A DNA stretch of 64,000 bases. Origin: a virus (lineage: Duplodnaviria; Heunggongvirae; Uroviricota; Caudoviricetes). How positions within the stretch are numbered: position 1 is the stretch's first letter; every line of letters starts with the position of its first letter. The notes under the pieces are model-generated. The model saw only the letters and a list, made by a program, of their open reading frames with translations, ran no database searches and was not told the origin of the DNA. Shown one piece after another: positions 1 through 64,000 of the stretch. The DNA lies in the IMG/VR virus record IMGVR_UViG_3300017649_000001, positions 24,798 through 88,797 of that record; one strand, written 5' to 3'. The position numbers were made by a program, and so were the translations under genes.

Positions 1-41
1 CGCATGACCGTTGCAGAAGCTGCGTAATCTGCGAGGATACT

Positions 42-1151
42 ATGCTTTCACCCGAAGATATTATGAAGTCGCTGGCAGGAGTTGTCGGTGCGAACGATGA
101 AGAGGCGACTGTCACCGCCTATCTCGATAGCGGCTTTCCGCCGCTGAATAATGCGTCGAGCGCTAATTGGGACGGCTGTTTCCCGTTGGGTCGCGTCATC
201 GAGATTGCCGGACCGCCCTCGTCCGGCAAGACTGCAATCGCGACCGCTGCCATGGCCGCAGCCCAGAAGATGGGCGGTATTGCAGGCTTTATGGATCACG
301 AACGCTCGTTTTCGTTGAAGCTTGCGCCGCGCCTCGGACTCGACACAACTCCCGGCCCGCTCATTTACAAGAAGCCGGAAACTTTCGAGGAAGCAGTTGC
401 GATCTTTCTTACGGCCGTCGCGCATATTCGCGAGAAGAAGCTGATCGCGAAAGATGCGCCTATCTGTTGGGTGTTCGACAGTCTTGCGGCGATGACACCG
501 CAGTCGATCCTCTATGACAGCAAGGGTAAGCGGCGAGCTGCGGGCGACCGCAATATGAATGACAACACGGCATTGTCTCGTGCCACTTCCGCATACTTCC
601 CGGCGATCGCTCAGGCAGCGGAAGAACATAATGTCTGCGTGATCTTTCTCAATCAGATCCGTACCAAGATCGGCGTTATGTTCGGAGATCCGCGCAAGAC
701 GACGGGCGGTGATAGCCCTGCTTATTACTTCAGCCAGCGGCTTTGGCTTTCTGCATCGCAGATCAAGCTCGGAACTGACGTGATCGGATCCGAAGTCACC
801 GGTACGTTTATGAAGAACAAGGTCTCGCGACCATTTGCGAAAGCGTCTTGGCGCTTCATGTTCCGCGAGGACGGCACAGGCTACTTCGACCGCGAACGCA
901 GTCTGATCGAATTTCTCAATGATCAGGGTCTAATTGCAACCATCGATCCCGCAACGGGAAAAGAGGTTAAGAAGGGCTACGTCTATTGGGAAGGCAAGCA
1001 AGTGACCCGCGACAATCTCGCTCGCCAGATCGAGGCGGAAGGTCCAACCGGCTTTGCGAAGCTAAAGGCGCTTCTTCCACCGAAGTTTGAAGCGCCGATT
1101 GTCGCTTCAGTCGAGCTTGATCAGGAGCTTGAGGGCGTTGAGCAGGAATAA
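42..1151 (+). CDS. RecA/UvsX-like recombinase
   Basis: Walker A 'GPPSSGKT'; RecA-like core length (369 aa); sits with Mre11/Rad50 genes. Confidence 0.8.
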   Translation: MLSPEDIMKSLAGVVGANDEEATVTAYLDSGFPPLNNASSANWDGCFPLGRVIEIAGPPSSGKTAIATAAMAAAQKMGGIAGFMDHERSFSLKLAPRLGLDTTPGPLIYKKPETFEEAVAIFLTAVAHIREKKLIAKDAPICWVFDSLAAMTPQSILYDSKGKRRAAGDRNMNDNTALSRATSAYFPAIAQAAEEHNVCVIFLNQIRTKIGVMFGDPRKTTGGDSPAYYFSQRLWLSASQIKLGTDVIGSEVTGTFMKNKVSRPFAKASWRFMFREDGTGYFDRERSLIEFLNDQGLIATIDPATGKEVKKGYVYWEGKQVTRDNLARQIEAEGPTGFAKLKALLPPKFEAPIVASVELDQELEGVEQE

Positions 1152-1218
1152 CGCTTGATTAACCCATTTTGCCTATGTAGTTATTTAGTCAAATCACTAC
1201 GTAACTATTTGAGGCAGA

Positions 1219-1722
1219 ATGAAGGTATTTTCCGTCTGGCAGCCCTTCGCCACTTTGTTGGTGAAGGGCTTCAAGGTCTATGAAACAAGAGGCTGGCCTG
1301 CACCGAAATCAGTTATCGGTCAGCGCGTCGGAATAGCAGCAACCAAGGTGATCCGCCCCGAGCAGGTTAATGCCTACGAGGATCCGGTGTTTCAGACGTT
1401 TTATCAGCAGACAGGATTGCCGCCACTGAAGGAGCTGAAACACGGCTACCTTCTCGGCACAGCAATTCTGGAAAGCGTCGAAGTCGTCACCGAGGAATTT
1501 GTCGCTGAAATCTCTCCAGAAGAATACGCATATGGCTGGTATCACCAGGGCGGTTATGCGTGGTCAATGAGAGATCCAGTCGAGCTTGCTAATCCGATAC
1601 CGATCCGCGGTCAGCAAGGTATCTACGAGTGGAGCGGCGATCTTGGCGATCAAAACCAAAAACGCGAAGAGAATTCTGCGCAAAGGCCGCAGGATATTAG
1701 GCGGCTACTTCGAGTTGTCTAG
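1219..1722 (+). CDS. ASCH/PUA-like domain protein
   Basis: N-terminus 'KVFSVWQPFATLLVKGFKVYETRGW' resembles an ASCH beta-barrel; the 3' end overlaps the next ORF by 137 nt in the +1 frame. Confidence 0.45.
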   Translation: MKVFSVWQPFATLLVKGFKVYETRGWPAPKSVIGQRVGIAATKVIRPEQVNAYEDPVFQTFYQQTGLPPLKELKHGYLLGTAILESVEVVTEEFVAEISPEEYAYGWYHQGGYAWSMRDPVELANPIPIRGQQGIYEWSGDLGDQNQKREENSAQRPQDIRRLLRVV

Positions 1723-2044
1723 CGGCGAGCAGATTTTTCTCGCCTTCAAAAAGCAATCGGAAATGTTCAAGTCGGACGAGTTCACACTCTCCGGCGCTTT
1801 GATTCAAGATAAAGCAGGGTGGGCAATTGATGACGAAACCCTCCTCACCCTGCGCATCGAGAAAATCGAGATCGTCGGTATCGTCGTCAAGGAAACCCGC
1901 GATATCTATCTGACCAGGCTCGAAAACTTCACCGATCACGACAAAGCCGTCTACGGCAACTATTCCGGACGTGGCGGCGGTGTGATGCGTTTCCTCCCAT
2001 CGACCTACTTTTCAAAAAATGCCGGTGTCATTCGCGTAAAATAG
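1586..2044 (+). CDS. hypothetical protein (start uncertain; may be fused to the upstream ASCH ORF by a frameshift)
   Basis: Protein-like ORF whose 5' end overlaps the upstream ORF; no RBS of its own. Confidence 0.3.
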   Translation: MLIRYRSAVSKVSTSGAAILAIKTKNAKRILRKGRRILGGYFELSSGEQIFLAFKKQSEMFKSDEFTLSGALIQDKAGWAIDDETLLTLRIEKIEIVGIVVKETRDIYLTRLENFTDHDKAVYGNYSGRGGGVMRFLPSTYFSKNAGVIRVK

Positions 2045-2165
2045 CCATGCGAAACCCGTGCGTATTGTCGTTATAAGATAAATTGCAATTGACGTATCAC
2101 TAACTAATTGATTAGTGATTACCTGAAACGAGCTTAGCTCGCACACGCTGATGCAAGAGGCACAT

Positions 2166-3287
2166 ATGAAATTCGCGGTAGTATCTGATCTTCATTGTCA
2201 TTTGTGGTCGCTGTTTAGCACCACGACACGAAGCGGAATCAATTCACGGCTTCAGGAAATTCTGAACCAGGTTGAGAAGGCGGCTGATCACGTCAAGCTG
2301 GAAGGCGGCAACACGCTCGTAGTCGCCGGTGATATCTTTCACACTCGCGGCACCATCGATCCGGAAGTGCTCAATCCAGTGCGCGACTGCTTTCAGCGTA
2401 TCGTCAATAATGGCGTTAACGTCCTGATCGTTCCCGGAAATCATGATCTCAAGACCAAGAATACGACGGCTCTGTCCAGCTCGGTCGAGAACCTTCAGAA
2501 TATCGAATATATGGACTTTGACGGAACAAGTACCGTCAAGGTGTTCAACGAACCCACAATCCATGAGACAGATTGCATTCCGGCGGTAAAATTCGCTTTT
2601 GTGCCATGGTGCGAGAATACCGGCGAGCTAATCGCCCATATCGACGCGCTGACCGTGAAGCTAGGCAAAGACATTGGTGACACGTATCTATTCATCCACG
2701 CAGGCATTGATGGTGTCATTCCTGGCCTTCCCGCGCATGGGCTGTCCGACGCTCTGCTCGCTGGCTATGGTTTCAAAGCAGTATTCGCCGGCCACTATCA
2801 CAATCATAAGATGATGCCGGGCAATATTGTCTCGATTGGCTCGCCGACGCACCAAACCTGGGGTGATGTTGGCACACGTGCGGGCTATCTGATCGTGGAT
2901 TCTGAAACAGGCGTGATCGTGTTTAACGATACGTCCGCGCCCAAGTTCGTCGACGTGTCCGGCATGAGCGAAGAAGATGCCGAAATGGAAGCTGGCGGCA
3001 ATTATGTGCGCTTCCGTGGCCCTCACATGACGCAGACCGAAATCGACACGATGCGAAAGCAGTTCTACGCGTGGGGCGCACGCGGTGTTTCGATTCAGGT
3101 GCCGACTAGCGCACCGACAGCCCGCTCATCCGTGACGACACCCGGCAAGATCGTCACACTGGATGAATCCGTCAGCAATTTCATCGCGGCGAAATCGATG
3201 CCAGCGTCGATTGATGTAACCGAAGTGCAGAAACGTGCAGCCGATGTTCTCAATTCGGTTCGAACGGTGACTGAAGAAGCCGCGTAA
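2166..3287 (+). CDS. sbcD: Mre11/SbcD-family DNA repair nuclease (calcineurin-like phosphoesterase)
   Basis: Motifs 'VVSDLHCH', 'GDIFH', 'GNHD'; RBS aagagg before the ATG at 2166; directly upstream of the Rad50/SbcC gene. Confidence 0.8.
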   Translation: MKFAVVSDLHCHLWSLFSTTTRSGINSRLQEILNQVEKAADHVKLEGGNTLVVAGDIFHTRGTIDPEVLNPVRDCFQRIVNNGVNVLIVPGNHDLKTKNTTALSSSVENLQNIEYMDFDGTSTVKVFNEPTIHETDCIPAVKFAFVPWCENTGELIAHIDALTVKLGKDIGDTYLFIHAGIDGVIPGLPAHGLSDALLAGYGFKAVFAGHYHNHKMMPGNIVSIGSPTHQTWGDVGTRAGYLIVDSETGVIVFNDTSAPKFVDVSGMSEEDAEMEAGGNYVRFRGPHMTQTEIDTMRKQFYAWGARGVSIQVPTSAPTARSSVTTPGKIVTLDESVSNFIAAKSMPASIDVTEVQKRAADVLNSVRTVTEEAA

Positions 3288-3341
3288 ATCCCAAGCTGAT
3301 CTACGCTATACTGATAATTATCTGAAGATACGAGGCACAAA

Positions 3342-3707
3342 ATGCAGCTCTATACCGTTCGTTTCACGACAAAGCACGTTGTCACCAAGTATGACAACAG
3401 AGGCAAACCGGTTTCGTCTTACACGGATCATATTCAACAGACGATCCATGCTTTACCGCTAACGACCGCCATGCAGTACAAGGACTGCGACAACTTCACC
3501 TACGAGCCATATATCGCCGAGAGCAAGAGTTCCGGAAAGAAGTTCGATGGCACTCGTCAATACGGAACTTACGAACATGGCGTCGCGTCGAAACGTTCGC
3601 AAAAATCTCATTCGGCTTCTTCCGGCGCTGTTTCGGCGAAGCGTAAGGTTGATAGCGCGAAGGAAGCCGCTCGTCGTGGCGATCTGTCCGCTGCTGTGTC
3701 CGCGTAA
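3342..3707 (+). CDS. hypothetical protein
   Basis: ORF in the + strand gene array; basic Ser/Ala-rich C-terminus. Confidence 0.4.
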   Translation: MQLYTVRFTTKHVVTKYDNRGKPVSSYTDHIQQTIHALPLTTAMQYKDCDNFTYEPYIAESKSSGKKFDGTRQYGTYEHGVASKRSQKSHSASSGAVSAKRKVDSAKEAARRGDLSAAVSA

Positions 3708-3725
3708 ATAACTAAAGGGTTAGTT

Positions 3726-3956
3726 ATGAATACTCAAACCAAGGAAGCGATGCGCGATCTTATCGGTCGCGCAGCGAAAATCTGGATCATGATCGACGGC
3801 GGTTATCTGCCCAACATGCGAAACAAGATTCCGACTGTTCGGATTTCGCAGCGCGAGGCTCTGCGCCTGATCGAACGTTGTGAGGACGATAAAGTGCCGA
3901 GCGGTCGGCTCAATGCGAATGGTCAGCTTCTGCTGCGGCCAGCGGGAGTGAACTGA
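3726..3956 (+). CDS. hypothetical protein
   Basis: ORF preceded by the palindrome ataactaaagggttagttat; stop overlaps the next start (TGATG). Confidence 0.4.
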   Translation: MNTQTKEAMRDLIGRAAKIWIMIDGGYLPNMRNKIPTVRISQREALRLIERCEDDKVPSGRLNANGQLLLRPAGVN

Positions 3957-5890
3957 TGAAATTCACCGAACTTAAAATTCAGAACTTCCTCGCAATCACG
4001 GAGGCTGAGGTTAATCTCGCCGATCGCGGTCTTGTTCTGATTCAGGGCGTCAATGAAGATGACACCTCGACTAGCTCGAACGGCGCTGGCAAATCCTCGG
4101 TCGCAGATGCGCTGTGCTGGTGCTGGTACGGAACGACCGCTCGAGACGTTTCTGGCGACGATGTTGTCAACGAGACGGCTGGTAAGGACTGTTTTGTGCA
4201 ATCGGTTTTGATCGATGGCACCAATGCCTACACGGCAACGCGTCACCGCAAACATAAATCAGGCAAGAACACTTTCACGCTTACGGTCAATGACGGCTTT
4301 AAGACTACCGATCTGACCAAGGGCACCGACAAGCTCACGCAAGAGGTCGCGCTCAAGATCATCGGCAGTTCGCATGAGGTGTTTGTTGGCTCGATCTACG
4401 CCGGTCAGGAAAAGATGCCCGACCTCCCCTCGCTCACCGACAAGCAACTCAAGCTGATCGTCGAGGAGGCTTCTGGCGTTACGATCCTCGAAGAAGCATA
4501 TCGTGAAGCGCGCAATCGTCAGGCTCTTGCGACCGCAACGCTCCAAATGGACGAGCAGCAGCTTTTGACGCTCAACAGCCAGTTGACGATATTCGAGAGC
4601 CAGGTGGCGCGTATAAAGACGCTTCAGCTTGAATGGACGGACAATCAGGCGAAGAAGATCGCTGACCAACAGGCACAAATCGTCAAGGATGATACTGAAA
4701 TAGCAGCGCTCGACGGCATTATCGCCGGATTCGACGCGGCTGATCTTATCAACAAGATGAAGGAATGCGACGACCAGCTTGCGTCGCACACCACCAAGAC
4801 AGGCAAACTGAACTCACTCACCAGTCTGGTCACGACCGTCGAGTACGATATCAAGGCGCTTGGCGATCGAGCCAAGACCAAACTCGCCGAGCACAAGGCG
4901 AACCAGGAGCATCTTGCCAACGTCAAGCATCAGGTGGGTTGTCCGTGCTCAGCCTGCGGTCGTCCTATCACCGAGAATGAGATCGACGCGGCATCCAAGG
5001 CAGCGGAAATCAAGGTGAATGAGACCGCGGCTGACCTTGAGAAAATCAAACACGAGAACGAGGACTATAAGGTCAGACTTGCCGCGGCTCGTAAAGATCG
5101 CGACGACTTCGCCGCGACGGTAGAAAACTTCGATGACGTGATCGCTCGCAAGGATGAACTTTTGCGGCGACAGTCCGATCTCAATCAAGCGATTTTTGGG
5201 AAGAAAGCGCTCGTTGATCGGCGCAATGCTGACAAAGCGGCTCTCGATGCGATGATCGCAGAGGTCAATCCTCATCTGGCATCGGCGGCTCCCATCGAGG
5301 CGCAGATTGCGAGCACCAAGGCTGCAATCGAAACGCAGGAAAGACGTGTAAGCGCGCTTCAGGCGAGCTTGGAGATCGATGCGCAGGTTGTGTCGATATA
5401 TTCGCCTGCCGGTGTCAGAGCGCACGTTATGGACGAGATAACACCGTTCCTGAATGCGCAGACTGCCAAGTATCTGTCAGTCCTATCCGACGGCAACATG
5501 ATCGCCACCTGGACGACGCTCACCAAGAACTCTCGCGGTGAAATGAAGGAGAAATTCTCCATCGAAGTCACCAATGCGACAGGCGCCAAGATCTACAAGG
5601 GTCTGTCCGGAGGTGAGAAGCGAAAGGTACGCCTTGCCACCACGCTCGCGCTGCAGGATCTCGTATCCACTCGCGCCAATAAGCCGATCGAACTCTTCAT
5701 CGGTGATGAAATTGACGATGCGCTCGACGCGGCAGGTATCGAACGTCTCATGATCCTGCTCGAAGAAAAAGCGACCGAGCGCGGTAGCGTGTTCGTTATC
5801 TCGCACAATGAGCTGAAGGACTTCGTTCGCCAGTCTCTGATTGTCACCAAGAAGGATGGCAAGTCCACGATTTCAGAGATTGTAAGTTAA
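3956..5890 (+). CDS. sbcC: Rad50/SbcC-family ATPase
   Basis: Walker A 'SSNGAGKSS', long coiled coil, CxxC zinc hook 'CPCSACGRP', ABC signature 'LSGGEKRKV', Walker B 'LFIGDEID'. Confidence 0.85.
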   Translation: MKFTELKIQNFLAITEAEVNLADRGLVLIQGVNEDDTSTSSNGAGKSSVADALCWCWYGTTARDVSGDDVVNETAGKDCFVQSVLIDGTNAYTATRHRKHKSGKNTFTLTVNDGFKTTDLTKGTDKLTQEVALKIIGSSHEVFVGSIYAGQEKMPDLPSLTDKQLKLIVEEASGVTILEEAYREARNRQALATATLQMDEQQLLTLNSQLTIFESQVARIKTLQLEWTDNQAKKIADQQAQIVKDDTEIAALDGIIAGFDAADLINKMKECDDQLASHTTKTGKLNSLTSLVTTVEYDIKALGDRAKTKLAEHKANQEHLANVKHQVGCPCSACGRPITENEIDAASKAAEIKVNETAADLEKIKHENEDYKVRLAAARKDRDDFAATVENFDDVIARKDELLRRQSDLNQAIFGKKALVDRRNADKAALDAMIAEVNPHLASAAPIEAQIASTKAAIETQERRVSALQASLEIDAQVVSIYSPAGVRAHVMDEITPFLNAQTAKYLSVLSDGNMIATWTTLTKNSRGEMKEKFSIEVTNATGAKIYKGLSGGEKRKVRLATTLALQDLVSTRANKPIELFIGDEIDDALDAAGIERLMILLEEKATERGSVFVISHNELKDFVRQSLIVTKKDGKSTISEIVS

Positions 5891-6747
5891 TGGAGGAAGA
5901 AGAGTACAAATCCGAGAACATCAAGTTACCGGTCGATGATCTGACGCCAAAGAAGAGCGCATTTGAAGAGGAAATGCGTAAAAAACGACAAGAGTTGGAA
6001 AAGTTAAAGATCATAGAGGCTTTGCGAGAGGCAGTTATTGACCCTGCTAAGAGTAAATCGCCCGATGACTTTCTTGAAACAATTCGTACTAACCCGAAGC
6101 TTGCAAAACTACTCGGTTATCACCACGGCGGTGTAGTTGGCGGCCCCGCGTCAGCGCCAACGGGCTTCGGGGTGACAGTTAAACGACCTCAATCTTCAAT
6201 GAGTGATCAAATGGACAACAGTCTTACAAATGAGCATCTGTTAACAAACAAAAAGCCAGGTATCGACTGGCGCGAGTATCCGGTTCTAAACATCAAGGAT
6301 CCGGACGCAAATGAGGAGATTTTCAAGGAGATCGTCGAGAAGGTATCTGACGAGATTTTCCTCTCTGAAATACGAGCTAACGTCACGGTTCTCAAGACCG
6401 ACAAGCAGTACCGCTCGCGTGTTTTGGAAGCTGGCTGTGAGTTTTTTCTCGATCATATCTACATCACCCCTAAGACCGAAACTCTGGCCTTTGTCTTCAT
6501 GGCGTGTGACCGAACGGATATCGATTACGAATTTGTCGAACTCACCATGTCGTCGGCAGATGCGATCTTCCCGATGGTCGGTCCCGCTCTGGCAAAGGCA
6601 TGGGAGATTGAGGATTGCGAACTTCTAAGCCAGGTATTTGCTGCAATCTGCGACAAGATTAAAACCATCAAGCAGACCGAGCGTGAAGCTGCGCTGCTCG
6701 CCATTCAGGAGCAATATAGCAACGATCCGACATTCGGCGCCTTCTGA
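5890..6747 (+). CDS. hypothetical protein with C-terminal '...NDPTFGAF' tail
   Basis: ORF; conserved C-terminal tail shared with 6762..7178 and 38690..38986. Confidence 0.5.
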   Translation: MEEEEYKSENIKLPVDDLTPKKSAFEEEMRKKRQELEKLKIIEALREAVIDPAKSKSPDDFLETIRTNPKLAKLLGYHHGGVVGGPASAPTGFGVTVKRPQSSMSDQMDNSLTNEHLLTNKKPGIDWREYPVLNIKDPDANEEIFKEIVEKVSDEIFLSEIRANVTVLKTDKQYRSRVLEAGCEFFLDHIYITPKTETLAFVFMACDRTDIDYEFVELTMSSADAIFPMVGPALAKAWEIEDCELLSQVFAAICDKIKTIKQTEREAALLAIQEQYSNDPTFGAF

Positions 6748-6761
6748 TCGGAGGCGTTGCA

Positions 6762-7178
6762 ATGACAATGAACATTGACGAACTGTTCAATCTGGATCCC
6801 GTGCTTGCTGATCTTCTTGTCAGGGAAGCGTACACGGTCGAAAAGAAGAAGATTCTCGGCTTGTTGTTAGCGCCTCGAGGTCTTCCTCTCCTCGCTTATA
6901 TTCGCGACGGGTACAAGTCGGTTGGCAGATTTGATTTCAACTGGCTGACGCTCTCCCGGAGACGAAACAATCTTGGTGTGCCGCTTTACGAGTTGTTGCG
7001 CGTTCGAGATTTTCGTTGGGGCTTCGATTTCCCTGAACACGTTCAAATCCGGCTCCCAGAAACCCCTTTCAAAGCTCTCTATACAGAAAGCGATATCGAT
7101 ACCGCGTTGAAGATGGTTGAGGACTTCAACGCGGCAACGGAAAAATACCTCAACGATCCCGCTTATGGAGCCTTTTAA
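6762..7178 (+). CDS. hypothetical protein with C-terminal '...NDPAYGAF' tail
   Basis: ORF; paralogous tail to the upstream gene. Confidence 0.5.
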   Translation: MTMNIDELFNLDPVLADLLVREAYTVEKKKILGLLLAPRGLPLLAYIRDGYKSVGRFDFNWLTLSRRRNNLGVPLYELLRVRDFRWGFDFPEHVQIRLPETPFKALYTESDIDTALKMVEDFNAATEKYLNDPAYGAF

Positions 7179-7759
7179 TGGCAAAGATATTAATCGCAGG
7201 ACTTGATGGATCTCTGCGCAACTTCGGCGTTGCCCTGATGTGGCTCGACACCGAGACGCTCGAACTTTCGATACACGATCTTGTTCTGATCAAGACCGCG
7301 AAGTCGAAGGATAAGAAGGTGCGCTCGTCGTCGGACAATCTGTCTCGCGCTCTGGAACTGAAGAACGGAGTTCACGCTGCTCTGCGCGGTGTAACGACCG
7401 CCTTTTATGAGGTGCCATCCGGCGGACAGGATTACAACGCCGTTCTTGGCTTCGGCATCGTTATCGGCACCTATGCGGGACTTCCCGTCCCCGGCGCAGA
7501 GGTCTCTCCTTTCGAGACAAAGCTGAACGCTGTCGGTACGCGAACCGCCTCGAAGGATGAAATGATCGAGTGGGCGTTCAACAAATATCCTATGGCTCCA
7601 TGGCGCACTCGCAAGCTCAAGGGTGAAATCGTCCCGACGAAGGACAACGAGCACCTTGCGGACGCCGTAGCCATCGTGGAAGCTGGCATCAAAACGCCCT
7701 CTTTCCAGCAGACGCTCGCCATCCTGCGATCACAACATCTTGTGGCTCAGGCAGCCTAA
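7178..7759 (+). CDS. RuvC-like Holliday junction resolvase (RNase H fold)
   Basis: 'ILIAGLDGSLRNFGVA' matches RuvC 'ILGIDPGSRVTGYGV'; C-terminal 'LADAVAIVEAG' matches RuvC 'ADALAIAITH'. Confidence 0.6.
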   Translation: MAKILIAGLDGSLRNFGVALMWLDTETLELSIHDLVLIKTAKSKDKKVRSSSDNLSRALELKNGVHAALRGVTTAFYEVPSGGQDYNAVLGFGIVIGTYAGLPVPGAEVSPFETKLNAVGTRTASKDEMIEWAFNKYPMAPWRTRKLKGEIVPTKDNEHLADAVAIVEAGIKTPSFQQTLAILRSQHLVAQAA

Positions 7760-7860
7760 AAACTATTTTATTGTCAAGTCTAGTAACTAAACAATTAGTT
7801 AGTTATCTTGATAGACCGATGCCCGTTCAGGGCTAACTCCTAACATCGCGAGTGCATTCT

Positions 7861-8889
7861 ATGCTTTTTGAACCACAAACGGATCGCTATCCGGATCAGT
7901 ACCCTTGGGCGCTGGATTACGTGAAAGCTCTCCGCGACGGATTTTGGACCGTCGATAAATTCTCGTTCGAAGCCGATATTCTCGACTATTCCACAAAGCT
8001 TTCGCCAGAAACGAAAAAGCTTCTGATCCGCGCCCTCGCCTGCATTGCGCAGATCGAAGTGGACGTGAAGACCTTCTGGTTAAAGCTTGGCTTCACCTTC
8101 AATCATCCGTCGCTCTGGTCAATGGGTATCACCTTCGCTCACGTCGAAGATATTCACGATAAGGCTTATGCGCGCCTCACCGAAGTTCTCGGCCAGCTCG
8201 AAATCTTCAAGGAGATCATGCAGACGGACGTGATCAAAAACCGCGTGAAGTACCTCAAAAAGTACAACACCCGCGTTTATGAAGACGACAAGAAGCAGGC
8301 GATCTATTCGTTGATCCTGTTTTCGCTCTTCATGGAAAACGTCTCGCTGTTCAGCCAGTTCTATATCGTTCTGTTCCTCAATCGCGAGGACGGCGTGATG
8401 AAAGACACGGCGCAGCAGGTTAAATATACCCGCAATGAGGAGCTTCTACACGCTCAGGGTGGCATCAAGCTCGTAAACACGCTGCGCGCTGAATATCCGC
8501 ATTTGTTCGACGCCGAGCTGGAAGCTCGCATCTATGAAGAATGCCGCGTGGCGCAGGAAGCGGAGCACAATCTGATCGAATGGATCATGGAAGGCTACGA
8601 CCGGCCGGGACTTAACGTGCCGTTGATGAAGAATTTCATCGATGATCGCCTCAATTCGAGCCTTCAGGCAATTGGTTTCAATCCGATCTTCGCGATTAGC
8701 ACCAATATGATCGAAGAAACCGCCTGGATGGAGCGTGGCGCCTACACGCCGGTCAAGTTCGACTTCTTCCACGGCGAGAACACCGAATACGTCATGGAAG
8801 ATATGGCTCGCGAGGACGACTTCGACCTCACCTTTGCGGCGGCAGTGAAGCCAGTTCGCAAGTCGGCGCATCTTTTGGCCGGCAACTGA
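7861..8889 (+). CDS. nrdB: ribonucleotide reductase small (beta) subunit, class I
   Basis: R2-like ferritin-type helices; positioned upstream of the large subunit; the ORF track starts at GTG 7852 and the first ATG is 7861. Confidence 0.75.
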   Translation: MLFEPQTDRYPDQYPWALDYVKALRDGFWTVDKFSFEADILDYSTKLSPETKKLLIRALACIAQIEVDVKTFWLKLGFTFNHPSLWSMGITFAHVEDIHDKAYARLTEVLGQLEIFKEIMQTDVIKNRVKYLKKYNTRVYEDDKKQAIYSLILFSLFMENVSLFSQFYIVLFLNREDGVMKDTAQQVKYTRNEELLHAQGGIKLVNTLRAEYPHLFDAELEARIYEECRVAQEAEHNLIEWIMEGYDRPGLNVPLMKNFIDDRLNSSLQAIGFNPIFAISTNMIEETAWMERGAYTPVKFDFFHGENTEYVMEDMAREDDFDLTFAAAVKPVRKSAHLLAGN

Positions 8890-8908
8890 TATAACGAACG
8901 AGATAGTT

Positions 8909-10642
8909 ATGAAACCTGATTTCTTTTATCTGAACGAAACCTCTCTTCGCACGCTCTCGCGGGGATACCTTGAACCAGGTATCCCGAAGGAGGAACTTTT
9001 TGATGCGACGGTGAAGCGATTGCAGGCAATCGCCGACGCGTCCCACCAGCGCCTTATCAAGATGGGTAAAGCGCGTGAAGGTCACTCCGAAAAGCTCATG
9101 CATGGTTTTGCGCGTTGCTGGTCTTCGCTCTCGACACCGGTGATGGGTAATTTCGGCACCGATCGCGGTCTTCCGATCTCGTGCAATGGCTCGTTCATTG
9201 CCGATAACTCGGAATCCATCTTCTACAATTTCGCCGAAATGAGCCAGATGACGCGCTTTGGTGCGGGCACCTCGTCTTACATCGGCACGCGTCATAAGGG
9301 CGCCAAAATCCGCGGCGGCGGTGAATCTGCTGGTGTCGTGCCGTGGATGGGGCTTGCGAGCGCCATTACCAATACCGTTTCGCAGGCTGGTTTGCGCCGA
9401 GGCAATTGGGCGGGCTATATCGACATTCGCTCTCCCGACATTCACGACTTCCTGAAGATCCGCGATCCGCTGCATCCTGTTCAGCACGTCAGTTTCGGCG
9501 TCTGCATCGATGACGCTTGGATGATGGAAATGCTGAGCGAGCCTCGCAACGGTGAGAAGCGCATGTTGATGGTGGATATCATCCTCAAGCGCCGCAAGAC
9601 CGGTTACCCCTATATCTTCTTCACTGATGCCGCCAACGAGGCCCGACACCCACGTCTGGTCGAGCTGGAGCGCAAGATTTGGGCTTCCAATCTCTGCACC
9701 GAGATTATGCTGCCTGCCAATGAGGAAGAAAGCTTCGTTTGCAATCTGTCGAGCCTGAATCTCTCCACTTATGACGAGTGGAAGGATACCGACTGGATCG
9801 AGACGATGATCTATTTCCTTGATACCGTCATGGACGAGTACATCGAGAAGACCGAAGGTGTCATGTTCATGGACCGTGCCAACCGGTTCGCTAAGAACTG
9901 GCGCGCTCTGGGTCTGGGTGTTCTGGGTTACCACACCGCTTTGCAGGATCGTATGATCCCGTTCGAGAGCCAGGCGGCCCGTGACTTCAACATCGAGGTC
10001 CACAAGCTCTTGCAGGAGCAGTCATACGCAGCTTCTCGCAAAATGGCTGAAGAATATGGTGAAGCGGAAGGTATGAAGGGTACTGGCCAGCGCCATTTGA
10101 CGCTCAACGCCATCGCTCCAACCACCTCGTCGTCGATCATCTTTGGCCAGGTCTCGCAGTCGATTGAACCGTGGGAGGGCAATATCTTCGAGAACGATAA
10201 CGCTAAGGGCGTGTTCACGATGGTCAACCCGAAGTTTATCGAACTTCTTGACGAATACGGCAAGAACACTCCAGACGTGATCACCAGCATCGTGAAGCGC
10301 GGCGGCTCGGTGCAGCATCTGGACTTCCTGACGCCACTGGAAAAGAAGGTCTTCAAAACTTTCGCTGAAATCAGCCAGAGCGAGATCATCCGACAGGCTG
10401 CAGATCGTCAGGTTTATATCGATCAGGGACAGTCGCTCAATCTTATGGTCGATCCCGCTGTAGATATGGACGGTAACTTCCAGCTCATTCATCAGGCTTG
10501 GGCATCTGGATGCAAATCGCTCTACTATCACAAGAACTCGGCCGGCTCCGCTCGCAAGCTTCTGCGTGACGTTGCAAACACTCCAGTTCCAGTTGCTGAC
10601 AATGACACTGGCTTTGCGCAGTGTGTGGCTTGTGAGGCGTAA
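8909..10642 (+). CDS. nrdA: ribonucleotide reductase large (alpha) subunit, class I, short form without ATP cone
   Basis: Catalytic motif 'NLCTEI'; C-terminal CxxC 'CVACEA'; only 577 aa. Confidence 0.8.
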   Translation: MKPDFFYLNETSLRTLSRGYLEPGIPKEELFDATVKRLQAIADASHQRLIKMGKAREGHSEKLMHGFARCWSSLSTPVMGNFGTDRGLPISCNGSFIADNSESIFYNFAEMSQMTRFGAGTSSYIGTRHKGAKIRGGGESAGVVPWMGLASAITNTVSQAGLRRGNWAGYIDIRSPDIHDFLKIRDPLHPVQHVSFGVCIDDAWMMEMLSEPRNGEKRMLMVDIILKRRKTGYPYIFFTDAANEARHPRLVELERKIWASNLCTEIMLPANEEESFVCNLSSLNLSTYDEWKDTDWIETMIYFLDTVMDEYIEKTEGVMFMDRANRFAKNWRALGLGVLGYHTALQDRMIPFESQAARDFNIEVHKLLQEQSYAASRKMAEEYGEAEGMKGTGQRHLTLNAIAPTTSSSIIFGQVSQSIEPWEGNIFENDNAKGVFTMVNPKFIELLDEYGKNTPDVITSIVKRGGSVQHLDFLTPLEKKVFKTFAEISQSEIIRQAADRQVYIDQGQSLNLMVDPAVDMDGNFQLIHQAWASGCKSLYYHKNSAGSARKLLRDVANTPVPVADNDTGFAQCVACEA

Positions 10643-10864
10643 ATGGCTGAGTTCCACATTCTTTCGAAGCCGGGTTGTCCATACTGCGAGAAGGCAAAGA
10701 AGCTGCTCGACAAGCGGCGTCTGACCTACACAGAAGTCTCCTTTGACAACGTGGATAAACAGGTCGCCTTTAAGAAGATGGGCTACCCTTCCTGGCCGCA
10801 GATTTTTCACAAGGGTGAGCGGATCGGCGGCTACGACAAGCTAGAAGAATATCTGTCGGCTTGA
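10643..10864 (+). CDS. nrdH: glutaredoxin-like protein (NrdH-type)
   Basis: 'CPYC' redox motif, 73 aa, immediately after nrdA. Confidence 0.75.
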   Translation: MAEFHILSKPGCPYCEKAKKLLDKRRLTYTEVSFDNVDKQVAFKKMGYPSWPQIFHKGERIGGYDKLEEYLSA

Positions 10865-10988
10865 TCAACCCCTGCATCGCGTGTGCTATATGTGAATAAC
10901 TAACTCATTTGTTATTTACAATCTCTAACGAATTGGTTACACGCGATGCAACAGCAGCAACGGAGTACGAATTGTCTTCTAAAGACCA

Positions 10989-11958
10989 AATGTTCGCCAA
11001 GGTCGTCCTTGCCAGCAAGCCGACGAATGGCGCACCACCAATCATCACCATGCACTTGCGTTATCCACGCATCATTCATTCCGAGCTGATGACGCACCGC
11101 GTATTCAGCCGCAATGCCCGTTCGTCGCGCGCCGTGCCGGTCAAGACGATGCTGGAAGAGGTGCGCAATGCGCCATTCGTTCCTTGGCATTGGGGTAAGA
11201 ACCAGAAGGGTATGCAGGCTTGGGAAGAATGCGATGAAAAGGTTCTTCGTGCTTTTGGTCCTGCAACGCTGGATTTTACGCGCGAGGAAGCATGGCTTGC
11301 AGCTTCCAGCGAGGCAGTGGCGTTTGCAGAAGCATTTGCCGACGCCGGCTATCACAAGCAAATCGCAAATCGCCTGCTTGAGCCATTCATGTTCATTGAC
11401 GTGCTGGTAACTTCGACCGGTTGGGCGAACTTTCTGCATCTTCGCGACCATAAAGATGCAGAGCCGCACATTCACGATCTGGCTGTTCTTGTTAAGGAAG
11501 CGATTGCTGGCGCTGAATATCAGGAATTGAAACCTGGTCAGTGGCATCTGCCTTATGTTCATGAATTTGAATATATGCAGCTTGGCGACTTCAACCCCGC
11601 TCTGCGCGGATTGAGCGCTAATGACCCTCGCACAGTCAAATATCTCCAGAAGCTTTCCGTGGCACGTTGCGCTCGTATTTCTTATTCACCGTTTGACGGT
11701 GATGCGTCCATCAAGCGTGAGCTGGAGCGTTATGAACTTTTGGTAGGCTCAACACCGCTTCACGCCTCGCCGGCCGAGCATCAGGCCACGCCGGATAAGT
11801 GCAGTCACTTTGAGCGCATTCTGATCGATGGCGATAAGGAGTCGATTTTGTCGTCCGGTCCCGAATTTGACCGTGCCGAGCTTGCTGGCAACCTCGGACC
11901 TGGCTGGATCCAGTATCGCAAGACCCTGCCCGGCGAATACGTGGCGGACGCAGCATGA
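10989..11958 (+). CDS. thyX: FAD-dependent thymidylate synthase ThyX
   Basis: ThyX signature 'RHRVFSRNARSSR' (RHR-x7-S-x-R); the ORF track starts at TTG 10909 and the first ATG is 10989. Confidence 0.8.
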
Positions 11959-12236
11959 AAAAGCAGGATGTCGGTGTTCTGTTCACCATCACAACGCTCA
12001 CACTCATTCTGATCACCGTCTATCTTACCTCTTGCGGTGTAAACCCAAATGAGGGTCGAAGGGTGCTTGAATCCCAAGGTCTTTCGAAGGTCGAGATCGG
12101 CGGCTGGTCATTCTTCGGATGCAGCGAGCGCGACACTTTTCGCTCAAAATTCACAGCGGTCGGCGTGAACGGCAAGCCCGTCAACGGCGTTCTCTGCTCG
12201 TCCTTTCTCAAGGGCGTAACTGTTCGTTACTTCTAA
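11955..12236 (+). CDS. small lipoprotein/membrane protein
   Basis: N-terminal hydrophobic segment followed by Cys ('ITVYLTSCG'), lipobox-like. Confidence 0.4.
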   Translation: MKKQDVGVLFTITTLTLILITVYLTSCGVNPNEGRRVLESQGLSKVEIGGWSFFGCSERDTFRSKFTAVGVNGKPVNGVLCSSFLKGVTVRYF

Positions 12237-12248
12237 CTGGAGGTCAAA

Positions 12249-12779
12249 ATGACCAATTCTACCAATACCCTGTCGGAACTGGCTGCTGGCATCTACCAGC
12301 CGCATGTTTCCGTCGCGATCAAAAAGCTTCATGAAGACGCTTTTGTTCCAAGCTACGGCACCGAAGGCGCAGCCGGCGCTGATCTTGCCGCTGTCATCTA
12401 TCCCGAAGATTATCCTGATGGCACTCCACCAGCCGGCCAGGAAGCGCTACCGATCAAGCCGGGTGAACGCCGTCTCGTAAAGACCGGCATCGCTATTGAG
12501 CTTCCTATCGGGTACGAAGCGCAGTGTCGTCCCCGCTCCGGTCTTGCACTCAAGCACGGCATCACCGTTCTGAATGCTCCAGGAACTATCGACAGCGACT
12601 ATCGTGGCGAGATCGGCGTGATCCTTCACAACACCTCGGAAAAGGTGTTCTACGTCAATCCTGGCGATCGTATCGCTCAGCTTGTCATCGCGCCAGTCAC
12701 CAAGGGTCAGTTTATCGAGGCTGACGATCTTTCAGACACCGTTCGCGGTGAAGGCGGCTACGGAAGCACCGGCGTCTAA
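12249..12779 (+). CDS. dut: dUTPase (trimeric dUTP diphosphatase)
   Basis: dUTPase motifs 'RSGLALKHGI' and 'GTIDSDYRGEIGVIL'. Confidence 0.85.
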   Translation: MTNSTNTLSELAAGIYQPHVSVAIKKLHEDAFVPSYGTEGAAGADLAAVIYPEDYPDGTPPAGQEALPIKPGERRLVKTGIAIELPIGYEAQCRPRSGLALKHGITVLNAPGTIDSDYRGEIGVILHNTSEKVFYVNPGDRIAQLVIAPVTKGQFIEADDLSDTVRGEGGYGSTGV

Positions 12780-12780
12780 T

Positions 12781-13407
12781 ATGATCATTGGCATCACCGG
12801 GGCTTCCGGCTCAGGGAAAACAACATTGGCTACTGAAGTAGCCGACTCCCTCGGCCTCAAATTCGTTCCGTCCGAAGTCAATAAAATAGCAAAAGCCGCT
12901 GGCTTCCCACATGCCAGTGTTTCGATAACTCTTGAGGAGCGTCTGGCGCTACAGCAGAAGATTCTGCTCGGTTTCGCCAAGTTTCTCGCAGAGCTTCAGC
13001 CTAACACTATCACGGATCGAACTCCGCTCGATATCGCCGCCTATATGATGGCGGAGGTAACGATGCACAGCGACAAGGCTGCAAGTGACCACTCACTTCA
13101 GCAAATCGCAAAGTTCGTGGACGATTGCGTCAGTCTGACCAATTCCAGGTTTGATACGATCTTTGTCGTTCGTCCTCTGGATAAATATGAGGCGATTGAA
13201 GGTAAGAGACCAGCGGCTAACCCCGCATATCACCTTCACACGCAACTCATTATGGAAGGTGTGGCGGCGCGAGCGCGGCGTGTAAATCAGATGGTGACGC
13301 TGATTACCTCTGATCACGACCAGCGCGTCCATATAGCTACTGAGACCATTCTGGACCGGATCGACCGGATTGAAAGTATGGTCAAAGAAAATCGCATTTA
13401 TAACTAG
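12781..13407 (+). CDS. P-loop nucleotide/nucleoside kinase-like protein
   Basis: N-terminal Walker A 'GITGASGSGKTTLA', CoaE/dNMP-kinase-like; ATG 2 nt after the dut stop; the track's upstream start at 12682 overlaps dut. Confidence 0.55.
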   Translation: MIIGITGASGSGKTTLATEVADSLGLKFVPSEVNKIAKAAGFPHASVSITLEERLALQQKILLGFAKFLAELQPNTITDRTPLDIAAYMMAEVTMHSDKAASDHSLQQIAKFVDDCVSLTNSRFDTIFVVRPLDKYEAIEGKRPAANPAYHLHTQLIMEGVAARARRVNQMVTLITSDHDQRVHIATETILDRIDRIESMVKENRIYN

Positions 13408-13511
13408 CCAATCGAACCCCTCGAAAAGCTTTGTTATAACTTAATGACTAAATAAATGATTAGTTATTTCTATTCGTTTATTGAGTTTCTTTCGACACTA
13501 AGGAGAAAATC

Positions 13512-14141
13512 ATGTCGAAGTCCGATTACGCAGCCGCCATCAAGAATATCTTCGACAAGGCGTCAGCAGCCGCTAACACTCCGCAGCGGCAGCAGATCGA
13601 GCAAATCGTTGAAGCGGCTCAGAAACACGGCGAAAGTCTCAAGACTGCAGCCGAGATCTACACATCGATCGGCGAAGTGTTCAAGCAGGCGGGTCAGTCG
13701 GTTCTCGATACTGAAGCTGCGATGCGAAAAGACGCTAATCCCAATACGGCGAAGCGGCTCACCTCCGCGCTTAAGATCGCCAATGATATGGTCGTGGATA
13801 TTCCGATCGAGACCATCATCGCGGGTCTGGGCATGATCGGCTACGACATGGACAAGTTCGTCAAAACCGCAACCGAGCTGCAGCGCCAGGCTTCGCAATT
13901 CACGTCCGACGAATGTGACTGTCCGAAATGCGCTGCGACGCGCGGTGAAGAAATCTCCACCCCAGAAGCTTCTGAAGGTGTCGCTGTTACGTCTGACGAC
14001 GATCTGGACAGCAAGCTCGCCCACATACCAGAAGAAATTCGCGGTGTTGTGAAGTCTCTCCTTGGAAACGGCTCTATCGAGCGCATTGAGGTCATCAAGC
14101 TCGACAACTCTGACGAGAAGGGTTCGTCGACCGTTCACTGA
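13512..14141 (+). CDS. hypothetical protein
   Basis: ORF with RBS aggag; palindrome motif upstream; hairpin terminator downstream. Confidence 0.5.
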   Translation: MSKSDYAAAIKNIFDKASAAANTPQRQQIEQIVEAAQKHGESLKTAAEIYTSIGEVFKQAGQSVLDTEAAMRKDANPNTAKRLTSALKIANDMVVDIPIETIIAGLGMIGYDMDKFVKTATELQRQASQFTSDECDCPKCAATRGEEISTPEASEGVAVTSDDDLDSKLAHIPEEIRGVVKSLLGNGSIERIEVIKLDNSDEKGSSTVH

Positions 14142-14161
14142 CAATCTCAGAAATAGCGTGA

Positions 14162-14196
14162 AGCGGATGGGTTGAGGTGCCCATCCGCTTGTTTCA
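14162..14196 (+). terminator. putative intrinsic terminator
   Basis: Hairpin agcggatggg/cccatccgct followed by tgttt. Confidence 0.45.
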
Positions 14197-14218
14197 ACAG
14201 CAGCAACAAGAGGAAATC

Positions 14219-15169
14219 ATGGCATCGTCCAAGAAGAATAAATTGCGGATCGCGGATCGACACCGCTTGCTCACTTTCGCCCTTCATCGTTTTCAGGACG
14301 TAAAATTGCGTGAGAAGGAAGAAAAGGCTCGCATGAAGCTTATCGATCTATTTCTCGCCGACTACAGCCGGGAAATCGAGCCGTATCTCGCGACTTCAGC
14401 GAAGGCCGCTGGCTTTGCGAAGATGAACAAAATCACGCTTCCCTCTGTAACGTATGTTGCCGAGGAGGTGAAGTCGCACACGCTGCCAAATGGCAAGGTG
14501 GTGAAGCGAGCCTCGGTCGCCACTTCGATTGATATGAAGGGTTTGCGAGTTGAGGTGGGAAATCACTACTGGCGTTCTGCCGCGGACATTGATCTGGATT
14601 ATCAGTATGGTATTCGCGGTTTTCACCTAATCGACGATCCACATCGTTTCGAGCTGAAACTTGAAAAAGATATTTGGCTTCCCGGATCTAGCTTCTCGCT
14701 CGGCCGTGACAAGGCGTCCTCGTCGCCGGATTACACGATCGGCTATCGTTTCAATAAGCAGGATACGACGGTCTTCTACGACGACGGTTTCAACTTCTCG
14801 GCGGCAACCGTGAAAGCGCACCGGGAATATATCCTGGCCCTAAATGCTCGTCTTCAATCCGAGTATGAACTTCTGATTGCCATCAAGGCTCTGATCGACA
14901 ACTGCGATGTGTTCGATGACCTGGTGCTTCTCTGGCCCGAAGCTGAAGACATGCGCACAGCGCTTTATCCACCGTCACCGGTAATCGCAGCGAGCGCCGC
15001 TCTCGTCACTCTGAATGACGAAATGAAGGAAAAACTCTGCGCCAACATGTCTGCTCGCGGCATCAAGGGTTCGCAGGTCTGCGCTGTGACGCCGAAAAAG
15101 GTGTCGAAAGCTGCCAAGCGTGGCGCTGCACAGCCAACCAAGCTGTCGGTTGTGCGAAACGCAGCCTAA
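14219..15169 (+). CDS. hypothetical protein
   Basis: ORF with RBS aagagga before the ATG at 14219. Confidence 0.5.
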   Translation: MASSKKNKLRIADRHRLLTFALHRFQDVKLREKEEKARMKLIDLFLADYSREIEPYLATSAKAAGFAKMNKITLPSVTYVAEEVKSHTLPNGKVVKRASVATSIDMKGLRVEVGNHYWRSAADIDLDYQYGIRGFHLIDDPHRFELKLEKDIWLPGSSFSLGRDKASSSPDYTIGYRFNKQDTTVFYDDGFNFSAATVKAHREYILALNARLQSEYELLIAIKALIDNCDVFDDLVLLWPEAEDMRTALYPPSPVIAASAALVTLNDEMKEKLCANMSARGIKGSQVCAVTPKKVSKAAKRGAAQPTKLSVVRNAA

Positions 15170-15234
15170 TTCAGCAGTTTAAAGTCTCGTGACAGTGGGC
15201 GCCTCCCACTGTCACCATCTGCATTGAGGAAATT

Positions 15235-15852
15235 ATGACTTTTGTGAAGATCGCAAAACCCAATGATCGAGTTGGGAACTATATGCATGTCGTCACTGGC
15301 GGCAAATATTACCCGTTCGATCCACGGCCCGAAGAGGTCGATATCGTAACGATCGCCCATCACCTCGCGACACGTGGTCGATTCAATGGCGCGACACAGC
15401 ATCCGACTGACGAACGCCGGATTCATTACTCTGTCGCCGAGCACAGCGTCTATGTGGCGCAATATGTCGAGTTCGAACTTGGTCGGCCAGACCTGGCGCT
15501 GACTGCTCTGCTCCACGATGGGGCTGAAGCCTACAACGGCGACCTTATTCGCCCGCTGAAATACTCAGAGGAGTTCCGGAAGCCATTCGAACGCGTCGAG
15601 ACGCTGAATGAAACCGCTGTCGCGCGTCGTTTCGGCATTCCCTTCCCCTATCCGCCTGAAATTAAGATCGCTGACAATGCGGTCGGCCTGGCAGAGCTTC
15701 TGACCATCGTGCCTCGAAATGACAACGAGGAGTGGCTCACCATGTTCGGCGACGATGTGAAGCCGGCCAAGATCGACTTCGCTATGTACGACCCGTATTT
15801 CGCCAAGCAGTTCTTCCTGCGCGAGTACGAGCGGATTATGCAGGTCAAATAA
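15235..15852 (+). CDS. HD-domain 5'-deoxynucleotidase (YfbR-like)
   Basis: 'SVAEHS' and 'LLHDGAEAYNGD' match the YfbR-type HD phosphohydrolase metal-binding motifs. Confidence 0.7.
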   Translation: MTFVKIAKPNDRVGNYMHVVTGGKYYPFDPRPEEVDIVTIAHHLATRGRFNGATQHPTDERRIHYSVAEHSVYVAQYVEFELGRPDLALTALLHDGAEAYNGDLIRPLKYSEEFRKPFERVETLNETAVARRFGIPFPYPPEIKIADNAVGLAELLTIVPRNDNEEWLTMFGDDVKPAKIDFAMYDPYFAKQFFLREYERIMQVK

Positions 15853-15917
15853 TCGCCGATAGACGCCCTCGTTTCTTGCGTCTATAAGTAATTAATTAGT
15901 TAGTTAGAGCGAAAGCG

Positions 15918-16136
15918 ATGACAGGCGAAAAAGAGTGGCTGGAATACAGCGAAATTCTGGGCGGAAAGATAATCGCCCAGATCGAGAAGTGGAGCGTTGC
16001 CTATGAGGCGAAGAAAATCACCAAACGTGAGTTCTTCATCGTGATTAGCGCTCTTTACGACGCCACTTCCGGGATAGCTCCCGAGGAGGTTCGCAAGCTT
16101 CTGGCCAAGATCGATGAGGAGTTGAGAGCGAAATGA
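15918..16136 (+). CDS. hypothetical protein
   Basis: Small ORF after the palindrome motif. Confidence 0.4.
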   Translation: MTGEKEWLEYSEILGGKIIAQIEKWSVAYEAKKITKREFFIVISALYDATSGIAPEEVRKLLAKIDEELRAK

Positions 16137-16489
16137 GCGAAGGTTTGAATTTTGGCAGCTTGAAGTGTGATGCGTGTGGAAAGCAGCATCCGCTTGATCG
16201 GAAGCTTTCTGCAGACATGGTTGGCACACCCTGCACTGACTGCGGCGAGAATCTTCTTACTGAAGAGGATTTCAAAGACGGTCTCGCGACCTGGGAGGCG
16301 CTTAATCTGCTGCACTCTCTGGGGCTTGCGAGAAATCCTGGCGAGGGCGTGCCAGACAATGCGCCTGACGGCGTGAGGTTCGTTCCGGCGAGCTTCAATT
16401 CTCATAAGGGGTCTGTGAACATCAAAATCGACAAGATTAACGACGACGCCACGTCGGAGAATGATGTTGAAGAAGTTTCCGAAGGATAA
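16133..16489 (+). CDS. zinc-ribbon protein
   Basis: 'CDACGK...CTDCGE' CxxC-x17-CxxC. Confidence 0.45.
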   Translation: MSEGLNFGSLKCDACGKQHPLDRKLSADMVGTPCTDCGENLLTEEDFKDGLATWEALNLLHSLGLARNPGEGVPDNAPDGVRFVPASFNSHKGSVNIKIDKINDDATSENDVEEVSEG

Positions 16490-17003
16490 GTGGATCGCAG
16501 ATGCGATTATGCGGAGCTATCTTGTCGTCCGACAGGATGGCTCCATTCTGCGTTGTCGAAAGGCTGACAAAGACGGCACCGTCTTTAAGGACAAGGGCTA
16601 CGATCTCGTAAAGCCGCAGATCCATAAGAAGTCTGGCAGGGTCTATTTCAACCTTACCTGGCGTGGCGTCACTAAGTCGGTTCTTGTCAATCGCGTCGTC
16701 GCAATTCGCTTTCTTCCCAACCCTGACAATCTCCCACAGGTCAATCACATCGACGGAAACAAAGAGAATAACGCTCTCGGAAACCTCGAATGGTCCAGCG
16801 GGTCAGATAACGAGCTTCATGCGCACCGTACCGGCCTCAAATCGGGCCGTGGGAGCGCAAACTCTAATGCGAAGCTCACTTCTTCCATCGTCGAGGAAAT
16901 TCGCGCCAGTGACGAGGATTTTCAGGTTCTCGCTGATCGATACAGCGTCAGTCGATCAACCATTCACAACGTCAAAAAAGGCATCACCTGGAGGCATCTA
17001 TGA
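16461..17003 (+). CDS. HNH homing endonuclease
   Basis: 'VNHIDGNKENNALGNLEW' HNH motif; C-terminal helix-turn-helix-like region. Confidence 0.75.
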   Translation: MMLKKFPKDKWIADAIMRSYLVVRQDGSILRCRKADKDGTVFKDKGYDLVKPQIHKKSGRVYFNLTWRGVTKSVLVNRVVAIRFLPNPDNLPQVNHIDGNKENNALGNLEWSSGSDNELHAHRTGLKSGRGSANSNAKLTSSIVEEIRASDEDFQVLADRYSVSRSTIHNVKKGITWRHL

Positions 17004-17119
17004 TCAAGACGTTTATCAATTACTCGATTGGATTCGGCATCGTTACGATGATCTGGTGCGGCATCGCTTGTCTCATAGCCAAAACCTATCTGGCGATCAA
17101 AAAGGAGATGGATAAGTGA
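17000..17119 (+). CDS. small membrane protein (39 aa)
   Basis: ATGA overlap with the HNH stop; single TM segment 'IGFGIVTMIWCGIACLIA'. Confidence 0.3.
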   Translation: MIKTFINYSIGFGIVTMIWCGIACLIAKTYLAIKKEMDK

Positions 17120-17285
17120 GGTCAGACACCCGAGCAGTTCATTTCGTGCATACGACGGCGGAAGGTTGCCATGTCGAGGTGATGTTCGACCGCCACTTGA
17201 TGACAATCAAGCCTTCTATCGACCTACCGCCGGCAGAGCGGATCAAGGCTTTTGATACAGCCGTTGAACGTTATGGAGCGTCAGC

Positions 17286-17495
17286 ATGATCCCGCTAGAC
17301 GAGCTTCGATTTGAAGTATGGCCTCCCCGTCAAAAGGGCGGTCAACAGGTTACTATGACTTCCGCTGGCGTCATGGCTACGCACGTTCCCACCGAGACCG
17401 TAGCTATATCGATGTTAGCTCGCAGCCAGCATAAGAACAGAGCTATCGCCATCGAAATGATTGAAGCGGCACTGACGCATCCATGGAGTAAATGA
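17286..17495 (+). CDS. hypothetical protein
   Basis: Small ORF overlapping the start of the exonuclease gene. Confidence 0.35.
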   Translation: MIPLDELRFEVWPPRQKGGQQVTMTSAGVMATHVPTETVAISMLARSQHKNRAIAIEMIEAALTHPWSK

Positions 17496-18049
17496 TGACC
17501 ACCGAATTGGGTCTTGATATCGAAACAACCGGACTGCTCGATCCTGATCACCGCATCATCGAGCTTTATTTTCAGGGTCGAAAAAACGGCGTGAAGATAT
17601 TCGAATGGGAAACGCGCATCAATCCGAAGCGCTCGATCACCGCAGAAGCACAGCGCGTTCATGGTATCGACTTCACTGACCTGGTTGGAAAGCCAACGTT
17701 TGAGGACGTGGCGAAAACCGTTCACGCAATCATATCCAAGTTCGACGTAATGATCGCCCACAACGGTATTGGCTTCGATTGGCCGTTTATCGAAATGGAG
17801 TTGAAACGTTGTGGTCTGGTTATTCCGGACAAACCTGTAGTCGACACCATGATTGAAGGTGTTTGGGCGACACCAGACGGCAAGAAGCCGTCATTGGCTG
17901 AATTGTGCTTTGCAACTGGCATTGATTACGACCCGAGCAAGGCGCACGCGGCAAGCTACGACGTTGAGGTAATGCTGGACGCATACGACATTGGCCGCAA
18001 ACTCAACTTCTTCTCCGACCCCGGATTGGCAACCGCGATAGCAGCGTAG
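17492..18049 (+). CDS. DnaQ-like 3'-5' exonuclease (DEDDh)
   Basis: Exo I 'LDIETTGL', Exo II 'IAHNGIGFDWPF', Exo III 'HAASYDVEV'. Confidence 0.8.
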   Translation: MMTTELGLDIETTGLLDPDHRIIELYFQGRKNGVKIFEWETRINPKRSITAEAQRVHGIDFTDLVGKPTFEDVAKTVHAIISKFDVMIAHNGIGFDWPFIEMELKRCGLVIPDKPVVDTMIEGVWATPDGKKPSLAELCFATGIDYDPSKAHAASYDVEVMLDAYDIGRKLNFFSDPGLATAIAA

Positions 18050-18121
18050 TTACCAGCCGCATCCCTTAGCGCACTCAATTATAGTGAGAAAAGAAATCGA
18101 AACGCAAAAGAGGCGCATAAA

Positions 18122-19024
18122 ATGAACACAGAAAGTACCGTTATGACCGTTGAAAATTCCGACAACGCAACACTCGCCCATCTGGATAGTCTGGATGATC
18201 TTCTGACCCAGGAAGAGATCGTGGTGGATGACGATGATGTTTCTGCCGTTATCTCGTTGGGCGAGCACGAAACTATGTCCGACTTCAATTTTGATGCGCC
18301 TGAAGAGATGGTCGAGGAGGAAATCGTCGGCGAGCACCCCGTTGAGGAGGTTGAGAGCGAGCCTGATCCGATTCAACTCGCGGGCGAAGTCGTGGAAGAA
18401 CCTGTCGAAGAAGATGAGGTTCTGGCCGACGACATGATGCGGGAGTTTGACCTGGCGCTCACCATTTCTGAAGCCAAGGATGCCGTCTACTCGTCCGCCG
18501 AAGCTGTCGAGATAATCACCGACCCGACGCAGCCGAACCCTGCTGCCGTCAAGGTGGGTCGCAAGCGTGCTTCTACCGGTGCCCCGCGTAAGGCTGCCGT
18601 TCCACGAGCCAATCGTGACATTGAGAATATTCCGGCAGAACTGTTCTCGTTGGCAAGCGAGCCTGGTAATTTTCAATACGACGAACTTGACGCTATGAAG
18701 GCGACATTTATCTCGGGAATGCCTGATATCGTGAAAGTGCGCGAGAAGATCGTGACGGTTATGGCTTCTTTGCAGAGCGGCGCAAAGCTGTCGCCATATA
18801 TTGCAATTCCAATTCGCCTGCTTATGGATCGCGGTGTTATCTCGTCTGCCGACATTGTCGCGGCCTACATGGCGACCGGCAATATGAGCACCGGTACTGC
18901 GCGCTCGCAATGCACCCAAATGATGACGCTGCTGCCGTATATGCAGCTTGCCACGCGCTCCGGTAAGGATCTCACTTTCGTAAGCGGAACAGAGATAGCC
19001 AAAAAGATCGTGCCGCTGATCTGA
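18122..19024 (+). CDS. acidic hypothetical protein
   Basis: ORF with RBS aaagagg; highly acidic N-terminal half; the overlapping 333-aa minus ORF is Arg-rich and judged spurious. Confidence 0.5.
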   Translation: MNTESTVMTVENSDNATLAHLDSLDDLLTQEEIVVDDDDVSAVISLGEHETMSDFNFDAPEEMVEEEIVGEHPVEEVESEPDPIQLAGEVVEEPVEEDEVLADDMMREFDLALTISEAKDAVYSSAEAVEIITDPTQPNPAAVKVGRKRASTGAPRKAAVPRANRDIENIPAELFSLASEPGNFQYDELDAMKATFISGMPDIVKVREKIVTVMASLQSGAKLSPYIAIPIRLLMDRGVISSADIVAAYMATGNMSTGTARSQCTQMMTLLPYMQLATRSGKDLTFVSGTEIAKKIVPLI

Positions 19025-19098
19025 GCAGTTTGGTTCTCGGGCGGATTTCACACCCGAAATCCGTCCATTGACATAACTAATTATTTACTGAGGTTAAC

Positions 19099-19689
19099 AT
19101 GCCAACTGGTTATACAGCTCCCGTCGTTGACGGTGAAATCACTTCCCTGAAGGAATTTGCCAAGCGTTGCGCACGTGCATTCGGCACATTCATTTTAATG
19201 CGCGATAAGCCACTCGACGCTGCACTGCCAACCAAGATCGATCCCGATGTTACGTTCTACGACCGCCGTATTTCGGAATGTGAGGAAGAGATAAAGCGCC
19301 TCACTGTTCTGGACGGTGATCGGCTTTACCTTGCACATGCGGCTGAGCAAGCCCGGCTGGCAGATTTGAAGGCTGAACACGTCAAATTGGTCGAGACCAA
19401 CAATAAGCGTCTCGATGATATGCGTGCGAAGGTTGAGAGCTGGAACGAATGCCTGCCGGAGATGCGTCAATTCATGCTGGAGCAGCTCGGTATATCCAAA
19501 GAAGAGATTTGGCTCGAACCTGAAACCCACGAGAACGAGACAGCGGAAGAGTGGCGCGAGCGCCTGTTGGAGAAGCACCACGAGGATATCGAGTATTGGC
19601 AAAAGATGCGCGCCGAAGAGGTCGCCCGCGCTCACGACAAACAAAAGTGGCTTGATGACTTCTACAAGTCGCTGGAGACAGCAGAATGA
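19099..19689 (+). CDS. hypothetical protein
   Basis: ORF preceded by TTGACA and the palindrome motif. Confidence 0.5.
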   Translation: MPTGYTAPVVDGEITSLKEFAKRCARAFGTFILMRDKPLDAALPTKIDPDVTFYDRRISECEEEIKRLTVLDGDRLYLAHAAEQARLADLKAEHVKLVETNNKRLDDMRAKVESWNECLPEMRQFMLEQLGISKEEIWLEPETHENETAEEWRERLLEKHHEDIEYWQKMRAEEVARAHDKQKWLDDFYKSLETAE

Positions 19690-19985
19690 AGTCGGGCGTA
19701 ATTATGAGTGAGATTCAGCGCCTTCGCCCTCATTATCAGACGCAAAGTATGCTGGATCACGGTCGTCGCCAGATGCTCGATCATTTCGAGAAGTTCCTTC
19801 AGTCGCAAGGTGCACATTCTCCAACGTCGGTGCATCCCACGGTTATCGCAGCGCAGATAACGGGCGCGCTCGATGAAATCAGGCGTGTCGCTATCTCCCT
19901 CGATGACGAGTTCTTCGTGGATCGGCTGTCCAAGCTCTGCGACGAAATTGAGGATAAACTTTTTGGAGCGCGCCATGCTTCTTGA
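19686..19985 (+). CDS. hypothetical protein
   Basis: ATGA-overlap ORF. Confidence 0.4.
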   Translation: MKSGVIMSEIQRLRPHYQTQSMLDHGRRQMLDHFEKFLQSQGAHSPTSVHPTVIAAQITGALDEIRRVAISLDDEFFVDRLSKLCDEIEDKLFGARHAS

Positions 19986-20107
19986 GGCTGTTGCCGTCGC
20001 GATGTGCATTCTCGTCGGTGCCGGCTTTCTGTCGCTGATCAATATCGGCATCGCTAATCTCGTAGAGCGATATATCGACTGGAAGCGATGGAAAAGAGAT
20101 CGCGATC

Positions 20108-20428
20108 ATGAATATCGTTGATTTTCATCGAGATGCGGTCCCTGGCGATTTTGTCTGGGTGTTCTATCCAGAAATTGGTTTCGAACTGCACAAAGTTGAG
20201 CAAGTTTCAAAGACTTCGATCTGGTGCAACGGCGGTCGCTACAACGCGAAAACCGGTAATCGTCTCCGAATGCCCGGATTCATCACGGGGACCGCAGGAA
20301 AAATCCAGCACGAGTGGCGAAGCAACCATCAAATGCAACTGTTGGACGCGATTGCAAAGATTGATGACGTAAGTGTGCTTAAAAAAATCGCAAGGATTGT
20401 TGGCTACAGCGCTGTAACTGGCTATTAG
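20108..20428 (+). CDS. hypothetical protein
   Basis: ORF. Confidence 0.4.
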   Translation: MNIVDFHRDAVPGDFVWVFYPEIGFELHKVEQVSKTSIWCNGGRYNAKTGNRLRMPGFITGTAGKIQHEWRSNHQMQLLDAIAKIDDVSVLKKIARIVGYSAVTGY

Positions 20429-20488
20429 GCCAGAAGATCATGAAATGGGGCGAGAATCTGCCGGGAGGACTCGGCATAGTGGGGCGTT

Positions 20489-20779
20489 GTGAATCTGACA
20501 TGGCATCAATGGACGGCCATTATTCGCGTAGGCGATATTGGCCGACCAGTTATACCGAGCGAAATTGCCGAACTTCCAAGAGCTGATAGACCGACAATTG
20601 GGCTGGCGAGCGCACATTCCACTCTTCGCAGCCTAGCTAATAAGGGCTACGTAGAGATTATCGCGATCAAGCCGAGGCAGTTTTTTCTCACTTATCAGGG
20701 GAAGTTAGCTTACGAGTACGCTCGGAAAAGCCGTATCCTCGAGAGCGATGGGCAGGCCATCTTTAAATTAGCGAGCTGA
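20489..20779 (+). CDS. hypothetical protein, possible winged-helix DNA-binding protein
   Basis: 'STLRSLANKGYVEIIAIKPRQ' resembles a MarR/PadR recognition helix plus wing. Confidence 0.4.
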   Translation: MNLTWHQWTAIIRVGDIGRPVIPSEIAELPRADRPTIGLASAHSTLRSLANKGYVEIIAIKPRQFFLTYQGKLAYEYARKSRILESDGQAIFKLAS

Positions 20780-20788
20780 TTTCGTGGA

Positions 20789-20820
20789 CTGCATTTGCCG
20801 AATGCAGTCCTCAGTTTTTG
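20789..20820 (+). terminator. intrinsic terminator (member of the GCATT..GCCGAATGC hairpin family)
   Basis: ctgcatt-tgccg-aatgcag hairpin followed by TTTTT. Confidence 0.6.
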
Positions 20821-20888
20821 TGTATATCAATAAATAACTGTTTATTTATTCTCATTAGTTCGTTAGTGAGGCGGCAGGAGAAGCAGCA

Positions 20889-21143
20889 ATGATAAAACTT
20901 TGGATGATCGTTCTGATGGGCACTCATATCGGCGGTGTAGCCGGTCCGCTGCCTTACGACATGAACGAATGTCAGCGCCGAGCTGGCGAGCTGGAAAATG
21001 CGCGTGTTGAGGCGATGCGCAGCGGCATCGCGGATGATGGCTCGAAGATTCCTGAGAAGAACATGAAGGTCTTTGAGACGATGCGGTTCAAATGCGTTGA
21101 AGCTCAGGAGCGTCCCGTGATGGGCGGGGATTGGAAAGAATGA
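20889..21143 (+). CDS. small secreted/membrane-anchored protein
   Basis: N-terminal hydrophobic signal-like segment. Confidence 0.4.
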   Translation: MIKLWMIVLMGTHIGGVAGPLPYDMNECQRRAGELENARVEAMRSGIADDGSKIPEKNMKVFETMRFKCVEAQERPVMGGDWKE

Positions 21144-21334
21144 GATCGAACCTTGCGGATATTGAGGTTCGAGTTCATCGGCGGACCGAGAAGGCAGTTC
21201 TCGTCAGTAACGACGGCGATTCCAAAAATGCTGTCTGGATACCAAAAAGCCAGTGCGAAATCGCTCACACACGTGGCGATGTTTTTACGCTGACTGCCGA
21301 ACAATCCCTGCTGGAAGAAAAGGAGCTGGTGTAA
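21131..21334 (+). CDS. hypothetical protein
   Basis: Small overlapping ORF. Confidence 0.35.
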   Translation: MERMRSNLADIEVRVHRRTEKAVLVSNDGDSKNAVWIPKSQCEIAHTRGDVFTLTAEQSLLEEKELV

Positions 21335-21999
21335 TGACCAGAAAGAAATCGTGTGGCTGCGTCATAGCGAACGGCAAAAACACGCCGGCTGTAAGACGGG
21401 GTTTTGAATTGGGTGGCTATGTAAAAGTCGAGTGTGATGAATGCCGAGAATGGCGTCTTGCAGCGGTGCCTGTAGCACCACCATCTTCAGTTTCGAGCGC
21501 CTATCAAGCGATCAAGGAGTTTTACGGAGATCGCACTGCGAAACGCAGCGGCGTTCCGCTCATTAATCATATCGATGAAGGTCTTATTATCCTGAAGCGA
21601 TACGACGCCGATCAGGATACGCTCGACGCCTATTGCTTGCATCCATTAACGCAGGCTGATGGCGAACTGGTAGTGTTCGATCCGTCTCCGTTCAGCCCGC
21701 GAGCAGTGATGCTTGCGATGGAATATCGTCATACGGCGAACGCTTATCTTGCCTCCAACACTATGCCCGCCGGTGGCATCAAACGCAGCCCTCTGGTGGA
21801 GGTCGATTTGATGCTGATTGCTGACAAGGTTCAGAACCGTAAGGATTTTCTGATCCACCACCAGGCGCATCCAAACTTCGCGAGATTGGACGAGTATTTC
21901 AAAGAGTGGTTGGCAGCCTTGAACGTTTCCGAGAGCGATTACCAGGAGCTGCTCGCTTTGATAGCGGTCGCTGAAACCGCTCATATCGGCGTTAATTGA
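21334..21999 (+). CDS. hypothetical protein
   Basis: RBS aaggag before ATG 21334; Cys-rich N-terminus. Confidence 0.45.
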   Translation: MTRKKSCGCVIANGKNTPAVRRGFELGGYVKVECDECREWRLAAVPVAPPSSVSSAYQAIKEFYGDRTAKRSGVPLINHIDEGLIILKRYDADQDTLDAYCLHPLTQADGELVVFDPSPFSPRAVMLAMEYRHTANAYLASNTMPAGGIKRSPLVEVDLMLIADKVQNRKDFLIHHQAHPNFARLDEYFKEWLAALNVSESDYQELLALIAVAETAHIGVN

Positions 22000-22311
22000 T
22001 ATGTGCATTCTTAAAAAGGATGGTCCTTTCTGGTTTGCGTCCATTCGTACAGGGCCGCCAATAATCGCCACCAGGATGCGCTGTAAGTCGTGTATCGGAC
22101 AAGGCTTCACCACCATAAATCCAGGACTTCTGAAGCTGTCTGAAACGGTGACGATTAGAACGGGAACAACGGTTTCATGCCGGAAGTGCCAAGGAACGGG
22201 AGATTTGGTAGCCGCGATTTACACACGCGGAAAATCGATCACTCCAATTATCTCTCGTCGGAGAAAGCAGTGAGAAATGGCTAAGGATGTGATCATCTTA
22301 GGAGCGGTATT

Positions 22312-23445
22312 ATGACGGACGAACGCAAGGAAGCCTTCCTCAAAGTTTGGTTTGATGCACCTGAAAACATTCATTGGGCGCATGGAATGTCGAACGGTGT
22401 GGAAAAGGACATAAGCGATACCTTTGACCGAGCTATTGCCGCTTGGAACACCCGCCCCGCGCCTGCCGCTACAGATACTGGTCTTGGTAAACCAGTAAGA
22501 AGCTTTGAAGATACTTTCAGCGCTGAAGAGGTGGTTATTGATAAGTTCTTTAAAACTGCCGCTACAGATACGGGACTGGAGACGGTGGCTTGGCAGCATC
22601 AAGATTATGACGAATGGCACGAGACGCGCGTTCCTGAATACCACAAAAACCGAGGCAAGAACGTCCGCGAACTCGTCACCCGCTCGCAGGCTGAGGAACT
22701 ATTGGCGGCGGAACGGGCGGAGCATGATAATACACTTGCTACGCTCTTCAATAATATCTTGCGGGAAGCCGAACTTACCGACGAATGCACAGCCCTGAAA
22801 GCCGACAACGAGGCGGAACGCGCGGAGAAGGAACAAGCCAAGGACGATCTCACAAGGGTGCTTGTTCATTTCGTCCGAGAGCATTTCCCGGAGAACACGA
22901 CATTTAAGCCATTTGACGACCTCATTGGGCTTATCACGCAATTCGACAACGCCAGCACAATTGCAAGGGAATATGTGTCGCGCATTCGCTCGCTCGAAGC
23001 CGACAACGCGGCGCTCATCCATGACCTAACCCGTATCAAAGATCATGAAACAGAACTGGTCAATGACAACGCGGCGATGGATGCGCGGATTAAGGAGTTG
23101 GAGAAATACTTCGATAAGTGCATCTCAAATGAAACGTTTCTTAAGCAAGACGCTCGCCGTGTTGGACAAATCGAAGCCCTAGAAGCCAAGCTCGCGGCTG
23201 CTGAAAAGGAACGCGACTACTGGAAGGAAGATAGTCGAGCTAAGGGGTTCGTCCTGGAGTCCGGTGTAGTCATTAAGACGGAAGAGTACGAAAGACTTCT
23301 GGAAATCGAACGTAAGCTCACCGCGGCAAAGCAACTTGCTGAACTCGTCGTTCAGGCTGAGGAAGATGAAAGCGGTGATCCAAACTTCTATCTTCTTTTG
23401 AAGCAGACGGCTTATGAGAAGGCCAACGTGGTCCTAGGGAAATAG
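22312..23445 (+). CDS. coiled-coil hypothetical protein
   Basis: Long heptad-rich ORF; internal duplicated peptide 'AATDTGL'. Confidence 0.5.
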   Translation: MTDERKEAFLKVWFDAPENIHWAHGMSNGVEKDISDTFDRAIAAWNTRPAPAATDTGLGKPVRSFEDTFSAEEVVIDKFFKTAATDTGLETVAWQHQDYDEWHETRVPEYHKNRGKNVRELVTRSQAEELLAAERAEHDNTLATLFNNILREAELTDECTALKADNEAERAEKEQAKDDLTRVLVHFVREHFPENTTFKPFDDLIGLITQFDNASTIAREYVSRIRSLEADNAALIHDLTRIKDHETELVNDNAAMDARIKELEKYFDKCISNETFLKQDARRVGQIEALEAKLAAAEKERDYWKEDSRAKGFVLESGVVIKTEEYERLLEIERKLTAAKQLAELVVQAEEDESGDPNFYLLLKQTAYEKANVVLGK

Positions 23446-23598
23446 TCGTGGTCGACAATCTCCTTCTATTTCTCGCGGCCATTATTTGCGGTTTCATTGT
23501 CTGGAGTTATCCGCGGTGATCGTTGCTGAATAAACCGAACGATCTCCATAATGCTTGTCGCTATAACTAACTCAATCGTTAATTACACAGAGGCGAAA

Positions 23599-24741
23599 AT
23601 GTCTATCATCACACTCACGAAAGAGTATGTTGCGGAAATCGATGCTTATGTTCCTCGTGTCAATGTTGGCGGACGTGTCGCGTATATGATGCGTTTTTTC
23701 CGCAGTTTGTTTCCGGAAGCGCTCAACGAAAAGTGCCAACAGATGGCCGAAAAGCGCTTCTTGGATCTCCATCCCGATGATGTAATCGACGTGCGGGCCT
23801 CGGAGTGCTCAAATTACGGTCGCTATATTTTTGCCGATGCTGTCGACCGATATGTGAGCTTCGCCAACAATTCCAACGAAATGGCGTTGATTACGAAGTC
23901 CAGCAGCTTTTTTGCGGGGCGCAATGTTGGTCGGCGTGACGCGCTCGCAGAGCGACAACTAGCGTTGCGGCTCGACGCGCCATCGAACGTGGTGAAACTT
24001 CGGGCTAATGAGTCCAAACCACGTCTCAGCGCGCGGGCATTAACTCTGCTCGACAAGCCGATACCTCTCTCACGACGAGGGAAAATCGACACGACCTCTT
24101 CCGTCGAATACGAACGCATCGCATTTCAGATGGCGCGTGATCGTCTGGCGTTCTTCTATCGGATCGATCTTGATCAGCAATTGGTCAATGAGGTGACCTT
24201 CGGTGGCGGCACACTTGCGCCAATTCTGAAAACAACGGTCGTCAATCACCTGGAACATCGCTTACAGCGCATGTTCAATGGGGCGACGGCATCTGTCCAC
24301 GAATCGAACGGCAGATTTGTTCTTTGCGGTTTGATCTTCGTTGGTCCGATTGTCGAAGTTAATGCCAGCGAGAAGCTACCTGCGCTCATTGGTTCAGACC
24401 GGATCGACAAGACGCGTAAGTTGATAGGCAGCATCTTCGCTCACCGCACTCACATTATCGGTCACGGCAAGATTTCAGTTCATTGCGTAACTGATCCTCG
24501 CTTCTACTACGGCATGATGGCCGACAATAGCGAGCTTCTGTTCGAAGGTATTGCGCCGCTTACCCGAAGCTCTCGCAAGAAACGCACGCTTCCGCAGCCA
24601 TATGTCTCAGCGAGCCTTCGTCGGGAAATCCATGAGTGGAACCGAAAGCGGCAAATCAGTGTCTCTGATCGCATGACCGCCGCTTTAAAGGCGGTTGTCG
24701 AGCGCAAGGCTCAATTCAACAGCCATACACAGGCAGCATAG
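23599..24741 (+). CDS. hypothetical protein
   Basis: ORF after TTGTCG and the palindrome motif; RBS agagg. Confidence 0.5.
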   Translation: MSIITLTKEYVAEIDAYVPRVNVGGRVAYMMRFFRSLFPEALNEKCQQMAEKRFLDLHPDDVIDVRASECSNYGRYIFADAVDRYVSFANNSNEMALITKSSSFFAGRNVGRRDALAERQLALRLDAPSNVVKLRANESKPRLSARALTLLDKPIPLSRRGKIDTTSSVEYERIAFQMARDRLAFFYRIDLDQQLVNEVTFGGGTLAPILKTTVVNHLEHRLQRMFNGATASVHESNGRFVLCGLIFVGPIVEVNASEKLPALIGSDRIDKTRKLIGSIFAHRTHIIGHGKISVHCVTDPRFYYGMMADNSELLFEGIAPLTRSSRKKRTLPQPYVSASLRREIHEWNRKRQISVSDRMTAALKAVVERKAQFNSHTQAA

Positions 24742-24749
24742 GGGTAATT

Positions 24750-25433
24750 ATGGGCAAGGTATTTGCAATCGGCGACATTCATGGCCGTTTCGATCTTCTG
24801 GAGAAAGCTATCGAGGAGATCGAGGCTTGTAGCCACACCGGCGGTATAGTCGTCTTTCTGGGAGACTATATTGATCGCGGTCCGCAGAGTCGTGAAGTGA
24901 TCGAACGTCTAATGGCTGGGCCTTCGGATGCGGAGCGCTGGCATTGGATCTGCCTGCAGGGTAATCACGAGGACATGCTCCTTTCATGCATCGATGATGC
25001 AAAGATGGCGAACAACTGGTGGATGCCAAACGGTGGAGCGCAGACGCTAATGTCATACGGCGCGCAAAACGGCGATGAACTTTCGTCGGCACTACGGCGC
25101 GTCCCACAGCAGCACATTTCCTGGCTTCGATCTCTTCCACCGCTCTCCTATGACGACAATCGGATTTATGTTCACGCGAGCGTCGATGAAACCATCGATC
25201 TCGAGAACCATACTTCGAAGATTCTGCAATGGGATCGCTTCCCTGACGGCCACACCGGTGGCTATCGCGGAAAGCACATCGTTCATGGGCACACACCCCA
25301 TCGTGAGGTTGAACTGCACGAGGGGCGAACCAATCTCGATACCAACGCTGTCTTTACCGGCGTACTTTCTGTTGGCGTCTTCGATGATGATCAACCAGGC
25401 GGCCCGGTTCGCGTCATTTCCGTACGCGCATAA
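24750..25433 (+). CDS. Ser/Thr protein phosphatase (lambda PPase-like metallophosphoesterase)
   Basis: 'GDIHGRFDLL', 'GDYIDRGPQS', 'GNHE' motifs. Confidence 0.8.
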   Translation: MGKVFAIGDIHGRFDLLEKAIEEIEACSHTGGIVVFLGDYIDRGPQSREVIERLMAGPSDAERWHWICLQGNHEDMLLSCIDDAKMANNWWMPNGGAQTLMSYGAQNGDELSSALRRVPQQHISWLRSLPPLSYDDNRIYVHASVDETIDLENHTSKILQWDRFPDGHTGGYRGKHIVHGHTPHREVELHEGRTNLDTNAVFTGVLSVGVFDDDQPGGPVRVISVRA

Positions 25434-25454
25434 CTAACTATCTGGTGAGATAAT

Positions 25455-25739
25455 ATGAAGCGAGTATTGAGATACACCCCGCCTTTCAATCCAATTATCA
25501 ATCTCTCACTGCCGTGGGGCGCCAAACTGGTTCTGGTCGATAAGGCAAGCCCTCATCACTACGCGGAAACAGGCAATCCCGTCTCCTTCTGGTTTGAAGT
25601 CGATGACAGTCGATCGGAGCACATTCGCTCCTTCTTTGTCGTCGGAACTGGATTCGAGATTCCGAAAGGTGCTGGCGACTGGATGACCAGCGTCAATGTC
25701 GATGGCTACATCTGGCACATCTACGAAAAAGTGTCGTGA
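25455..25739 (+). CDS. hypothetical protein
   Basis: ORF after the palindrome motif. Confidence 0.4.
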   Translation: MKRVLRYTPPFNPIINLSLPWGAKLVLVDKASPHHYAETGNPVSFWFEVDDSRSEHIRSFFVVGTGFEIPKGAGDWMTSVNVDGYIWHIYEKVS

Positions 25740-25840
25740 AACTTGCCAACTTCTCGCAGTTGTTGCCGCATGTAACCCTCTGATTTTTATGCGAATTTAA
25801 ATTCAGACAACAACACAATTCGCGTTTTAAGGAGATAGCT

Positions 25841-26095
25841 ATGAAGAATATCAGTCGTATCGCTTTTGTCGCCCTAATGGCCGGTTCGGTCGTCGGTTGC
25901 GCAAGTGTGCCGGAAACGAAGTCCGGGGTCGATCCTCAGAAGGTTGCGTCCGTAACGAAATGCGTTCGCACCAAGCCGGTCGGGCAATTTGATGAGAACT
26001 GCGATGAACCAAAGCTTGGCTGGAAGGGCGCAAACGGCGGCGATTTCATCATCATCCAGGGCGGCGGTATCTCTGGATCCATCGCAGGCTTCTAA
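25841..26095 (+). CDS. small lipoprotein
   Basis: Signal peptide and lipobox 'LMAGSVVGCAS'; RBS aaggag. Confidence 0.5.
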   Translation: MKNISRIAFVALMAGSVVGCASVPETKSGVDPQKVASVTKCVRTKPVGQFDENCDEPKLGWKGANGGDFIIIQGGGISGSIAGF

Positions 26096-26097
26096 TA

Positions 26098-26534
26098 TGA
26101 GCAGGCGGTTCCCCAAGGTGAAGGTCGACAAGAAAGGTATGGCTGTCCTTTCGGGCATCCATATTCGCGATCTGTGTTCGATCTTCACCGCCGCTTCTCT
26201 GCATCATTACGATACGGAGAAGAATTATCGCAGCGGTGGCGAGCGATATGAGGAAGCCCTGCGGGATCGTGCCGAAGATAAGTACGGCTTAGGCGAGATA
26301 AGTTGGCGAAACCACTTGGATAATTGCACCTGGGTCCGCCGAATACGTCTGCTTATCGATAGCCTTGATCACCCGCCCTACAACCACGGCTATAACGATA
26401 TTCCGGTGTCGCAACTCGACAAATCGGGCAGGTTTTGCAGGCTACGTGCCGTCCGCGAGCAGCGAGACCAGCGACTCCTCATCAAGAAAATCGTGGAAGA
26501 GGCACTCGCAAGCAAAGGAGTGACTAATGTCTGA
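26098..26534 (+). CDS. hypothetical protein
   Basis: ORF starting 'MSRRFPKVKV'. Confidence 0.4.
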
Positions 26535-26904
26535 AAAGACCGTGAATGCATATCTGATTCATCTAACGTCGGGCGACGGCGACACAACGCTAACCTTGGT
26601 CAATCATGAAACCTGGAGTTGGTTCATGGAGCGCATCGATAGTCCAGACGAGGTTTTCGCAGAACCGCCGGAGGAGCAGGTCGTCGGGGTTATGGCTTCA
26701 AACGAGTGTTCGCGCAAAGAGGCAATTAATCTCCTGAACGGCTACGAGGATTCCGGCTCGCTTGACAACGATATCGCGCTACTGATGGTGCCAAGCAAGT
26801 TCGATGGTGAGATTTATGCGGACGACACCATTTCCGGACTGTTCGCATTTGTGACCAAACACAAGCTTACGCTCACCGACGAGTATAACGGGTTCATGTA
26901 CTGA
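26527..26904 (+). CDS. hypothetical protein
   Basis: Overlapping ORF. Confidence 0.4.
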   Translation: MSEKTVNAYLIHLTSGDGDTTLTLVNHETWSWFMERIDSPDEVFAEPPEEQVVGVMASNECSRKEAINLLNGYEDSGSLDNDIALLMVPSKFDGEIYADDTISGLFAFVTKHKLTLTDEYNGFMY

Positions 26905-26969
26905 CCCGACCAGCGATTATCGCTCCTCGCGGCCGACGCCGTTCAACAGCACATCGGACAGGAGTTTCT

Positions 26970-27482
26970 ATGTCCACAAGGTCATTAATTGGCCGTCTGA
27001 ACGCGGACGGAACGGTTACTTACGTCTATTGTCACTACGACGGTTATCTGGATGGGGTTGGCGCAAAGCTGCACGATTTTTATCAGGATGCGTCGAAGGT
27101 TGACGAGCTGATCGGCTTGGGCAGCCTCTCATCGATTGGCGAGCATATCGGTGAGAAGCATGACTTCAACTGGATGGAGAATATTTGGAACGAGCACGGT
27201 TACGACCCTCGGACCTATTCAACTGAAGTTAAAGCGAAGTATGACCGGCTCAACAGTATGACGCTCGCCTATCATCGGGATCGCGGTGAGAAATTCGCCG
27301 ACGAAATCGTGAAGGACGAGGCAGCGTTCTGGGTCGCAGATCAGTGGACCGAATACTGGTATCTGTTCAAAGACGGCTCTTGGTGGGTCAAATGCTATGA
27401 CGCGGAACCATTGCTTCTAACCGCTGCTATCGAGCTGGAAGAGGCTAATGCGGAAGGTAATGATCTAGAAGCCGCAGAATGA
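26970..27482 (+). CDS. hypothetical protein
   Basis: ORF with RBS ggag. Confidence 0.45.
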   Translation: MSTRSLIGRLNADGTVTYVYCHYDGYLDGVGAKLHDFYQDASKVDELIGLGSLSSIGEHIGEKHDFNWMENIWNEHGYDPRTYSTEVKAKYDRLNSMTLAYHRDRGEKFADEIVKDEAAFWVADQWTEYWYLFKDGSWWVKCYDAEPLLLTAAIELEEANAEGNDLEAAE

Positions 27483-27624
27483 CGAAGATCTTCCCTTCGA
27501 TAATGATCCTCATGTCGCTCGGCGCTGCAGTCACCTATCTATTCGATGGTGACTGGCGTCGGACGATATACTGGATCGCGGCAGCAATTCTCACCACCAC
27601 GGTGACGTTTTAAAGGAGAACACC

Positions 27625-29034
27625 GTGAGCGATATCACCGGTGATACACTTATCAAATGGGGCTTCAAGCCTGGTCCGGCATTTAAGCAAATGCTTGATG
27701 AAGGTAATAAGCTTCTCAAGGGTGGCGCCTCATCGATGGAAGTTTTTCATCGTCTACAGGAGCTTAAACCTGTTGAGGTGCCGACTATTCCGCTTCGCAC
27801 CAATTCCATCCCTTTCGGTCAGTTTATCGAGCCTGAAACCGACGATGAAATTGAGAATACCAACGCCGTAATTCAGCACATGGATGCGCTTATGCGCGTT
27901 CCGACAATTAAGGCTGGCGCGATCATGCCAGACGCCTGCCCTTCTGGCTCAGCCCTCGGTACGATACCAGTCGGCGGCGTTGTCGCTTGTGAGAATGCGA
28001 TCCATCCGGGGTTTCATTCCGCTGATATCTGTTGCTCGATGGCGATCTCTGTATTTAAACGGCGCGAAGACGCGTCCAAAATTCTCGACGCCGCTATGAA
28101 GGTTTCACATTTCGGTCCTGGCAAGCGTACCGCCACTGAGGCGCGTCAACACAAGGATCTGGTGGCTCTGGTCAAAAGCTTCGATGCTAACCCGTTCCTC
28201 AAAGGTCTCGAGGACTATGGTATTCATCACTTCATGACGCAAGGTGACGGAAATCACTTCTTCTACGTGGGCGAGCTGGAATCGGCCGGGCAGACGGTCA
28301 TCGTTACCCACCATGGCTCTCGTGGTCTGGGTGGCGCGCTCTACAAGCGAGGAAAAGCAGCAGCAGAAAAGCACACCAAAATTGTTGCTCCGCGCGTCCC
28401 GCTGCATAATGCCTGGATCGAGGCAGACAGCCAGATCGGTCAAGACTACTGGGCTGCACTTCAGGTCACCCGTCAATGGACGAAGATGAATCACTTCGCC
28501 ATTCACGACGCGGTAGCAAAGCGTATCGGAAACTCCGTGGTTGATCGCTTCTGGAACGAACATAATTTCGTCTTCCAGAAATCAGACGGGTTATTCTATC
28601 ACGCAAAAGGTGCCACACCTGCCTATAGCGGCTACAGTGATGACGATCAGGGACTTACTCTCATTCCTCTGAATATGGCTCAGCCGATTTTGATCGCAGG
28701 ACATTCGAGAAGTGATCACGCGCTCGGCTTTGCGCCGCACGGCGCAGGTCGGAATATGTCAAGAACCACGCATATCAAGCGGCTTACCGCTGAGTTTGGT
28801 GACTCACGCGGATTGGGTCCAAAAGCTATTGAAGCAATCATGGCGCGAGAGACTGCCGGCTTGGACGTCAGATTCTACACCGGCGCTCCTGACGTCTCCG
28901 AACTGCCGAGCGCTTATAAGAATGCCGGACAGGTGCAGGAACAGATCCGCAAACATCGACTTGCGACAATAAACAGCCGCATCTTACCTCTCGGTTCTAT
29001 TATGGCCGGCGAGGTTAAGTGGAAGAAGATCTAA
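27625..29034 (+). CDS. rtcB: RtcB-family RNA ligase
   Basis: RtcB motifs 'GDGNHFF', 'HHGSRGLG', 'APHGAGRNMSR'; GTG start with RBS aaggag. Confidence 0.8.
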   Translation: MSDITGDTLIKWGFKPGPAFKQMLDEGNKLLKGGASSMEVFHRLQELKPVEVPTIPLRTNSIPFGQFIEPETDDEIENTNAVIQHMDALMRVPTIKAGAIMPDACPSGSALGTIPVGGVVACENAIHPGFHSADICCSMAISVFKRREDASKILDAAMKVSHFGPGKRTATEARQHKDLVALVKSFDANPFLKGLEDYGIHHFMTQGDGNHFFYVGELESAGQTVIVTHHGSRGLGGALYKRGKAAAEKHTKIVAPRVPLHNAWIEADSQIGQDYWAALQVTRQWTKMNHFAIHDAVAKRIGNSVVDRFWNEHNFVFQKSDGLFYHAKGATPAYSGYSDDDQGLTLIPLNMAQPILIAGHSRSDHALGFAPHGAGRNMSRTTHIKRLTAEFGDSRGLGPKAIEAIMARETAGLDVRFYTGAPDVSELPSAYKNAGQVQEQIRKHRLATINSRILPLGSIMAGEVKWKKI

Positions 29035-29042
29035 CCTTAACG

Positions 29043-29100
29043 TAAACTGCCGCTCAATAAACGAAAAAAACCCAGGATCACCACTGACCTGGGTTTTCTA
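29043..29100. terminator. bidirectional intrinsic terminator
   Basis: A7-cccagg...cctggg-TTTTCT. Confidence 0.7.
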
Positions 29101-29103
29101 CGG

Positions 29104-29319
29104 TTACTGAACGTGAGTTATTTCGTTTTGAGTAGGTTCGTATAGATGAGAAAGTCCGAAGAGAACGATGTTAGAGGCTGCCTCTTCCACAGTCCTACTA
29201 ACGAGTGGCACCGCTTTACTGTCTAAAGTTAGTCCCCTGCGCCGAATGAGACTTTGTGTGTGTTGCATTAATTCGTCCACGAGGGACGCCCTCAATTCCG
29301 ATAGTTCGGTGTCATTCAT
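29104..29319 (-). CDS. hypothetical protein (minus strand, within the AT-rich island)
   Basis: ORF on the opposite strand directly after the bidirectional terminator; lower GC than its surroundings. Confidence 0.3.
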   Translation of the reverse strand: MNDTELSELRASLVDELMQHTQSLIRRRGLTLDSKAVPLVSRTVEEAASNIVLFGLSHLYEPTQNEITHVQ

Positions 29320-29538
29320 TTTGTATCTTTTTCGATCTCATATTTCCTGTGATTGCTGGTTTCGAAGTTTCTTCCCTTCGCCCTCCTGCGACCGCACCTC
29401 TACTCCAAAAAATATGGGGATGACAACTCGAATCATTATTTTATGCACCAAATAAATACGAATTGATTAATTATTTCGATTGAAAAGCCCGGCACCAGAT
29501 CACTATAATTAAAGAGGATAAAATTCTAGGATAAGACG

Positions 29539-29763
29539 ATGAATCAAGAACGCCTAATGTATTGCGCAACTATATTTCTTGTTGAAATGAGTAAGAATTT
29601 TCACAAGTTAAATCCAAATTCCGGCGTTAACTTGCCTACTATTGAGAGTTATCCCGAATCCCACCGGTCCGCATTACTATCTTCTCTCGAAAAGGCTATT
29701 AGATCGGCGTCGTCAGAAGCCGATTCTTCTTATGAGAACTGGAAAACTTCAAGAGCGAATTAG
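29539..29763 (+). CDS. hypothetical protein (AT-rich moron-like gene)
   Basis: ORF with markedly lower GC than the surrounding genes. Confidence 0.35.
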   Translation: MNQERLMYCATIFLVEMSKNFHKLNPNSGVNLPTIESYPESHRSALLSSLEKAIRSASSEADSSYENWKTSRAN

Positions 29764-29827
29764 CCGATGTTTTCCCTTGCGCTAAAGTCATATATTAAAT
29801 AATAACTAACTGTTTAATGAGGCTCAC

Positions 29828-30154
29828 ATGCAACAGACCACAGTTACAGAAATGGATGGACTCGGGCGACTGCTACTTGGAGCGGTTCATTCAGGGGTGC
29901 TGACGGTGCGCGAAACGCCTGACGGTTATCAACTGATCATGAAAAAGAACGGCATGATCAACACCCTTCTATCAACCCCCAAACTCGCGCCTAACGAGCA
30001 ATTGTCGGATGAAAGTCTTTCGCTGCTGCTCGCCGGAGCTGAGAACGCGACCGCTCGCAGTAAAGCGGTGCAGCTCGGTGAGCGTAAAAGCGAGTTTGAT
30101 ATCGCTCCGATGACGCCAGAACAGCGTCGCAGCACGTTTAGGATCGTTTCGTGA
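29828..30154 (+). CDS. hypothetical protein
   Basis: ORF after the palindrome motif. Confidence 0.4.
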   Translation: MQQTTVTEMDGLGRLLLGAVHSGVLTVRETPDGYQLIMKKNGMINTLLSTPKLAPNEQLSDESLSLLLAGAENATARSKAVQLGERKSEFDIAPMTPEQRRSTFRIVS

Positions 30155-30390
30155 TGAGTGATCTGGCTAAAGCAATTGTTCAGCGCCAGCCCAAAGATGG
30201 CGCAGATATAAAACTGTCCCTTTCGAACGGTGCAGTTTTAATGGGCGTGCCGAGCATCGATGGCAATTGCCTTCGAATACAAGATCCGCACAGCCCAAAC
30301 CGATACACTCTGGTTAATCCAGCTTTCATTGTTAGCGCGGAATTACCAGTCCCTCCAAGAATGCCTGACGAATTGGAAGAAAATGACTGA
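30151..30390 (+). CDS. hypothetical protein
   Basis: ATGA-overlap ORF. Confidence 0.35.
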   Translation: MMSDLAKAIVQRQPKDGADIKLSLSNGAVLMGVPSIDGNCLRIQDPHSPNRYTLVNPAFIVSAELPVPPRMPDELEEND

Positions 30391-30940
30391 TACAGCAACT
30401 CTCGAATCAAGCAGCTTCGGTGAATTTCCGCGTGTCGCCGCTGACGCAATCGTTCTCAACGCTCAGGCAGAAATCCTGCTTATCAAGCGTAGAGATAACG
30501 ATATGTGGGCTATACCTGGCGGTATGATGGAGCCGGGCGAGTTTCCGGAAGCGAGCGCTAAGCGCGAGCTGCGTGAGGAAACTGGATTGCGCGTCAGTCA
30601 TCCTTCCTTTTATCAGTTTGTGGCGGCCGATCCCGATCGTGACCCCAGATCGCACATTCTCGCCATTGTGAGCGCTTTCCAGCTACCAGATGACTTCGAC
30701 ACCTCACGCGTTGTTGCTCAGGATGACGCGAAAGAGGTGAAATGGGTTCCGTATGCGGAAGCCATGACGATGCCTCTATTTGCCGATCACAACGAGCACC
30801 TGATGAAGACTTACGAGAAGATTCAGGAGACAGTTGAGGAAAGCGCCGCGGTGGCTCGACGACGCGTTTCCAGTGTTTTGTTTGGCGCGACCATCATTCT
30901 GGGCATGGTTGGCTTCTACACGCTCGGAAAGATTTTCTGA
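30386..30940 (+). CDS. NUDIX hydrolase
   Basis: Nudix box 'GGMMEPGEFPEASAKRELREETGL'; C-terminal hydrophobic segment. Confidence 0.75.
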   Translation, partial: TDTATLESSSFGEFPRVAADAIVLNAQAEILLIKRRDNDMWAIPGGMMEPGEFPEASAKRELREETGLRVSHPSFYQFVAADPDRDPRSHILAIVSAFQLPDDFDTSRVVAQDDAKEVKWVPYAEAMTMPLFADHNEHLMKTYEKIQETVEESAAVARRRVSSVLFGATIILGMVGFYTLGKIF

Positions 30941-31142
30941 TGGCTTCAGCATCGAAAAGACAACTTGAGCGTGATTTGAAGGACGCTCTTTTCACCGCAG
31001 ATTTTACAGAACCGCTGTCGGATGAGGACACCGCGTTCGCAATCGCATTCTCAGCGAACTACGCGAGATATGCCGATCGAAACCCTCAGCGTTTTAGTTT
31101 ACAAACTAAGAATAACTAAAACGTTAGTTAACGAGGGCAAAA

Positions 31143-31403
31143 ATGAATAGGGTTCTGCAAGTGTCTGTGGCTCATATCACAGAGGAAACCGCTTACGAAC
31201 TTACGCGTGGAAAGCAGATCAAGCATGTTCAGGTGAACAGCGATTCCGACTTCTTCATCGACAATCTACCACGGGTGCGGCTTTCTAAAGTATCCGGGGA
31301 TCTCGCTCGGGTTATTTCCCACGCCCTCGCTAACGGCTTCAAATCTCTTCATCTGGCAGCAGATGGAAAGTTTCACCAGGCTATACCTCACTACGATTGG
31401 TGA
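31143..31403 (+). CDS. hypothetical protein
   Basis: ORF after the palindrome motif. Confidence 0.4.
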   Translation: MNRVLQVSVAHITEETAYELTRGKQIKHVQVNSDSDFFIDNLPRVRLSKVSGDLARVISHALANGFKSLHLAADGKFHQAIPHYDW

Positions 31404-31444
31404 GATGCGCCTTAACGTTTAACTCAATTGTTATTGAGGCAATC

Positions 31445-31567
31445 ATGTTTCGGGCAATCGGCATAACCATTGTGGCGGTTTTCATCGCCTTGGGCGTCGG
31501 CACGACAATTCAGTTTTTGTTCAACAGGAACAAAACCAACCCCTCCAACAAGAAAACGAGGAAATAA
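31445..31567 (+). CDS. small membrane protein (40 aa)
   Basis: Single TM segment 'IGITIVAVFIALGVG' directly upstream of the SPFH gene. Confidence 0.3.
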   Translation: MFRAIGITIVAVFIALGVGTTIQFLFNRNKTNPSNKKTRK

Positions 31568-31571
31568 CTAA

Positions 31572-32432
31572 ATGCGTCTCAATCCATTCGCGCTCATCAT
31601 CCCTGCGGTGATTGGCCTGTTCGCGCTCGTCACTCTTGGCGGCTCCTTTTATACCATCGATGAAGGCGAGCGAGGCGTGATCGTCAGCCAAGGCAAGATT
31701 ATTGGTGTCGCGCAGCCAGGGCTTCACTTCAAGAAGCCATTCATCGATGACGTTCACAAGATTTCGGTACGCACGCAGGCAATCGAGTTTCCGGAAGAGC
31801 CGGTCTATACGGCAGATCGACAGACCGCCAATGTGACGTTCTCCGTTAACTACGCGGCTGTGCCCACGGACGTTGAAGTGGTGACACTCTATCGCGAGTT
31901 TCAGACGCTTGAAGGTCTCGAAAGCCGCGCGCTCAAACGACAAATCCGTGAGCAGATCAAGAATGTTTTCGGTCGTTTTACTGCTGAAACCGCAGTTCGC
32001 GAGCGCGGTAAACTGAATACGGAAGTCTCGGCCACGATCGCCGGTCTTGGTGACAAGCTGATCAAGATTGAAGGCATCAATATCGAGAATATCAACTTCT
32101 CCGATGCGGTTGAGCGAGCTGCCGAAGAGCGTGCCAAGGCTGAAATGCTGGTGAATACCGAGCGGCAGAAGCTCGAACGCGAAAAGGTTCTGGCTGACAT
32201 TACCGTGACGCAGGCGAAGGCTCAGGCGGAAAGCAAGCTCGCCACTGCTGAAGCAGATGCCAAGGCAGTTCGTCTGAAAGGTGAGGCAGAAGCTGCAGCT
32301 ATCAAGGCAAAGTCCGACGCGCTCGCTCAGTCGCCCAATCTGGTCGAACTCACGAAGGCTGAACGGTGGAATGGTCAGTTGCCACAGCAGTTCGTTCCTG
32401 GCTCCGCCGTGCCGTTCATCGGCATCAAGTAA
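31572..32432 (+). CDS. SPFH/band-7 (prohibitin/HflC-like) membrane protein
   Basis: N-terminal TM segment, band-7 core, Ala/Glu/Lys-rich coiled-coil C-terminus. Confidence 0.8.
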   Translation: MRLNPFALIIPAVIGLFALVTLGGSFYTIDEGERGVIVSQGKIIGVAQPGLHFKKPFIDDVHKISVRTQAIEFPEEPVYTADRQTANVTFSVNYAAVPTDVEVVTLYREFQTLEGLESRALKRQIREQIKNVFGRFTAETAVRERGKLNTEVSATIAGLGDKLIKIEGINIENINFSDAVERAAEERAKAEMLVNTERQKLEREKVLADITVTQAKAQAESKLATAEADAKAVRLKGEAEAAAIKAKSDALAQSPNLVELTKAERWNGQLPQQFVPGSAVPFIGIK

Positions 32433-32450
32433 TCCATCAACTTTTTCGCA

Positions 32451-32482
32451 AAGCCGGGCTTAGTCCCGGCTTTTTCTGCTCT
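32451..32482 (+). terminator. intrinsic terminator
   Basis: aagccgggc-ttagt-cccggcttt followed by TTCTG. Confidence 0.6.
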
Positions 32483-32492
32483 GGAGGCAAAT

Positions 32493-32852
32493 ATGAACCG
32501 TTTCAATTCGTTCCTGAAATCCAACAGTTCGATCACTATTAATGGCAAGTCGTATGTCGGTCGCAACGTGATCATTCGTGGTGACAAAGTTATTGTCGAT
32601 GGCGTTGAGCAGTCTGGCGAGCTTGAGCACGGTCCTGTGACTGTCAGCATCACCGGCGATGTTGAGAAATGCGAGACAGCCGCCGGTGATATCACCATCA
32701 CTGGAAATGCTGGTCAGGTTATGACCGTGTCAGGTGATATTCGAGCCAACGATATCACTGGCGGCGCCAAGACTGTCTCCGGCGACATTTACGCGCAAAG
32801 CGTTACTGGCGGTGCACAGACTGTTTCCGGTGATATTACGGGATTACGCTGA
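32493..32852 (+). CDS. beta-helical repeat protein (bactofilin-like)
   Basis: Repeats 'TVSGDI(R/Y/T)...GG(A)(K/Q)TVSGDI'. Confidence 0.4.
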   Translation: MNRFNSFLKSNSSITINGKSYVGRNVIIRGDKVIVDGVEQSGELEHGPVTVSITGDVEKCETAAGDITITGNAGQVMTVSGDIRANDITGGAKTVSGDIYAQSVTGGAQTVSGDITGLR

Positions 32853-33586
32853 TGGCTGCTCCCACGATGAATAGTACCGCGCACAACGATCTCGCTAAGG
32901 AATTTGTGAAGCGATTAGGCGATCTACAGCGCCTGGAAGGCTGGCGCGAGAGCGAAGCGTTCTTTGCCTGGCTCGAAGCTGCCGCTCGCGCCCTAATCGG
33001 CGCCTCCCTCGTAGGCTACAAGGAAGAATGGCAGAAGAACGAGGATTCGTTCCTTCGAATTGAGAAGCACTGGCAGAAGCGCGCAGACACAAAGAGCGTG
33101 ATGGCGGAAATGACCGGCATTGTCATGCTTGCGCTTTCAAAGGATCCAGTCGATTTTCTGTCGCCGCTCTTTATGGACGTTGGTGGCAGCGGACACCTCG
33201 GACAGTTCTTCACGCCTTGGTCTGTTTCAACGATGATGGCTGAAATGACGGTCGGCTCAAAGGAAGAGTTGTTCGAATCTGCCACCAAGAATGGCCGGGA
33301 TTATATCTCCCTGAGCGAGCCAGCCTGCGGTGTTGGCGGAATGGTGCTCGCGGCCAACGAAGTGATGCGCAAGCGTGGGATCGACATTAGCAGCCAGATT
33401 CTGTGGCACTGTGTCGATGTTGACTGGCGAGCTGTTTGCGGCACGTTCATTCAGACGACACTAACCGGTACGCCTGCCGTTGTGATCCATGGGAATACGT
33501 TGACGCTTCAACAGCACAGCGCCTATATGACTGCCGCAGCACAGCGAATGTTATCGGCTCATAAAACTACGCCGAAGGCGGCGTAG
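32852..33586 (+). CDS. N6-adenine DNA methyltransferase-like protein with degenerate catalytic motif
   Basis: Motif X 'FFTP'; motif I 'LSEPACGVGGMVL'; NTLT ('VIHGNTLT') where motif IV (NPPY) would sit; no target-recognition domain (244 aa). Confidence 0.5.
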   Translation: MAAPTMNSTAHNDLAKEFVKRLGDLQRLEGWRESEAFFAWLEAAARALIGASLVGYKEEWQKNEDSFLRIEKHWQKRADTKSVMAEMTGIVMLALSKDPVDFLSPLFMDVGGSGHLGQFFTPWSVSTMMAEMTVGSKEELFESATKNGRDYISLSEPACGVGGMVLAANEVMRKRGIDISSQILWHCVDVDWRAVCGTFIQTTLTGTPAVVIHGNTLTLQQHSAYMTAAAQRMLSAHKTTPKAA

Positions 33587-33587
33587 T

Positions 33588-34202
33588 TCATTTCTCTCGA
33601 TGTTTTGCCATTGCCGCCTCAATAAAGACGGGCGGTAATAAATCATCGTTATCATCCGCGATTTCGCGTTTTCTTCTTCTCAGGCGCGCGTAACGGGTCT
33701 TAAGCCCAGCGGGTCGCTCCTTTTTGGGCGCAGGAACTGCTGTCGACTCTAGTAAGTAATGTTCATGCAGAATACCGCGCTTGGGTTTTTCAATTCCCAT
33801 CACCATATCGCGCACACGATAACCGACGATCTTACCTGTAGAGGCGACGGCGTCTCTCCTGTGAGATCGTCTCATCACTTCTCGGAGAGTCGTCTTATAT
33901 TCTCTTGGCAGCCCGTCCATAAAGCTGGACTTGACGTGAGGATTCGCCTTCTCGAGTACGGGGATTAACTCCTCTGGTCGAACGACTGTCCACACATCAG
34001 CGCTTGTTAAATCGCAAGCTACGCCATAGACCGTGTCGTCATCATAAGTGCCATCACGAAATCCCGCGAAAAATTGGTCTAGGCGCTCCAGAACCGCCTT
34101 TTTGACTCCAGGGGACCTCTCTTGGATCTTTTCCCTGATATCGTCAAAATCCGACGGGTTTGCGCGAGCAAATGGCATAATAAATTCGACAGCCATTTCC
34201 AT
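33588..34202 (-). CDS. hypothetical protein (second gene of the minus-strand cassette)
   Basis: ORF; 1-nt overlap with the upstream minus gene; basic C-terminus. Confidence 0.5.
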   Translation of the reverse strand: MEMAVEFIMPFARANPSDFDDIREKIQERSPGVKKAVLERLDQFFAGFRDGTYDDDTVYGVACDLTSADVWTVVRPEELIPVLEKANPHVKSSFMDGLPREYKTTLREVMRRSHRRDAVASTGKIVGYRVRDMVMGIEKPKRGILHEHYLLESTAVPAPKKERPAGLKTRYARLRRRKREIADDNDDLLPPVFIEAAMAKHREK

Positions 34203-34203
34203 T

Positions 34204-34779
34204 TTACCTTTTCACGTAACGTGCTTTGACCTGAATATGGTACTTTTCAAACTCTTTCGCAACATTCTGGAGTTGCTCCTCCGATGTGCGCTCAACGTCT
34301 CCGTATCGACCGGACGCATTCGTGAGCAGCCATTGCCCTCTGTCGAACCTCAACTCACCGGCAATTCTTGCATAATATCGAGGATGATCCGTTAACGCGG
34401 GATGGCCGAGCTTTGACTCTCTTTTGTCGGTCTGGCCCGCAAAGACGCCTACCGATCGCCCAATCTCGGTATCAAATATCTCTTCTACAGCAACGACCAG
34501 GTTACCGTCGTCCCTAATCAACCAGAGAAAAGGAATGAATTGATGAAGAGTTGTTCCTGGCGTGTGCGCCTCGGCCGCCTTCATGTGATTCATCAGCAAC
34601 GGCGCTGTTGCCTGGTCTAGAACGACTACTGAGTTGGGTTTAAAACTTTTTTCAACGTCTGTAACGGTGCGATTGGGCGCTTTTGAGGCGCCGAATAGCG
34701 TATCAAAATCTGTCGTCATACGTAAGATACCCCAATTACCGATGTAATTGCACAACAGATTCAGATTGCCAAGTTGCAC
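34204..34779 (-). CDS. hypothetical protein (first gene of the minus-strand cassette)
   Basis: ORF on the opposite strand to all neighbours. Confidence 0.5.
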   Translation of the reverse strand: MQLGNLNLLCNYIGNWGILRMTTDFDTLFGASKAPNRTVTDVEKSFKPNSVVVLDQATAPLLMNHMKAAEAHTPGTTLHQFIPFLWLIRDDGNLVVAVEEIFDTEIGRSVGVFAGQTDKRESKLGHPALTDHPRYYARIAGELRFDRGQWLLTNASGRYGDVERTSEEQLQNVAKEFEKYHIQVKARYVKR

Positions 34780-34852
34780 CTTTAAAATTGAAGCGATGTT
34801 TTACCGTCTTATTGACATATCCGCCATTTTGTTCCCTTTATGTTCTTATGCA

Positions 34853-35129
34853 TATCGAGACATTATGGGACGCATATGTCCACAGCGTCACCATCCGTTT
34901 GGAGTGCGCCGCGGGTCGCGTCGAGGGATTAAAAACAGTTCGCGAGTGTCATTTTAAAACTGACCTCGATGTGAAAACGCTCGTCTGCACCAGAGGTCGC
35001 GATATGCCGATCACCATGCTACAAGATCGGATGCGTTGCCCACTGTGCAAAGCTCGTCGTGTTCGTTTGGTGTTTGGGCTGCCCACCAATACGAATGTGC
35101 AAGCCGCCCGCCGAAAAGCTTCGTATTAA
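34853..35129 (+). CDS. small Cys-rich hypothetical protein
   Basis: ORF with 'ECHF...VCTRG...CPLCKARR'; TTGACA upstream. Confidence 0.3.
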
Positions 35130-35519
35130 CCAGCCGACAACCGTGTCGTGACAGTATATCTTTAGCAAGATTCGGGAGCAAAAGCAGAAAGCGTCTAGCC
35201 AGCAGACGCGTCGAAGAGGATGAGCCACTTCGACCTCGGCATAGGCTTTGCTCTCGAAATGGAGTGAGACGAATGGGTTTTATACCTGTGAGTGTCACGC
35301 TTACGATAAAGAAAACCCGCACGGGCTGGCAGTGCTACGTGCGGGTCACATTCTTTAACTAAGCGCATGGCTGGCGGAGTTAGCGCTCCGCCAGTCACTC
35401 CATGAACATAATCTCCCCTGTTGATAAAATCAAGATTGCGCAGAATAAGCCACGCGACACCCTTGCTGCTTTGTGAGACTTTAACTAATCAGTTATTGAC
35501 ACTAACGAGGCAATTAATA

Positions 35520-36215
35520 ATGGGTATCAGAATACACCGGGCGATGGGTTGGGGCATGACCATCGCAACGCTTGCGGCTCACTATAAAGGACCGCTCGAT
35601 GCACATTCCAAAGGTCTTCATGCAGTAACGAACGGGCTTTATAGCCTGTTTGACGACGCGGACGTAAACAGCGAAGCGTTCAATGTGCCAAAGGATGTGT
35701 GCAGTCACTCATTCCGTAACAAAGCGAATGAAGACGGCATGGCTTCCTGCTGGATCACCGAGCCGCATATTCTCGCTAAAACCAGCACGGATTTCGGCAG
35801 GCGTCCTTTTGAGCCAGCTCCGGCGTCCTATCTCTTCGATCTCATCGGCTTTGACGACTATACGGATATCGTCTTCTACCCCGACCTGCACACTAAATCT
35901 TCATGGCATCGCTACAGCGACGACCTGGATTATTATTTCGAACAGTGGCGCGGCGACGACGTAAGCCGTGACGCGGATCCTGAGACGCGCGATTTCGTCA
36001 AATACATGCCGTACAACCCCTACCCCTACGGCAACAATTTGATGAACGAAGCTGGCGGTCATGAGGATTGGCAGGCGTTTTATGAACTACGCAAGCGACC
36101 GGACATTGTGCCTGCCGTGCATTCATCGATCCGGTGGTATCTGACGAAACTCGGCGTTATGGATAATGAAGGCGTCAATCAGCTTCGTCCTGTCATTGCG
36201 CAGTGGTGGTCGTAA
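35520..36215 (+). CDS. hypothetical protein
   Basis: ATG preceded by the palindrome motif; the track's upstream start at 35421 is unlikely. Confidence 0.45.
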   Translation: MGIRIHRAMGWGMTIATLAAHYKGPLDAHSKGLHAVTNGLYSLFDDADVNSEAFNVPKDVCSHSFRNKANEDGMASCWITEPHILAKTSTDFGRRPFEPAPASYLFDLIGFDDYTDIVFYPDLHTKSSWHRYSDDLDYYFEQWRGDDVSRDADPETRDFVKYMPYNPYPYGNNLMNEAGGHEDWQAFYELRKRPDIVPAVHSSIRWYLTKLGVMDNEGVNQLRPVIAQWWS

Positions 36216-36508
36216 TGCGGAGCGCGAAACAGCGAATTGAAGACGCAGCGCAGGCAGCTTCCGAGACCCAAAAGTCCTGGAAGCACCGGTGTCACGCCAT
36301 TCTCAGCGCGCTTGGCTTGGATTTCGGAGATCCTGACTTCGAAATCCCACCTGTTCACGAGCGTAAGCTGAACGCCCTCTCCCGGATCGTTGACGCTTAC
36401 GACGCGGCGAATCCCATCCGTACCGCAGATATGCATCCATCACGCTGCAAATGCCTGCGCTGCGCCATTGATGAGGCACGAGATATTGTGAGGGATCATG
36501 CATCTTAA
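36203..36508 (+). CDS. hypothetical protein
   Basis: Overlapping ORF. Confidence 0.4.
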   Translation: MVVVMRSAKQRIEDAAQAASETQKSWKHRCHAILSALGLDFGDPDFEIPPVHERKLNALSRIVDAYDAANPIRTADMHPSRCKCLRCAIDEARDIVRDHAS

Positions 36509-37199
36509 TGAAAAATGGCACGTCCAGCATGACGATGAGGTTTGGTGCGAGTCCAACTATTGCGTTGCGAATTGCGCTGACGAGGAAACAGCCAAGCACA
36601 TTGCCGAAACGCACAATCTGATGCTCTCGGCAGAGGATGAATGGCGTGACGCGATGCCGAACAGTTATCGCTCGGCGAAGTGGGGTAAATACGCCGCCAT
36701 CTATCCTTCCACAGTGGCTCAAGCCATACGCATCGCCGGCCAGAGAGCGCCCGAGCTGAATGACGTGATTGTAGCGCTTGTGTTCTTCCGGATCATGGCT
36801 GATCAGCGCGCTCACTTCTTGTTCGAAAACGAAAAGGAGAAGCGCGAAGCCCTGGAACGCGAAATGGCTGGTCTGGCGGATCCAAACGCCGTCCATATTA
36901 ACATGTTGCGTGGCTCCATCGCCCTGCCCTCTTTCGAGCAGATAAAGCACATTTACGCAGGCGAATTTCGCGCTCTTGAAGATCGTGAAAACCTGCGGGT
37001 GGAGGCGCTTGCCGAAATTAAAGCGACAGTTGACGGCGATAGCGATCAGCCCGTCGAAAAGATCATCTATGGCCATCTTGATGAGTTGGCCCGTCTCGAT
37101 AAGGGAGAGAGCTATGCGACAATTTCCGCGGGAACTTATGGACAGTCGAATGCAGGAAGACCTGGAGATGCTGAGGTCTCCGGAGAAGTGGCCGAATGA
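36498..37199 (+). CDS. hypothetical protein
   Basis: ORF. Confidence 0.45.
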   Translation: MHLNEKWHVQHDDEVWCESNYCVANCADEETAKHIAETHNLMLSAEDEWRDAMPNSYRSAKWGKYAAIYPSTVAQAIRIAGQRAPELNDVIVALVFFRIMADQRAHFLFENEKEKREALEREMAGLADPNAVHINMLRGSIALPSFEQIKHIYAGEFRALEDRENLRVEALAEIKATVDGDSDQPVEKIIYGHLDELARLDKGESYATISAGTYGQSNAGRPGDAEVSGEVAE

Positions 37200-37359
37200 C
37201 CCGATCTGCGTAAAGACGCAGCCTTGGGAAAGCGAACGACGCGGGAAAATGAATTTCGGCTTCTATTACGCCGGCACCGCCGGTGTTGTTCTTGACGACG
37301 GGACGGTTGAGAATTTTAGCAGCCTGGAAGAACTTACAGCAGTCTGGAGCGTTGATTAA
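37114..37359 (+). CDS. hypothetical protein
   Basis: RBS aagggagag before ATG 37114. Confidence 0.35.
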   Translation: MRQFPRELMDSRMQEDLEMLRSPEKWPNDPICVKTQPWESERRGKMNFGFYYAGTAGVVLDDGTVENFSSLEELTAVWSVD

Positions 37360-37389
37360 TAAGCGCTTTTTCTTTCATTTGAAATTTAA

Positions 37390-37430
37390 AAGGCGTTTCG
37401 GTTTAGTCACCGTGACGCCTTTTGTTCGAT
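37390..37430 (+). terminator. intrinsic terminator
   Basis: aaaaggcgt...acgcc hairpin followed by TTTTGTT. Confidence 0.55.
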
Positions 37431-37461
37431 CTTCTAACCTCTGATAACTAAAGCTTATCGG

Positions 37462-37788
37462 ATGTTATGCGGAATGAACCTTCTCCGTGAACTTGCGGTC
37501 GCCAAAGATGCATTTGGCTTATATATCTACCGCATCGGAACTCGGAGTTGGCAAATGGCGACCAGGAATGACGTCTACAATCACATTGGAGAGGCTCTTC
37601 AGGATCATTTGCCGGAAGATGGCTCTGCGGAGATCGGCATGGATCACAACAAGCTCTTTCTGAGAATGGGCGGCCAGGTCTTCGCCATTTCGGTGGAAGA
37701 AAAGCAGCAGTTCCGAAATATCAAGGATCCTGTCGAGGCGGCCAGAAACTTCATGGCTACCCTGCCCTTCTGGCCGTGGCGTCGCTGA
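37462..37788 (+). CDS. hypothetical protein
   Basis: ORF after the palindrome motif. Confidence 0.4.
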   Translation: MLCGMNLLRELAVAKDAFGLYIYRIGTRSWQMATRNDVYNHIGEALQDHLPEDGSAEIGMDHNKLFLRMGGQVFAISVEEKQQFRNIKDPVEAARNFMATLPFWPWRR

Positions 37789-37923
37789 TCAACCAACCTG
37801 GTGCGATAAATCGATAGAGCATTGCCGAATGCATCCCTGTGAATAAACGTGCATTGTTATCTTACTTGTTATTGATTCTCACTAATCTGTGAGCTATTCA
37901 GGCGACAACACGGAGCAACAGCA

Positions 37924-38697
37924 ATGCCAAATCACGTCACTCACCGCATCACGATCACGGGTTCGAAGGAGGCGGTAGACCGTTTCGCCAAAACGTTCAT
38001 CACAACAGAGAAGAACGTTAAAGAGGAATGGGAAACCTTCGATTTCAACAATCTCATCCCGATGCCGGAAATTCTGGCGGATTCTCAATCCAGCTCTAAT
38101 GTTGGCCTAGGTCTCGCCTATATCGGATCAGATGCGCCTGACGGGTTTGGTCTCTACAGTCAGAAATCAACCCTGGAGTCATATCTCGACTATCCGTGGG
38201 TTATGGCTGCAGGCATCAAGACCGTTGATGAAATGAAGGCTTACATCGAAAAAGAGCGGCCCGAAGCTATTGAACTCGGCAAGCTCGCTGATAAAGCCTG
38301 GCGCGAAACCGGTCATACGAGCTGGTACACCTGGTGCACTGAGAATTGGGGCACGAAGTGGAACGCTTATTCTTTCAGTCACGAGCGTCTGGATGACGGC
38401 ACGCTGGAAATGAAATTCGATACCGCGTGGTCTGTACCCCTTCCGGTACTCATGGCTCTGTCCGAGCGAGAGGAAATTCAAGACCTGGTGATCAAGATCG
38501 TCGCATTCGATGAAGGTTGGAACTTCGCATATGTTGGCGGTATCGATCACGGCGATTTCCGCGGTGAGAGCGTTAAAGCCACTGATCAGCTCTATGAAGA
38601 GGTTTATGGCGAGCCAAACCCGGATCCCGAGGAAGAATACGAAGGTGATCCGGCGCCCGCTCTGCTCGAAGGCACCATCGAGGTGATCGATGATTGA
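37924..38697 (+). CDS. hypothetical protein
   Basis: ORF; acidic C-terminus. Confidence 0.45.
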   Translation: MPNHVTHRITITGSKEAVDRFAKTFITTEKNVKEEWETFDFNNLIPMPEILADSQSSSNVGLGLAYIGSDAPDGFGLYSQKSTLESYLDYPWVMAAGIKTVDEMKAYIEKERPEAIELGKLADKAWRETGHTSWYTWCTENWGTKWNAYSFSHERLDDGTLEMKFDTAWSVPLPVLMALSEREEIQDLVIKIVAFDEGWNFAYVGGIDHGDFRGESVKATDQLYEEVYGEPNPDPEEEYEGDPAPALLEGTIEVIDD

Positions 38698-38986
38698 TCT
38701 GCCCGAAGGGTGGACGCATGTTCACGGTATCTCTTGGAATGGTCACAATATCTACCATTGCCATCGCGAAACTCATCCAAACGGCCCGATCGAACGAGCA
38801 CTGTTCTGGAACTCACCTGATCAGCCGGCGATGACGAAGGGACGTACCTTTCCGCGAGCTGGTCACATCATGAACCAGATGAAGAAGATTAAGAGCGTAG
38901 TCGAAACGACGGGTGAATTTCCGTACGAGTTGGTGCTTTCGCCGATCGATCCTCACCTCGATACGCCGGGATATGGCGCTTTTTAG
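38690..38986 (+). CDS. hypothetical protein with C-terminal '...DTPGYGAF' tail
   Basis: ORF; third member of the GAF-tail set. Confidence 0.45.
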   Translation: MIDLPEGWTHVHGISWNGHNIYHCHRETHPNGPIERALFWNSPDQPAMTKGRTFPRAGHIMNQMKKIKSVVETTGEFPYELVLSPIDPHLDTPGYGAF

Positions 38987-39581
38987 CCAGTTTCGCAGAT
39001 GCCATCTTCCTGACAGGGCATGTCGGTGGATGGAGCAGCCAGCAACGAGCACGGTTGGCGCCAGAAATGGATCGGTTGGAGAATGCCCGAAACACTCCAA
39101 CCGGACTGCTCAAGAGTTCAGTCAAATGAGTGACGCATTAAGCCGAATGCATCCCTGCAACGCTTTTGCTAATCTATAAACATCAAAGAAAACAACGAAC
39201 TAAGCGCACGAAGCGCGGAGCAGCAGTAATGATCTGGACGATAATTTGAGGGTGGCAGACCTCTGAAATAGCCCGGCTGAAAGTACGCCGTTATTACATA
39301 TTCAGAGCCTCTTCGCCGACGTGCGCTAGAGTGACAAGCCAAAAAGGGCCAATGTCAGAGAGGTAATGAGCTGTCGCCACACCCGCCAGGGTAGTCTTGG
39401 TGAGATTAATCAATCCGTAGAACTCGCAGTGCTGGACCGACCGCCAGCCGAGGCGTTTGAACGGGGTAATCGCTTGATTGCTCACGATCCGCACTCTTCG
39501 CTTCAGCTAAGGACTAACTAAGTTGTTAGTGACGCATGAAGCCGGGTGCTGATCAATGAACAATCGAAAGGAAGAACATCA

Positions 39582-39875
39582 ATGACAAACGCAACCAAGA
39601 AGACCTTCGCCGAGCTGGTGGCAGCGGAAGAAGCCGCCAAACACAATTCCGATCTGTCGAACCTTGCGACGGCACTGCTCAATATCAAGCGGACACGCTT
39701 TGAGCTGCAAGCATTTGTGGACGCTCTCACCGAAGAGCTTCACGAAACCGAAGCTGAGATTGATCGCCTGGTTGCTCTTATCGAGAGAGGACATGAGGTT
39801 GATGTTAGCAAGATTTCCGCTGTCTACAACAAGGCGCAACGTCCGACGACGCGATACGAGAAGTTTCAAGCTTAA
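39582..39875 (+). CDS. hypothetical protein
   Basis: RBS aaggaag before ATG 39582. Confidence 0.4.
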   Translation: MTNATKKTFAELVAAEEAAKHNSDLSNLATALLNIKRTRFELQAFVDALTEELHETEAEIDRLVALIERGHEVDVSKISAVYNKAQRPTTRYEKFQA

Positions 39876-39902
39876 CCTAAACACCTAGATAGGCTTTTAG
39901 TC

Positions 39903-40313
39903 ATGTCGCACGTTCTCATTAAAGCCACGTCGGTTCTGTCTGCTATTCCAGCAGCGCTTCGACGCATCGAAAAGGCGCGTCAGAACGCCCACTTAGGTGC
40001 AATCGAGAGTTACAAGACCAAGAAAGTGTCGCGCGGTCTGTTTCGCACCGAAGTTGTCGTCGTATCGGATGAAGAGGCTGACGAAGCCTACACCAAGGGC
40101 GATCAGATGCTTGCCGATCTTTGGTCTGGCTACCCGACGCCGCGCCAGGAGAACGACGCTCATTACGATCGTCTCGTTCACAAGGTGAATGTTCTGCGCA
40201 ATCTTGCCACCGCCTCGATAGCTCACGGCGACGGCTACGTCACAATGACCGGAGATGATCTGCGCATTCTTCCGATGCCGTCGAACATTCTTCGTAGCGA
40301 GGAGGCGGCCTGA
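39903..40313 (+). CDS. hypothetical protein
   Basis: ORF. Confidence 0.45.
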   Translation: MSHVLIKATSVLSAIPAALRRIEKARQNAHLGAIESYKTKKVSRGLFRTEVVVVSDEEADEAYTKGDQMLADLWSGYPTPRQENDAHYDRLVHKVNVLRNLATASIAHGDGYVTMTGDDLRILPMPSNILRSEEAA

Positions 40314-40534
40314 TGCGTCCAGAGACAGCAGATTACAACCACGATATCGATGGCGATCTTCTCGAGGTGGAAGATTACCTGGAAGACGTGAAGCATGGCG
40401 GCTTTATCGACTACGACGGCTTCGGCTACGCGGTTCGCGACGGCATGGCAAGTAGAGAACTCCGTATCTACCCGTCTGATGGCGATCGCTTCATTCCCCT
40501 CGATGCAACTCATATAGATTGGTACAATCGATGA
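40313..40534 (+). CDS. hypothetical protein
   Basis: ATGA-overlap ORF. Confidence 0.35.
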   Translation: MRPETADYNHDIDGDLLEVEDYLEDVKHGGFIDYDGFGYAVRDGMASRELRIYPSDGDRFIPLDATHIDWYNR

Positions 40535-41016
40535 GCACCACCGATCTCTACATTCTCAATCAAAAGTCCACGCGTCATGTGGCTGAGTTTCGCAACGGCT
40601 GGGGTTCCGCGCCTCGTTGCTGGGATTATCTGGCGCTAAAATATCTCGGCGAGAAGACGGCCATGTTCGATCTGCGCGGAATGCAGCGCGTATGGGATCT
40701 TGCCGGTGATGAGCGCCTAACAGCAGATGAAAAGGTGGCTCTCATGTTCACCTTTGATCGCGCCTACATTCCGACCAAGCACCTGAAGGATGCCGGCGAA
40801 TCCATGATCGCATTCGGAAAAGCGTGCCACGATGGCGTGAGTGTCAATCACTGGCCGGCGATTGGAGAAAAACTGATCGAGCTGTCCGCTCAGAAGTTTC
40901 ATCATGTGGCACGGGGCATTTGCATGTCGCCAACTTCTGTGAGCGACAACTGGTGCCGGCCGAGCGAATGCTGGCTCACAGAAGCGTGGCCCATTCTGAA
41001 GGAGGATGAAGAATGA
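40531..41016 (+). CDS. hypothetical protein
   Basis: ORF; ATG at 40531 (the track starts at a TTG at 40519). Confidence 0.45.
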   Translation: MSTTDLYILNQKSTRHVAEFRNGWGSAPRCWDYLALKYLGEKTAMFDLRGMQRVWDLAGDERLTADEKVALMFTFDRAYIPTKHLKDAGESMIAFGKACHDGVSVNHWPAIGEKLIELSAQKFHHVARGICMSPTSVSDNWCRPSECWLTEAWPILKEDEE

Positions 41017-41600
41017 TTTTCAACCCCATCACGCATCCCCTCGCCTATCAAGCGAACATCTTTGCGGCTGCAGCTCATGCAGCCGTGGATCAGAAACGGA
41101 AATACACCACTGAGCCATATATTGTGCACCCACGCTCAGTTGCTCAGATACTGCGTAACTACGGTTACGACGATGATCTGATGTATGCGGCCGCCCTACT
41201 TCACGATGTAATCGAGGACACAGGTGTAACAACCGACGTGTTGCATCGGGAGTTTCATTTCCAGCCGTTTCGCAAGGCGCTCGTCAATATCGTGGATGAT
41301 CTGACCAATCTCCCGCAGGAGTTCGGCAATCGTAAAACCCGTAAGGCTGAAGACCGCAAGCGTCTGTCGGCGGCGAGTCCCGCGGCGCAAACCATCAAAT
41401 GCGCTGATATTCTCGACAACATCACCGGCATCAGCGACCGCGATCCTGAATTTGGCCTGGTCTACGCTCAGGAAGCGCTCGATACGCTGGCTGTTCTTCG
41501 AGAAGCGGACGAGAAGCTTCGAGAGCGTGCCCGGGAGGTTGCAGCGATTGAACTCGAAAAGTGTCAGTTCAAAAAGGCTTTACCGCTCAAGAGAGCGTAA
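41013..41600 (+). CDS. HD-domain (p)ppGpp hydrolase-like protein (small alarmone hydrolase, SpoT/Mesh1-type)
   Basis: 'HPRSVAQIL...AALLHDVIEDTGV' matches the SpoT/RelA hydrolase HD motif. Confidence 0.7.
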   Translation: MIFNPITHPLAYQANIFAAAAHAAVDQKRKYTTEPYIVHPRSVAQILRNYGYDDDLMYAAALLHDVIEDTGVTTDVLHREFHFQPFRKALVNIVDDLTNLPQEFGNRKTRKAEDRKRLSAASPAAQTIKCADILDNITGISDRDPEFGLVYAQEALDTLAVLREADEKLRERAREVAAIELEKCQFKKALPLKRA

Positions 41601-41885
41601 TCTTTCGGCGGGGTGTCATGGACCCGCCAGACGCGCAGCCGAAGGTCGTGTCACGTAAAACAACGTCGGCAGTCAGAGCAGTGGTCCTCCTTTCTACACT
41701 GTGATCTGATCGAATAGCGCACGATAAGCGCCAGGCGCTCCGCCAAGCGCCGCAAGATAGGCAAAGCGAGCTAATTCTCGCTTTGCCTACTTAGGTAAGT
41801 AACTTTCTAGTTATCTAACCACACGATCACCTGCGTGTTGTTTGATAGTTTGAAACATCAACAAAATCAGTGAGTGGAGATAAAC

Positions 41886-42158
41886 ATGTCTCGGAACCAA
41901 GACGTTCTCCTTGAACACAGCTACCAGGTCGTTACCTGGGATGAGTTTCACAATCGTCACAAGTTTGGCGGCGGTGGCGTTACGAACGATCATATAGCTC
42001 GCGCCGATTACATCCGCGCCAATTGCATGGATCCTGCAGAGAAGAACTCGTGGGTGATCTACGATCCGCACGACCATGGCGATGAAGGTCTGATGCTCAT
42101 CGGTGAGAACCTTCAAGAGCTGTGCGATGAAGCGGTTCGTCATCTGGAACTTAACTGA
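41886..42158 (+). CDS. hypothetical protein
   Basis: ORF after the GTAACTTTCTAGTTA motif. Confidence 0.4.
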   Translation: MSRNQDVLLEHSYQVVTWDEFHNRHKFGGGGVTNDHIARADYIRANCMDPAEKNSWVIYDPHDHGDEGLMLIGENLQELCDEAVRHLELN

Positions 42159-42526
42159 TGGCGCGCTACTACATTCTGGACAAGAACAAGAACGCCATTC
42201 CGGTCGATGATATTCGGCAGTGGGGAACAGCGTTCGAGGATTTTGACGCACGCTGCGTTGGCAAATTTCAGGCCAAACTTCATACGGTGTCGACCGTTTT
42301 CCTTGGCGTGAACCATTCCTTTGACGAGAACAGCCCTCCCCTACTTTTCGAGACCATGATCTTTGATGAAGATGGTCGCGACTGCGGCTGCGCAAGAACA
42401 TCGACCTGGAAAGATGCTGAGTACATGCATCGCCGAGTATGTCAGGAAGTTACGAAGCGTGAAAATGGTGGTGGCGCCAATACGCTACTGAGCGAGGTTG
42501 TCGATAAATTTCTAGGCGATATGTAA
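42158..42526 (+). CDS. hypothetical protein
   Basis: ATGA-overlap ORF; last gene before the ORF-poor region. Confidence 0.45.
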   Translation: MARYYILDKNKNAIPVDDIRQWGTAFEDFDARCVGKFQAKLHTVSTVFLGVNHSFDENSPPLLFETMIFDEDGRDCGCARTSTWKDAEYMHRRVCQEVTKRENGGGANTLLSEVVDKFLGDM

Positions 42527-44430
42527 TTGGCTTCTTTACCACACCTCTTATATTCGGTTCATATCAGTTGTTTAAGAACGACAATCAACCAAAGGTCCGT
42601 CAAAAGCCGAGTGCTTGCCTTTGAAAAAGCGTATATTGAGAGCAGCAAATATCGAAAATAAAAACGAGCTTTGAAGACCGCTGTTACCAGCGGTCTTCAA
42701 GACGCGCAGCCGGCGGTCGTGTCTGTGAGGGAATAACACCGGCAGTTGGTGGCTTAATTTCGTAAGCCGAACCAACCGGAGACTTTAGCAAGAGGGCTTG
42801 TAACCCTTGTCTTCGAGAACAAAAATGCACCGCGATGGCAGTACGTGTGGAACAAAAAACGTCTGCTCGTCATCTTCCGATGACGTGAATGGAGGGTGTG
42901 GTATGCGTAGTACCACACCCTTTTTCATGCTTTACCAGAACTTAACATCCCATTGACAAATGCCCTAAATCGTCAACTCCAGTAAATCAGCCATTCATTT
43001 TCAGTTTGCGAAAGTAGACCAATCACTTCGTCAAATCAGCCACCAGACTGACAGGACGTAAATCAGGCCAGTCGTGAAACGCCGGCCAGCTTGTCGCTGA
43101 CTTTACCCGGAGTTTACAAAACTGGTCTGAAAGACTTGTTTTGACCTTTTGTAAATCGACGCAGACGATCACAGGCTCGATCCGACAGATGAAGAGCGCA
43201 CTTGTACGCTAGGCGTCGCGGATCTTCACCAGTGAGCATTTTTGAAGATTTCAAAAGAGTAATTTCTCGATAGCACCAATTCAGATTCGCACAAGAGATT
43301 TCTGCGGTGCGTAACTCAAAACCGCCAATAATCAGAACGACTGGTCCAGCTTCCCGCGCCAACTCTCAGATAAGCAAATAACTAGATAGGTAATTACCTT
43401 TTGGCCGAGACAAGCAAATAACTAAACTGCGCGAAACCTCGAGATAATAAGGCATACAGACAAAACACTAAATAGGCAGATAGGTACGTAGTTAGATAGA
43501 CCATAGGAACGAACATCGAGAAGAACCACAAACGATAACGAACGTCAGAACCAAGAGAAGCAAGACTGCCGGTCATAAGAGAAAGCGACAGAGCGATAGA
43601 GAGGAAGATTCTCACGCAAAGGTGAAAACGATACATAGATGAGAAGCGCCACTAGAGAACCCGATCATAGATCGAACGCATGAGAAACGCCTTATAGAGA
43701 GCTGAAGGTGAGATATGCGTATAGGGGTGAGAAAGATGCGCTAGACAGAAAGAACCTGTGAAAGTGTGAGACGGAGGAAGTGCGAGCGGCGCCTATGGCA
43801 TTTTTCCATAAACCGCCCCAATGGTTCACCTCCGTCAGCCAATTCCGGAAAAATTAGGAACCAAGGCGTTTTCCCATGGGCACGACCACATAGGCACACA
43901 GGCTCGCCCATCCCCTGCCCCGTAACCGCACGCCTACACGTCTATAAAGGCACGCAGGTAAACAGGCACATAGGCTTTTAGGCATAAACCGGAACATTGT
44001 TGCACCTATATGGAAAGAAGTTTCCACAAACCGAGCGGGATCGTTCCCGGAGCTTTCTTCCCACACTGCGAAAAGAGCCAACTCTCTATATATTATATAA
44101 ATAGGTACATAGGCATTTAGGTATATTTGTATTTAGGGAGTTGGACGAAATTGCAGAACTCCCGGTAGCGCGACCAATGGTTTCCCCAGACCGGTTATAA
44201 CTACATGCCTAAGCGCCTAAATCGTCAAATAACTACTTCCATAGGCCGGCCACAGTTCTCGCCATACCCCGGCTCCCATGTATGGAATATTTTTAAGATC
44301 AAATAAGCCACGTTTCCATGCATATAAGCCGAATGTAACCCGTCACGCGTTTTGATACTTTCAAATCATAGAGAGCACGAGGCAAAGGCGCTCTAGTGAA
44401 ACGAATTTCAACTCTGATGAGGAAAGTATC
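42527..44430. other. 1.9-kb ORF-free repeat- and hairpin-rich noncoding region; candidate origin, centromere or ncRNA locus
   Basis: No plausible ORF; purine-only tract ~43400-43790; ATAGGYA tandem iterons; CCWWWGG heptamers. Confidence 0.6.
42893..42927 (+). terminator. intrinsic terminator inside the noncoding region
   Basis: ggtgtggtatgcgtagtaccacacc hairpin followed by CTTTTTC. Confidence 0.55.
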
Positions 44431-45294
44431 ATGACCGAAGTATCCAATCTGCATCTTGACGTTGTTTCCGCCAACGCAATCGCCAACGATGTTGACCTTA
44501 ACGATATCGACGCGCTGATCGCTGCGGCCGAAAAGGAAGAAGCCACACAGAAGCTGATCGACGAAGCCAAGCAGGCCGCACTTGATGCGCAGGCCGAGCT
44601 GGACCAGGCCAATGACGACGATACGGGCGAGGCCGTTTCTGAGACGACCGTTAATATCACGCCGGTATTCGAAGAAGGCGACATTCACCAGATGCGTAAG
44701 AGCGTCGACGGCAAGACCGTTGAAAAGATCCGCGCAGAAGTGACGGCACAGTTCGATCAGCGCACCAAGTTCCACGCTGACAACGATCCGCACAACACCA
44801 ATATCCAGAAGAACCTGGCGAAGTACCGTCAGCAGTTCTCCTCGCCGCACACTGCCGGTGTGATCGCAGCGTGCAAGATGGAGGTTTCTTTCATCAATCG
44901 TGTGAAGCGTGGCGAACAGTGCTTCAACGTCTATTCGGTCGAGAAGGTCTCCAAGCTGATCAATCAGATCGTGCTCGGTGTCGCCAACAACGCCTATAAC
45001 GACGCCATCTTCAAGTCGATGTGGAACTTCATGAAGGCGAAGGTGCCTTTCACCACAGAAGCAGCCAAGGCAGCGATCTCCGACCAGATTGCGGTCAAGG
45101 ACAAGCAGATTAAGGCGCTTCTCGTGCGCCATACTGTGAAGCCAGGTACTGCGTCCACACAGTCGAGTTCCTCGCTGCGCGCGATGGAAGTTCTGGGCAT
45201 TGTGCGCAACGCCGGTACTGAAGGTCGCCAGGTGTGGGTGCTGAACGATAATCCGCAGATGCGCGCTGTTGCAGCGAGCTATGGACTGAACTGA
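44431..45294 (+). CDS. hypothetical protein
   Basis: RBS gaggaaag; strong terminator downstream; the overlapping 404-aa minus ORF is judged spurious. Confidence 0.5.
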   Translation: MTEVSNLHLDVVSANAIANDVDLNDIDALIAAAEKEEATQKLIDEAKQAALDAQAELDQANDDDTGEAVSETTVNITPVFEEGDIHQMRKSVDGKTVEKIRAEVTAQFDQRTKFHADNDPHNTNIQKNLAKYRQQFSSPHTAGVIAACKMEVSFINRVKRGEQCFNVYSVEKVSKLINQIVLGVANNAYNDAIFKSMWNFMKAKVPFTTEAAKAAISDQIAVKDKQIKALLVRHTVKPGTASTQSSSSLRAMEVLGIVRNAGTEGRQVWVLNDNPQMRAVAASYGLN

Positions 45295-45318
45295 GTTAGG
45301 AGTGAGACGAGCATAATA

Positions 45319-45352
45319 GGGGCCGGAGTTACATCTGGCCCCTATTTTTATG
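45319..45352 (+). terminator. intrinsic terminator
   Basis: ggggccggag...ctggcccc hairpin followed by TATTTTT. Confidence 0.65.
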
Positions 45353-45658
45353 CGTGATTGCTGACCATTGGATTTTTGGGGAACCAAGGCGAATGGCCTA
45401 TGGGTTGAGAAGCTGCGGGAAGAAGGCGCGACCAATGGGAGCCGCGGGACGGCGGAACGCACAATTAGGCAAATAGGTATTTCGGCATATAGGCTTGTAG
45501 GCACGCTTCTCACCTTCCGGCCATAGGTTGACGCATATCTCGCGTTGGAGCGCGCCAGTGACGGTTTATGCGCGTTTTATGATATGCCGTTTGTAACTAC
45601 GTAGTGATTTAGCTATTTAGTTATTGTCTGAAACACAAACGAGAAAGATAGCCTCACC

Positions 45659-45970
45659 ATGAAGATCACCTTTAAAGTCGAGTTCCACGAATATGACGAA
45701 ATGAACGACGCCCTGTTCGCCATTGTCAGACGAGTCGACGCCAATGAGGAATTTGAGATCTATAATATTCGCGCTCATTTCGACACAGCGATTTACGGCA
45801 TCGAATACGCTCTTCCAGAACGCGCAGAAGCCGAAGTTGATTACGCACCAACAATTCTGCTGTTCTTCATGCGCGCATTCAAAGACCGCTACGCCAAGCT
45901 CGATCACACCGCATCGCCTGCAGATGTGTTTGGTGAGGAACTTGTGTTCACACTCGACATTGACGCCTAA
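45659..45970 (+). CDS. hypothetical protein
   Basis: ORF; terminator aaaagcagc-ttcg-gctgctttt follows at 45974-46000. Confidence 0.45.
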   Translation: MKITFKVEFHEYDEMNDALFAIVRRVDANEEFEIYNIRAHFDTAIYGIEYALPERAEAEVDYAPTILLFFMRAFKDRYAKLDHTASPADVFGEELVFTLDIDA

Positions 45971-46233
45971 CGCAAAAAGCAGCTTCGGCTGCTTTTCTTT
46001 ATGTGACGATCGACCATAGGCCAGGCCATTGGTCATCAGGCCGTTTCCAGGCGCCAGGCCAATGGTTATTTACCTATTTCCCTAAATCCCTACCCGCCTA
46101 TAAGCCTATCTCCTCACGGGACACTTCCGGACGCTCGAGCATTTACCGCATTCGGCTCACTACATGCCGATTTAGTTATCTAGTGATTTAGTTAGAATAA
46201 ACATATCGAAACACTCACTAGAAAGTCACTCAC

Positions 46234-46617
46234 ATGAACAAGATCGAAGCCACCATCCGCCAGCACGCTCGTATCATCGCAGACGCTGACGAAATGCTGG
46301 ACGCGCTCGAAGATATCTCGCCAATCGTGGCACAGCTCAACATCGTCGATCGCCCGAAGAAGGACACGCCGGTCTCGCGCAAGCTTCAAATCATCAAAGA
46401 GATCCGCGCTCGCTGTGATGCAGCCATCATGAACATGCTCGACCAGATCACCGATTACGACCTGATCGACAAGATTTTTGCCGCTGCCAACGAAATCAAT
46501 GCCGAGCGTGCTGCTGACCGTGCGGCACTTGCCAAGATCAAGCGCGAGCGTATGGAGAGAATGAACGCCCATCGCGCCAACGCACAAGTCGCCGATCAAG
46601 TCGCTGTCGCAGCCTGA
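46234..46617 (+). CDS. hypothetical protein
   Basis: ORF after a palindrome-motif variant; hairpin terminator at 46635-46671. Confidence 0.45.
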   Translation: MNKIEATIRQHARIIADADEMLDALEDISPIVAQLNIVDRPKKDTPVSRKLQIIKEIRARCDAAIMNMLDQITDYDLIDKIFAAANEINAERAADRAALAKIKRERMERMNAHRANAQVADQVAVAA

Positions 46618-47076
46618 GACCACACGAGCGCGCCACGTCATGTGCAGCGCGCTCTCTTTTGAGCACTAGTTAGGTTTTCAGGCAAATAGGCAGATAAGCA
46701 TGTGGCAGATACCTATGGAACTAGATAACTGAATAGGCAGGTAGGCAAATTGCCTATGGAATATCGCCGGACGAGGATTTCGGATTTTTGGGGAACGGCA
46801 GTCACCACATAGGGAGCCGGCGTATGATGGCACAAAGGCGGGCTAGGGCGGCTTCCTATGGTGAGCGCCCGCGGGAGGCGGGGAATGGCATAAATCCATT
46901 CCCCTTATAGGCCAGGCCATTGGTATCGCTAAACCACCAATGGACTTGCGGCCTATGGCAATCAGGCCGATTTCAAAGCCAACCCCATCAAAATGCGCCA
47001 TTCCTCCGGGGGCGATAGGAATGGCGCACGTATTTGACAGGTAATTGCCTATTTAGCCATATAGGCGTTTAACTAC

Positions 47077-47307
47077 CTAGAGCAAGGCAAGCGGGTCGTC
47101 AAAGAAACGCTTTCGCAGATTGTGGGGCACAGAATTATCCTCGCAAAAGGGCAGCCCCAGAAGATCCATCATAAGGTTGGTCGATTCCGCGGATTCGCGC
47201 ATGGACCGAAGTCTGTCCCGTCGTGCCCGGTCAAAAGCCAGTTTCTGGCGTGCCGAGAGATTAGGGCGGTCGAAAATGGGCAAAGTTGCCATATCAGCGC
47301 ACCTCAC
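47077..47307 (-). CDS. hypothetical protein (minus strand)
   Basis: Overlaps the upstream minus ORF by 14 nt. Confidence 0.3.
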   Translation of the reverse strand: MRCADMATLPIFDRPNLSARQKLAFDRARRDRLRSMRESAESTNLMMDLLGLPFCEDNSVPHNLRKRFFDDPLALL

Positions 47308-47488
47308 ACGCGAAAATCGTTTCCATCGTGACGTTTCCCACGTGGGTCACTTCGGTGAGCTTCTCGCGCTGGAGCTGGTAGCCAATGCAATCTTCCTGGG
47401 TAAGACCCGTGTCGAGAATGAACTCCTCGGATTGCGTCCCGTGCGTTGGCGACGAAAAGAGCGTTATGGCGATAAGAGCGAATTTCAT
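47294..47488 (-). CDS. small secreted protein (minus strand)
   Basis: Signal peptide 'MKFALIAITLFSSPTHG'; palindrome-motif variant upstream on the minus strand. Confidence 0.35.
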   Translation of the reverse strand: MKFALIAITLFSSPTHGTQSEEFILDTGLTQEDCIGYQLQREKLTEVTHVGNVTMETIFACEVR

Positions 47489-47750
47489 TGTGAGTTGCCT
47501 TCGTTGTTTGTCACTAATCGTTTAGTGATTTTGTTATAACTGATTAGTGAGTAATGAAAATCGGCTTATGAAGTTTCTCACATGGTAATTTCTAAGCAGG
47601 GAAGGGCGCCCGCGACCGATGAATCTCCGGATACGAACCAATGAGCCTGGCTAACCGTCCCCGGCAATTCCAATGGATCCGCCACTTTTGGATTTTTGGG
47701 GAACGGATGCAAATCCAATCAGGGGAACCGGTACATAGGTACATAGGTCT

Positions 47751-47832
47751 CGTGTGTGCGTGCGCATGTGCGTGCGCATGTGCATGTGCATGTGCATGTG
47801 CATGTGCATGTGCATGTGCATGTGCATGTGCG
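47751..47832. repeat. hexanucleotide microsatellite (CATGTG)n, about 9 perfect plus 4 imperfect units
   Basis: Tandem gcatgtgcatgtg...; gives artefactual His-Ala and Cys-Ala repeat ORFs on both strands. Confidence 0.9.
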
Positions 47833-48055
47833 CTCATGCGTCATGCGCACGCATGATCGAGATAACTAAATAGATAGTGATTTATTCGCTCAAAAACACG
47901 TCATAGAAGCGTTTCAGCGCGTTTCTAGTATCATTTGTCATCTGAAGCTAGAAACGCGCTCTAGAGTCAAATTTGAGCGTTTTTCGCAAAGCGTCATAGC
48001 GTGTCAATGATAGCGTTTCGCGCATGAACGCATGACACATGCGCAAAACGCAAAA

Positions 48056-48127
48056 AAGCGCTCATATAGAGCGCTTTGAAGCTTTAGCAGATAAGAAAAG
48101 CGCTCTATTGCTAGAGCGCTTTCAAGT
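48056..48127 (-). terminator. two tandem intrinsic terminators for the minus-strand gene 48131..48730
   Basis: Hairpins aaagcgctc-atata-gagcgcttt and aaagcgctcta-ttgc-tagagcgcttt; each is followed by a T-run when read on the minus strand. Confidence 0.55.
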
Positions 48128-48130
48128 CTG

Positions 48131-48730
48131 TTATGCAAAGAATTCTTGCATCTTTGCAAGCGCGTCTGCATCTTTGTTAATTTTGAAGAAATTAACTCTT
48201 TCTTTTCTCGAAACTAGATCAAGAATTTTGAAGAAACGCAATGCAACGCTTGACGATGACGCTTGCGTGTCGCAAGTGCGAGCGTCTTTTACTTCATTGC
48301 GCTGATAGACAAGCGCTTTCAATTCGTCTGTAAGAACAATCTTTTCATCGACATTATTCTTTGTGCAAGCAAGCTTGAGAACGCTTGACGTGATATTTTC
48401 TTTATCATTCTTTACATGCAACAAAACAGTTCGCGTCACACATGCATGAAAGTCTTGCATCTTTTTGCTGTCATAAAACATGACAGAAAGCATTTCGCGA
48501 ATTTTGTTCAACGCATAGATATTATCATTCAACATAGATGCATCAGCGTTGATTGTGTCGAGATATTTTTCAACTTTCTCATATGAAACTAAATTCATCA
48601 GCTTAATCATGTTAGCTGTATTGTTATCAAGCTTGTCGCTTGCGCTTTCTTTCTTGCGTGCTTCAACGCGAGCGTTGATGATTGCAGCGTATTTGTTGAG
48701 CGTAGCAGTTTTTGCGTTGTTCTTCGACAT
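48131..48730 (-). CDS. hypothetical protein, AT-rich minus-strand gene (likely horizontally acquired)
   Basis: 199-aa Lys/Asn-rich ORF with GC far below the genome average; palindrome motif upstream on the minus strand; tandem terminators downstream. Confidence 0.5.
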   Translation of the reverse strand: MSKNNAKTATLNKYAAIINARVEARKKESASDKLDNNTANMIKLMNLVSYEKVEKYLDTINADASMLNDNIYALNKIREMLSVMFYDSKKMQDFHACVTRTVLLHVKNDKENITSSVLKLACTKNNVDEKIVLTDELKALVYQRNEVKDARTCDTQASSSSVALRFFKILDLVSRKERVNFFKINKDADALAKMQEFFA

Positions 48731-49134
48731 GTGAGTAACTTTCTAGTTAGTGAGTTAATATTTCGTCGTTTCGTTTCGACAATTTGTTTATAGCGTGCTG
48801 TTTTGAGAAAAAAAAGCGAAGTCTTACAAGTTTTGCTAAGTCTTTTAGGGGATGCCTAGGGCCAACACAGCACTCCGGGCAACTAACCTCCGCTCCTTTT
48901 AAACCACGGATATCATTTATATTTATTCCCGGCACCGATATTCAACCAGTCAGGCTTCCGGATATTCCAGAGCGCGCCGATTTACTTAACCTCCGCTTTG
49001 CACTGTTTACCCCATACCACACGTCCAGGATCCGTTGCCCATCCTCCGCACCCTCAATAAATAACTAAATAGTTATTGATTTTCTCAAAAGTGAGGACTA
49101 GGTTGAGGAAACCGAACCGATCAAGAGGATCGAA

Positions 49135-49662
49135 ATGACGAAACCGCATACAGGGCTACCCGTCGCAGGATATCAGTCGCAGAGCGATGAAGCGGTGGCC
49201 GCCGTAAACCGCAATAAAGTGCTGGAAGAAGTGGCCCTTCGGGCCATCGAGCGGGCAGGGGAGGAGCTTGAAGGGCTGGATCCTCGTGCGCTGGCACTTG
49301 CAAAGACCAAGATGCAGGAAGCCTTCATGTGGTTCAATCGAGCCATCTTCCAGCCCAAGCGTATTGAGGGCGATCTGCCAATCGATGTGAGCCTGTTCTT
49401 CGACGAAGGATTGGTTATCGACCACAAGCTTCACGGCAAGTTGCAGCTTTTTCCGTTCACGGGCACAGCCGACAGCGCCGCAGCGCTCGCCAAGAAGCAT
49501 TCCTCTATCGTGACCTACTATGATGACGATCTGGATCGTTGGAGCGTCAGTGTGTCGTCGATTGATGGTGGAACTGTTGAGCTGGCAATTGGCGATTACC
49601 TCGCTATCGCTCGTTCAGGTCGCGCAATTGCGATGCCCAAAGAGACGATTGAGCTTCCATGA
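49135..49662 (+). CDS. hypothetical protein
   Basis: ORF after the palindrome motif; ATGA overlap with the next gene. Confidence 0.45.
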   Translation: MTKPHTGLPVAGYQSQSDEAVAAVNRNKVLEEVALRAIERAGEELEGLDPRALALAKTKMQEAFMWFNRAIFQPKRIEGDLPIDVSLFFDEGLVIDHKLHGKLQLFPFTGTADSAAALAKKHSSIVTYYDDDLDRWSVSVSSIDGGTVELAIGDYLAIARSGRAIAMPKETIELP

Positions 49663-50264
49663 GCGTCGTAACCTACCGCAACTACGTGATGGCTGCCGAT
49701 ACGCGAGCTTATAGCGGCCGTCACACTCCAATTGGCAACAAGATGAAGATCAGGGCGTTGAATAACGCTGGAATCGCAGGTGTTGTCACCTCTCAGCCAG
49801 GTCTGGGCGAAGCTCTGTTGGAATGGCTCGAAAGCAATCGCGACCCCGGTCTCTATCCGAATGTGCCGGAACCTGTTTTCGACATTCTGCATGTCGACGA
49901 AAAAGGGGAGGTCTATTTCTATCACGACAGTCCTTACCCGTCTGGCCCGTTGAGCGGTCCATTCTTCGCCGTAGGTAGCGGCTGTGATTTCGCTTTGGGC
50001 GCGATGGCAGTTGGTGCAGATGCCGTTCAGGCAGCGGCAGCCGCCTGTGAACTAGACACAGTGTGCGGTGCACCGGTGGCACGCGTTGAGCATCCAATTC
50101 TTCTGCAGCGCGCGCAGGAAGCTGAAACTGCCAATATGGTCGAGAAGTTGACCGAAGAAAATGCGCAGCTTCAGGAGCAGCTTGCGGCCTTGAAAGGCGA
50201 AGAGCCGGTGGAGAAGAAGTCGGTCAAGATCACAAAAATGCGCAAGGAAACTGCCGTTGAGTGA
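49659..50264 (+). CDS. HslV/proteasome beta-like Ntn-hydrolase-fold protein with coiled-coil tail
   Basis: N-terminal 'VVTYRNYVMAADTRAYSG...KMKIRAL' and 'FFAVGSGCDFALGAMAVGADAVQAAAAACELD' parallel HslV '[21 protein letters not shown]...KVRRL' and '[26 protein letters not shown]'. Confidence 0.5.
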   Translation: MSVVTYRNYVMAADTRAYSGRHTPIGNKMKIRALNNAGIAGVVTSQPGLGEALLEWLESNRDPGLYPNVPEPVFDILHVDEKGEVYFYHDSPYPSGPLSGPFFAVGSGCDFALGAMAVGADAVQAAAAACELDTVCGAPVARVEHPILLQRAQEAETANMVEKLTEENAQLQEQLAALKGEEPVEKKSVKITKMRKETAVE

Positions 50265-50445
50265 TCTCGTTTCCATCGACTTGCGCCGCCGACGAGTGCG
50301 CTACGAAGATGGCACGACTGCCCGCATAGAGAGCTTCGTTGACAGGCTTGGTTTCGACCTTCTGTCCTGGCGCGAAGCGGTCTCCATAATTCTCGATAAT
50401 GGTGATGAGTACGAGCTTGATGATGTGAGGTGGGCGATTGTCTAG
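50257..50445 (+). CDS. hypothetical protein
   Basis: Small ORF. Confidence 0.3.
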   Translation: MSDLVSIDLRRRRVRYEDGTTARIESFVDRLGFDLLSWREAVSIILDNGDEYELDDVRWAIV

Positions 50446-50555
50446 CTGCTCACTCGGCAATTCATTGCAGATGCTGCCGCTCTTCATGACAGGGATGTTT
50501 CTGATCCTCGTACTCATGATCACGGTCATCAGCGCCGATTCATCCAGCGATAACG

Positions 50556-50783
50556 ATGAGGATTAGAATGAACACTTCAGAAGTCTGGCGAACCTTCCTT
50601 CTTGCCGCCCTGACATTGGGTTTCTTCATCCTGGTCGCTTATATGATTGCGCCAGAACGGACGATAGTTCGGAATGTCCATTATGAGGTCAAACTGAGCC
50701 ATCTCGAACCAATAAAGCCGCCCGAGCCGGTGCCGAAGTTCGACACCGTTCTCGAAACACTAAGTAAAACGAGATTGCGCTGA
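50556..50783 (+). CDS. small membrane protein
   Basis: TM segment 'FLLAALTLGFFILVAYMIA'. Confidence 0.4.
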   Translation: MRIRMNTSEVWRTFLLAALTLGFFILVAYMIAPERTIVRNVHYEVKLSHLEPIKPPEPVPKFDTVLETLSKTRLR

Positions 50784-50795
50784 TCAGGAAACTGG

Positions 50796-51095
50796 TCAGC
50801 CTTTTTCTTTGCTCTGACGACCGCGCAGCTCTTTCTCGACCTCAATAGCCTGAATGTGCTCTGACCGGCGCCAGTCGTTAAAAATCTCAACGAGGAAGTC
50901 ACGCATCGACATACCGCGCTGTGTGGCGTGCATTTTAAACTCGCGGTGCCAATATTCCGGCATATTGAAGGTCATCGAGACGATCTTCTTTTGCTTCATA
51001 TTGTCGGCAGCGGTTGGTTTCAGAGCCGAAGCTGCGCCCAAGAAACTCTTCCGACGCTCAGACGGCTTGATTGGAACGGGGGAGTCGTCAGACAT
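50796..51095 (-). CDS. ribbon-helix-helix DNA-binding protein (ParG/CopG-like)
   Basis: 'KIVSMTFNMPEYWHREFKMHATQRGMSMRDFLVEIF' is an RHH fold; immediately downstream of ParA on the same strand. Confidence 0.55.
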   Translation of the reverse strand: MSDDSPVPIKPSERRKSFLGAASALKPTAADNMKQKKIVSMTFNMPEYWHREFKMHATQRGMSMRDFLVEIFNDWRRSEHIQAIEVEKELRGRQSKEKG

Positions 51096-51741
51096 ATTCT
51101 TCCTCTACCAGCTTGTTCACTTTGCGAATGATTTCGTCCATCAAACCCATGGCGCGGTCGTTTAGCGTCTTGAAATTGCTTTCGCTGATAGCCCGACCGG
51201 TGTTTTGCGCCATCTGATAGCCAATTTTATAGGAAAGCTCGCTCTCGGCGATCTGGAACTCGGCTTCGCTGATGTAATTGCGAGCATCTGTAACAGCGTT
51301 TGTCGATTGATCCGACGTCTTGTTCAGGACGAACAGAATACGATGGTTCTCGACACCTTTGTTTCGCAGCTCCATAGCAAAGGCGACCTGCGGCTTCAGA
51401 TCATCAAATGTCAGACCCGTCGGAATGATCACAAGCGAGGATTGCTGAGCGATTGCGAGCGAAGTGATATCCGAGTCTGGCTTGCCATCGGCAACGACCA
51501 GATCCACTTCTTCGTGCTTGATAGCTGTCGGCGAATTGAAAGGCTTCACCTGGATAGCAGGTTCAACGCCTTCTGCCGCGCGTATCTTGCCCCAATCGGA
51601 GGCCGTGTTCTGACGCGTATTGAAATCGGCCAGCAAAACGCTCCAATCGTTCTTCACAAAGGTATGCGAGATCAAACGAGCGAGTGTTGATTTTCCGACG
51701 CCGCCCTTTTGCGAAAGACAGGCGATGACGAGATCGGCCAT
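51088..51741 (-). CDS. parA: ParA/MinD-family partition ATPase
   Basis: Deviant Walker A 'LSQKGGVGKST'. Confidence 0.85.
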   Translation of the reverse strand: MADLVIACLSQKGGVGKSTLARLISHTFVKNDWSVLLADFNTRQNTASDWGKIRAAEGVEPAIQVKPFNSPTAIKHEEVDLVVADGKPDSDITSLAIAQQSSLVIIPTGLTFDDLKPQVAFAMELRNKGVENHRILFVLNKTSDQSTNAVTDARNYISEAEFQIAESELSYKIGYQMAQNTGRAISESNFKTLNDRAMGLMDEIIRKVNKLVEEEYV

Positions 51742-52011
51742 TTCTACACCTCTGTAGTTAGATAACTATCTGCCTAGATAGCTTCATTCCTACATAGCTA
51801 AGTAAGCCAATTCGGTTAACGGGTCATTAAAAAAATATAATAGGTAAATGCCTATTTAGTGATTTAACTATTTACTTAGTGAGGAATCGGCTTTATATTC
51901 AGGAACAGTTGATGTTGCTGTTGACTATCGGGGAGAGGGGGTTACGCCTCTGACCCTTCTCCCCACTCTCTTATGGGCACCTCCTCCTATATCCCATACT
52001 TAAATGGCCGC

Positions 52012-53583
52012 TTATGCGGCCATTTTCGTTTCAAAGATCGACCAGTCGAAGTCATCGCCGGGTGGAAGGATTCCTTCTGCAAATCCCGGAGTGAATCTAA
52101 CAATAGCCTCGCGCTGAGCTGCGTGATCTCGAAGCGTGGCGTTGGCGTTGCAGGAATAATCCGCGATGAACGCGAAATTGGGCATATCTCTCTTTCGACG
52201 AAGACCACGCCCGATCTGCTGCCGAAGCTGCACTTCTGCTTTCATACCTCCAGCCCTTTGCACCAGACCGATCGCCGGCACGTCTACGCCGACGTCAAGA
52301 ATGTTGGTTCCGATCAGAACATCGATTTCGCCGTTTACCAGACATTTGAGCTGCGCCTGGCGAACCTCCATTTTATCCTCGCCGCGAAGAAACTCGACCC
52401 GGAGACCGTTCGAACGATAACTCTCAAGGATATTGTCGCCGTGCTTCTTGCGCGCAACCAGAACGAGGACGGGTAGCGAATAATCTCGCGCCCGGAGAGC
52501 GTCCTTCAGCATCGCGTCCAGCATATTCTGGTTTTCGATATATCCGAGCGTATAGGCGCGCTCGAATGGAGACGTTTTGTGCAGACCTTTCGGCGCCTCA
52601 ACGTCAACGAAGCGAAAGAACGGTTTCGCCAGAATGCCGCGATCAATCAGCAGCTTCTCAGGAATGTCGATCAGCACCGGCCCGAATGCCGCCATTAGGC
52701 GCATATTGTCTTCGGCCGACGAGCGCATGAAAGGCGTCGCAGTCAGCGCCACCCGAATATGGGCATTTTTGCAGTAGCGGAGAATCTCATAATAGGATTT
52801 GCCGCCTGCTTCGTGCGCTTCTTCGCCTATGACAACCTCAATAAGTGATAAGAACTTCAAAATCACGTCACGGCGCTTGTTTTTCCGCTCAACAACCTCG
52901 TCAGCCATCTTCAGAATCTCTGCGCGAGACGTATTCGGATTCTTTCCCTTCGCCGTATGCAATGATTTGATGATCTCACGCATTTCCGCATCACGAGACG
53001 GTACTTCGAGCGCCTGAACGAGTGTCTGAACCATGCCGAGATTCACGCCGCGTGAGAAGCTAAGCTCGCCATCACCGACCTGACCTATTTCCATCTTCAG
53101 TTCTTCGAGCTGATCCTTCATCTGGTAAAGAAGGATTCCGCGCGTTGTGAGAAACAGGGTAGGGCGGTCGTAACGCGCCATGATCAACTTGGCGATCTTC
53201 GATTTGCCACCGCCGGTCGCTACACGAATGATGCCAGCATTGTGCTTCTCGACCTGACGCAAGGCTTGCATCTGGTAGTCATAGTCCGGATCGTCGTTGC
53301 CGAAGGCATCAACGATGGGACTTTCTGGACCACGAGGTGGCGGAGCGGGCTTCTTCACCAAGCCAACAGTGTGACCGATTTTTTGCAGTTCTTCGCGAAC
53401 AATCGTGACGAAACCTGCAGGAAACGTGCAGTTGATGACATTGTAGAACGATGATTTACCGCTCCAGCCCAGACCGCCCTCGACATTGTACGACAAAAGA
53501 TTGGTGACGAACGTAGCCACCTCTTTTGTCGGGTCGATAAGCTTCGCCACGACTGCGTTCTGAGCGATTGTAACCTTTGCCAT
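52012..53583 (-). CDS. superfamily-2 DEAD/DEAH-box helicase (UvsW-like)
   Basis: Walker A 'TGGGKSK', 'EEAHEAGG' (DEAH-like), motif VI 'QQIGRGLRRKR'. Confidence 0.75.
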   Translation of the reverse strand: MAKVTIAQNAVVAKLIDPTKEVATFVTNLLSYNVEGGLGWSGKSSFYNVINCTFPAGFVTIVREELQKIGHTVGLVKKPAPPPRGPESPIVDAFGNDDPDYDYQMQALRQVEKHNAGIIRVATGGGKSKIAKLIMARYDRPTLFLTTRGILLYQMKDQLEELKMEIGQVGDGELSFSRGVNLGMVQTLVQALEVPSRDAEMREIIKSLHTAKGKNPNTSRAEILKMADEVVERKNKRRDVILKFLSLIEVVIGEEAHEAGGKSYYEILRYCKNAHIRVALTATPFMRSSAEDNMRLMAAFGPVLIDIPEKLLIDRGILAKPFFRFVDVEAPKGLHKTSPFERAYTLGYIENQNMLDAMLKDALRARDYSLPVLVLVARKKHGDNILESYRSNGLRVEFLRGEDKMEVRQAQLKCLVNGEIDVLIGTNILDVGVDVPAIGLVQRAGGMKAEVQLRQQIGRGLRRKRDMPNFAFIADYSCNANATLRDHAAQREAIVRFTPGFAEGILPPGDDFDWSIFETKMAA

Positions 53584-53662
53584 TTCTTAGAGCACCTATT
53601 GCTTTTAGGAGCGTTTCCGTTAAAAGTAACTAAATGATTAGTTATCTTTTACAGAGTTTGGG

Positions 53663-54406
53663 ATGATTACGCCACGATATTTCGACGTTTCTGTCGGGGA
53701 ATTGCGCAAAAATCCATGGAATACGAACATCGTCAGTCCGGAAAACGAGCTGAAGATACGTAACTCCATCAAGCGCAACGGAATTTTTAAACCTATCCTC
53801 GTTCGCGAGATTGCAGGCGAGAGTGGTTACGAGATCATTGGCGGCGAACATCGATGGGAGCAAGCCGTCGCGCTCGGTTTCACCGCGGTTCCTGTCTGCA
53901 ATCTCGGCGCTATCTCCGAGAAGCAGGCCAAGGAGATTGGTATCATCGACAATGCGCGTTACGGCGCGGATGACAGCCTCGGTCTTGCTGAACTTCTGAA
54001 AGAGATATCGGACAGTATCGAGGATATTCAGGAATTTCTCCCATACGGCGAAGCTGATCTTGATGATTTGTTTGGCTCAATGAGCGCTATAGATCTCGAC
54101 AGCCTGGGGATTGACGACGAAGCAGCAGAAACCGAAGCGGAATTGCTAACCGAGCTTGCGCTGCCGACGCCCAAACCGTCCAAAACTCACACAATCATGC
54201 GCTTCAAGGTTTCTCTCGGTGACGCCGAGCGCCTTACTGCGCTCGTTGCAAAGACCCAGAAAGAGCAGGGCTTGAGCGGCTCCGAGGATCTGATCAACGC
54301 CGGTGATGCCCTTGTTCACCTTCTGAGCGAGCACCTTTCCACCAGCAAAGCCAAGTCCCTCGAAGAGCAGTTGGACGAAGCATTCAAGGATGAAACCAAT
54401 GAGTGA
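53663..54406 (+). CDS. ParB-N/sulfiredoxin-like nuclease-domain protein
   Basis: 'ILVREIAGESGYEIIGGEHRWEQAVALG' ParB box; divergent from the helicase gene with a palindrome motif in the shared promoter region. Confidence 0.65.
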   Translation: MITPRYFDVSVGELRKNPWNTNIVSPENELKIRNSIKRNGIFKPILVREIAGESGYEIIGGEHRWEQAVALGFTAVPVCNLGAISEKQAKEIGIIDNARYGADDSLGLAELLKEISDSIEDIQEFLPYGEADLDDLFGSMSAIDLDSLGIDDEAAETEAELLTELALPTPKPSKTHTIMRFKVSLGDAERLTALVAKTQKEQGLSGSEDLINAGDALVHLLSEHLSTSKAKSLEEQLDEAFKDETNE

Positions 54407-55088
54407 AATCGATCATTCAAAGCAGGCGATCGAAATCTGGGATATCGATAAGATCAAACCCTACGAGCAGAACGCCAAGATTCACGATGATGCACAGGTG
54501 GAGAGCCTGTCGCGCTCGATCAGTAAGTTTGGCTGGTCCTCGCCAATTGTCATCTGGACCGACGGCGTAATCATCGCCGGGCACGGTCGCCGTCTCGCAG
54601 CCCTTAAACTCGGGCTGAAACGTATCCCTGTCATCGTTCGCCGCGATCTGACGAAGCTTGAAGCCGACGCCATGCGCATCGCTGACAACCAGGTCGTCAG
54701 CAAGAACTACGACACCAATATTATGTCCGACGAACTCCGTCGCATTAATGCGGAGCTGGAGATCGGCGGCGGAGATTTCGAGCTTTTCGATCTCGGCTTC
54801 ACATCCAAGGAGCTTGATATTCTGGTCGAGCCTCTCGAGGAAATGGATCTCAGCGTCTTCACTGATGATTTAAGCGAAGCATTGGCCGAGCAGCGCGAGA
54901 AAAACGAGGCGATTGTCGCTTCCATTGACGAAACCGCAGCCCCAGTCGGCGACGCCTTTGGCTTCAAGCGGGTGACAATTGAGCAGTCTCGTGAAATCCG
55001 CAACTTTATGCGTCAGATCGAGACGGTCGAAGGACAAAAAGGGGCGGACGCCCTTTTGGCTTTCTTTCGTAAGTACATCACTATCTAG
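54390..55088 (+). CDS. ParB-N-domain protein (second copy)
   Basis: 'PIVIWTDGVIIAGHGRRLAALKLG' ParB-N motif. Confidence 0.65.
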   Translation: MKPMSEIDHSKQAIEIWDIDKIKPYEQNAKIHDDAQVESLSRSISKFGWSSPIVIWTDGVIIAGHGRRLAALKLGLKRIPVIVRRDLTKLEADAMRIADNQVVSKNYDTNIMSDELRRINAELEIGGGDFELFDLGFTSKELDILVEPLEEMDLSVFTDDLSEALAEQREKNEAIVASIDETAAPVGDAFGFKRVTIEQSREIRNFMRQIETVEGQKGADALLAFFRKYITI

Positions 55089-55106
55089 GCATTTAGGCTT
55101 TTACCT

Positions 55107-55532
55107 ATGTCAGAAAACGTCATCGATATTCGAACCCGCAAAACACGCGAGATTCCCGATCCGGAAGTTGAAAAACTGAAAGAAGAGGAGGCTCGAAAGT
55201 CAGCGATGAGCGAGCACCACGAAAGCTTGCTTAGATATCTCGACCAGGTGAGGGATTTGATCCTCGATGGCAAGCTTGAAACTCTCGTTCTGATCTCGCG
55301 CCACATAGAGACCGGTCACTATCACACTGCGTCAATTATCGACGCTAAAGCGACCGATCTCACAAAAGTTTACGGACACATCGGCGTTCTCGAAACCATG
55401 AAACTGGAACTGATGGAAGTAGCCAGTATGGCGCCGGCACTCATGGAAGATGGATCGACGATCGATCCATACAAAATCCACCCAGATATTAACCCGTCCG
55501 ACGACGAATTTGGATTTGAAGAAGATGACTGA
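55107..55532 (+). CDS. hypothetical acidic protein
   Basis: ORF. Confidence 0.4.
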   Translation: MSENVIDIRTRKTREIPDPEVEKLKEEEARKSAMSEHHESLLRYLDQVRDLILDGKLETLVLISRHIETGHYHTASIIDAKATDLTKVYGHIGVLETMKLELMEVASMAPALMEDGSTIDPYKIHPDINPSDDEFGFEEDD

Positions 55533-56172
55533 ATACGTCGTGGACAGGTCATTTATGACCTCGGTTGAGCGTACACCGCGCGTTCTGGAGATCGCCGAAG
55601 CCTTTGGCCTTGGTCTATCCGATAAAAAGTTCGTGGTTTACGACAATCTGAAGATCGAGATCAGGGAAGGCGATGTGGTTTATATCACAGGACAGTCTGG
55701 TTCTGGGAAATCGCTACTCCTTCGTGATCTGGCAGAAAAGATGGCCAACGGCGGCCTAAAAATCGCAAACCTGGACGAGATTATTCTGCCGGACGTGCCG
55801 GTAATCGACTGCCTCGGCAAAGACACGCTCGATGCTACCAATTTGCTGTCCAAGGCCGGCATTTCGGACGCCTATCTCTATACGCGCAAGCCGAAAGAAC
55901 TGTCTGATGGTCAGCGCTACCGCCTCCGCCTGGCGAAAGTCATGGAGCAGGATGATGCGGACGTATGGATCGCGGACGAGTTCGGTGCGGTTCTAGACCG
56001 CAATACCGCCAAGGCAGTCGCCTTCAACATCGCAAAAGTCGCCCGCGCCAAGAACAAGAGACTGATGGTGGCGACCACTCACACGGATCTGCTGTCGGAG
56101 CTGGCACCTTCTTTGACCATCATGAAACGCTTCCGCGAGAAGGTCGAGATTACCAAAGGAGAAGCGACTTGA
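55525..56172 (+). CDS. standalone ABC-type ATPase (nucleotide-binding domain only)
   Basis: Walker A 'GQSGSGKS', signature 'LSDGQRYRL', Walker B 'WIADEFGAVLD', H-loop 'ATTHTD'. Confidence 0.65.
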   Translation: MTEYVVDRSFMTSVERTPRVLEIAEAFGLGLSDKKFVVYDNLKIEIREGDVVYITGQSGSGKSLLLRDLAEKMANGGLKIANLDEIILPDVPVIDCLGKDTLDATNLLSKAGISDAYLYTRKPKELSDGQRYRLRLAKVMEQDDADVWIADEFGAVLDRNTAKAVAFNIAKVARAKNKRLMVATTHTDLLSELAPSLTIMKRFREKVEITKGEAT

Positions 56173-56337
56173 ACGTCGATCTGGTTGAATTGTGGGTATT
56201 TGCTCAGCTTCTAACGCTGTTCGTGGTGCTCATCGGATCACCGCTTGCGTTCGTTCTTTTCGTTCTACCTGCAATGTTCATCAGCAACGTTCGCGGAATG
56301 CTACAAAAACGCTCTCAGGAGCACACAGGCGAGCGCC

Positions 56338-57213
56338 ATGAATGATTTAGCAATCGAGACACTGATCACCAGGAACGATAGCCCACGCCCGTATTTCTCG
56401 CTGATGGATGAAATGATTATCAGCCGCGGTACGAAGGATGACTGGAACCTCCTGCACGATCTTCATTACAAGGCTGAGAACCTACCGATCGGTCCTCGTT
56501 TCTGGAAGCTCACCCTTCATGGCGAGACCATCGGCGTACTTGTATCTGGAACACCAAAAGGAATGCTCCGTGAGCGGCATCAGGTATTTCCAAATCTGAA
56601 GCCAGGTTCCGGAGATTCCTACGCGTCGAATAAGCACCGGTATGTCTACATAAATGCCAACTTTCGCGTAATTTCCCGCTTCGTGATCGACACCATGTAC
56701 CGCGGAATCGGTGCTGGATATCGAATGATGAACCTGGTCTCTCGCCTGGAGGGAATGACTTTCATGGAGATCCAATCCTCCATGTCGAAGTTTAATTATT
56801 TTGGCCAGAAGGCAGGCTTCAAATTCGTCAAGCCGGCGAATGCCAATAACTATGATCGGGTGATGAAATTCTTCCGGGCCAACTTTGGCTCAAATCCGCA
56901 GGATTTCGAAGCACTGGTGAACGAATTCAACGAGCTGACACCGGAACACCAGGAAGAGATGAAAAGCCTCCTGGGCAGCTTCTATTTCCGTTTCAGCGCA
57001 TTGGAAAACACCAGCAACGCAGGTGCGAACCTTGAAGCGCGTGCCGCCACTATGACCGCTCGGGATTTGATCAAGGGTATTCAGCAAATCGGTCTGGCAT
57101 CTCCCATGTACGGAATCTGGAAGAATCCCGATATCGGCCGCGAGTTACCGGACTCATTGCCGTTAAATGCGTTTGATCGCCAAAAGCCGAATGAAAGGTT
57201 GATTTTGCCATGA
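56338..57213 (+). CDS. hypothetical protein (weak GNAT-like 'YRGIGAGYRMM' motif)
   Basis: ORF; ATG at 56338 (the track start at 56245 overlaps the ATPase gene). Confidence 0.4.
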   Translation: MNDLAIETLITRNDSPRPYFSLMDEMIISRGTKDDWNLLHDLHYKAENLPIGPRFWKLTLHGETIGVLVSGTPKGMLRERHQVFPNLKPGSGDSYASNKHRYVYINANFRVISRFVIDTMYRGIGAGYRMMNLVSRLEGMTFMEIQSSMSKFNYFGQKAGFKFVKPANANNYDRVMKFFRANFGSNPQDFEALVNEFNELTPEHQEEMKSLLGSFYFRFSALENTSNAGANLEARAATMTARDLIKGIQQIGLASPMYGIWKNPDIGRELPDSLPLNAFDRQKPNERLILP

Positions 57214-57473
57214 GTAGGCTTGGAAAGCCGAACCGGACGAGAATCCAAAAGGAGATCATGGGTATCGTCATGCGCGCCGCGAGCGACGGAACACCTGTGA
57301 AGCTGCAGGACTTGCCAGCCATGCTTTCACACGCCCCATCTTATGACGCCACAAGAGTGAGCATCCGGTTCCTTGAAAACCACGGCGTGCTAAAGCGTGT
57401 CCGAGATAAGGGCCTCACGTATCTACATCCCACTCCTTCTTCCTACGAGTGGTTTCGGATGAATTACCGGTGA
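57210..57473 (+). CDS. hypothetical protein
   Basis: ATGA-overlap ORF. Confidence 0.4.
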   Translation: MSRLGKPNRTRIQKEIMGIVMRAASDGTPVKLQDLPAMLSHAPSYDATRVSIRFLENHGVLKRVRDKGLTYLHPTPSSYEWFRMNYR

Positions 57474-57483
57474 TGCGATTTCG

Positions 57484-57572
57484 TCCAACTCTCTAAATAT
57501 ATTATATACAGAATGATAAATATCTAATTAGTTATTTATATATTTAGAGAGTTGGATGAAATTGCAGAACCC
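57484..57572. promoter_or_regulatory. AT-rich inverted-repeat element ending in GTTGGATGAAATTGCAGAAC (second copy at 44078-44172)
   Basis: 18-bp inverted repeat tccaactctctaaatata/tatatttagagagttgga around an AT-rich core; lies upstream of the terminase genes. Confidence 0.5.
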
Positions 57573-57661
57573 GCCGGATAATGGGCCTGAAACTCATATA
57601 ATTGTAAAATCATGCCGGTTATGGTAATTAACTGTTTAGTTATTAACGCTGGAAGTACAAG

Positions 57662-58315
57662 ATGACAACTGAGCCGGAGACACCGGAGAACACTGAAGAA
57701 GAAAAGTCCGGCCGGAGAAAGTTGTCGGACGCCGATTACGCGGAAGCTTGCAATTTGTACGAACTTGGACAGGCCGGCATTGCTGAACTGTCTGATAAAT
57801 ACGGGTGCACGCGCCAGAATTTGTATAACCGCTTTAAAGCAGACGGCATCAAAAAATCTTCACGGGTCCACGAGCTTCAAACTGCGGCCACCGAAGCGGC
57901 AAAAAAGGCGGCCGAAGTTGCGGCTGCCGCAGCAAACCGTTTTAGCGCCAAACGCGCCGAACTGATCGAAGAGACCCGAATACAGGGCCTTAACCTTTTC
58001 AAGCAAAGTCGCCTGCTGGCTCACAAGGTCGTCACGGACGCTCTGAAGTCCGCACACTCGCTCGCATCTGTCGATGACGATCTTAAGGCGCTTCAACGAT
58101 ACAACAAGATTCTCACAGAGAACATCACCACGTCGCTCCAAGTGCTGAATGCAGACGAGCACGTTGACGAGAGCGATATGCCTCTCCTGCGCATCGAGGA
58201 TCTGACTGAAGAGGACATTCTTCAGCACCACAAGAATACGGGTGCTCTCGAGCATGACGCGACGGTTGATGATCTAAACCTACCTGATCTATCGGAAGTC
58301 ACCAGGACAATCTGA
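57662..58315 (+). CDS. terminase small subunit (putative)
   Basis: HTH-like N-terminus; stop overlaps the terminase large subunit start (ATGA). Confidence 0.5.
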   Translation: MTTEPETPENTEEEKSGRRKLSDADYAEACNLYELGQAGIAELSDKYGCTRQNLYNRFKADGIKKSSRVHELQTAATEAAKKAAEVAAAAANRFSAKRAELIEETRIQGLNLFKQSRLLAHKVVTDALKSAHSLASVDDDLKALQRYNKILTENITTSLQVLNADEHVDESDMPLLRIEDLTEEDILQHHKNTGALEHDATVDDLNLPDLSEVTRTI

Positions 58316-59589
58316 TGGCTGCCCCGATCTGCACATCGCTCAAAGTCCACGCCGGCCAGTCCATAATCATGCGAAATCAGTCTCGCTTTCGCGTGGTTGT
58401 GGCCGGTCGCCGTTGGGGTAAAACCCAGATTTCAAAGATTTCCATCGTGAAGGCTGCAGCCTCCAAGCCAAATCAGCTCGTCTGGTATGTCGCGCCGACC
58501 TATCAAATGGCTCGCCAGATCATGTGGGATGATCTTCGCTTGTCGATTCCGCGGGAGTGGATTGTCAAAGTCCACGAGACGCGAATGGAGATCTATCTCT
58601 ACAACGGCTCGAAAATTGCGCTGAAAGGCGCGGATAAGCCGGACACCCTGCGCGGTGTGGGTCTGCATTTCGTGGTGATCGACGAGGCGCAGGATATCAA
58701 AAAGGAGACATGGGAAGAGGTTCTCCAGCCGACGTTGGCAACCACAAACGGAAAGGCTCTCTTTATCGGCACGCCGAAGGCATACAACTGGCTCTACGAT
58801 AAGTGGCGCTTTGGCCAGCGTGGCGATTTTTACTTCGACGACAACGGTAAGAAGCATCCGAATGAATGGCATTCGTGGCAGTTTCCGACCATAACATCGC
58901 CATTCATTCCACGCGCTGAGATCGAAGCACGCCGCAGAGACATGGATCCGCGCTCGTTCCGTCAGGAATTTGAGGCGTCTTTCGAGTCCATGGCAGGACG
59001 CGTCTACTACAATTTCAGCCGTAAGACGCACGTTACCGATCTGGCATTCAATCCGCACGAACCAATCTACATCGGTATGGACTTTAACATCGATCCTATG
59101 TCCGCCGTGGTGCTTCAGGAGAAACCGAATGGTGAAATCTGGGCAATCGATGAGATCGTCCAGTATTCGTCGAACGCCGAGGAGACCGGTGAGGAAATCA
59201 TGCGGCGCTATTACAAATACGCCAATCAGATTTTCGTCTTTCCGGATCCCGCAGGTAACAACCGTAACCACGACCGCGGCGAGTCTTCGCTCGATGTGCT
59301 TCGAGATCAGGGTCTGAAGAATATCTACTTCAAAAAGAAACACCCCGCCGTCCAGGATCGTGTAGCGTCCGTAAACCGCCTTCTCATGTCGGCTGACGGT
59401 CAAATGAGGCTCAAGGTGGACCGGAAATGCGTTCGTCTGATCGATTCATTGGAACAGACGATCTACAAGCCAGGTGCTCGTGAGGTCGATAAGTCACAAG
59501 GTGTCGAACACGTCACCGATGCTCTTGGTTATTACACCGATTACAGGTTCCCGGTCCGTAAGGTCAACATCCTTGGGGTAGAAGTTTGA
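58315..59589 (+). CDS. terminase large subunit
   Basis: Walker A 'VVAGRRWGKT', Walker B 'HFVVIDEAQDI', C-terminal nuclease-like region. Confidence 0.75.
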   Translation: MAAPICTSLKVHAGQSIIMRNQSRFRVVVAGRRWGKTQISKISIVKAAASKPNQLVWYVAPTYQMARQIMWDDLRLSIPREWIVKVHETRMEIYLYNGSKIALKGADKPDTLRGVGLHFVVIDEAQDIKKETWEEVLQPTLATTNGKALFIGTPKAYNWLYDKWRFGQRGDFYFDDNGKKHPNEWHSWQFPTITSPFIPRAEIEARRRDMDPRSFRQEFEASFESMAGRVYYNFSRKTHVTDLAFNPHEPIYIGMDFNIDPMSAVVLQEKPNGEIWAIDEIVQYSSNAEETGEEIMRRYYKYANQIFVFPDPAGNNRNHDRGESSLDVLRDQGLKNIYFKKKHPAVQDRVASVNRLLMSADGQMRLKVDRKCVRLIDSLEQTIYKPGAREVDKSQGVEHVTDALGYYTDYRFPVRKVNILGVEV

Positions 59590-59649
59590 CCTTGCTATTA
59601 ACTAATTAGTTAGTTATTCTTTGCTCCAAGTTAATGGTCGAGTTGTATT

Positions 59650-61269
59650 GTGGCACGGAAACCTAAAAGCGAAATCTATGCTGAGTTCTATGAGCGTCGT
59701 CATCCAATGTATGACGCGCTCCTTGAACATTGGCGTTTCTGCGAATCCACTTACAAAGGCGGTCGCAATTGGTTTAGCGAGAACATTTTTCGCTACTTCA
59801 AGGAAGGTCCGGGCGAGTATGCTGATCGTATTCAGCGTGCCTATCGCTTCAATCACACCCGTGAGGTTGTGGAACTTGTCCAGAAATATCTGTTCAAGGT
59901 AGGACCGGCGCGATCCAACGAGGCTCCAGATGCCGTCAAAAAGTTCTGGAAGCGCTCCACGCTCTCGGGCGCAAGCATCGACCATCTCGTCCGTGTCGCA
60001 AGCACGGCGTCGTCGATCACAGGTGTTTGCGCCGTTGTGATCGACAACAATATGGGCAACGTCGTTGCCGAAAAGGAAAATATCTCTGTAGCGGAAGCCG
60101 ACAAGGCGCGCGTCTACGGATATATCGTCAATGCCCGTGATATTCTGGATTACGCTTGGGACGAAGATGGCGACGGCGAACTGCTGTGGGTCAAACTCCG
60201 CGAGCATGTTCGGGACGATGCGAACTTTCTGACCTCGAGCGGTGAGATTTACGAGCGCGTGCGTGTTTGGACACGCACTGAGTGGTTTCTTTACACCAAG
60301 AAGACTGTACGCACTCGGACGTCCGCAACATCGGTTCATTCGAGCGAGACCGCTGAAGTTGTCGAGCTGACCGATAAGGGCACGCACGACCTCGGCTTCG
60401 TCCCGGTCAAGATTTTTCGTCACCAGGTCACTGACGAGCCTTACATTTCGTCCGGACTGATCGATGAAATCGCCTATATGGATCGAGCCGTTGCGAATTA
60501 CCTGTCCAACCTCGATGCTATTATTCAGGATCAGACCTTCTCTCAGCTTGCTATTCCGGCTCAGTCGCTGAGCAACGCTGACGGCGCTGAGAAAAAGGCC
60601 GTCGAGATGGGCACCAAGCGCATCTTTACCTACGACGGCGGTTCTGGTTCGAATGCGAAACCGGAGTATTTGTCGCCCGATCCCAAGCAGGCCGGCGTAA
60701 TTCTGGAATCCATTAACAAAATTATCAGCGAAATTTATCACACCATCGGTCTCGCAGGTGAGCGAACCAAGGAAGATAATTCCGTTGGTATCGACAATTC
60801 GTCCGGCGTAGCGAAAGCCTACGACTTCGAGCGCGTAAATTCCTTGCTACTGTCCAAGGCTCAGAGCTGCGAGCTTCTTGAGAACTGGATCATCAAGGCT
60901 GTGTGCGCATGGCACCACGTCGATCAGGACGAAGAAGAACAGTTTGTAACCTATCCGACCACTTTCGACGTCATGCGACTGGTGGACGATCTGGTTACGG
61001 CTGAAGCTCTCCAGAAGATCAATGCACCTTCGGAGATCCGCAAACTTCAGATGAAGGGTCTGGCAAAGAAGCTGTTTCCGCAGATCGACGCCGCTCTTGA
61101 GAAGAAGATCGAGGCCGATATCGACAAATGGGAAACTAGCCCCGTCGTCACGGCTTCAACTGTCCCCAACCCGACAGGATCGAAAGCAACCGCCGAAGGT
61201 AGTCGGCAGGGGCAAGTAACATCCAAAACCGAAAAGATCAACAAGGCCAAGGGTGAGATAGCAGCCTAA
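59650..61269 (+). CDS. portal protein (putative)
   Basis: 539-aa ORF immediately after the terminase large subunit; GTG start; the overlapping 375-aa minus ORF is rejected. Confidence 0.5.
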   Translation: MARKPKSEIYAEFYERRHPMYDALLEHWRFCESTYKGGRNWFSENIFRYFKEGPGEYADRIQRAYRFNHTREVVELVQKYLFKVGPARSNEAPDAVKKFWKRSTLSGASIDHLVRVASTASSITGVCAVVIDNNMGNVVAEKENISVAEADKARVYGYIVNARDILDYAWDEDGDGELLWVKLREHVRDDANFLTSSGEIYERVRVWTRTEWFLYTKKTVRTRTSATSVHSSETAEVVELTDKGTHDLGFVPVKIFRHQVTDEPYISSGLIDEIAYMDRAVANYLSNLDAIIQDQTFSQLAIPAQSLSNADGAEKKAVEMGTKRIFTYDGGSGSNAKPEYLSPDPKQAGVILESINKIISEIYHTIGLAGERTKEDNSVGIDNSSGVAKAYDFERVNSLLLSKAQSCELLENWIIKAVCAWHHVDQDEEEQFVTYPTTFDVMRLVDDLVTAEALQKINAPSEIRKLQMKGLAKKLFPQIDAALEKKIEADIDKWETSPVVTASTVPNPTGSKATAEGSRQGQVTSKTEKINKAKGEIAA

Positions 61270-61347
61270 GCCTGACCAATTATCAACCGACTGACCGAGA
61301 TACTGGTCATTCCTTAAAGCCCAAGATACCGGGCAGGGAGTAAGAAA

Positions 61348-62277
61348 ATGCCGCATTGGCTTAATAAGTACGCAATCGTTCGCAACGCAGATGGTCTGGG
61401 TTCCGGTGGTGGCGAAGGTGACGGCGCTGCTGCCGCAAAGAAAGAGGGCGATGAAGGCGATGGAAAGACCGCCGAAACCGCCGACGACAAGAACAAACCT
61501 GGCGCCGAGAAGGCTGCCGGAGCGACTGCTGCTGACCTTGAAAAAGCTTCAGCCGAAGAGCTGCGTCGCATCATCGCGAATATGAGCAAGGAGAAGGAAG
61601 AACTTCTCGGCGACGTGATGAAGAAGAAGTCCAAGCTGACGGAGAGCGAAAAACTCCTGAAGGAATATGGCGAGATTTCACCCGACAAGGTTCGGGAACT
61701 GCTTGACCGTGAGCGTCAGGCCGAAGAAGCACGTGTTGCCGCCGAGCGAGAAGCTGCGGAGCGGGCAGGTGACTTCGAGCGCGTCAAGGAAATGATGGCA
61801 GAACAGCATCGCCGTGAAGTTGAAGAATTGAAGGCAAATCTCACCACCAAGTCCTCGCGAGAAGGTGAGCTGATTTCTGTCATCAATGAATTGACCATCG
61901 GCAACTCGTTCTCAGGCTCCGGTTTCATTCGTGACAATCTTCTACTGTCGCCGGCCAAGGCCCGTACCCTGTATGGCGGCCATTTCGATAGCGAAGATGG
62001 AAAGATCGTTGCCTATGACAAGCCGCGTGGCGCTGCAAATCGCACACCGCTCGTGGACAGCCAGGGTAACAACCTCGACTTTGAAGCCGCTATTGAACAC
62101 ATCATCCAGAACGATCCGGACAAGGATAGTATCCTCAAGTCCAAGATGAAGAAGGGTGCCGGTTCTCGCAGTGCAAATGTTGAAGGTGACGGCGATGGTA
62201 AAGCTAAAGATGACGGCCTGTATGGATCGTCGCGTATCTCGGCAACCATTAGTCAATTCACTGGCCTCAAGCGATAA
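61348..62277 (+). CDS. scaffolding protein (putative)
   Basis: Gly/Asp/Glu/Lys-rich coiled-coil ORF between the portal and capsid genes. Confidence 0.45.
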   Translation: MPHWLNKYAIVRNADGLGSGGGEGDGAAAAKKEGDEGDGKTAETADDKNKPGAEKAAGATAADLEKASAEELRRIIANMSKEKEELLGDVMKKKSKLTESEKLLKEYGEISPDKVRELLDRERQAEEARVAAEREAAERAGDFERVKEMMAEQHRREVEELKANLTTKSSREGELISVINELTIGNSFSGSGFIRDNLLLSPAKARTLYGGHFDSEDGKIVAYDKPRGAANRTPLVDSQGNNLDFEAAIEHIIQNDPDKDSILKSKMKKGAGSRSANVEGDGDGKAKDDGLYGSSRISATISQFTGLKR

Positions 62278-62381
62278 CTAACCGGTTATTTATTTTCTCC
62301 TTGTTTTGGCTTGGCTGTTCGGTTAACATAACTAAATAGTTAGTTAATCGAATGGCCTTTTTGTGCCCAAGGAGAAATTGA

Positions 62382-63284
62382 ATGCCGCTGCTTCTTACTG
62401 AAGCTGCCAAGCTCTCGCGGGATGATTTCCAGCGCGGCGTGGTAGAAGAAATTATCACCGAAGACGCGCTTTACGCGCTGCTTCCGTTCACTCAGACGCA
62501 GAACCGCGTTTATTCCTACGTCCGCGAAGGCACGATCGCCGGCGGTGCATGGGCGGCTGCTTATGATACGCTTGAAGAAAGCGCATCGACCTACACCGAA
62601 GTCGACACCCGCGTGAAGGCGCTGATCGGTCAGGTTGACCTCGACAACCTCACGGTTGTTTCAGAATCCAATATCAACGATCAGGTCGCTCTTCAGGTCG
62701 CATCGAAGACCAAGGGTATGTCGCGCCAGTTCCGTGACAATCTGATCAATGGTGATGCGGACGCTGATCCGAAGACCTTTGACGGTCTGAAAAAGCTGGT
62801 CGTACCCGCTCAGACTCTTGAAGCTGGTGCTGACGGCGCCGCAGTTTCTCTCGCCGCTCTCGACGAGCTGAAGGACGCTGTACCGCTTCGTCCTGACTTC
62901 TTCCTGATGCGTCGCGGCACTTGGCGCTCGATCCGTGGTCTTCTCCGCGCGATGGGCGGCAACATGGCTGACACCATGATGATCCCGAACTTCGGCCAGC
63001 CTGTGCCTTGCTACGACGGCACGCCGATCCTGTTCTCTGAGTTCATCAAGGCCGACGAAGAGCAGGGCACGAACGACGCAACCACGTCGATCTACGCTGT
63101 TCGTGCAAACGAAGCTGATGGCGTGCACGGCCTGTTCCTCGGCGGTCATGCTGGTCTGAACGTGACCAACATGGGCGATCTCGAAGATAAGGACGCTATG
63201 CGTATCCGTCTTCGTTGGTACGCAGGTCTGGCTCTGAAGGCCACGCACTCGGTTGCTCGCCTCAAGGGCATCACCAACATTTAA
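62382..63284 (+). CDS. major capsid protein (putative)
   Basis: 300-aa ORF after the scaffold gene; RBS aaggag; strong terminator downstream. Confidence 0.5.
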   Translation: MPLLLTEAAKLSRDDFQRGVVEEIITEDALYALLPFTQTQNRVYSYVREGTIAGGAWAAAYDTLEESASTYTEVDTRVKALIGQVDLDNLTVVSESNINDQVALQVASKTKGMSRQFRDNLINGDADADPKTFDGLKKLVVPAQTLEAGADGAAVSLAALDELKDAVPLRPDFFLMRRGTWRSIRGLLRAMGGNMADTMMIPNFGQPVPCYDGTPILFSEFIKADEEQGTNDATTSIYAVRANEADGVHGLFLGGHAGLNVTNMGDLEDKDAMRIRLRWYAGLALKATHSVARLKGITNI

Positions 63285-63314
63285 TCTTGTTACTAACTAA
63301 ACCGTTAGTTATTA

Positions 63315-63342
63315 TGGGGCAGGTAATTCCTGCCCCATTTTT
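63315..63342 (+). terminator. intrinsic terminator
   Basis: ggggcagg-taattc-ctgcccc followed by ATTTTTATT. Confidence 0.7.
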
Positions 63343-63356
63343 ATTAGGACAATCAA

Positions 63357-64000
63357 ATGGACGATATGAAATATCTTCGACTGACTGCGAAAGAGTGGGC
63401 GGGTTACTCCGGTCCCATCGGCGTAGTCTGGTTCAAGGACGGCGTTTCTACAGAGCCTTGGCAGAAGCACGTTCGCGACCGAGTTTCCTCGGCAATTCCC
63501 ATGGAAGAATTTACCGACGACGGTGACGTGCAGGAAGCAGGTCAGGCGGCCGACTCTCTGCGCAACCGTCTCGTTCGGGTTGAAAACCCTGCGCCGCTGA
63601 AGCGTCAGACGGTCGACGGAAAAGTCGCCGAAATGGTGAAGACCGTTCTGGGGAATGTGCCAAAGCGCACTCTTCGATCCCAGGATGAACTGGAGGCTAT
63701 TATCGCCGCAAAGGGCATCGCCGGCCTCAGAGAAGTGGCCGCTGAGTGGAACGTGAAGGGTAAGTCGATCCCGGATCTTCTTGAAGCGATTAGTCGTGCT
63801 CAGAACTCTTACAGCTCCACGCATTTGGTTCGCTCGGACGCTTTGCGAGAGAAGTACGCGGAAGCATACGGGCAGAAAACCGAATCTACGGGTTCTGACG
63901 ACGCCCTAACCTCCCCGGTGACTGAGAAGCCAAAGCGTGGCCGCCGTAAAAACAAGGAAATCGCCGAAGCCGCCGCAACAGGCGATCTTGCCGCGGCGCT
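63357..64000 (+). CDS. hypothetical protein (3'-truncated at the window edge; likely head or structural)
   Basis: ATG at 63357 opens a frame with no stop through position 64000; it is missing from the ORF track because it is truncated. Confidence 0.5.
   Translation, partial: MDDMKYLRLTAKEWAGYSGPIGVVWFKDGVSTEPWQKHVRDRVSSAIPMEEFTDDGDVQEAGQAADSLRNRLVRVENPAPLKRQTVDGKVAEMVKTVLGNVPKRTLRSQDELEAIIAAKGIAGLREVAAEWNVKGKSIPDLLEAISRAQNSYSSTHLVRSDALREKYAEAYGQKTESTGSDDALTSPVTEKPKRGRRKNKEIAEAAATGDLAAA

Follow-up and report, generated by a model that had tools for sequence, protein, structure and literature searches.

The viral DNA analysed here, a stretch of 64,000 nucleotides referred to as the window, is identical in sequence to a segment of a circularly permuted, 112,222-bp contig from a metagenome (ENA ERZ27256336 k141_273740). 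Its genes for replication and metabolism include those for a UvsX/RecA-like recombinase, SbcCD, ribonucleotide reductase (RNR), thymidylate synthase and RtcB, and its plasmid and virion genes those for ParA, a DEAD-box helicase, two ParB_N proteins, terminase, portal, scaffold and an HK97-type capsid protein (MCP). The gene order is syntenic with that of Rhizobium phage RHEph10. The capsid protein is 50–54% identical to those of Rhizobium phages RHph_N1_10, V1VFA-S and B1VFA, 46–49% identical to those of ~110 kb Pseudomonas and Stenotrophomonas phages, and 39% identical to that of Salmonella phage SSU5. Further capsid homologues lie on contigs or plasmids of 105–120 kb from Ochrobactrum, Paracoccus, Shinella, Methylobacterium, Ensifer and Rhizobium, and 953 plasmids in PLSDB have one too, chiefly those of Klebsiella, Escherichia, Acinetobacter, Enterobacter, Yersinia and Salmonella.

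Earlier work classes RHEph10 and pLM21S1 as plasmid-like prophages of the RepC type (PMC4447125), SSU5 serves as a model phage-plasmid (PMC7969092), and phage-plasmid-like features have been reported for B1VFA and V1VFA-S (PMC12509600). Judged by its sequence, the source genome is assigned to the SSU5/RHEph10/pLM21S1 phage-plasmid supergroup as a plasmid-prophage. Megablast of the window against phages and plasmids returned short 72–80% stretches at most, or nothing. A single-protein MCP scan of IMG/VR gave no match, and an alignment-based scan recovered relatives. Scans of the window for tRNAs and Rfam families gave no match.

Distribution of the palindrome

In this plasmid-like phage of 112 kb, about half the transcription units are preceded by a palindrome of 18–26 bp. 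The exact pattern TAACTAA-N{3,6}-TTAGTTA occurs 7 times in the 64-kb window and never in 100 shuffles; the spacer is exactly 4 nt in all 7, so that of the first-pass annotation, which had allowed 3 to 6, the palindrome stands and the spacer range does not. Allowing up to 3 mismatches to TAACTAA-N4-TTAGTTA gave 46 matches in the window against 0.78 expected, which merge into 36 distinct sites (Table 1). These counts bear out the earlier description of the element as real and phage-wide. In the flanks of the source contig, 8 further sites were found within the 20 kb reached either side of the window.

The sites are concentrated between genes. By crude, self-made ORF calls on the window, 32 of the 36 are non-coding, against a non-coding share of 18.6% (binomial p = 1e-19), and each of the remaining 4 is followed by a start codon more plausible than the one called, so that their coding status is an artefact of start assignment. 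Sites occupy 26 of the 53 intergenic gaps of at least 15 nt in the window, whose convergent gene junction has none. Even the lone half-sites behave in this way, with 22 copies of TAACTAA (20 non-coding) and 17 of TTAGTTA (17/17 non-coding), each against about 3 expected. The frequency before starts relative to coding sequence, proposed earlier as the comparison that could refute the claim, is thus in its favour in the window. From the end of the palindrome to the next start codon there are −1 to 127 nt, mostly 6–60, roughly the 10–40 bp estimated before. The genes that follow belong to all classes, from SbcCD and RNR through portal and MCP to tail genes.

At 25 of the 29 positions listed in the first-pass annotation a site lies within a few bases. 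The sites placed at 35472, 49046 and 51745 are real but lie 10–18 bp away, at 35482, 49062 and 51763, whereas 1176 and 37441 have half-sites or swapped arms only. Sites absent from that list are those at 8892, 31420, 37879, 43379, 47537, 47863, 51865 and 57517.

Table 1. Palindromic sites, half-site arrays and promoter-like features (window coordinates)
Feature	Position	Strand	Remarks
Site	2101–2118		TAACTAATTGATTAGTGA, 1 mismatch; 32 nt 5' of SbcD-like gene; TTGACG 6 nt upstream
Site	3709–3726		Perfect; occupies entire 18-nt gap; ATG overlaps last base; AAGGG in spacer
Site	7784–7801		Perfect; 50 nt 5' of nrdB; TTGTCA at −13 to −8; syntenic with RHEph10 57398
Site	8892–8909		2 mismatches; nrdB/nrdA gap, abuts ATG
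Site	10897–10914		1 mismatch; 5' of thymidylate synthase gene; CTATAT at −11 to −6 (ends 5 nt upstream)
Weaker partner	10922		21 bp from register 10901 of site 10897–10914
Site	13449–13466		TAAATAAATGATTAGTTA; left arm A, right arm G, uncompensated
Site	15885–15906		Overlapping registers 15885 and 15889; five TANN units; hairpin immediately before
Site	19074–19091		2 mismatches; abutting TTGACA; right arm holds GAGG Shine-Dalgarno sequence; hairpin before
Site	20831–20848		TAAATAACTGTTTATTTA; behind terminator-like hairpin 20786–20810; partner at 20852 (+21 bp)
Site	23564–23581		2 mismatches; TTGTCG 3 nt upstream; likelier gene start downstream, past GAGG
Site	25431–25448		Weak, 3 mismatches; first TAA is stop codon of upstream gene
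Site	29803–29820		2 mismatches; ATG 7 nt on
Site	31113–31130		Perfect; ATG 12 nt on
Site	31420–31437		Weak, 3 mismatches; small ORF downstream
Site	35482–35499		2 mismatches; partner at 35503 (+21 bp)
Site	37879–37896		TCAC-type, 3 mismatches; TTGATT at −7 to −2; partner at 37858 (−21 bp)
Site	39515–39532		1 mismatch
Site	41796–41813		Short variant GTAACTTTCTAGTTA; hairpin before
Site	43379–43396		Weak, 3 mismatches; ORF-poor region; within phased TANN arrays
Array	45594–45625		TAACTAcgTAGTGAttTAGCTAttTAGTTA; half-sites, 8-bp period
Array	46161–46194		TTAGTTAtcTAGTGAttTAGTTA; half-sites, 8-bp period
Site	47511–47528		TCACTAATCGTTTAGTGA, perfect TCAC/GTGA variant; 22 nt before minus-strand gene 47294–47488
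Site	47537–47554		Weak, 3 mismatches; 26 bp from 47511
Site	47863–47880		2 mismatches; 25 nt before minus-strand ORF 47592–47837
Site	48732–48753		Short variant GTAACTTTCTAGTTAGTGA; abuts start of minus-strand gene 48131–48730
Site	49058–49079		Registers 49058 and 49062; gene 49135 lies 55–59 nt on
Site	51763–51780		Weak, 3 mismatches; 21 nt before parA (minus strand)
Phased array	51841–51882		Ends in TAACTATTTACTTAGTGA, 2 mismatches; half-sites, 8-bp period
Site	53627–53644		Perfect; helicase/ParB divergent region; 18 nt before ParB_N gene
Site	57517–57538		Centre of roughly 70-bp giant inverted repeat (57484–57555), 5' of TerS
Site	57625–57642		1 mismatch; TerS 19 nt on
Portal promoter-like unit	59592–59620	+	TTGCTA 59592–59597; perfect palindrome 59599–59616 as spacer; TATTCT 59615–59620; TTGACC at 59586
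O1, MCP promoter region	62275–62292		First TAA is scaffold gene stop; centre about −52 from predicted start
Putative MCP promoter	62301–62329	+	TTGTTT, 17 nt, TAACAT; last T is O2 position 1; layout conserved in relatives
O2	62329–62346		Perfect; centred on predicted +1 of MCP promoter; MCP ATG 35 nt on
Post-MCP promoter-like unit	63287–63315	+	TTGTTA; perfect palindrome 63294–63311 as spacer; TATTAT
MCP terminator hairpin	63316–63342	+	GC stem GGGGCAGG-taatt-CCTGCCCC and T run; directly behind post-MCP unit; in all relatives

Versions in relatives and anatomy of the site

Every relative examined has its own version of the palindrome at the same gene junctions (below, a slash separates the halves). 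The shared junctions are helicase/ParB, small terminase (TerS), portal, two positions 5' of the MCP gene and one 3' of it before the terminator; the site at 53627–53644 has syntenic counterparts in RHEph10, SSU5, the close relatives L125 and L126, and Acinetobacter baumannii. The SSU5 version is TAAGTAAGT/ACTTACTTA (TARGTAAGT/ACTTACYTA), present in 27–37 copies, for example TAAGTAAGTACTTACTTA. TAACTAA-N4-TTAGTTA is absent from RHEph10, where the version is TCAGTCAAT/ATTGACTGA: about 44 intergenic copies of ARTCAA-NN-TTGAYT were found, extending to GTMARTMAATATTKAYTKAC, and 4 copies lie at junctions of the window (nrdB, the divergent helicase/ParB region, portal, and capsid stop/terminator). 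The A. baumannii plasmid p107 has TCAGTCAYT/ASTGACTGA. L125, with an 82% identical capsid protein, has a TAAMTAAA half (TAAMTAAAYRTTTAKTTA), L126 a TAAATAAA half (TAAATAAAYRTTTATTTA), and L123, from Ochrobactrum, the shorter ATAAAY/RTTTAT. These kindred palindromes at the same junctions in elements of Salmonella, Acinetobacter and Rhizobium are most likely the binding site of one master regulator. No paper describing this palindrome in SSU5-type elements was found in the literature.

The related loci were scanned for the skeleton T1 A3 T5 A7 ... T12 A14 T16 A18 with complementarity of the four variable pairs. This gave 450 sites in 1.36 Mb, compared to 26 in block-shuffled controls, in a sample of about 80 loci (with about 60 IMG/VR and GTDB loci) whose members, as relatives, are not independent. 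An exact-pattern scan of IMG/VR gave mostly single chance matches among the matches listed. The commonest half-sites among relatives are TAAGTAAGT, TAAGTCAGT, TCAGTCAGT and T[CA]A[AG]TCAAT. The C-containing TAACTAA class is confined, among the loci scanned, to the window and L125. The commonest class, TAAGTAAGT, is common to Salmonella phage SSU5 and many high-GC relatives. Immunity specificities that diverge rapidly would not be expected to share a class across such distant hosts, and this counts against a repressor.

In the pool of 398 non-redundant sites the symmetry reaches four bases past either end of the 18-mer (left, A-W-N-R; right, Y-N-W-T), giving a family-wide form of about 26 bp, A-W-N-R/T.A.T.A....T.A.T.A/Y-N-W-T, with an 18-bp core. 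The TA steps are phased every 4 bp, which explains the many matches offset by 4 bp, and the window contains 17 runs of at least three TANNTA units at this period, compared to 0.9 in shuffles. Half-sites also form arrays with an 8-bp period (Table 1), found in addition in the ORF-poor region 43379–44140. At four places in the window, a weaker partner site lies exactly 21 bp away, the kind of spacing that cooperative binding to a single helix face would call for.

The palindrome is found in the transcribed strand immediately 5' of start codons, and at 3709 the Shine-Dalgarno-like AAGGG would sit in the loop of a hairpin, so that an RNA structure controlling translation, processing or stability has to be considered; the first-pass annotation had likewise allowed for a translational-control site. 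However, the arms do not vary as a stem would. Among 55 arm pairs in the window that deviate from the consensus, Watson–Crick pairing is kept in 2 and G-U type pairing in 5 more, and in L125 arms of the C..T and A..G kinds occur side by side. As RNA, the window sites are predicted to fold weakly (median energy −2.2 kcal/mol), Rfam matches none of them, and in L126 the palindrome runs through the centre and leaves no room for a loop. The palindrome thus has neither the compensated pairing nor the stable stem of a terminator or structured RNA, and we consider an RNA hairpin extremely unlikely. Between lineages both arms change together, whereas within one site they change independently. The uncompensated deviations argue for a DNA site of a dimeric protein, and the separate variation of the half-sites suggests that each is read on its own, as a dimer subunit would.

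Relation to promoters

Canonical promoters (TTGACA-N16-18-TATAAT) are not enriched in the window, and none falls on a palindrome. The TTGACA-like hexamer noted previously upstream of the element is present as TTGnnn at some sites only, starting 7 or 13 nt before it. In the pooled set of 398 sites, TTGnnn starts 7 nt before the palindrome in 59 cases and at the mirrored position in 4. A TTG peak at −7 as a general feature was nevertheless rejected, because the signal stems from two homologous junctions rather than from many independent sites: it is present at the portal junction in 42 of 45 relatives and at the post-MCP junction in 31 of 58. That the asymmetric TTG signal comes from these two junctions only is an observation that counts against a repressor.

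At these two junctions the layout is TTGnnn, one base, the palindrome, and TAYNWT from palindrome position 17; by its sequence, the palindrome here is the 17-nt spacer of a sigma70-like promoter. The combination TTGnnn-17 ± 1 nt-TAnnnT around the palindrome was found only at the portal and post-MCP units (59592–59620 and 63287–63315) and their homologues, and most other window sites have no such spacer-type layout. The junction 5' of the MCP gene has a different conserved layout, consisting of O1, a T run, CTTGnn, 17–18 nt, and TAACAT/TAGAAT ending at O2 position 1, with O1 about 54–60 bp upstream (window span 62275–62346). Given where the −10-like hexamer ends, O2 would be centred on +1 and O1 on about −52. 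The register of the palindrome to the hexamers therefore varies, from spacer at the portal and post-MCP units to +1 (O2) and about −52 (O1) at the MCP gene, and the fixed position that had been claimed for it is not borne out. Behind the capsid gene, the transcript would begin within the 5' arm of the terminator hairpin, which suggests escape from termination. Elsewhere, sites lie in tight gene junctions (3709, 8892, 25431) or abut the ribosome-binding site, and those at 15885, 19074, 20831 and 41796 follow directly behind hairpins.

The −10-like hexamer (TAYNWT/TAnnnT) flanks the palindrome equally often on the two sides (159 versus 159 of 398 sites), so that it is part of the symmetric site and no proof of orientation. 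As a separate point against a repressor, the presence of TAYNWT on both flanks means that the palindrome could be part of the promoter itself. Orientation tests at fixed −10/−35 offsets were not significant in SSU5, RHEph10 or the window, except that the window showed a −35 bias of borderline significance (p = 0.048). We infer from the sequence that the −35/−10-like hexamers at the sites are real promoters.

The palindrome might be an activator site that replaces or assists −35 recognition, like that of Lpa at the 11 late promoters of P1, with the TAYNWT that starts 8 nt past the dyad centre serving as −10. TATCAT, TACAAT or TACCAT starts at palindrome position 17 in SSU5, RHEph10 and L123, which would put the dyad at about −20, and in the late promoters of P1 an inverted repeat of 9 bp, AAGTGACTT, has its centre at −22 and is followed by 4 nt and the −10 (PMC10695390). 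The SSU5 core AAGT/ACTT resembles that repeat, and the scarcity of canonical sigma70 promoters in the window, which also counts in favour of a repressor, fits an activator as well. However, a −10 on one side is hard to reconcile with a hexamer equally frequent on either side, and hence part of the symmetric site; the position varies between spacer, +1 and −52; and at the portal and post-MCP units good −35 and −10 hexamers are present anyway, 17 nt apart. Many sites end 0–13 nt before the start codon, where a transcript starting downstream would be without a ribosome-binding site. No Lpa homologue was detected by tblastn (nothing below E = 1) in the window, SSU5 (minus its last 3.3 kb), RHEph10, L123, L125 or L126, a search that excluded the other 29 kb of the source genome. 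On balance, an activator site is rather unlikely, though it is the chief rival of the repressor operator.

A core promoter for a phage-specific sigma factor would account for an element that is phage-wide and positioned before genes, and a Sigma70_r2 gene does adjoin cobS in the source genome (L220 1850–2476), RHEph10 likewise encoding one (gp045). Sigma promoters, however, are asymmetric, while the palindrome is symmetric to about ±13 bp; SSU5 has the element yet no annotated sigma factor; and some sites abut start codons. This reading is very unlikely, and of the promoter or operator proposed in the first-pass annotation, the operator is retained, whereas the symmetry is at odds with a special polymerase's core promoter.

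The sites could instead serve the DNA itself, as loading sites for partition or condensation, packaging sites or recombination hotspots, and be intergenic because they are not encodable in genes: on either strand, two of the three reading frames through the palindrome meet stop codons. Two ParB_N genes and two genes for ABC-like ATPases form a conserved module that adjoins a perfect site, and in Cluster O mycobacteriophages the 17-bp dyad repeats were considered to have no part in transcription initiation (PMC4351075). Against this, the junction positions are kept from Salmonella to Rhizobium phages while the letters change, the convergent junction is free of sites, and the sites align with −35/−10-like hexamers at three conserved junctions. 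A non-transcriptional role thus appears unlikely.

A candidate global repressor and its parallels

Symmetric sites read by halves, in variable register, some of them paired two helical turns apart or placed on both sides of a promoter, and present before both early and late genes are what the operator set of a global repressor would look like, and the single-regulator operator proposed earlier is consistent with one dyad-symmetric element that recurs genome-wide before all gene classes. We therefore favour, with about even confidence, the reading that the palindrome is the operator of a global repressor encoded by the phage. Each palindrome would be occupied by one DNA-binding protein of the phage, as a dimer or as two dimers together; the sites would overlap or flank sigma70-like host-type promoters of nearly all lytic transcription units, some lying also inside tight gene junctions; and bound sites would most likely block RNA polymerase. 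One protein could in this way silence the replication, nucleotide-metabolism, packaging, head and tail genes during plasmid life, and its loss would turn on all of these gene sets. That a protein binds the palindromes, and that the effect of binding is repression, are both deduced from sequence.

The SSU5 minus-strand cluster at 87–99 kb, which contains annotated repressor-like genes, has no site, and the RHEph10 repC and parA units have none with 0–1 mismatches; these site-free regions hint at a repressor. The window itself carries sites before parA (51763, 51865), which is contrary to a repressor. RHEph10 and the Nickievirus phages were isolated as plaque-formers and their lysogeny is putative, a further observation on that side.

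Searches for the binding protein gave few leads. When motif class was compared by mutual information with 11 protein families near the MCP gene, none stood out; that no family within 10 kb of this gene tracks the motif class is likewise listed against a repressor. The annotated SSU5 regulators SSU5_054, 093, 116 and 121 have no homologues in the window or RHEph10, and Pfam, PHROGs and NCBIfam searches with the unknown proteins between 41.8 and 52 kb gave nothing useful. The candidates named in the first-pass annotation have weak matches to LexA_DNA_bind (20489–20779, E = 0.0026) and ParG (50796–51095, E = 0.09). The sequence-specific DNA-binding candidates conserved between SSU5 and the window are the small terminase and the two ParB_N proteins.

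The two ParB_N genes (53663–54406 and 54390–55088) are conserved family-wide beside a perfect site, and their products are weak candidates for the binder. The first has a ParB-type N domain, with GEHRW replacing GERRxR, an acidic linker, and a C-terminus of the form KTHTIMRFKVSL-helix-helix, modelled as an extended chain and two helices. This segment is possibly a ribbon-helix-helix fold, which Pfam and PDB profile searches did not confirm. Its strand residues hardly vary among 40 relatives and show no correspondence to motif class, and we treat the protein as a lead, not a finding. It is conceivable, if quite unlikely, that the palindromes are loading or anchoring sites for this protein, its paralogue and the two ABC-like ATPases, with KorB-like, nucleotide-dependent silencing. 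If true, a whole 110-kb phage genome would be shut down from about 60 promoter-proximal palindromes, by a system common to the SSU5, AB and RHEph10 phage-plasmids of Enterobacteria, Acinetobacter and Alphaproteobacteria.

Other phages offer parallels for dispersed sites of this kind. Like the palindrome, the C1 operators of P1 belong to a plasmid-prophage, serve one repressor, are scattered over about 90–110 kb and overlap sigma70 promoters at varying registers (NC_005856 annotation). They are, however, 17-bp asymmetric sites of a C1 monomer, number about 10–20 and control early functions only, whereas the element here is symmetric over 18–26 bp, is present in roughly 60 copies per genome by extrapolation and also precedes late genes; it does not resemble the annotated 17-bp consensus. 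Cluster A stoperators, bound by L5 gp71, likewise occur by the dozen in short intergenic gaps, within operons and before late genes, and from one relative to another their motif and the repressor evolve in step (PMC6550527, PMC9283540). The window is comparable in this respect, with 36 sites in 64 kb, 26 of 53 gaps occupied, and junctions filled by the sites at 3709, 8892 and 25431. Stoperators differ in being 13–14 bp long, asymmetric, oriented with transcription and bound by a monomer, while the palindrome is symmetric in core and flanks.

The Cluster O repeats, TGTTCGG-N3-CCGAACA, are also palindromes of 7+N+7 in more than 30 copies genome-wide, for which a dimeric binding protein is predicted (PMC4351075, PMC6439249). 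They belong to unrelated phages and have an unrelated sequence, about a third fall within genes and the majority are away from promoters, and family-wide variation such as that seen here is not described for them. The late promoters of P1 share with our sites a short inverted repeat about 20 bp 5' of the start, beside the −10 (PMC10695390). The Lpa box is 9 bp long, at a fixed distance from the −10 (repeat at −22, no −35), and is found in 11 copies before late genes only, in contrast to an element of 18–26 bp with variable register, all gene classes and, at the portal and post-MCP units, a good −35. The palindrome thus lacks the defining features of C1 operators and stoperators, which are asymmetric, and of Lpa boxes, which have a fixed register. 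In KorB of the IncP plasmid RK2 (at OB sites) and omega of pSM19035 (at heptads), a partition-type protein doubles as a plasmid-wide repressor; OB, TTTAGCSGCTAAA, present in 12 copies, is unlike the palindrome. The element resembles the dispersed-operator systems (C1, stoperators, Cluster O) in kind, and KorB/omega in possible mechanism.

SSU5-type phage-plasmids are common, as the capsid-gene homologues in PLSDB plasmids indicate, and we found no description in the literature of how they silence or switch on their lytic genes. An operator family whose position is kept from Salmonella to Rhizobium and whose letters are lineage-specific would provide a handle on this control. The sites could be used as bait for the regulator, would define its regulon, and could be mutated to test lysis versus plasmid maintenance. 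The element may also serve as a simple signature for members of the supergroup and their transcription units, and its motif classes would predict which phage-plasmids are mutually immune and which are not.

Repeats around the terminase gene and in an ORF-poor region

An element of ~95 bp is present twice in the window, in copies separated by 13.4 kb (see the table for all coordinates). It is composed of a giant inverted repeat of ~70 bp (CCAACTCTCTAWATAT...ATATWTAGRGAGTTGG) followed by AYGAAATTGCAGAAC, and in the copy preceding the small terminase gene (TerS) a palindrome site occupies the centre. Four related loci (L147, L149, L184 and L125) share this giant inverted repeat, likewise upstream of TerS. 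Possibly the element acts as a signal for packaging or replication.

A second repeat-rich stretch, 1.9 kb without a convincing ORF, contains many 8-bp-phased units (nATAGGnA, TAGATA and CCTAAATCGTCAA, the last occurring twice) as well as two strong hairpins, and thereby resembles an iteron region or an origin. The gene directly downstream of it encodes a 287-aa product with zero matches in PHROGs, Pfam and NCBIfam. Elsewhere in the window, a simple repeat plus palindrome, catgtgcatgtgcatgtgcgctcatgcgtcatgcgcacgcatg, adjoins the palindrome site at 47863.

Motif copies were also seen in L067 (IMG/VR UViG 3300001351_000822), a low-GC viral contig of 7.7 kb and 35% GC that is apparently unrelated. 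Within 1.3 kb of this contig, TTATAACTAAA-N2-4-TTTAGTTATA occurs in three exact and several near copies, some of which are followed, at most ~20 nt further on, by a TATAAAAA-like stretch.

Coordinates of the features (window positions unless a locus is named)
Feature	Location	Strand
~95-bp element, copy preceding TerS	57484-57580	
~95-bp element, other copy	44077-44165	
ORF-poor region	42527-44430	
Strong hairpins in ORF-poor region	42671-42700; 42827-42844	
287-aa gene	44431-45294	
Simple repeat plus palindrome	47813-47862	
ParA and 99-aa protein genes	50796-51741	minus
Phased TAG-type repeats	51763-51882	
ParB_N/ABC-like ATPase module	53663-57473	
The same module, related locus L132	118-3538	
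The same module, related locus L219	545-4734	
Promoter-like unit and capsid terminator	63287-63342	
Sigma70_r2 gene, source contig L220	1850-2476	
Motif copies, viral contig L067	3100-4400	

The ParB_N module and a possible partition cassette

Between the helicase and terminase genes lies a module in which a pair of ParB_N genes and a pair of genes for ABC-like ATPases are accompanied by small ORFs; it is kept across the phage-plasmid relatives SSU5, RHEph10 and the A. baumannii plasmids. A small ParA (217 aa) is encoded separately. The 99-aa protein encoded next to it matches ParG weakly (E = 0.09), and phased TAG-type repeats are located upstream of this pair. The two genes look like a type Ib partition cassette, distinct from the ParB_N genes.

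Sigma factor gene and capsid terminator

In the source genome, a gene for a Sigma70_r2 protein of 208 aa is flanked by cobS and the gene for DNA polymerase III alpha; it lies upstream of the RecA gene of the window, at a distance of 8 kb. RHEph10 has a counterpart, gp045, in the same setting, and the SSU5 annotation lists no sigma factor.

The terminator of the capsid gene is directly preceded by a promoter-like unit, a layout kept in nearly all relatives. Since the unit abuts the terminator, transcription would be expected to start within the 5' arm of the hairpin, and this arrangement may allow capsid transcripts to stop while the downstream transcript can start.

Follow-up and report, generated by a model that had tools for sequence, protein, structure and literature searches.

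A putative control region, poor in genes and dense in repeats, shared by Rhizobium-type phage-plasmids

Within a 64-kb stretch of phage DNA, analyzed here in full and called the window, we found that the segment 42527-49134 is, judging from sequence comparison, a real control region common to Rhizobium-type phage-plasmids of ca. 110-120 kb, for which it was previously undescribed. Its function can be proposed by analogy, and our leading but still tentative reading is that of a protein-coated partition and repression hub with a non-coding RNA, interspersed with swappable single-gene cassettes (see the table). A first-pass annotation of the sequence had described the segment as an ORF-poor, repeat-dense interruption of a packed gene array, and this is borne out. 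Six genes account for 2571 of its 6608 nt (39%) while coding sequence makes up ca. 83% of the 10 kb on its left, as counted from the gene table, and repeats are far above chance. The same six genes were returned by an independent gene caller on an identical metagenome contig (L008/L011). The stretch 42527-44430, said to have no ORF at all, indeed holds no called gene and no ORF of at least 100 aa, while mechanical ORFs of up to 82 aa do occur. Small genes on both strands, perfect hairpins (stems of 9-13 bp) and a microsatellite are all present as claimed; not all of the genes are unrelated, however: the 287-aa protein is a remote paralog of the 199-aa one.

Sequence comparison places the phage in the RHEph10/B1VFA/pLM21S1 phage-plasmid family, and its proteins are ca. 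45% identical to those of Rhizobium phages X66, B1VFA and RHEph10. Within this family, pLM21S1 is a plasmid-like prophage (PMC4447125) and B1VFA is phage-plasmid-like (PMC12509600). Comparison with related phages revealed no ordinary genes at this place and repeat modules conserved in kind, order and orientation. Module order is retained even in relatives whose flanking protein is only ca. 38% identical. The box sequence shifts by lineage while the 8-bp register stays constant, with TAGG here, TTAGG/TTAGC in L003 and AGCT/CTAGG in B1VFA and pLM21S1; L005 has corresponding ATAGA/ATAGG motifs, and the single array inspected there lacks a clear 8-bp register.

TAG-containing boxes keep an 8-bp register. 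TAG pairs at distances of 8, 16 or 24 nt were observed 48 times compared with 4.5 ± 2.3 (maximum 13) in 200 dinucleotide shuffles, and all nine triple-TAG arrays in 8-bp phase lie within 43473-46173, with none elsewhere in the 64 kb. TAGGCAAATAGGTATTTCGGCATATAGGCTTGTAGGCA exemplifies an array in this register, and the module GGGGAACGGCTTAGGATCAAGGGATCC is likewise composed of 8-bp units. The heptamer CCWATGG (CCAATGG/CCTATGG) occurs 19 times between 43501 and 47670, always intergenic, and once in the other 57 kb. Further, the exact 15-mer GGATTTTTGGGGAAC is present in exactly three copies, all on the + strand. TAGTKAT-class boxes precede more than 20 genes throughout the window; at least this class is a general promoter or operator motif and not segment-specific.

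Table. Features of the segment and associated loci (window coordinates)
Feature	Position	Strand	Details
Terminator-like hairpin	42671..42700	-	perfect, 13 bp; T-run on - strand; left edge of non-coding segment
Terminator-like hairpin	42893..42921	+	perfect, 11 bp, then TTTTT
GTAAATC/TTTAC repeat cluster	42960..43165	.	both orientations
Polypurine T-poor block	43370..43800	+	A 40%, G 27%, C 18%, T 15%
Mixed repeat field	43792..44245	.	CCWATGG at 43792, 43818, 44174, 44239; TAGGAAC (GGGGAAC module variant) at 43855
TAGG boxes, 8-bp phase	43948-43996, 44095-44143		also on reverse strand near 44195-44240
AT-rich element	44078..44158	.	ca. 40-bp core; inverted repeat CCAACTCTCTA / TAGGGAGTTGG on both sides; conserved flank GACGAAATTGCAGAAC
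287-aa protein gene	44431..45294	+	acidic/coiled N-terminus, helical core, C-terminal winged-helix domain
Intrinsic terminator of 287-aa gene	45315..45346	+	
Module 1	45365..45525	+	CCATTGG, GGATTTTTGGGGAAC (45370-45384), CCTATGG, CCAATGG, five-unit TAGG-box array (45466-45503), CCATAGG
Single-gene cassette	45602..45996	+	phased array TAGTGATT/TAGCTATT/TAGTTATT (45602-45625); 103-aa gene 45659-45970; terminator 45975-45996 (perfect, 9-bp stem)
Repeat field	46014..46194	.	CCWATGG x3; reverse-strand AGG-box array 46060-46115; promoter-proximal phased array TAGTTATC/TAGTGATT/TAGTTAGA (46165-46194)
127-aa gene	46234..46662	+	coding 46234-46617; terminator hairpin at about 46626-46662
Module 2, densest repeat field	46672..47075	.	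CCWATGG x6; GGATTTTTGGGGAAC (46782-46796); TAGG-box arrays 46672-46708, 46725-46755, 47039-47071; perfect hairpins 46880-46904 (9 bp), 46994-47028 (12 bp)
Two small genes	47077..47488	-	71 aa (47077-47292) and 64 aa (47294-47488); conserved in L003 and L005
Palindromic operator/promoter motif	47511..47550	.	TCACTAATCG...TGATTAGTGA; upstream of - strand pair
Module 3	47670..47750	+	CCAATGG, GGATTTTTGGGGAAC (47690-47704), second GGGGAAC, GGTACATA x2.4
Alternating purine/pyrimidine run	47751..47833		83 nt; includes (TGTGCA)x12.8 microsatellite 47755-47831
Operator-like motif	47862-47883		ATAACTAAATAGATAGTGAT
Hairpin	47916-47960		18-nt arms
Two tandem terminators	48055-48077, 48097-48122	-	perfect stems, 9 and 11 bp
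199-aa protein gene	48131..48730	-	remote paralog of 287-aa winged-helix protein; low GC, about 40%
Upstream region of 199-aa gene	48735..49134	.	operator-like motif 48735-48756; GGGGATGCCTAGGG kept in relatives
Palindromic operator	49056-49081		AATAAATAACTA/TAGTTATTGATT; ahead of Acb2/Tad1-like gene
ParG-like ribbon-helix-helix (RHH) protein	50796-51095	-	outside segment
ParA ATPase	51088-51741	-	outside segment
8-bp-phase box arrays	51757..51880	.	TAGGYA and TAGTKAT classes; upstream of parA, outside segment
UvsW-like helicase	52012-53583		X66 annotation
Second AT-rich element copy	57485..57570	.	upstream of terS-like gene (57662-58315), outside segment

Promoter-type boxes raise the possibility, in our view rather doubtful, that the segment is only a hotspot for early or accessory gene cassettes whose repeats are promoters, operators (for a global repressor or a phage sigma factor) and terminators. 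If each small gene formed a separate transcription unit, the low coding density would be accounted for. Each gene here does have its own promoter-proximal array and terminator, TAGTKAT/TAACTAA-n-TTAGTTA sits upstream of genes genome-wide, and cassette content differs among relatives: the 95%-identical L004 is without 45457-46017, which includes the 103-aa cassette, and in other relatives the framework genes are the same but the small genes between them differ. An Acb2/Tad1-type anti-defence gene directly follows the segment, the L003 version carries a Rap1a-like gene, relatives encode a sigma factor, and GGAAC resembles an ECF-type -35 element. However, no common -10 element was found 3' of GGGGAAC, and a pure hotspot would leave unexplained the TAGG-box arrays remote from promoters, the confinement of the CCWATGG heptamers to the segment and the 1.9-kb gene-free stretch with its family-wide module order and 430-nt polypurine block.

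This block includes the most purine-rich 300 nt of the window, and its eight [AC]TAGA copies, irregularly spaced (15-114 nt), are confined to the + strand. For 26 of 31 related loci, the 300-nt purine maximum lies 500-1150 nt upstream of the winged-helix gene on the same strand, and TAGAGAG/AGAGAG repeats within the block are common to the family. At the place matching the GTAAATC/TTTAC cluster, CCTTTACA/TGTAAAGG repeats, often accompanied by TTGAC, are seen in relatives. A strong + strand terminator with differing stem sequences lies 3' of the block in 17-19 of 30 relatives. A hairpin preceding it shows compensatory changes, and frame-breaking indels disfavour a coding reading. The succession of purine block, covarying hairpins and intrinsic terminator in most relatives suggests, indirectly, a long non-coding RNA; the first-pass annotation had listed an ncRNA cluster among its candidates. 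In the window itself, no convincing + strand terminator was found after the block (best -1.9 kcal/mol), the block shows no folding advantage over shuffled sequence (z = -1.1) and the segment has no Rfam match.

Transcription-primed replication origins are known from T4 oriF/ori(uvsY) and from ColE1, and the purine-rich strand could serve a lytic origin of this type. In this scheme, a purine-rich transcript started from a promoter in the TTTAC/TTGAC cluster would hybridize stably with the DNA, unwinding would take place at the AT-rich inverted-repeat element 300 bp downstream, and a UvsW-type helicase would later remove the R-loop. We consider this improbable, although the block is strand-specific, the AT-rich core with its inverted repeats (44078-44144) is kept in position among relatives and a UvsW-like helicase is encoded at 52012-53583. 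Most relatives have the strong terminator and conserved hairpins between block and element, so that the transcript would end short of the proposed unwinding element. Further, a 1-kb composition profile shows neither a skew inflection nor a gene-orientation change at the segment, and there is no enrichment of DnaA-like boxes. With its second copy upstream of terS, the element looks more like a promoter or regulatory element.

B1VFA contains the same pair of element copies. The duplicate that precedes the terS-like gene, at a distance of 13 kb, is the one link to DNA packaging, and the first-pass suggestion of a packaging site is not supported. The segment would in this case contain the pac or terminase recognition site, or be the direct terminal repeat, which measures 3.6-3.9 kb in B1VFA and V1VFA-S; for B1VFA, fixed ends and a terminal repeat of 3.6 kb at an unstated position are described (PMC12509600). 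Upstream of the winged-helix gene, at 0.35-0.75 kb, several independent contigs come to an end, and that of L003 stops within the AT-rich element, yet those breaks for which there is an explanation fall at the microsatellite or in AT-rich palindromic DNA, both ordinary problems of assembly, and other contigs (L005, L008, L009) cross the segment intact. With terS and terL 8.5 kb to the right and the element copies 13.4 kb apart, at odds with a 3.6-kb repeat, a packaging role appears very improbable.

The segment is bracketed by two remote paralogs (hhalign probability 97%, E 1.6e-11) with a winged-helix fold, and in L016 a second paralog was recovered directly by tblastn. The 287-aa family comprises 338 clusters at 50% identity, has no sequence match in Pfam, NCBIfam or PDB, and has homologs on five 116-119-kb alphaproteobacterial plasmids. 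An iteron-type plasmid replicon would cast the 287-aa protein as initiator, the repeats flanking its gene as iterons, in the manner of incC/incA on either side of P1 repA, and the AT-rich element ca. 300 bp upstream as unwinding element. The repeat arrays on both sides, the plasmid lifestyle of the family and weak fold matches that include Orc1/Cdc6 winged-helix domains are in line with this, but we judge it distinctly improbable. The repeat units are 8-bp-phased tetramers and irregular [AC]TAGA, not 17-22-bp iterons in helical phase, Rep Pfam families gave no match in 75 members of the family, and RepE, RepA and Pi have two winged-helix domains whereas the 287-aa model has one. Relatives also already own a RepC, located ca. 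62 kb away in pLM21S1. DnaA boxes are not enriched and a Rep-type protein is absent, and the origin listed at first pass has weak support.

Returning to the partition and repression hub, we propose that the segment acts as a conserved cis-regulatory and maintenance hub in four layers. First, degenerate 4-bp boxes, TAGG and, at promoters, TAGT, cover the DNA between the genes; they run in direct and inverted orientation and alternate with A/T-rich spacers of 4 bp. The ParG-like protein, and possibly both winged-helix paralogs, would coat these arrays, giving a large nucleoprotein complex that may form the partition site(s) of the plasmid prophage and simultaneously silence the promoters within. 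Genes for a second RHH protein, an HTH regulator and a sigma factor sit beside repC in relatives, and the true motif reader could be any of these. Second, the polypurine [AC]TAGA(GAG) block would make up the 5' portion of a non-coding + strand transcript. Third, single-gene cassettes of promoter array, gene and terminator come and go from strain to strain, probably through recombination among the repeated modules; the 127-aa gene, with a weak match to PHROG 1273, is present in all relatives. Fourth, the microsatellite may be a variable, structure-prone spacer. No other alternating purine/pyrimidine run of the window is as long as the one that contains it; this run varies in length between strains, and assemblies break there.

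The partition role named at first pass finds indirect support in the 8-bp register and in the parA/parG-type operon ca. 2 kb to the right of the segment, whose RHH family profile matches TP228 ParG (1p94, E 1.9e-5); partition-type or operator-type protein-binding arrays are a candidate role. By analogy with type Ib systems, TP228 included, the centromere would be expected immediately upstream of parA. The phage has phased arrays at that very place, so those 2.6-8 kb away need not be centromeric. The layout of the segment arrays is of the kind used by RHH proteins that coat DNA cooperatively. In TP228, parH/OF consists of 20 degenerate tetramer boxes with regular 4-bp AT-rich spacers, in direct and inverted orientation and coated by ParG dimers (PMC3130281), and the segment arrays resemble this centromere/operator in both their 4-bp boxes and their 4-bp AT spacers.

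Gene calling over the gene-poor, repeat-dense segment at 42527-49134 bore out the collapse in coding density described in the first-pass annotation. Genes cover 39% of the segment compared with about 83% of the 10 kb to its left, and an independent gene caller returned the same six genes. The left part (42527-44430) had been described as containing no ORF at all, which is correct for called genes, although mechanically defined ORFs, all of 82 aa or less, are present. Repeats, hairpins and the microsatellite were all found where they had been placed. An alternating purine/pyrimidine tract of 83 nt, the longest in the window, was additionally detected.

Layout of the segment from left to right (window coordinates)
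Feature	Position	Strand	Remarks
Two back-to-back terminator-like perfect hairpins	42671-42700 and 42893-42921	- and +	
GTAAATC/TTTAC repeat cluster	42960-43165		
Polypurine, T-poor block	43370-43800	+	430 nt
Field of CCWATGG heptamers and TAGG-box arrays	between purine block and AT-rich element		
AT-rich core flanked by inverted repeat	44078-44144		second copy at 57485-57570
Gene for 287-aa protein	right of AT-rich core	+	
Terminator, GGGGAAC module, box arrays and promoter-proximal array, in this order, three times	right of 287-aa gene		small genes interleaved, both strands
Microsatellite, two tandem terminators (-), gene for 199-aa protein (-)	right end	-	

Phage-plasmids are increasingly regarded as common vehicles of gene flow and, to our knowledge, their maintenance and switch circuitry is known only for P1, N15 and SSU5. 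The large proteins encoded in the window are ~45% identical to those of the Rhizobium siphophages RHph_X66, B1VFA, V1VFA-S and RHEph10 (115-122 kb), and a 112-kb metagenome contig carries a gene set identical to that of the window. This set includes RecA, an Mre11/Rad50-like pair, ribonucleotide reductase, ThyX, RtcB, an HD hydrolase, ParA, two ParB-N proteins, a UvsW-like helicase, terminase and portal. For B1VFA and V1VFA-S, fixed ends and terminal repeats of 3.6-3.9 kb were reported, and both phages were termed phage-plasmid-like (PMC12509600). Homologs of the 287-aa protein were found on five plasmids of 116-119 kb (Sinorhizobium, Rhizobium, Shinella, Methylobacterium), one of which, pLM21S1, has been described as a plasmid-like prophage that carries a replicon of the RepC type (PMC4447125). 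As its relatives are phage-plasmid-like and homologs of its central protein are carried on plasmids, the window is derived from a member of a phage-plasmid family. In pLM21S1, repC, an RHH gene, a divergent HTH regulator and a sigma-factor gene are arranged in one block (L165 1-7090), the equivalent of which falls beyond the 64-kb window. RepC and ParA are the sole maintenance or switch components named in the literature on this family (PMC12509600, PMC4447125), and none of the surveyed publications that name a close relative covers the segment.

Megablast searches of the segment against phage and plasmid collections returned nothing. Because the relatives are too diverged for nucleotide search, protein-anchored synteny was used instead. 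According to the first-pass annotation, its reading would fail if related phages carried ordinary genes at this position and did not share the repeats; our comparison shows the opposite. A gene-free gap of 1.3-1.9 kb is kept upstream of the 287-aa homolog in B1VFA, X66, pLM21S1 and four contigs, namely L003 and L005 (Logan contigs, 66% and 39% protein identity) and the more distant L016 and L017. The order of modules within the gap, mostly kept in B1VFA, pLM21S1, L005 and L017, is TTTAC (or TTGAC) repeats, a TAGAGAG-type purine block, a GC-rich conserved block, a GGGGAAC module and an AT-rich element. Downstream of the gap, relatives show loosely packed small genes, a minus-strand paralog and a ParA-RHH operon. 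From IMG/VR, a profile scan contributed 27 further loci, nearly all on contigs of 109-121 kb. No other conserved non-coding feature of the family is as large as the segment. Single-protein pattern scans of genome and viral contig collections yielded zero relatives, and an ORF-gap survey was unreliable in relatives of 55-66% GC. The exact 14-mer TTTTTGGGGAACGG was present in at least 119 stretches of viral contigs; since those fetched encode no relative, this pattern is too short to be specific. The segment is bordered on its right by window 49135-50264, where the gene for an Acb2/Tad1-hairpin protein (Pfam E 4.7e-15), a member of the anti-CBASS/Thoeris sponge family, precedes that for an HslV-like peptidase. 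In relatives, tRNA genes are located between the 199-aa and Acb2-like genes, whereas ARAGORN detected none in the window.

The small genes of the segment turn over within a constant framework. Homologs of the 287-aa, 127-aa, small minus-strand and 199-aa genes are retained in relatives, and different small genes are found between them. The 95%-identical strain L004 lacks window 45457-46017, which corresponds exactly to a 103-aa gene plus the promoter array and terminator belonging to it (L004 1750-1794 aligns at this place), and its microsatellite is much shorter (L004 3565-3574 vs window 47787-47844). Assemblies of these genomes break at the microsatellite, which is the end point of contigs L009 and L012, and within the AT-rich element. 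The repeated modules account for the breaks of assemblies in the segment.

The 287-aa protein has no sequence match in Pfam, PHROG, NCBIfam or PDB. Its family is widespread and uncharacterised, comprises 338 clusters at 50% identity and includes a paralog pair. While an alignment of 6 sequences gave an unusable model (pLDDT 50), AlphaFold2 with 75 sequences resulted in a model with a pLDDT of 87.5, which starts with a long N-terminal helix, continues into a helical core and ends in a helix with a beta-hairpin. The motifs N(V/I)YA..K and T..TQ.SS..AL are common to the 287-aa and 199-aa proteins, both winged-helix proteins, whose profile-to-profile alignment reached 97% probability (E 1.6e-11); in L016, the second paralog was picked up directly by tblastn. 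As the two proteins are paralogs, the segment is bracketed by convergent paralogous genes for DNA-binding-type proteins. The 199-aa gene (48131-48730) has a GC content of about 40% in a 52% GC genome, and its homologs in 59% GC relatives look AT-shifted too. Elsewhere, window 29001-30000 (43% GC) is the second-lowest kilobase of the window.

Short boxes in an 8-bp register recur in the segment in direct and inverted orientation. TAG pairs occur 23, 15, 10 and 6 times at distances of 8, 16, 24 and 32 nt compared with 0-3 times at most other distances, and the 48 pairs phased at 8, 16 or 24 nt exceed the 4.5 ± 2.3 expected from dinucleotide shuffles. Triple-phased TAG arrays are confined to 43473-46173. 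Two box classes can be distinguished. The TAGG(C/T)A class with 4-bp A/T-rich spacers is concentrated in the segment, with minor clusters at 41758-41792, 51771-51849 (upstream of parA) and 55086-55102. The TAGTKATT class, often present as the palindrome TAACTAA-n-TTAGTTA, precedes more than 20 genes throughout the window by 13-75 nt (for example at 1178-1193, 2096-2113, 7800, 19073, 53639, 59611 and 62274-62328) and is thus a genome-wide promoter/operator motif not specific to the segment. The motif probably serves as the operator for a global regulator or belongs to a promoter specific to the phage. Its counterpart differs by lineage, for instance TTTCTATAAA..TATAGAAA in L005. Box letters vary likewise while the 8-bp register is kept (TAGG in the window, TTAGG/TTAGC in L003, AGCT/CTAGG in the B1VFA group); in L005, the corresponding motifs are ATAGA/ATAGG, with no clear register in the one array inspected.

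Two further repeat classes accompany the boxes. The heptamers CCAATGG and CCTATGG occur 19 times in the segment, always intergenic, and once in the remaining 57 kb; the length of their central A/T stretch varies across lineages (CCTAGG, CCWATGG, CCWAATWGG). The GGGGAAC module is nearly invariant and reads GGGGAACGGCTTAGGATCAAGGGATCC in many lineages, which itself consists of three 8-bp units. GGATTTTTGGGGAAC is present in exactly 3 copies, all on the plus strand and each following a terminator. An interpretation of GGGGAAC as a LexA box was rejected as the GAAC-N7-GAAC pattern is absent, and one as an ECF promoter because no common -10 element was found. A sigma-70 promoter scan returned fewer sites (4) than shuffled sequences (8.4) and is uninformative for this host.

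The purine block contains eight [AC]TAGA motifs, all on the plus strand (18.6/kb vs 0.93/kb genome-wide), and no 300-nt stretch of the 64 kb is richer in purines than the one it contains, which is about 5 standard deviations above the mean. The purine-richest 300 nt of the entire 10-20-kb locus are located 500-1150 nt upstream of the gene and on the same strand in 26 of 31 loci, and AGAGAG and TAGAGAG recur in the blocks of relatives. Purine fraction was used as the marker here since T-poorness is confounded by the acidic N-terminus encoded by the winged-helix gene. The conservation of this orientation-specific purine richness across the family points towards a function tied to one strand. When eight relatives were aligned, about 300 nt of conserved non-coding sequence, interrupted by frame-breaking indels, were found after the block; they contain one hairpin with compensatory changes (GAGCGCT/AGCGCTC vs GAGCGAT/ATCGCTC) and a second hairpin with different stems. 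Further, in 17-19 of 30 relatives a strong plus-strand intrinsic terminator precedes the gene by 390-620 nt (dG -15 to -31, differing stems). Such an arrangement would be expected of a plus-strand non-coding RNA. The terminator after the purine block is missing from the window and its nearest clade (best candidate in the window only -1.9 kcal/mol), and folding of the purine-block RNA showed no excess stability over shuffles (z = -1.1). For the window genome, an RNA is therefore suggested by homology of architecture only. Searching the window against Rfam 15 gave zero matches at gathering score. Among hits with E ≤ 1, miRNA matches were rejected as microsatellite artefacts, leaving a sub-threshold Proteo-phage-1 RNA match at 42666-42747, over a 13-bp perfect hairpin (24.9 bits vs gathering 42, E 0.33). 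Together with the GGGGAAC modules, the purine block could represent an unexplained component that may be new in kind.

A purine-rich tract followed by an AT-rich element (44078-44144) is also a layout that might be expected of a replication origin. T4 oriF/ori(uvsY) and ColE1 RNA II are transcription-primed origins, and the segment resembles them in that a purine-rich putative transcript region precedes an AT-rich element that melts easily while a UvsW-like helicase is encoded in the genome. It differs from them in that a terminator separates the two elements in most relatives. Iterons, meaning 17-22-bp direct repeats in helical phase, were not found in the segment, where the units are 8-bp-phased tetramer boxes and [AC]TAGA motifs are spaced by 15-114 nt. 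Neither a Rep fold with two winged helices beside the repeats nor a Rep-family match among members of the 287-aa family was detected. The window shows no enrichment of DnaA-like boxes, and the segment contains no perfect one; gene orientation and GC skew show no switch at the segment, and the repC block of pLM21S1 is located ~62 kb from its segment copy, roughly opposite on the circle. We thus regard an origin in the segment as a low-probability explanation. The invariant TTCTCCAC in the relatives' alignment had raised the idea of a DnaA box, which was rejected for lack of enrichment. The sole cluster of DnaA-box-like 9-mers in the window, five within 320 bp including two perfect TTWTNCACA, is found at 10750-11069 around the start of the ThyX-like gene.

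A role as packaging site or terminal region is similarly of low probability, given that the terS-like gene and terminase are 8.5 kb away. The second copy of the AT-rich element (CCAACTCTCTA...TAGAGAGTTGGATGAAATTGCAGAAC) is located just upstream of the terS-like HTH gene, and B1VFA carries two copies at the same two places (one at L014 5260-5345) with a different sequence. That the two copies in the window mark terminal-repeat boundaries was rejected based on their distance of 13.4 kb compared with a repeat of 3.6 kb. The B1VFA publication gives no terminal-repeat position (PMC12509600).

To the right of the segment, ParA domains were detected in 51088-51741, followed by a gene for a 99-aa protein with RHH-like sequence. 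The single-sequence Pfam match of this protein to ParG is weak, whereas its family profile matches ParG (1p94) at E 1.9e-5, with Mnt and an antitoxin RHH protein as next hits, and the L016 ortholog carries RHH_10. The 99-aa protein (50796-51095) is a ParG-type ribbon-helix-helix protein. The arrangement typical of type Ib partition systems, a ParA-type ATPase gene followed by a small RHH gene, is thus found 1.7-2.6 kb outside the segment, and phased short-box arrays in direct and inverted orientation are found within it. Phased boxes are also present upstream of parA at 51757-51880. Since the segment arrays are 2.6-8 kb away from parA, they represent at best additional partition sites.

Because the arrays match the layout of the parH/OF centromere/operator of TP228, a ParA/ParG-like operon with its own upstream boxes is adjacent and the omega repressor of pSM19035 provides a precedent, we favour, by analogy, a reading in which the segment would be a protein-coated hub uniting partition sites and promoter control. 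Candidate readers of the motifs would be the ParG-like protein, the two winged-helix paralogs and, in relatives, the repC-adjacent RHH, HTH and sigma proteins. A bolder combination, which we consider rather unlikely, would add to the box arrays a purine block acting as the body of a novel long non-coding RNA. This RNA would be about 0.6-0.9 kb long, conserved across an alphaproteobacterial phage-plasmid family and would carry 8-20 single-stranded (U)AGAGAG-type repeats ahead of a structured 3' domain. Either by acting as sponge for a host Hfq-like or a phage-encoded RNA-binding protein or by forming an R-loop, it might set the balance between plasmid-prophage maintenance and lytic growth, while the arrays, read by the ParG-like and winged-helix proteins, would constitute a dispersed centromere/repressosome of a kind undescribed for phages. 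The segment connects a layout of ParG type with sites dispersed over several kilobases and exposes an uncharacterised protein family and a candidate long non-coding RNA. The arrays would supply cis-elements for stable Rhizobium vectors and would aid in curing or stabilising these prophages and in spotting the family in metagenomes.

Three known systems invite comparison. The C1 operators of P1 consist of a short motif recurring upstream of many operons around the plasmid prophage, similar to TAACTAA-n-TTAGTTA or phased TAGTKATT in the window. The P1 operators are single asymmetric 17-mers, whereas the window motif consists of phased tandem boxes. The omega repressor of pSM19035 is an RHH protein that binds contiguous heptads of mixed orientation (parS1-3) at the delta, omega and copS promoters, and its arrays double as dispersed centromeres for a ParA-type ATPase. 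Short contiguous repeats at several promoters (7 bp there, 8 bp in the segment) are common to both, and this is the logic proposed for the segment. Unit length and sequence differ, the segment arrays are far more numerous and more widely spread, and binding by the ParG-like protein is putative. The closest known system is the ParF/ParG-parH/OF locus of TP228, where 20 degenerate ACTC boxes with 4-bp AT-rich spacers in direct and inverted orientation are coated cooperatively by ParG dimers and either sub-array functions as a centromere (PMC3130281). Degenerate 4-bp boxes, regular 4-bp A/T-rich spacers, an 8-bp register, both orientations and 3-6 or more units per array are shared with the segment, as are phased boxes upstream of the par operon and a ParA-type ATPase whose gene precedes that of a small RHH protein with a basic, flexible tail at its N-terminus. 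In contrast to the ACTC boxes of TP228, which form one block of ~160 bp upstream of parFG, the TAGG/TAGT boxes of the segment form more than 10 arrays that are spread across 4.4 kb, with genes, CCWATGG heptamers and GGGGAAC modules between them. The two winged-helix proteins add further candidate readers. Scale and dispersal set the segment apart from TP228, as do its additional motif classes, the pair of winged-helix paralogs and the purine block.

Follow-up and report, generated by a model that had tools for sequence, protein, structure and literature searches.

Strong canonical sigma-70 or sigma-A promoters drive early transcription at or near the genome ends of phages T7 (A1-A3), T5 (pre-early region in the left terminal repeat), and SPO1 (host-takeover module of the terminal redundancy). 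Short motifs of T7-group terminal repeats and the nick sites of T5 and phiKMV-like phages are strand-specific, occur in few copies per genome, and are poorly understood in function, and many ECF sigma regulons (RpoE, EcfG, and SigH/SigR types) are characterized by the -35 element GGAAC with A/T-rich DNA in front of it. In T4-type phages, PeSL (promoter-early stem-loop) cassettes place terminator and promoter elements at junctions of sequence replacement and gene gain or loss (PMC2839356, PMC4122927). Here we describe a short repeated module that shares certain features with each of these systems in the window, i.e., the whole 64,000-nt stretch analyzed, which comes from a siphophage or phage-plasmid of ~112 kb that is a distant relative of Rhizobium phages B1VFA, RHph_N1_10 (hereafter N1_10), and RHEph10.

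An exact-match scan of the window detected GGATTTTTGGGGAAC at positions 45370, 46782, and 47690, all on the + strand, which agrees with the three sites listed in an earlier sequence-only reading; the extensions given there for the first two are also correct (...GGGGAACCAAGGCG at 45378 and ...GGGGAACGGCA at 46790), and the third runs on as ...GGGGAACGGAT. Apart from a (GTGCAT)n microsatellite, GGATTTTTGGGGAAC is the sole 15-mer with at least three occurrences in the 64 kb, whereas any given 15-mer is expected by chance in ~1e-4 exact copies over the two strands. Together with a degenerate copy that the same reading had proposed and that is indeed present, the modules on the + strand are copy 1 (CCGGAAAAATTAGGAACCAAGGCG, 43845-43868), copy 2 (TTGGATTTTTGGGGAACCAAGGCG, 45368-45391), copy 3 (TCGGATTTTTGGGGAACGGCA, 46780-46800), and copy 4 (TTGGATTTTTGGGGAACGG, 47688-47706). 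An extra bare core, GGGGAACC, follows copy 4 by 18 nt (47722-47729, + strand), and tandem cores are also seen in N1_10, RHEph10, B1VFA, and L078. Copy 1 lies 585 nt upstream of a conserved gene for a 287-aa protein. Copy 3 faces convergent minus-strand genes and has no + strand ORF downstream. Copy 4 diverges from the promoter region of the minus-strand genes at 47488-47077, and the DNA beyond it is non-coding. No plausible conserved ORF was found downstream of copies 3 and 4, and a small protein encoded there was rejected on this basis. Rfam and tRNA scans of the whole window gave no match, and a G-quadruplex was dismissed since four close G-runs occur only in the copy-3 cluster of B1VFA.

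Phage records contained nothing that matched the region in either near or distant DNA searches, neither an IMG/VR search nor a metagenome contig scan found relatives (the exact 15-mer returned only 60 single chance hits in IMG/VR), and a literature search on the motif found nothing relevant. Relatives are found among bacterial genome assemblies, as complete contigs of 114-118 kb. A module of the form (T-rich)-RGGAAC-S is present at syntenic positions in every relative retrieved, namely L065, L064, B1VFA/X66/V1VFA-S, N1_10, RHEph10/Y2_11, L066, L068/L069, and prophage-plasmids of Phyllobacterium and Ancylobacter, which range from 37% to 97% identity in a neighboring protein and from 44% to 63% in GC content. 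Syntenic counterparts of copy 1 are found in B1VFA (CCCGGAATTTAGGAACGGCCAGC), N1_10 (CGGAATTTCCAGGAACCACGAGCG), L079, and L066; copy 2 is identical in N1_10 over GGGGAACCAAGGCG and reads AGGAACCAAGGCGAATG in L064; and the copy 3 sequence GGGGAACGGCAG recurs in B1VFA (twice), L069, and L068. Sequence, position, and strand of the copies are thus kept in all related phages and prophage-plasmids found, which supports the earlier general idea of a specialized promoter or a protein-binding site, the sequence data being compatible with both. A lack of conservation in relatives, named in that reading as grounds for refutation, is thereby contradicted. Inside the predicted terminal repeats (see below) of nine lineages, RGGAACS occurs 37 times on the + strand vs twice on the - strand (p = 3e-9), and outside them the two strands are balanced. 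In the complete B1VFA genome, intergenic + strand cores (GGGGAACGG and TAGGAACGG) are found only at 39.9-42.3 kb, with GGGGAACGG at record positions ~39,940, ~41,340, and ~42,180.

Module copies of all lineages lie between two conserved landmarks. The left one, GCGGCGCC (43786-43793), marks a change of the + strand from purine-rich to pyrimidine-rich and is kept in eight lineages; every locus covering the region has a single occurrence of the right one, GAAGTCTTA (48818-48826), always in the equivalent syntenic position. Their counterparts in B1VFA are GCGCCGCGCC at record position ~39,648 and GAAGTCTTA at ~43,246. The distance from landmark to landmark is 3,598 bp in B1VFA and 3,933 bp in V1VFA-S, which is within 6-7 bp of the published terminal repeats of 3,605 bp and 3,939 bp, respectively (PMC12509600), and a repeat that spans the landmark interval is the only placement to account for the 334-bp difference between the two published repeats with an error of no more than 1 bp. 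From these lengths and landmarks we infer that the modules are probably situated inside the direct terminal repeat, which in the window is predicted to be an early region of ~5.04 kb (43786-48826) with the landmarks as its left and right ends and copy 1 ~60 nt inside its left end. This predicted repeat holds all module copies, all CCAWTGG copies, the small early genes, and 9 of the 11 CCTATGG/CCATAGG copies in the window, the other two being at 43501 (285 nt to the left) and 7589 (unrelated). An Acb2/Tad1-like gene lies just past the predicted repeat, and the L064 counterpart contains a gene with a Rap1a domain. It was considered whether the 3.6-kb contig L065 could be a separately assembled terminal repeat, which was rejected as the contig ends off the conserved landmarks.

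Terminators adjoin several of the modules. The 287-aa gene ends in an intrinsic terminator on the + strand (45315-45349; 13-bp stem followed by UUUUU, -23.7 kcal/mol, z = -6.1) directly upstream of copy 2, which begins 20 nt past the T-run, and a terminator-like hairpin of a 127-aa gene (46626-46660, + strand, -18.2 kcal/mol), followed by UCUCUUUUG, is located ~120 nt upstream of copy 3. In all lineages, the gene-1 terminator stands immediately before copy 2 (by folding in three lineages and by direct reading in N1_10, L066, L068, and L078), counterpart terminators directly 5' of the module are present in L064 (1203-1228) and B1VFA (L001, 6651-6672), and copy 1 of B1VFA and N1_10 has a terminator-like hairpin and T-run upstream. 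No adjoining terminator stem-loop was detected at copies 1 and 4 of the window, and a weak hairpin with a T-run (44036-44049) separates copy 1 from the 287-aa gene. The module itself was rejected as a part of a terminator because a weak hairpin precedes only copy 3 (-10.3 kcal/mol, z = -1.8) and the other copies have no consistent one. A further hairpin downstream of copy 3 (46880-46904), considered as a possible structured small RNA for which few distinct sequences can be aligned, has z = -1.4.

The modules are also the points at which close relatives part. Compared with L065, the 97% relative, divergence begins right after ...CCAAG of copy 2 and right after GGGGAACGG at copy 4, and the gene at 45659-45970 is missing from L065. 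Sequence replacement and gene gain or loss start right at the modules, and variable gene cassettes adjoin them. After copy 2, replacement has affected the spacers but has left the blocks and the distances between them in place (module-N8-CCTATGG-N27/28-CCAATGGGAGCCGCGGGACGG). As in PeSL cassettes, a terminator stem-loop stands beside a conserved (here putative) early start module in a small composite intergenic element, and repeats of one orientation separate small variable early genes exactly at the indel and replacement junctions of close relatives. PeSL promoters are of documented activity and conform to the early consensus of host sigma-70, whereas the putative start modules described here fit no sigma consensus clearly, are confined to the predicted terminal repeat, and are accompanied by lineage-specific CC(W)nGG motifs.

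Considering these features, our best explanation, which we hold tentatively and at somewhat less than an even chance, is that the modules belong to immediate-early promoters which lie in the terminal repeat and are insulated by terminators. Each would form the upstream half of a start cassette, with the T-rich tract and the RGGAAC core serving as UP-like and -35-like elements and a CC(W)nGG or WWGGG block 9-14 nt downstream as the melting and start region, possibly also as a lineage-specific operator. Such cassettes would be restricted to the direct terminal repeat of the phage, each placed at a divergent junction or immediately behind a terminator and pointing into the genome from its left end. 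Host RNA polymerase would initiate at them once the DNA has entered, and would so transcribe the small genes of the repeat, namely the 287-aa gene and variable cargo genes. Transcripts from copies 3 and 4 might instead be non-coding or antisense RNA that crosses iteron-rich spacers in the direction of the convergent minus-strand genes, and the repeated cassettes may double as recombination points for the swapping of cargo genes. By analogy with the early promoters of T7, T5, and SPO1, several signals of the same direction would lie near the genome end or inside the direct terminal repeat, alternate with terminators, and serve small host-takeover or anti-defense genes, for which the Acb2/Tad1-like gene and the Rap1a-domain gene of L064 are possible examples here. 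Unlike those promoters, the modules score 5-7 of 12 against the alphaproteobacterial consensus, and their terminal-repeat position is deduced from landmarks.

The single-strand orientation, the few copies per genome, and their location inside the predicted terminal repeat near the physical ends might also indicate a polar DNA-level signal of linear ends, either a Chi-like site that restrains the host AddAB/RecBCD nuclease as it enters from an end, known Chi sites being G-rich like the module core, or a nick sequence of the T5/phiKMV type. The T7-group repeat motifs and the T5/phiKMV-like nick sites likewise have few strand-specific copies near or inside the terminal repeat, but they are unrelated in sequence, and the association with terminators and gene-cassette junctions is found here only. 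A polar signal would leave this association with terminators and cargo-gene junctions unexplained, and it is weakened by the fact that both copies of a direct terminal repeat share one orientation, so that only one end would be protected. We regard such a signal as quite unlikely.

The sequence downstream of each core bears on how the module may be read. A CCWWWGG or ATAGG element had been reported after each copy, which holds with small corrections when the elements are located individually: copy 1 is followed by CCCATGGG (43873-43880), whose CCATGG begins 12 nt after GGAAC, and by CATAGG at 43888; copy 2 by CCTATGG (45397-45403), 12 nt after GGAAC; copy 3 by CACATAGGG (46806-46814), whose CATAGG begins 11 nt after GGAAC; and copy 4 by CCAATCAGG at 47715 and ATAGG at 47735 and 47743. 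In L065, CCTATGG of copy 2 is kept at the same distance despite a wholly different spacer sequence. Across lineages, a CC(W)nGG motif lies 9-14 nt after GGAAC in 19 of 31 module instances, with a distance of 9, 11-12, or 14 nt to this second block and with lineage-dependent variants (CCATGG, CCTAGG, CCAWTGG, and CCTAATAGG). A third conserved block after copy 2, CCAATGGGAGCCGCGGGACGG (45432-45452, + strand), is kept relative to L065 across the diverged spacers, a related block, CATAGGGAGCCGGCG, follows copy 3 (46808-46822), and counterparts are present in L064 (GGGAGCCGTGGGA) and L079 (CCATGGGAGCCGGCG). The module region contains dense arrays of short motifs, including CC(W)nGG and 8-bp-phased TAGG iterons, and 43.5-47.7 kb holds all nine CCAATGG/CCATTGG and 10 of the 11 CCTATGG/CCATAGG copies of the window. 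The surrounding intergenic DNA had been described as otherwise unrelated; in fact, the DNA around the copies has several other short motif families in common.

None of the known sigma consensus patterns compared clearly fits the module. With the alphaproteobacterial pattern CTTGAC-N16-18-CTATAT, the best matches at copies 1-4 are 6, 7, 5, and 6 of 12, which is unremarkable against the window-wide score distribution (the best match at copy 2 is TTTGGG-N17-CTATGG), and no E. coli-type promoter match is listed at the modules. LexA (GAAC-N7-GAAC) and CtrA (TTAA-N7-TTAAC) patterns have no match within 43.7-48.9 kb. The sigma-54, EcfG, LexA, and CtrA readings were all rejected on sequence as their consensus patterns do not fit. 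A sigma-54 (RpoN) promoter had been named in the earlier reading as worth testing, and GG dinucleotides with a nearby GC in some copies are all that speak for it; none of the four copies overlaps a GG-N10-GC that agrees with TGGCAC-N5-TTGC at 6 or more of 10 positions, the putative -12 GC bases 10-13 nt after GG differ among copies and lineages, and the proteins scanned include no enhancer-binding-protein gene product. We give this part of the earlier proposal practically no credence.

An ECF-type promoter, in which GGAAC would be the -35 element read by a host ECF sigma factor or by the small sigma factor of the phage (B1VFA_132-like), was also considered. RGGAAC is present in nearly all copies and follows A/T-rich DNA as in ECF -35 elements, and among the proteins of the phage family is a small member of the sigma-70 family, with region 2 (Sigma70_r2) as its only detected part. 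However, EcfG-type GGAAC-N16-17-CGTT has no match in the window, an RpoE-like pattern has none in the region, no -10 of the CGTT/GTT or TCNNA type stands at N16-17, and the bases expected as -10 differ between copies. In L066, moreover, GGGGTAAGG replaces GGGGAAC at three of the four sites, which removes the AAC core. A phage sigma factor would also be expected to act at many middle and late genes, whereas the intergenic + strand cores of B1VFA are limited to one region and the modules are a handful of sites. An ECF promoter is therefore unlikely in our judgment.

Genes of the phage already have a separate genome-wide promoter-like motif, WWGCCGAW...ATAACTAA, located 70-150 nt before their ATGs, and the module was for this reason rejected as an ordinary gene promoter. 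The presence of this motif also counts against the immediate-early promoter reading, as do the distance from GGAAC to the second block, which varies and is shorter than a normal -35/-10 spacer, the absence of a + strand ORF downstream of copies 3 and 4, the lack of a clearly fitting sigma consensus, and the weak hairpin with T-run between copy 1 and the 287-aa gene. In addition, GGGGTAAGG of L066 and the lineage-changing W-core of the partner motif are more easily explained by co-evolution with a phage protein than by recognition through a conserved host polymerase.

The module may accordingly be considered as a strand-specific binding site for a phage-encoded DNA-binding protein on the terminal repeat and not a promoter element, the main rival explanation, which we think possible but doubtful. 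Its role could be in repression or immunity of the plasmid-prophage, partition, packaging, or stepwise DNA entry, and candidate proteins are the 287-aa terminal-repeat protein, a 199-aa minus-strand protein, an Arc-like RHH protein encoded beside ParA, and two ParB-like proteins. The restriction of the module to one ~5-kb region in both the window and B1VFA, its position amid dense TAGG iterons and CC(W)nGG motifs, the variable spacing to the partner, the lack of a clear fit to sigma consensus patterns, and the lineage-specific variants that suggest co-evolution all agree with such a site, as do the ParA, RHH, and ParB-like genes and the occurrence of relatives as whole 114-118-kb contigs. On the other hand, the 37:2 orientation and the location just behind terminators are features to be expected of a transcription signal sooner than of a repressor or centromere site, the GGAAC core is kept across lineages whose other motifs changed, and no DNA-binding domain was found in the 287-aa or 199-aa protein. 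The former has no relatives in PDB, Pfam, or NCBIfam and gave a poor structure model (pLDDT 50), and a word-index search with the latter returned no homologue besides itself. A more specific and rather improbable version is that the module, together with the lineage-specific CC(W)nGG motif, constitutes a recognition code for a phage factor that acts only on the terminal repeat, where it might control stepwise DNA entry, shield the ends, or govern the change between lytic and plasmid-prophage states; the length of the A/T core of the partner (2, 3, or 5 bases) would then co-evolve with the factor.

The ~105-125-kb alphaproteobacterial siphophage/phage-plasmid group has been without a transcription map or known regulatory signals. 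The present analysis yields for it a strand-fixed module in the probable terminal repeat, landmarks of both repeat ends, and a separate genome-wide promoter-like motif. Should a phage protein be what recognizes the module, this would suggest that the terminal repeat is controlled in a new way, and the recognition code, if true, would represent a terminal-repeat cis-regulatory system without a described counterpart. These results also suggest how the DNA that enters first, with its anti-defense and host-takeover cargo, may be expressed and how cargo genes may be exchanged in these phages.

Exact copies of the 15-mer GGATTTTTGGGGAAC are present on the + strand at 45370, 46782 and 47690 (copies 2, 3 and 4), and no other 15-mer is found at least three times in the 64-kb window, the (GTGCAT)n microsatellite aside. 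A degenerate copy, CCGGAAAAATTAGGAACCAAGGCG, lies at 43845-43868 (copy 1). The sequence-only reading had located these four copies correctly, and the extensions that it described are present with small corrections. The CCWWWGG or ATAGG element that it placed near each copy is also found, but its details had to be adjusted for copies 1 and 4, whose partners are CCCATGGG and CCAATCAGG (the latter followed by two CATAGG), respectively. As all nine window copies of CCAATGG/CCATTGG and 10 of the 11 of CCTATGG/CCATAGG are confined to 43.5-47.7 kb, the whole region is special, beyond the module alone.

The window derives from a 112-kb metagenomic contig, and its large ORFs include SbcCD, ribonucleotide reductase, RtcB, helicase, terminase and portal genes. 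The portal protein shares 56-59% identity with its counterparts in Rhizobium siphophages of approximately 115-122 kb (RHph_X66, B1VFA, V1VFA-S, RHph_N1_10 and RHEph10) and is more distantly related to those of SSU5-like phage-plasmids. To the right of the module region are genes for an HslV-like protein, ParA with an Arc-like RHH protein (50796-51741, - strand) and two ParB-like proteins (53663-55088, + strand). Relatives form entire contigs of 114 kb and 118 kb in genome assemblies of Ancylobacter rudongensis and Phyllobacterium myrsinacearum (L078 and L079). These partition-type genes and whole-contig relatives support a plasmid-prophage lifestyle, and the latter fit a published description of B1VFA as having phage-plasmid features (PMC12509600). 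The phage family also encodes a small sigma-70-family protein (B1VFA_132; sequence L073, 48760-49404), in which region 2 alone was detected, beside CobT/VWA-like and AAA (CbbQ/NorQ-like) proteins; the counterpart of this part in the window's phage lies beyond the window limits.

The module is a real, conserved and previously undescribed element. A 287-aa gene (44431-45294), whose homologues are few, was the only good anchor for comparison. Around every homologue the modules occupy the same positions: one copy in the long upstream non-coding stretch, one directly after the anchor's terminator, and at least one after the next small genes. This applies to the relatives L065 and L064 (anchor proteins 97% and 66% identical), L066, L068 and L069 (39-42%), B1VFA, X66 and V1VFA-S (38%), N1_10, RHEph10 and Y2_11, and two prophage-plasmids of Phyllobacterium and Ancylobacter. 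What stays invariant is RGGAAC with a C or G after it; a T-rich tract usually comes before, and extensions to ...GGAACCAAGGCG and ...GGAACGGCAG recur. L066 has GGGGTAAGG at three module sites. B1VFA, whose genome is complete, carries the intergenic + strand cores GGGGAACGG and TAGGAACGG at 39.9-42.3 kb and nowhere else.

B1VFA has been reported to possess fixed ends and a direct terminal repeat of 3,605 bp, and V1VFA-S one of 3,939 bp (PMC12509600). Two landmarks are kept in every lineage covering them: GCG(C/G)CGC(G)CC on the left (window 43786-43793), where the + strand switches sharply from purine-rich and T-poor to pyrimidine-rich, and GAAGTCTTA on the right (48818-48826), which is present exactly once per locus and followed after about 25 nt by GGGGATGCC in most lineages. 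The two landmarks are 3,598 bp apart in B1VFA and 3,933 bp apart in V1VFA-S, agreeing with the published repeat sizes to within 6-7 bp. The two genomes differ by a 332-bp insertion in alignment, and the 334-bp difference in repeat size (insertion plus small flanking indels) is reproduced to within 1 bp under one placement only, with the repeat starting just after the T-poor stretch and ending between the start of the 199-aa gene and the next gene. The matching spacing suggests that the landmarks are probably the physical genome ends and, because both distances and indel pattern fit the published repeats, we infer a direct terminal repeat at approximately 43786-48826 in the window. In every lineage, the landmark-bounded interval contains all of the module copies. 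Within the predicted repeats of nine non-redundant lineages, RGGAACS occurs 37 times on the + strand versus twice on the - strand (p = 3e-9), and outside them the strands are balanced. That the module is a Chi-like or nick site appears very improbable.

Directly left of the predicted repeat is a T-poor stretch of about 300 nt (43500-43790; 4-9 T per 50 nt on the + strand), a compositional feature shared by B1VFA, N1_10, L066 and L079. Further left, non-coding DNA contains five GTAAATCAG-like iterons, (C/G)T(A/C)AATC(A/G), at 42965-43158, a place occupied by five CCTTTACA in B1VFA and X66 and by GTTGACA-like repeats in N1_10. The iterons may be terminase or pac binding sites and, together with the T-poor stretch, are possible candidate packaging signals. 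Near the right end, the conserved minus-strand 199-aa gene (48131-48730) has low GC (about 40% vs 52% for the window) and no detected family, and the AT-rich spacer on its + side (47860-48130) carries CATAGCG/GCGATAGCG-type repeats and bidirectional terminators; this could possibly be a candidate regulator or origin region. Cargo of anti-defence type is placed beside or within the predicted repeat, namely a gene for an Acb2/Tad1 hairpin-domain protein in the window (49135-49662) and one for a Rap1a-domain protein in L064 (1552-1929).

A strong terminator (-23.7 kcal/mol) lies ahead of copy 2, which begins 20 nt past its T-run; this arrangement recurs in L064 and B1VFA and, as read directly from the sequences, in N1_10, RHEph10, L066, L068 and L078; a hairpin and T-run precede copy 1 in B1VFA and N1_10. 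Copy 4 stands back to back with the region upstream of the minus-strand genes at 47488-47077, from which it diverges. Neither copy 3 nor copy 4 has a plausible + strand ORF downstream, and both face convergent minus-strand genes. Gene content beside the modules differs among relatives. Non-coding DNA is 96-98% identical between the window and L065, except for patches beginning exactly after copies 2 and 4; in the first, spacers are swapped while blocks and spacing are retained (module-N8-CCTATGG-N27/28-CCAATGGGAGCCGCGGGACGG). Just past copy 4 is a (GTGCAT)n/(GTGCGTGCGCAT) microsatellite (47755-47830), which is absent in L065 and within which the Logan contig L081 breaks.

The simplest account, which we favor tentatively, is that the modules are immediate-early transcription-start cassettes. 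It is suggested by their fixed orientation, their placement at a divergent junction or directly behind terminators, the tract rich in T ahead of the core, the second block close downstream, the restriction to DNA that probably forms the genome ends, and their role as junctions for cargo exchange. Early promoters at the leading end or in the terminal repeat of T7, T5 and SPO1 resemble these modules. The PeSL cassettes of T4-type phages are analogous terminator/promoter cassettes, although a promoter role is predicted here.

Several observations argue against such cassettes: the spacing between core and second block is variable and short, two copies have no downstream ORF, a second promoter-like motif exists, and no sigma consensus fits. 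Copies score 5-7/12 against the canonical sigma-70 consensus (CTTGAC-N16-18-CTATAT), with no E. coli-type promoter match at the modules. The sigma-54-like promoter raised by the sequence-only reading has a negligible chance of being correct, as no copy fits GG-N10-GC. Recognition by an ECF sigma factor is improbable; the GGAAC of EcfG-type promoters is present, yet CGTT at N16-17 is absent. No LexA or CtrA boxes were found in 43.7-48.9 kb, nor any known RNA in the window. A general gene promoter is also a poor fit, because a separate promoter-like motif, composed of WWGCCGA(T/A) and then sequence resembling ATAACTAA/TTTAGTTA, lies 70-150 nt before start codons genome-wide, in and outside the region (20794, 29760, 31069, 37821, 39139, 44325, 45583, 46163, 47568(-) and 51894(-)); equivalents are ATAAGCCGAT in L064, GTGCCAGAT in N1_10 and CACCTCGATAC in B1VFA.

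Lineage-specific variation also counts against start cassettes and favors the main rival, in which a protein encoded by the phage and active on the terminal repeat would recognize the module strand-specifically; we regard this rival as somewhat less likely. CC(W)nGG starts 9-14 nt past GGAAC in 19 of 31 module instances, and its A/T core is lineage-specific: CCATGG in N1_10 and L079, CCTAGG (grouped with CCAAGG) in B1VFA, CCAWTGG or CCTATGG in the window, and CCTAATAGG or CCAATTAGG in L064. The motif is enriched in window 43.5-47.7 kb, B1VFA 39993-42248, L063 and L064, and is rare elsewhere (outside the region, 0/9 CCAWTGG copies of the window and 3/11 CCTAGG sites of B1VFA, whose other eight fall in 2.3 kb of it). 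Arrays in which AGG(C/T)/TAGG units recur exactly every 8 bp are present at 43948-43987, 44103-44126, 45463-45503 and 46672-46695, TTAGG arrays in L064, and an inverted ATAGGTAAATGCCTAT upstream of parA (51840-51855); the RHH protein or some other small protein may bind the TAGG-type arrays. An attractive hybrid is that a polymerase would read the conserved GGAAC part and a repressor the lineage-specific palindrome. Most likely, the module functions as a phage signal of a kind already known, in a variant form, and it would have greater significance should the module and its co-evolving partner motif be read by a dedicated phage factor.
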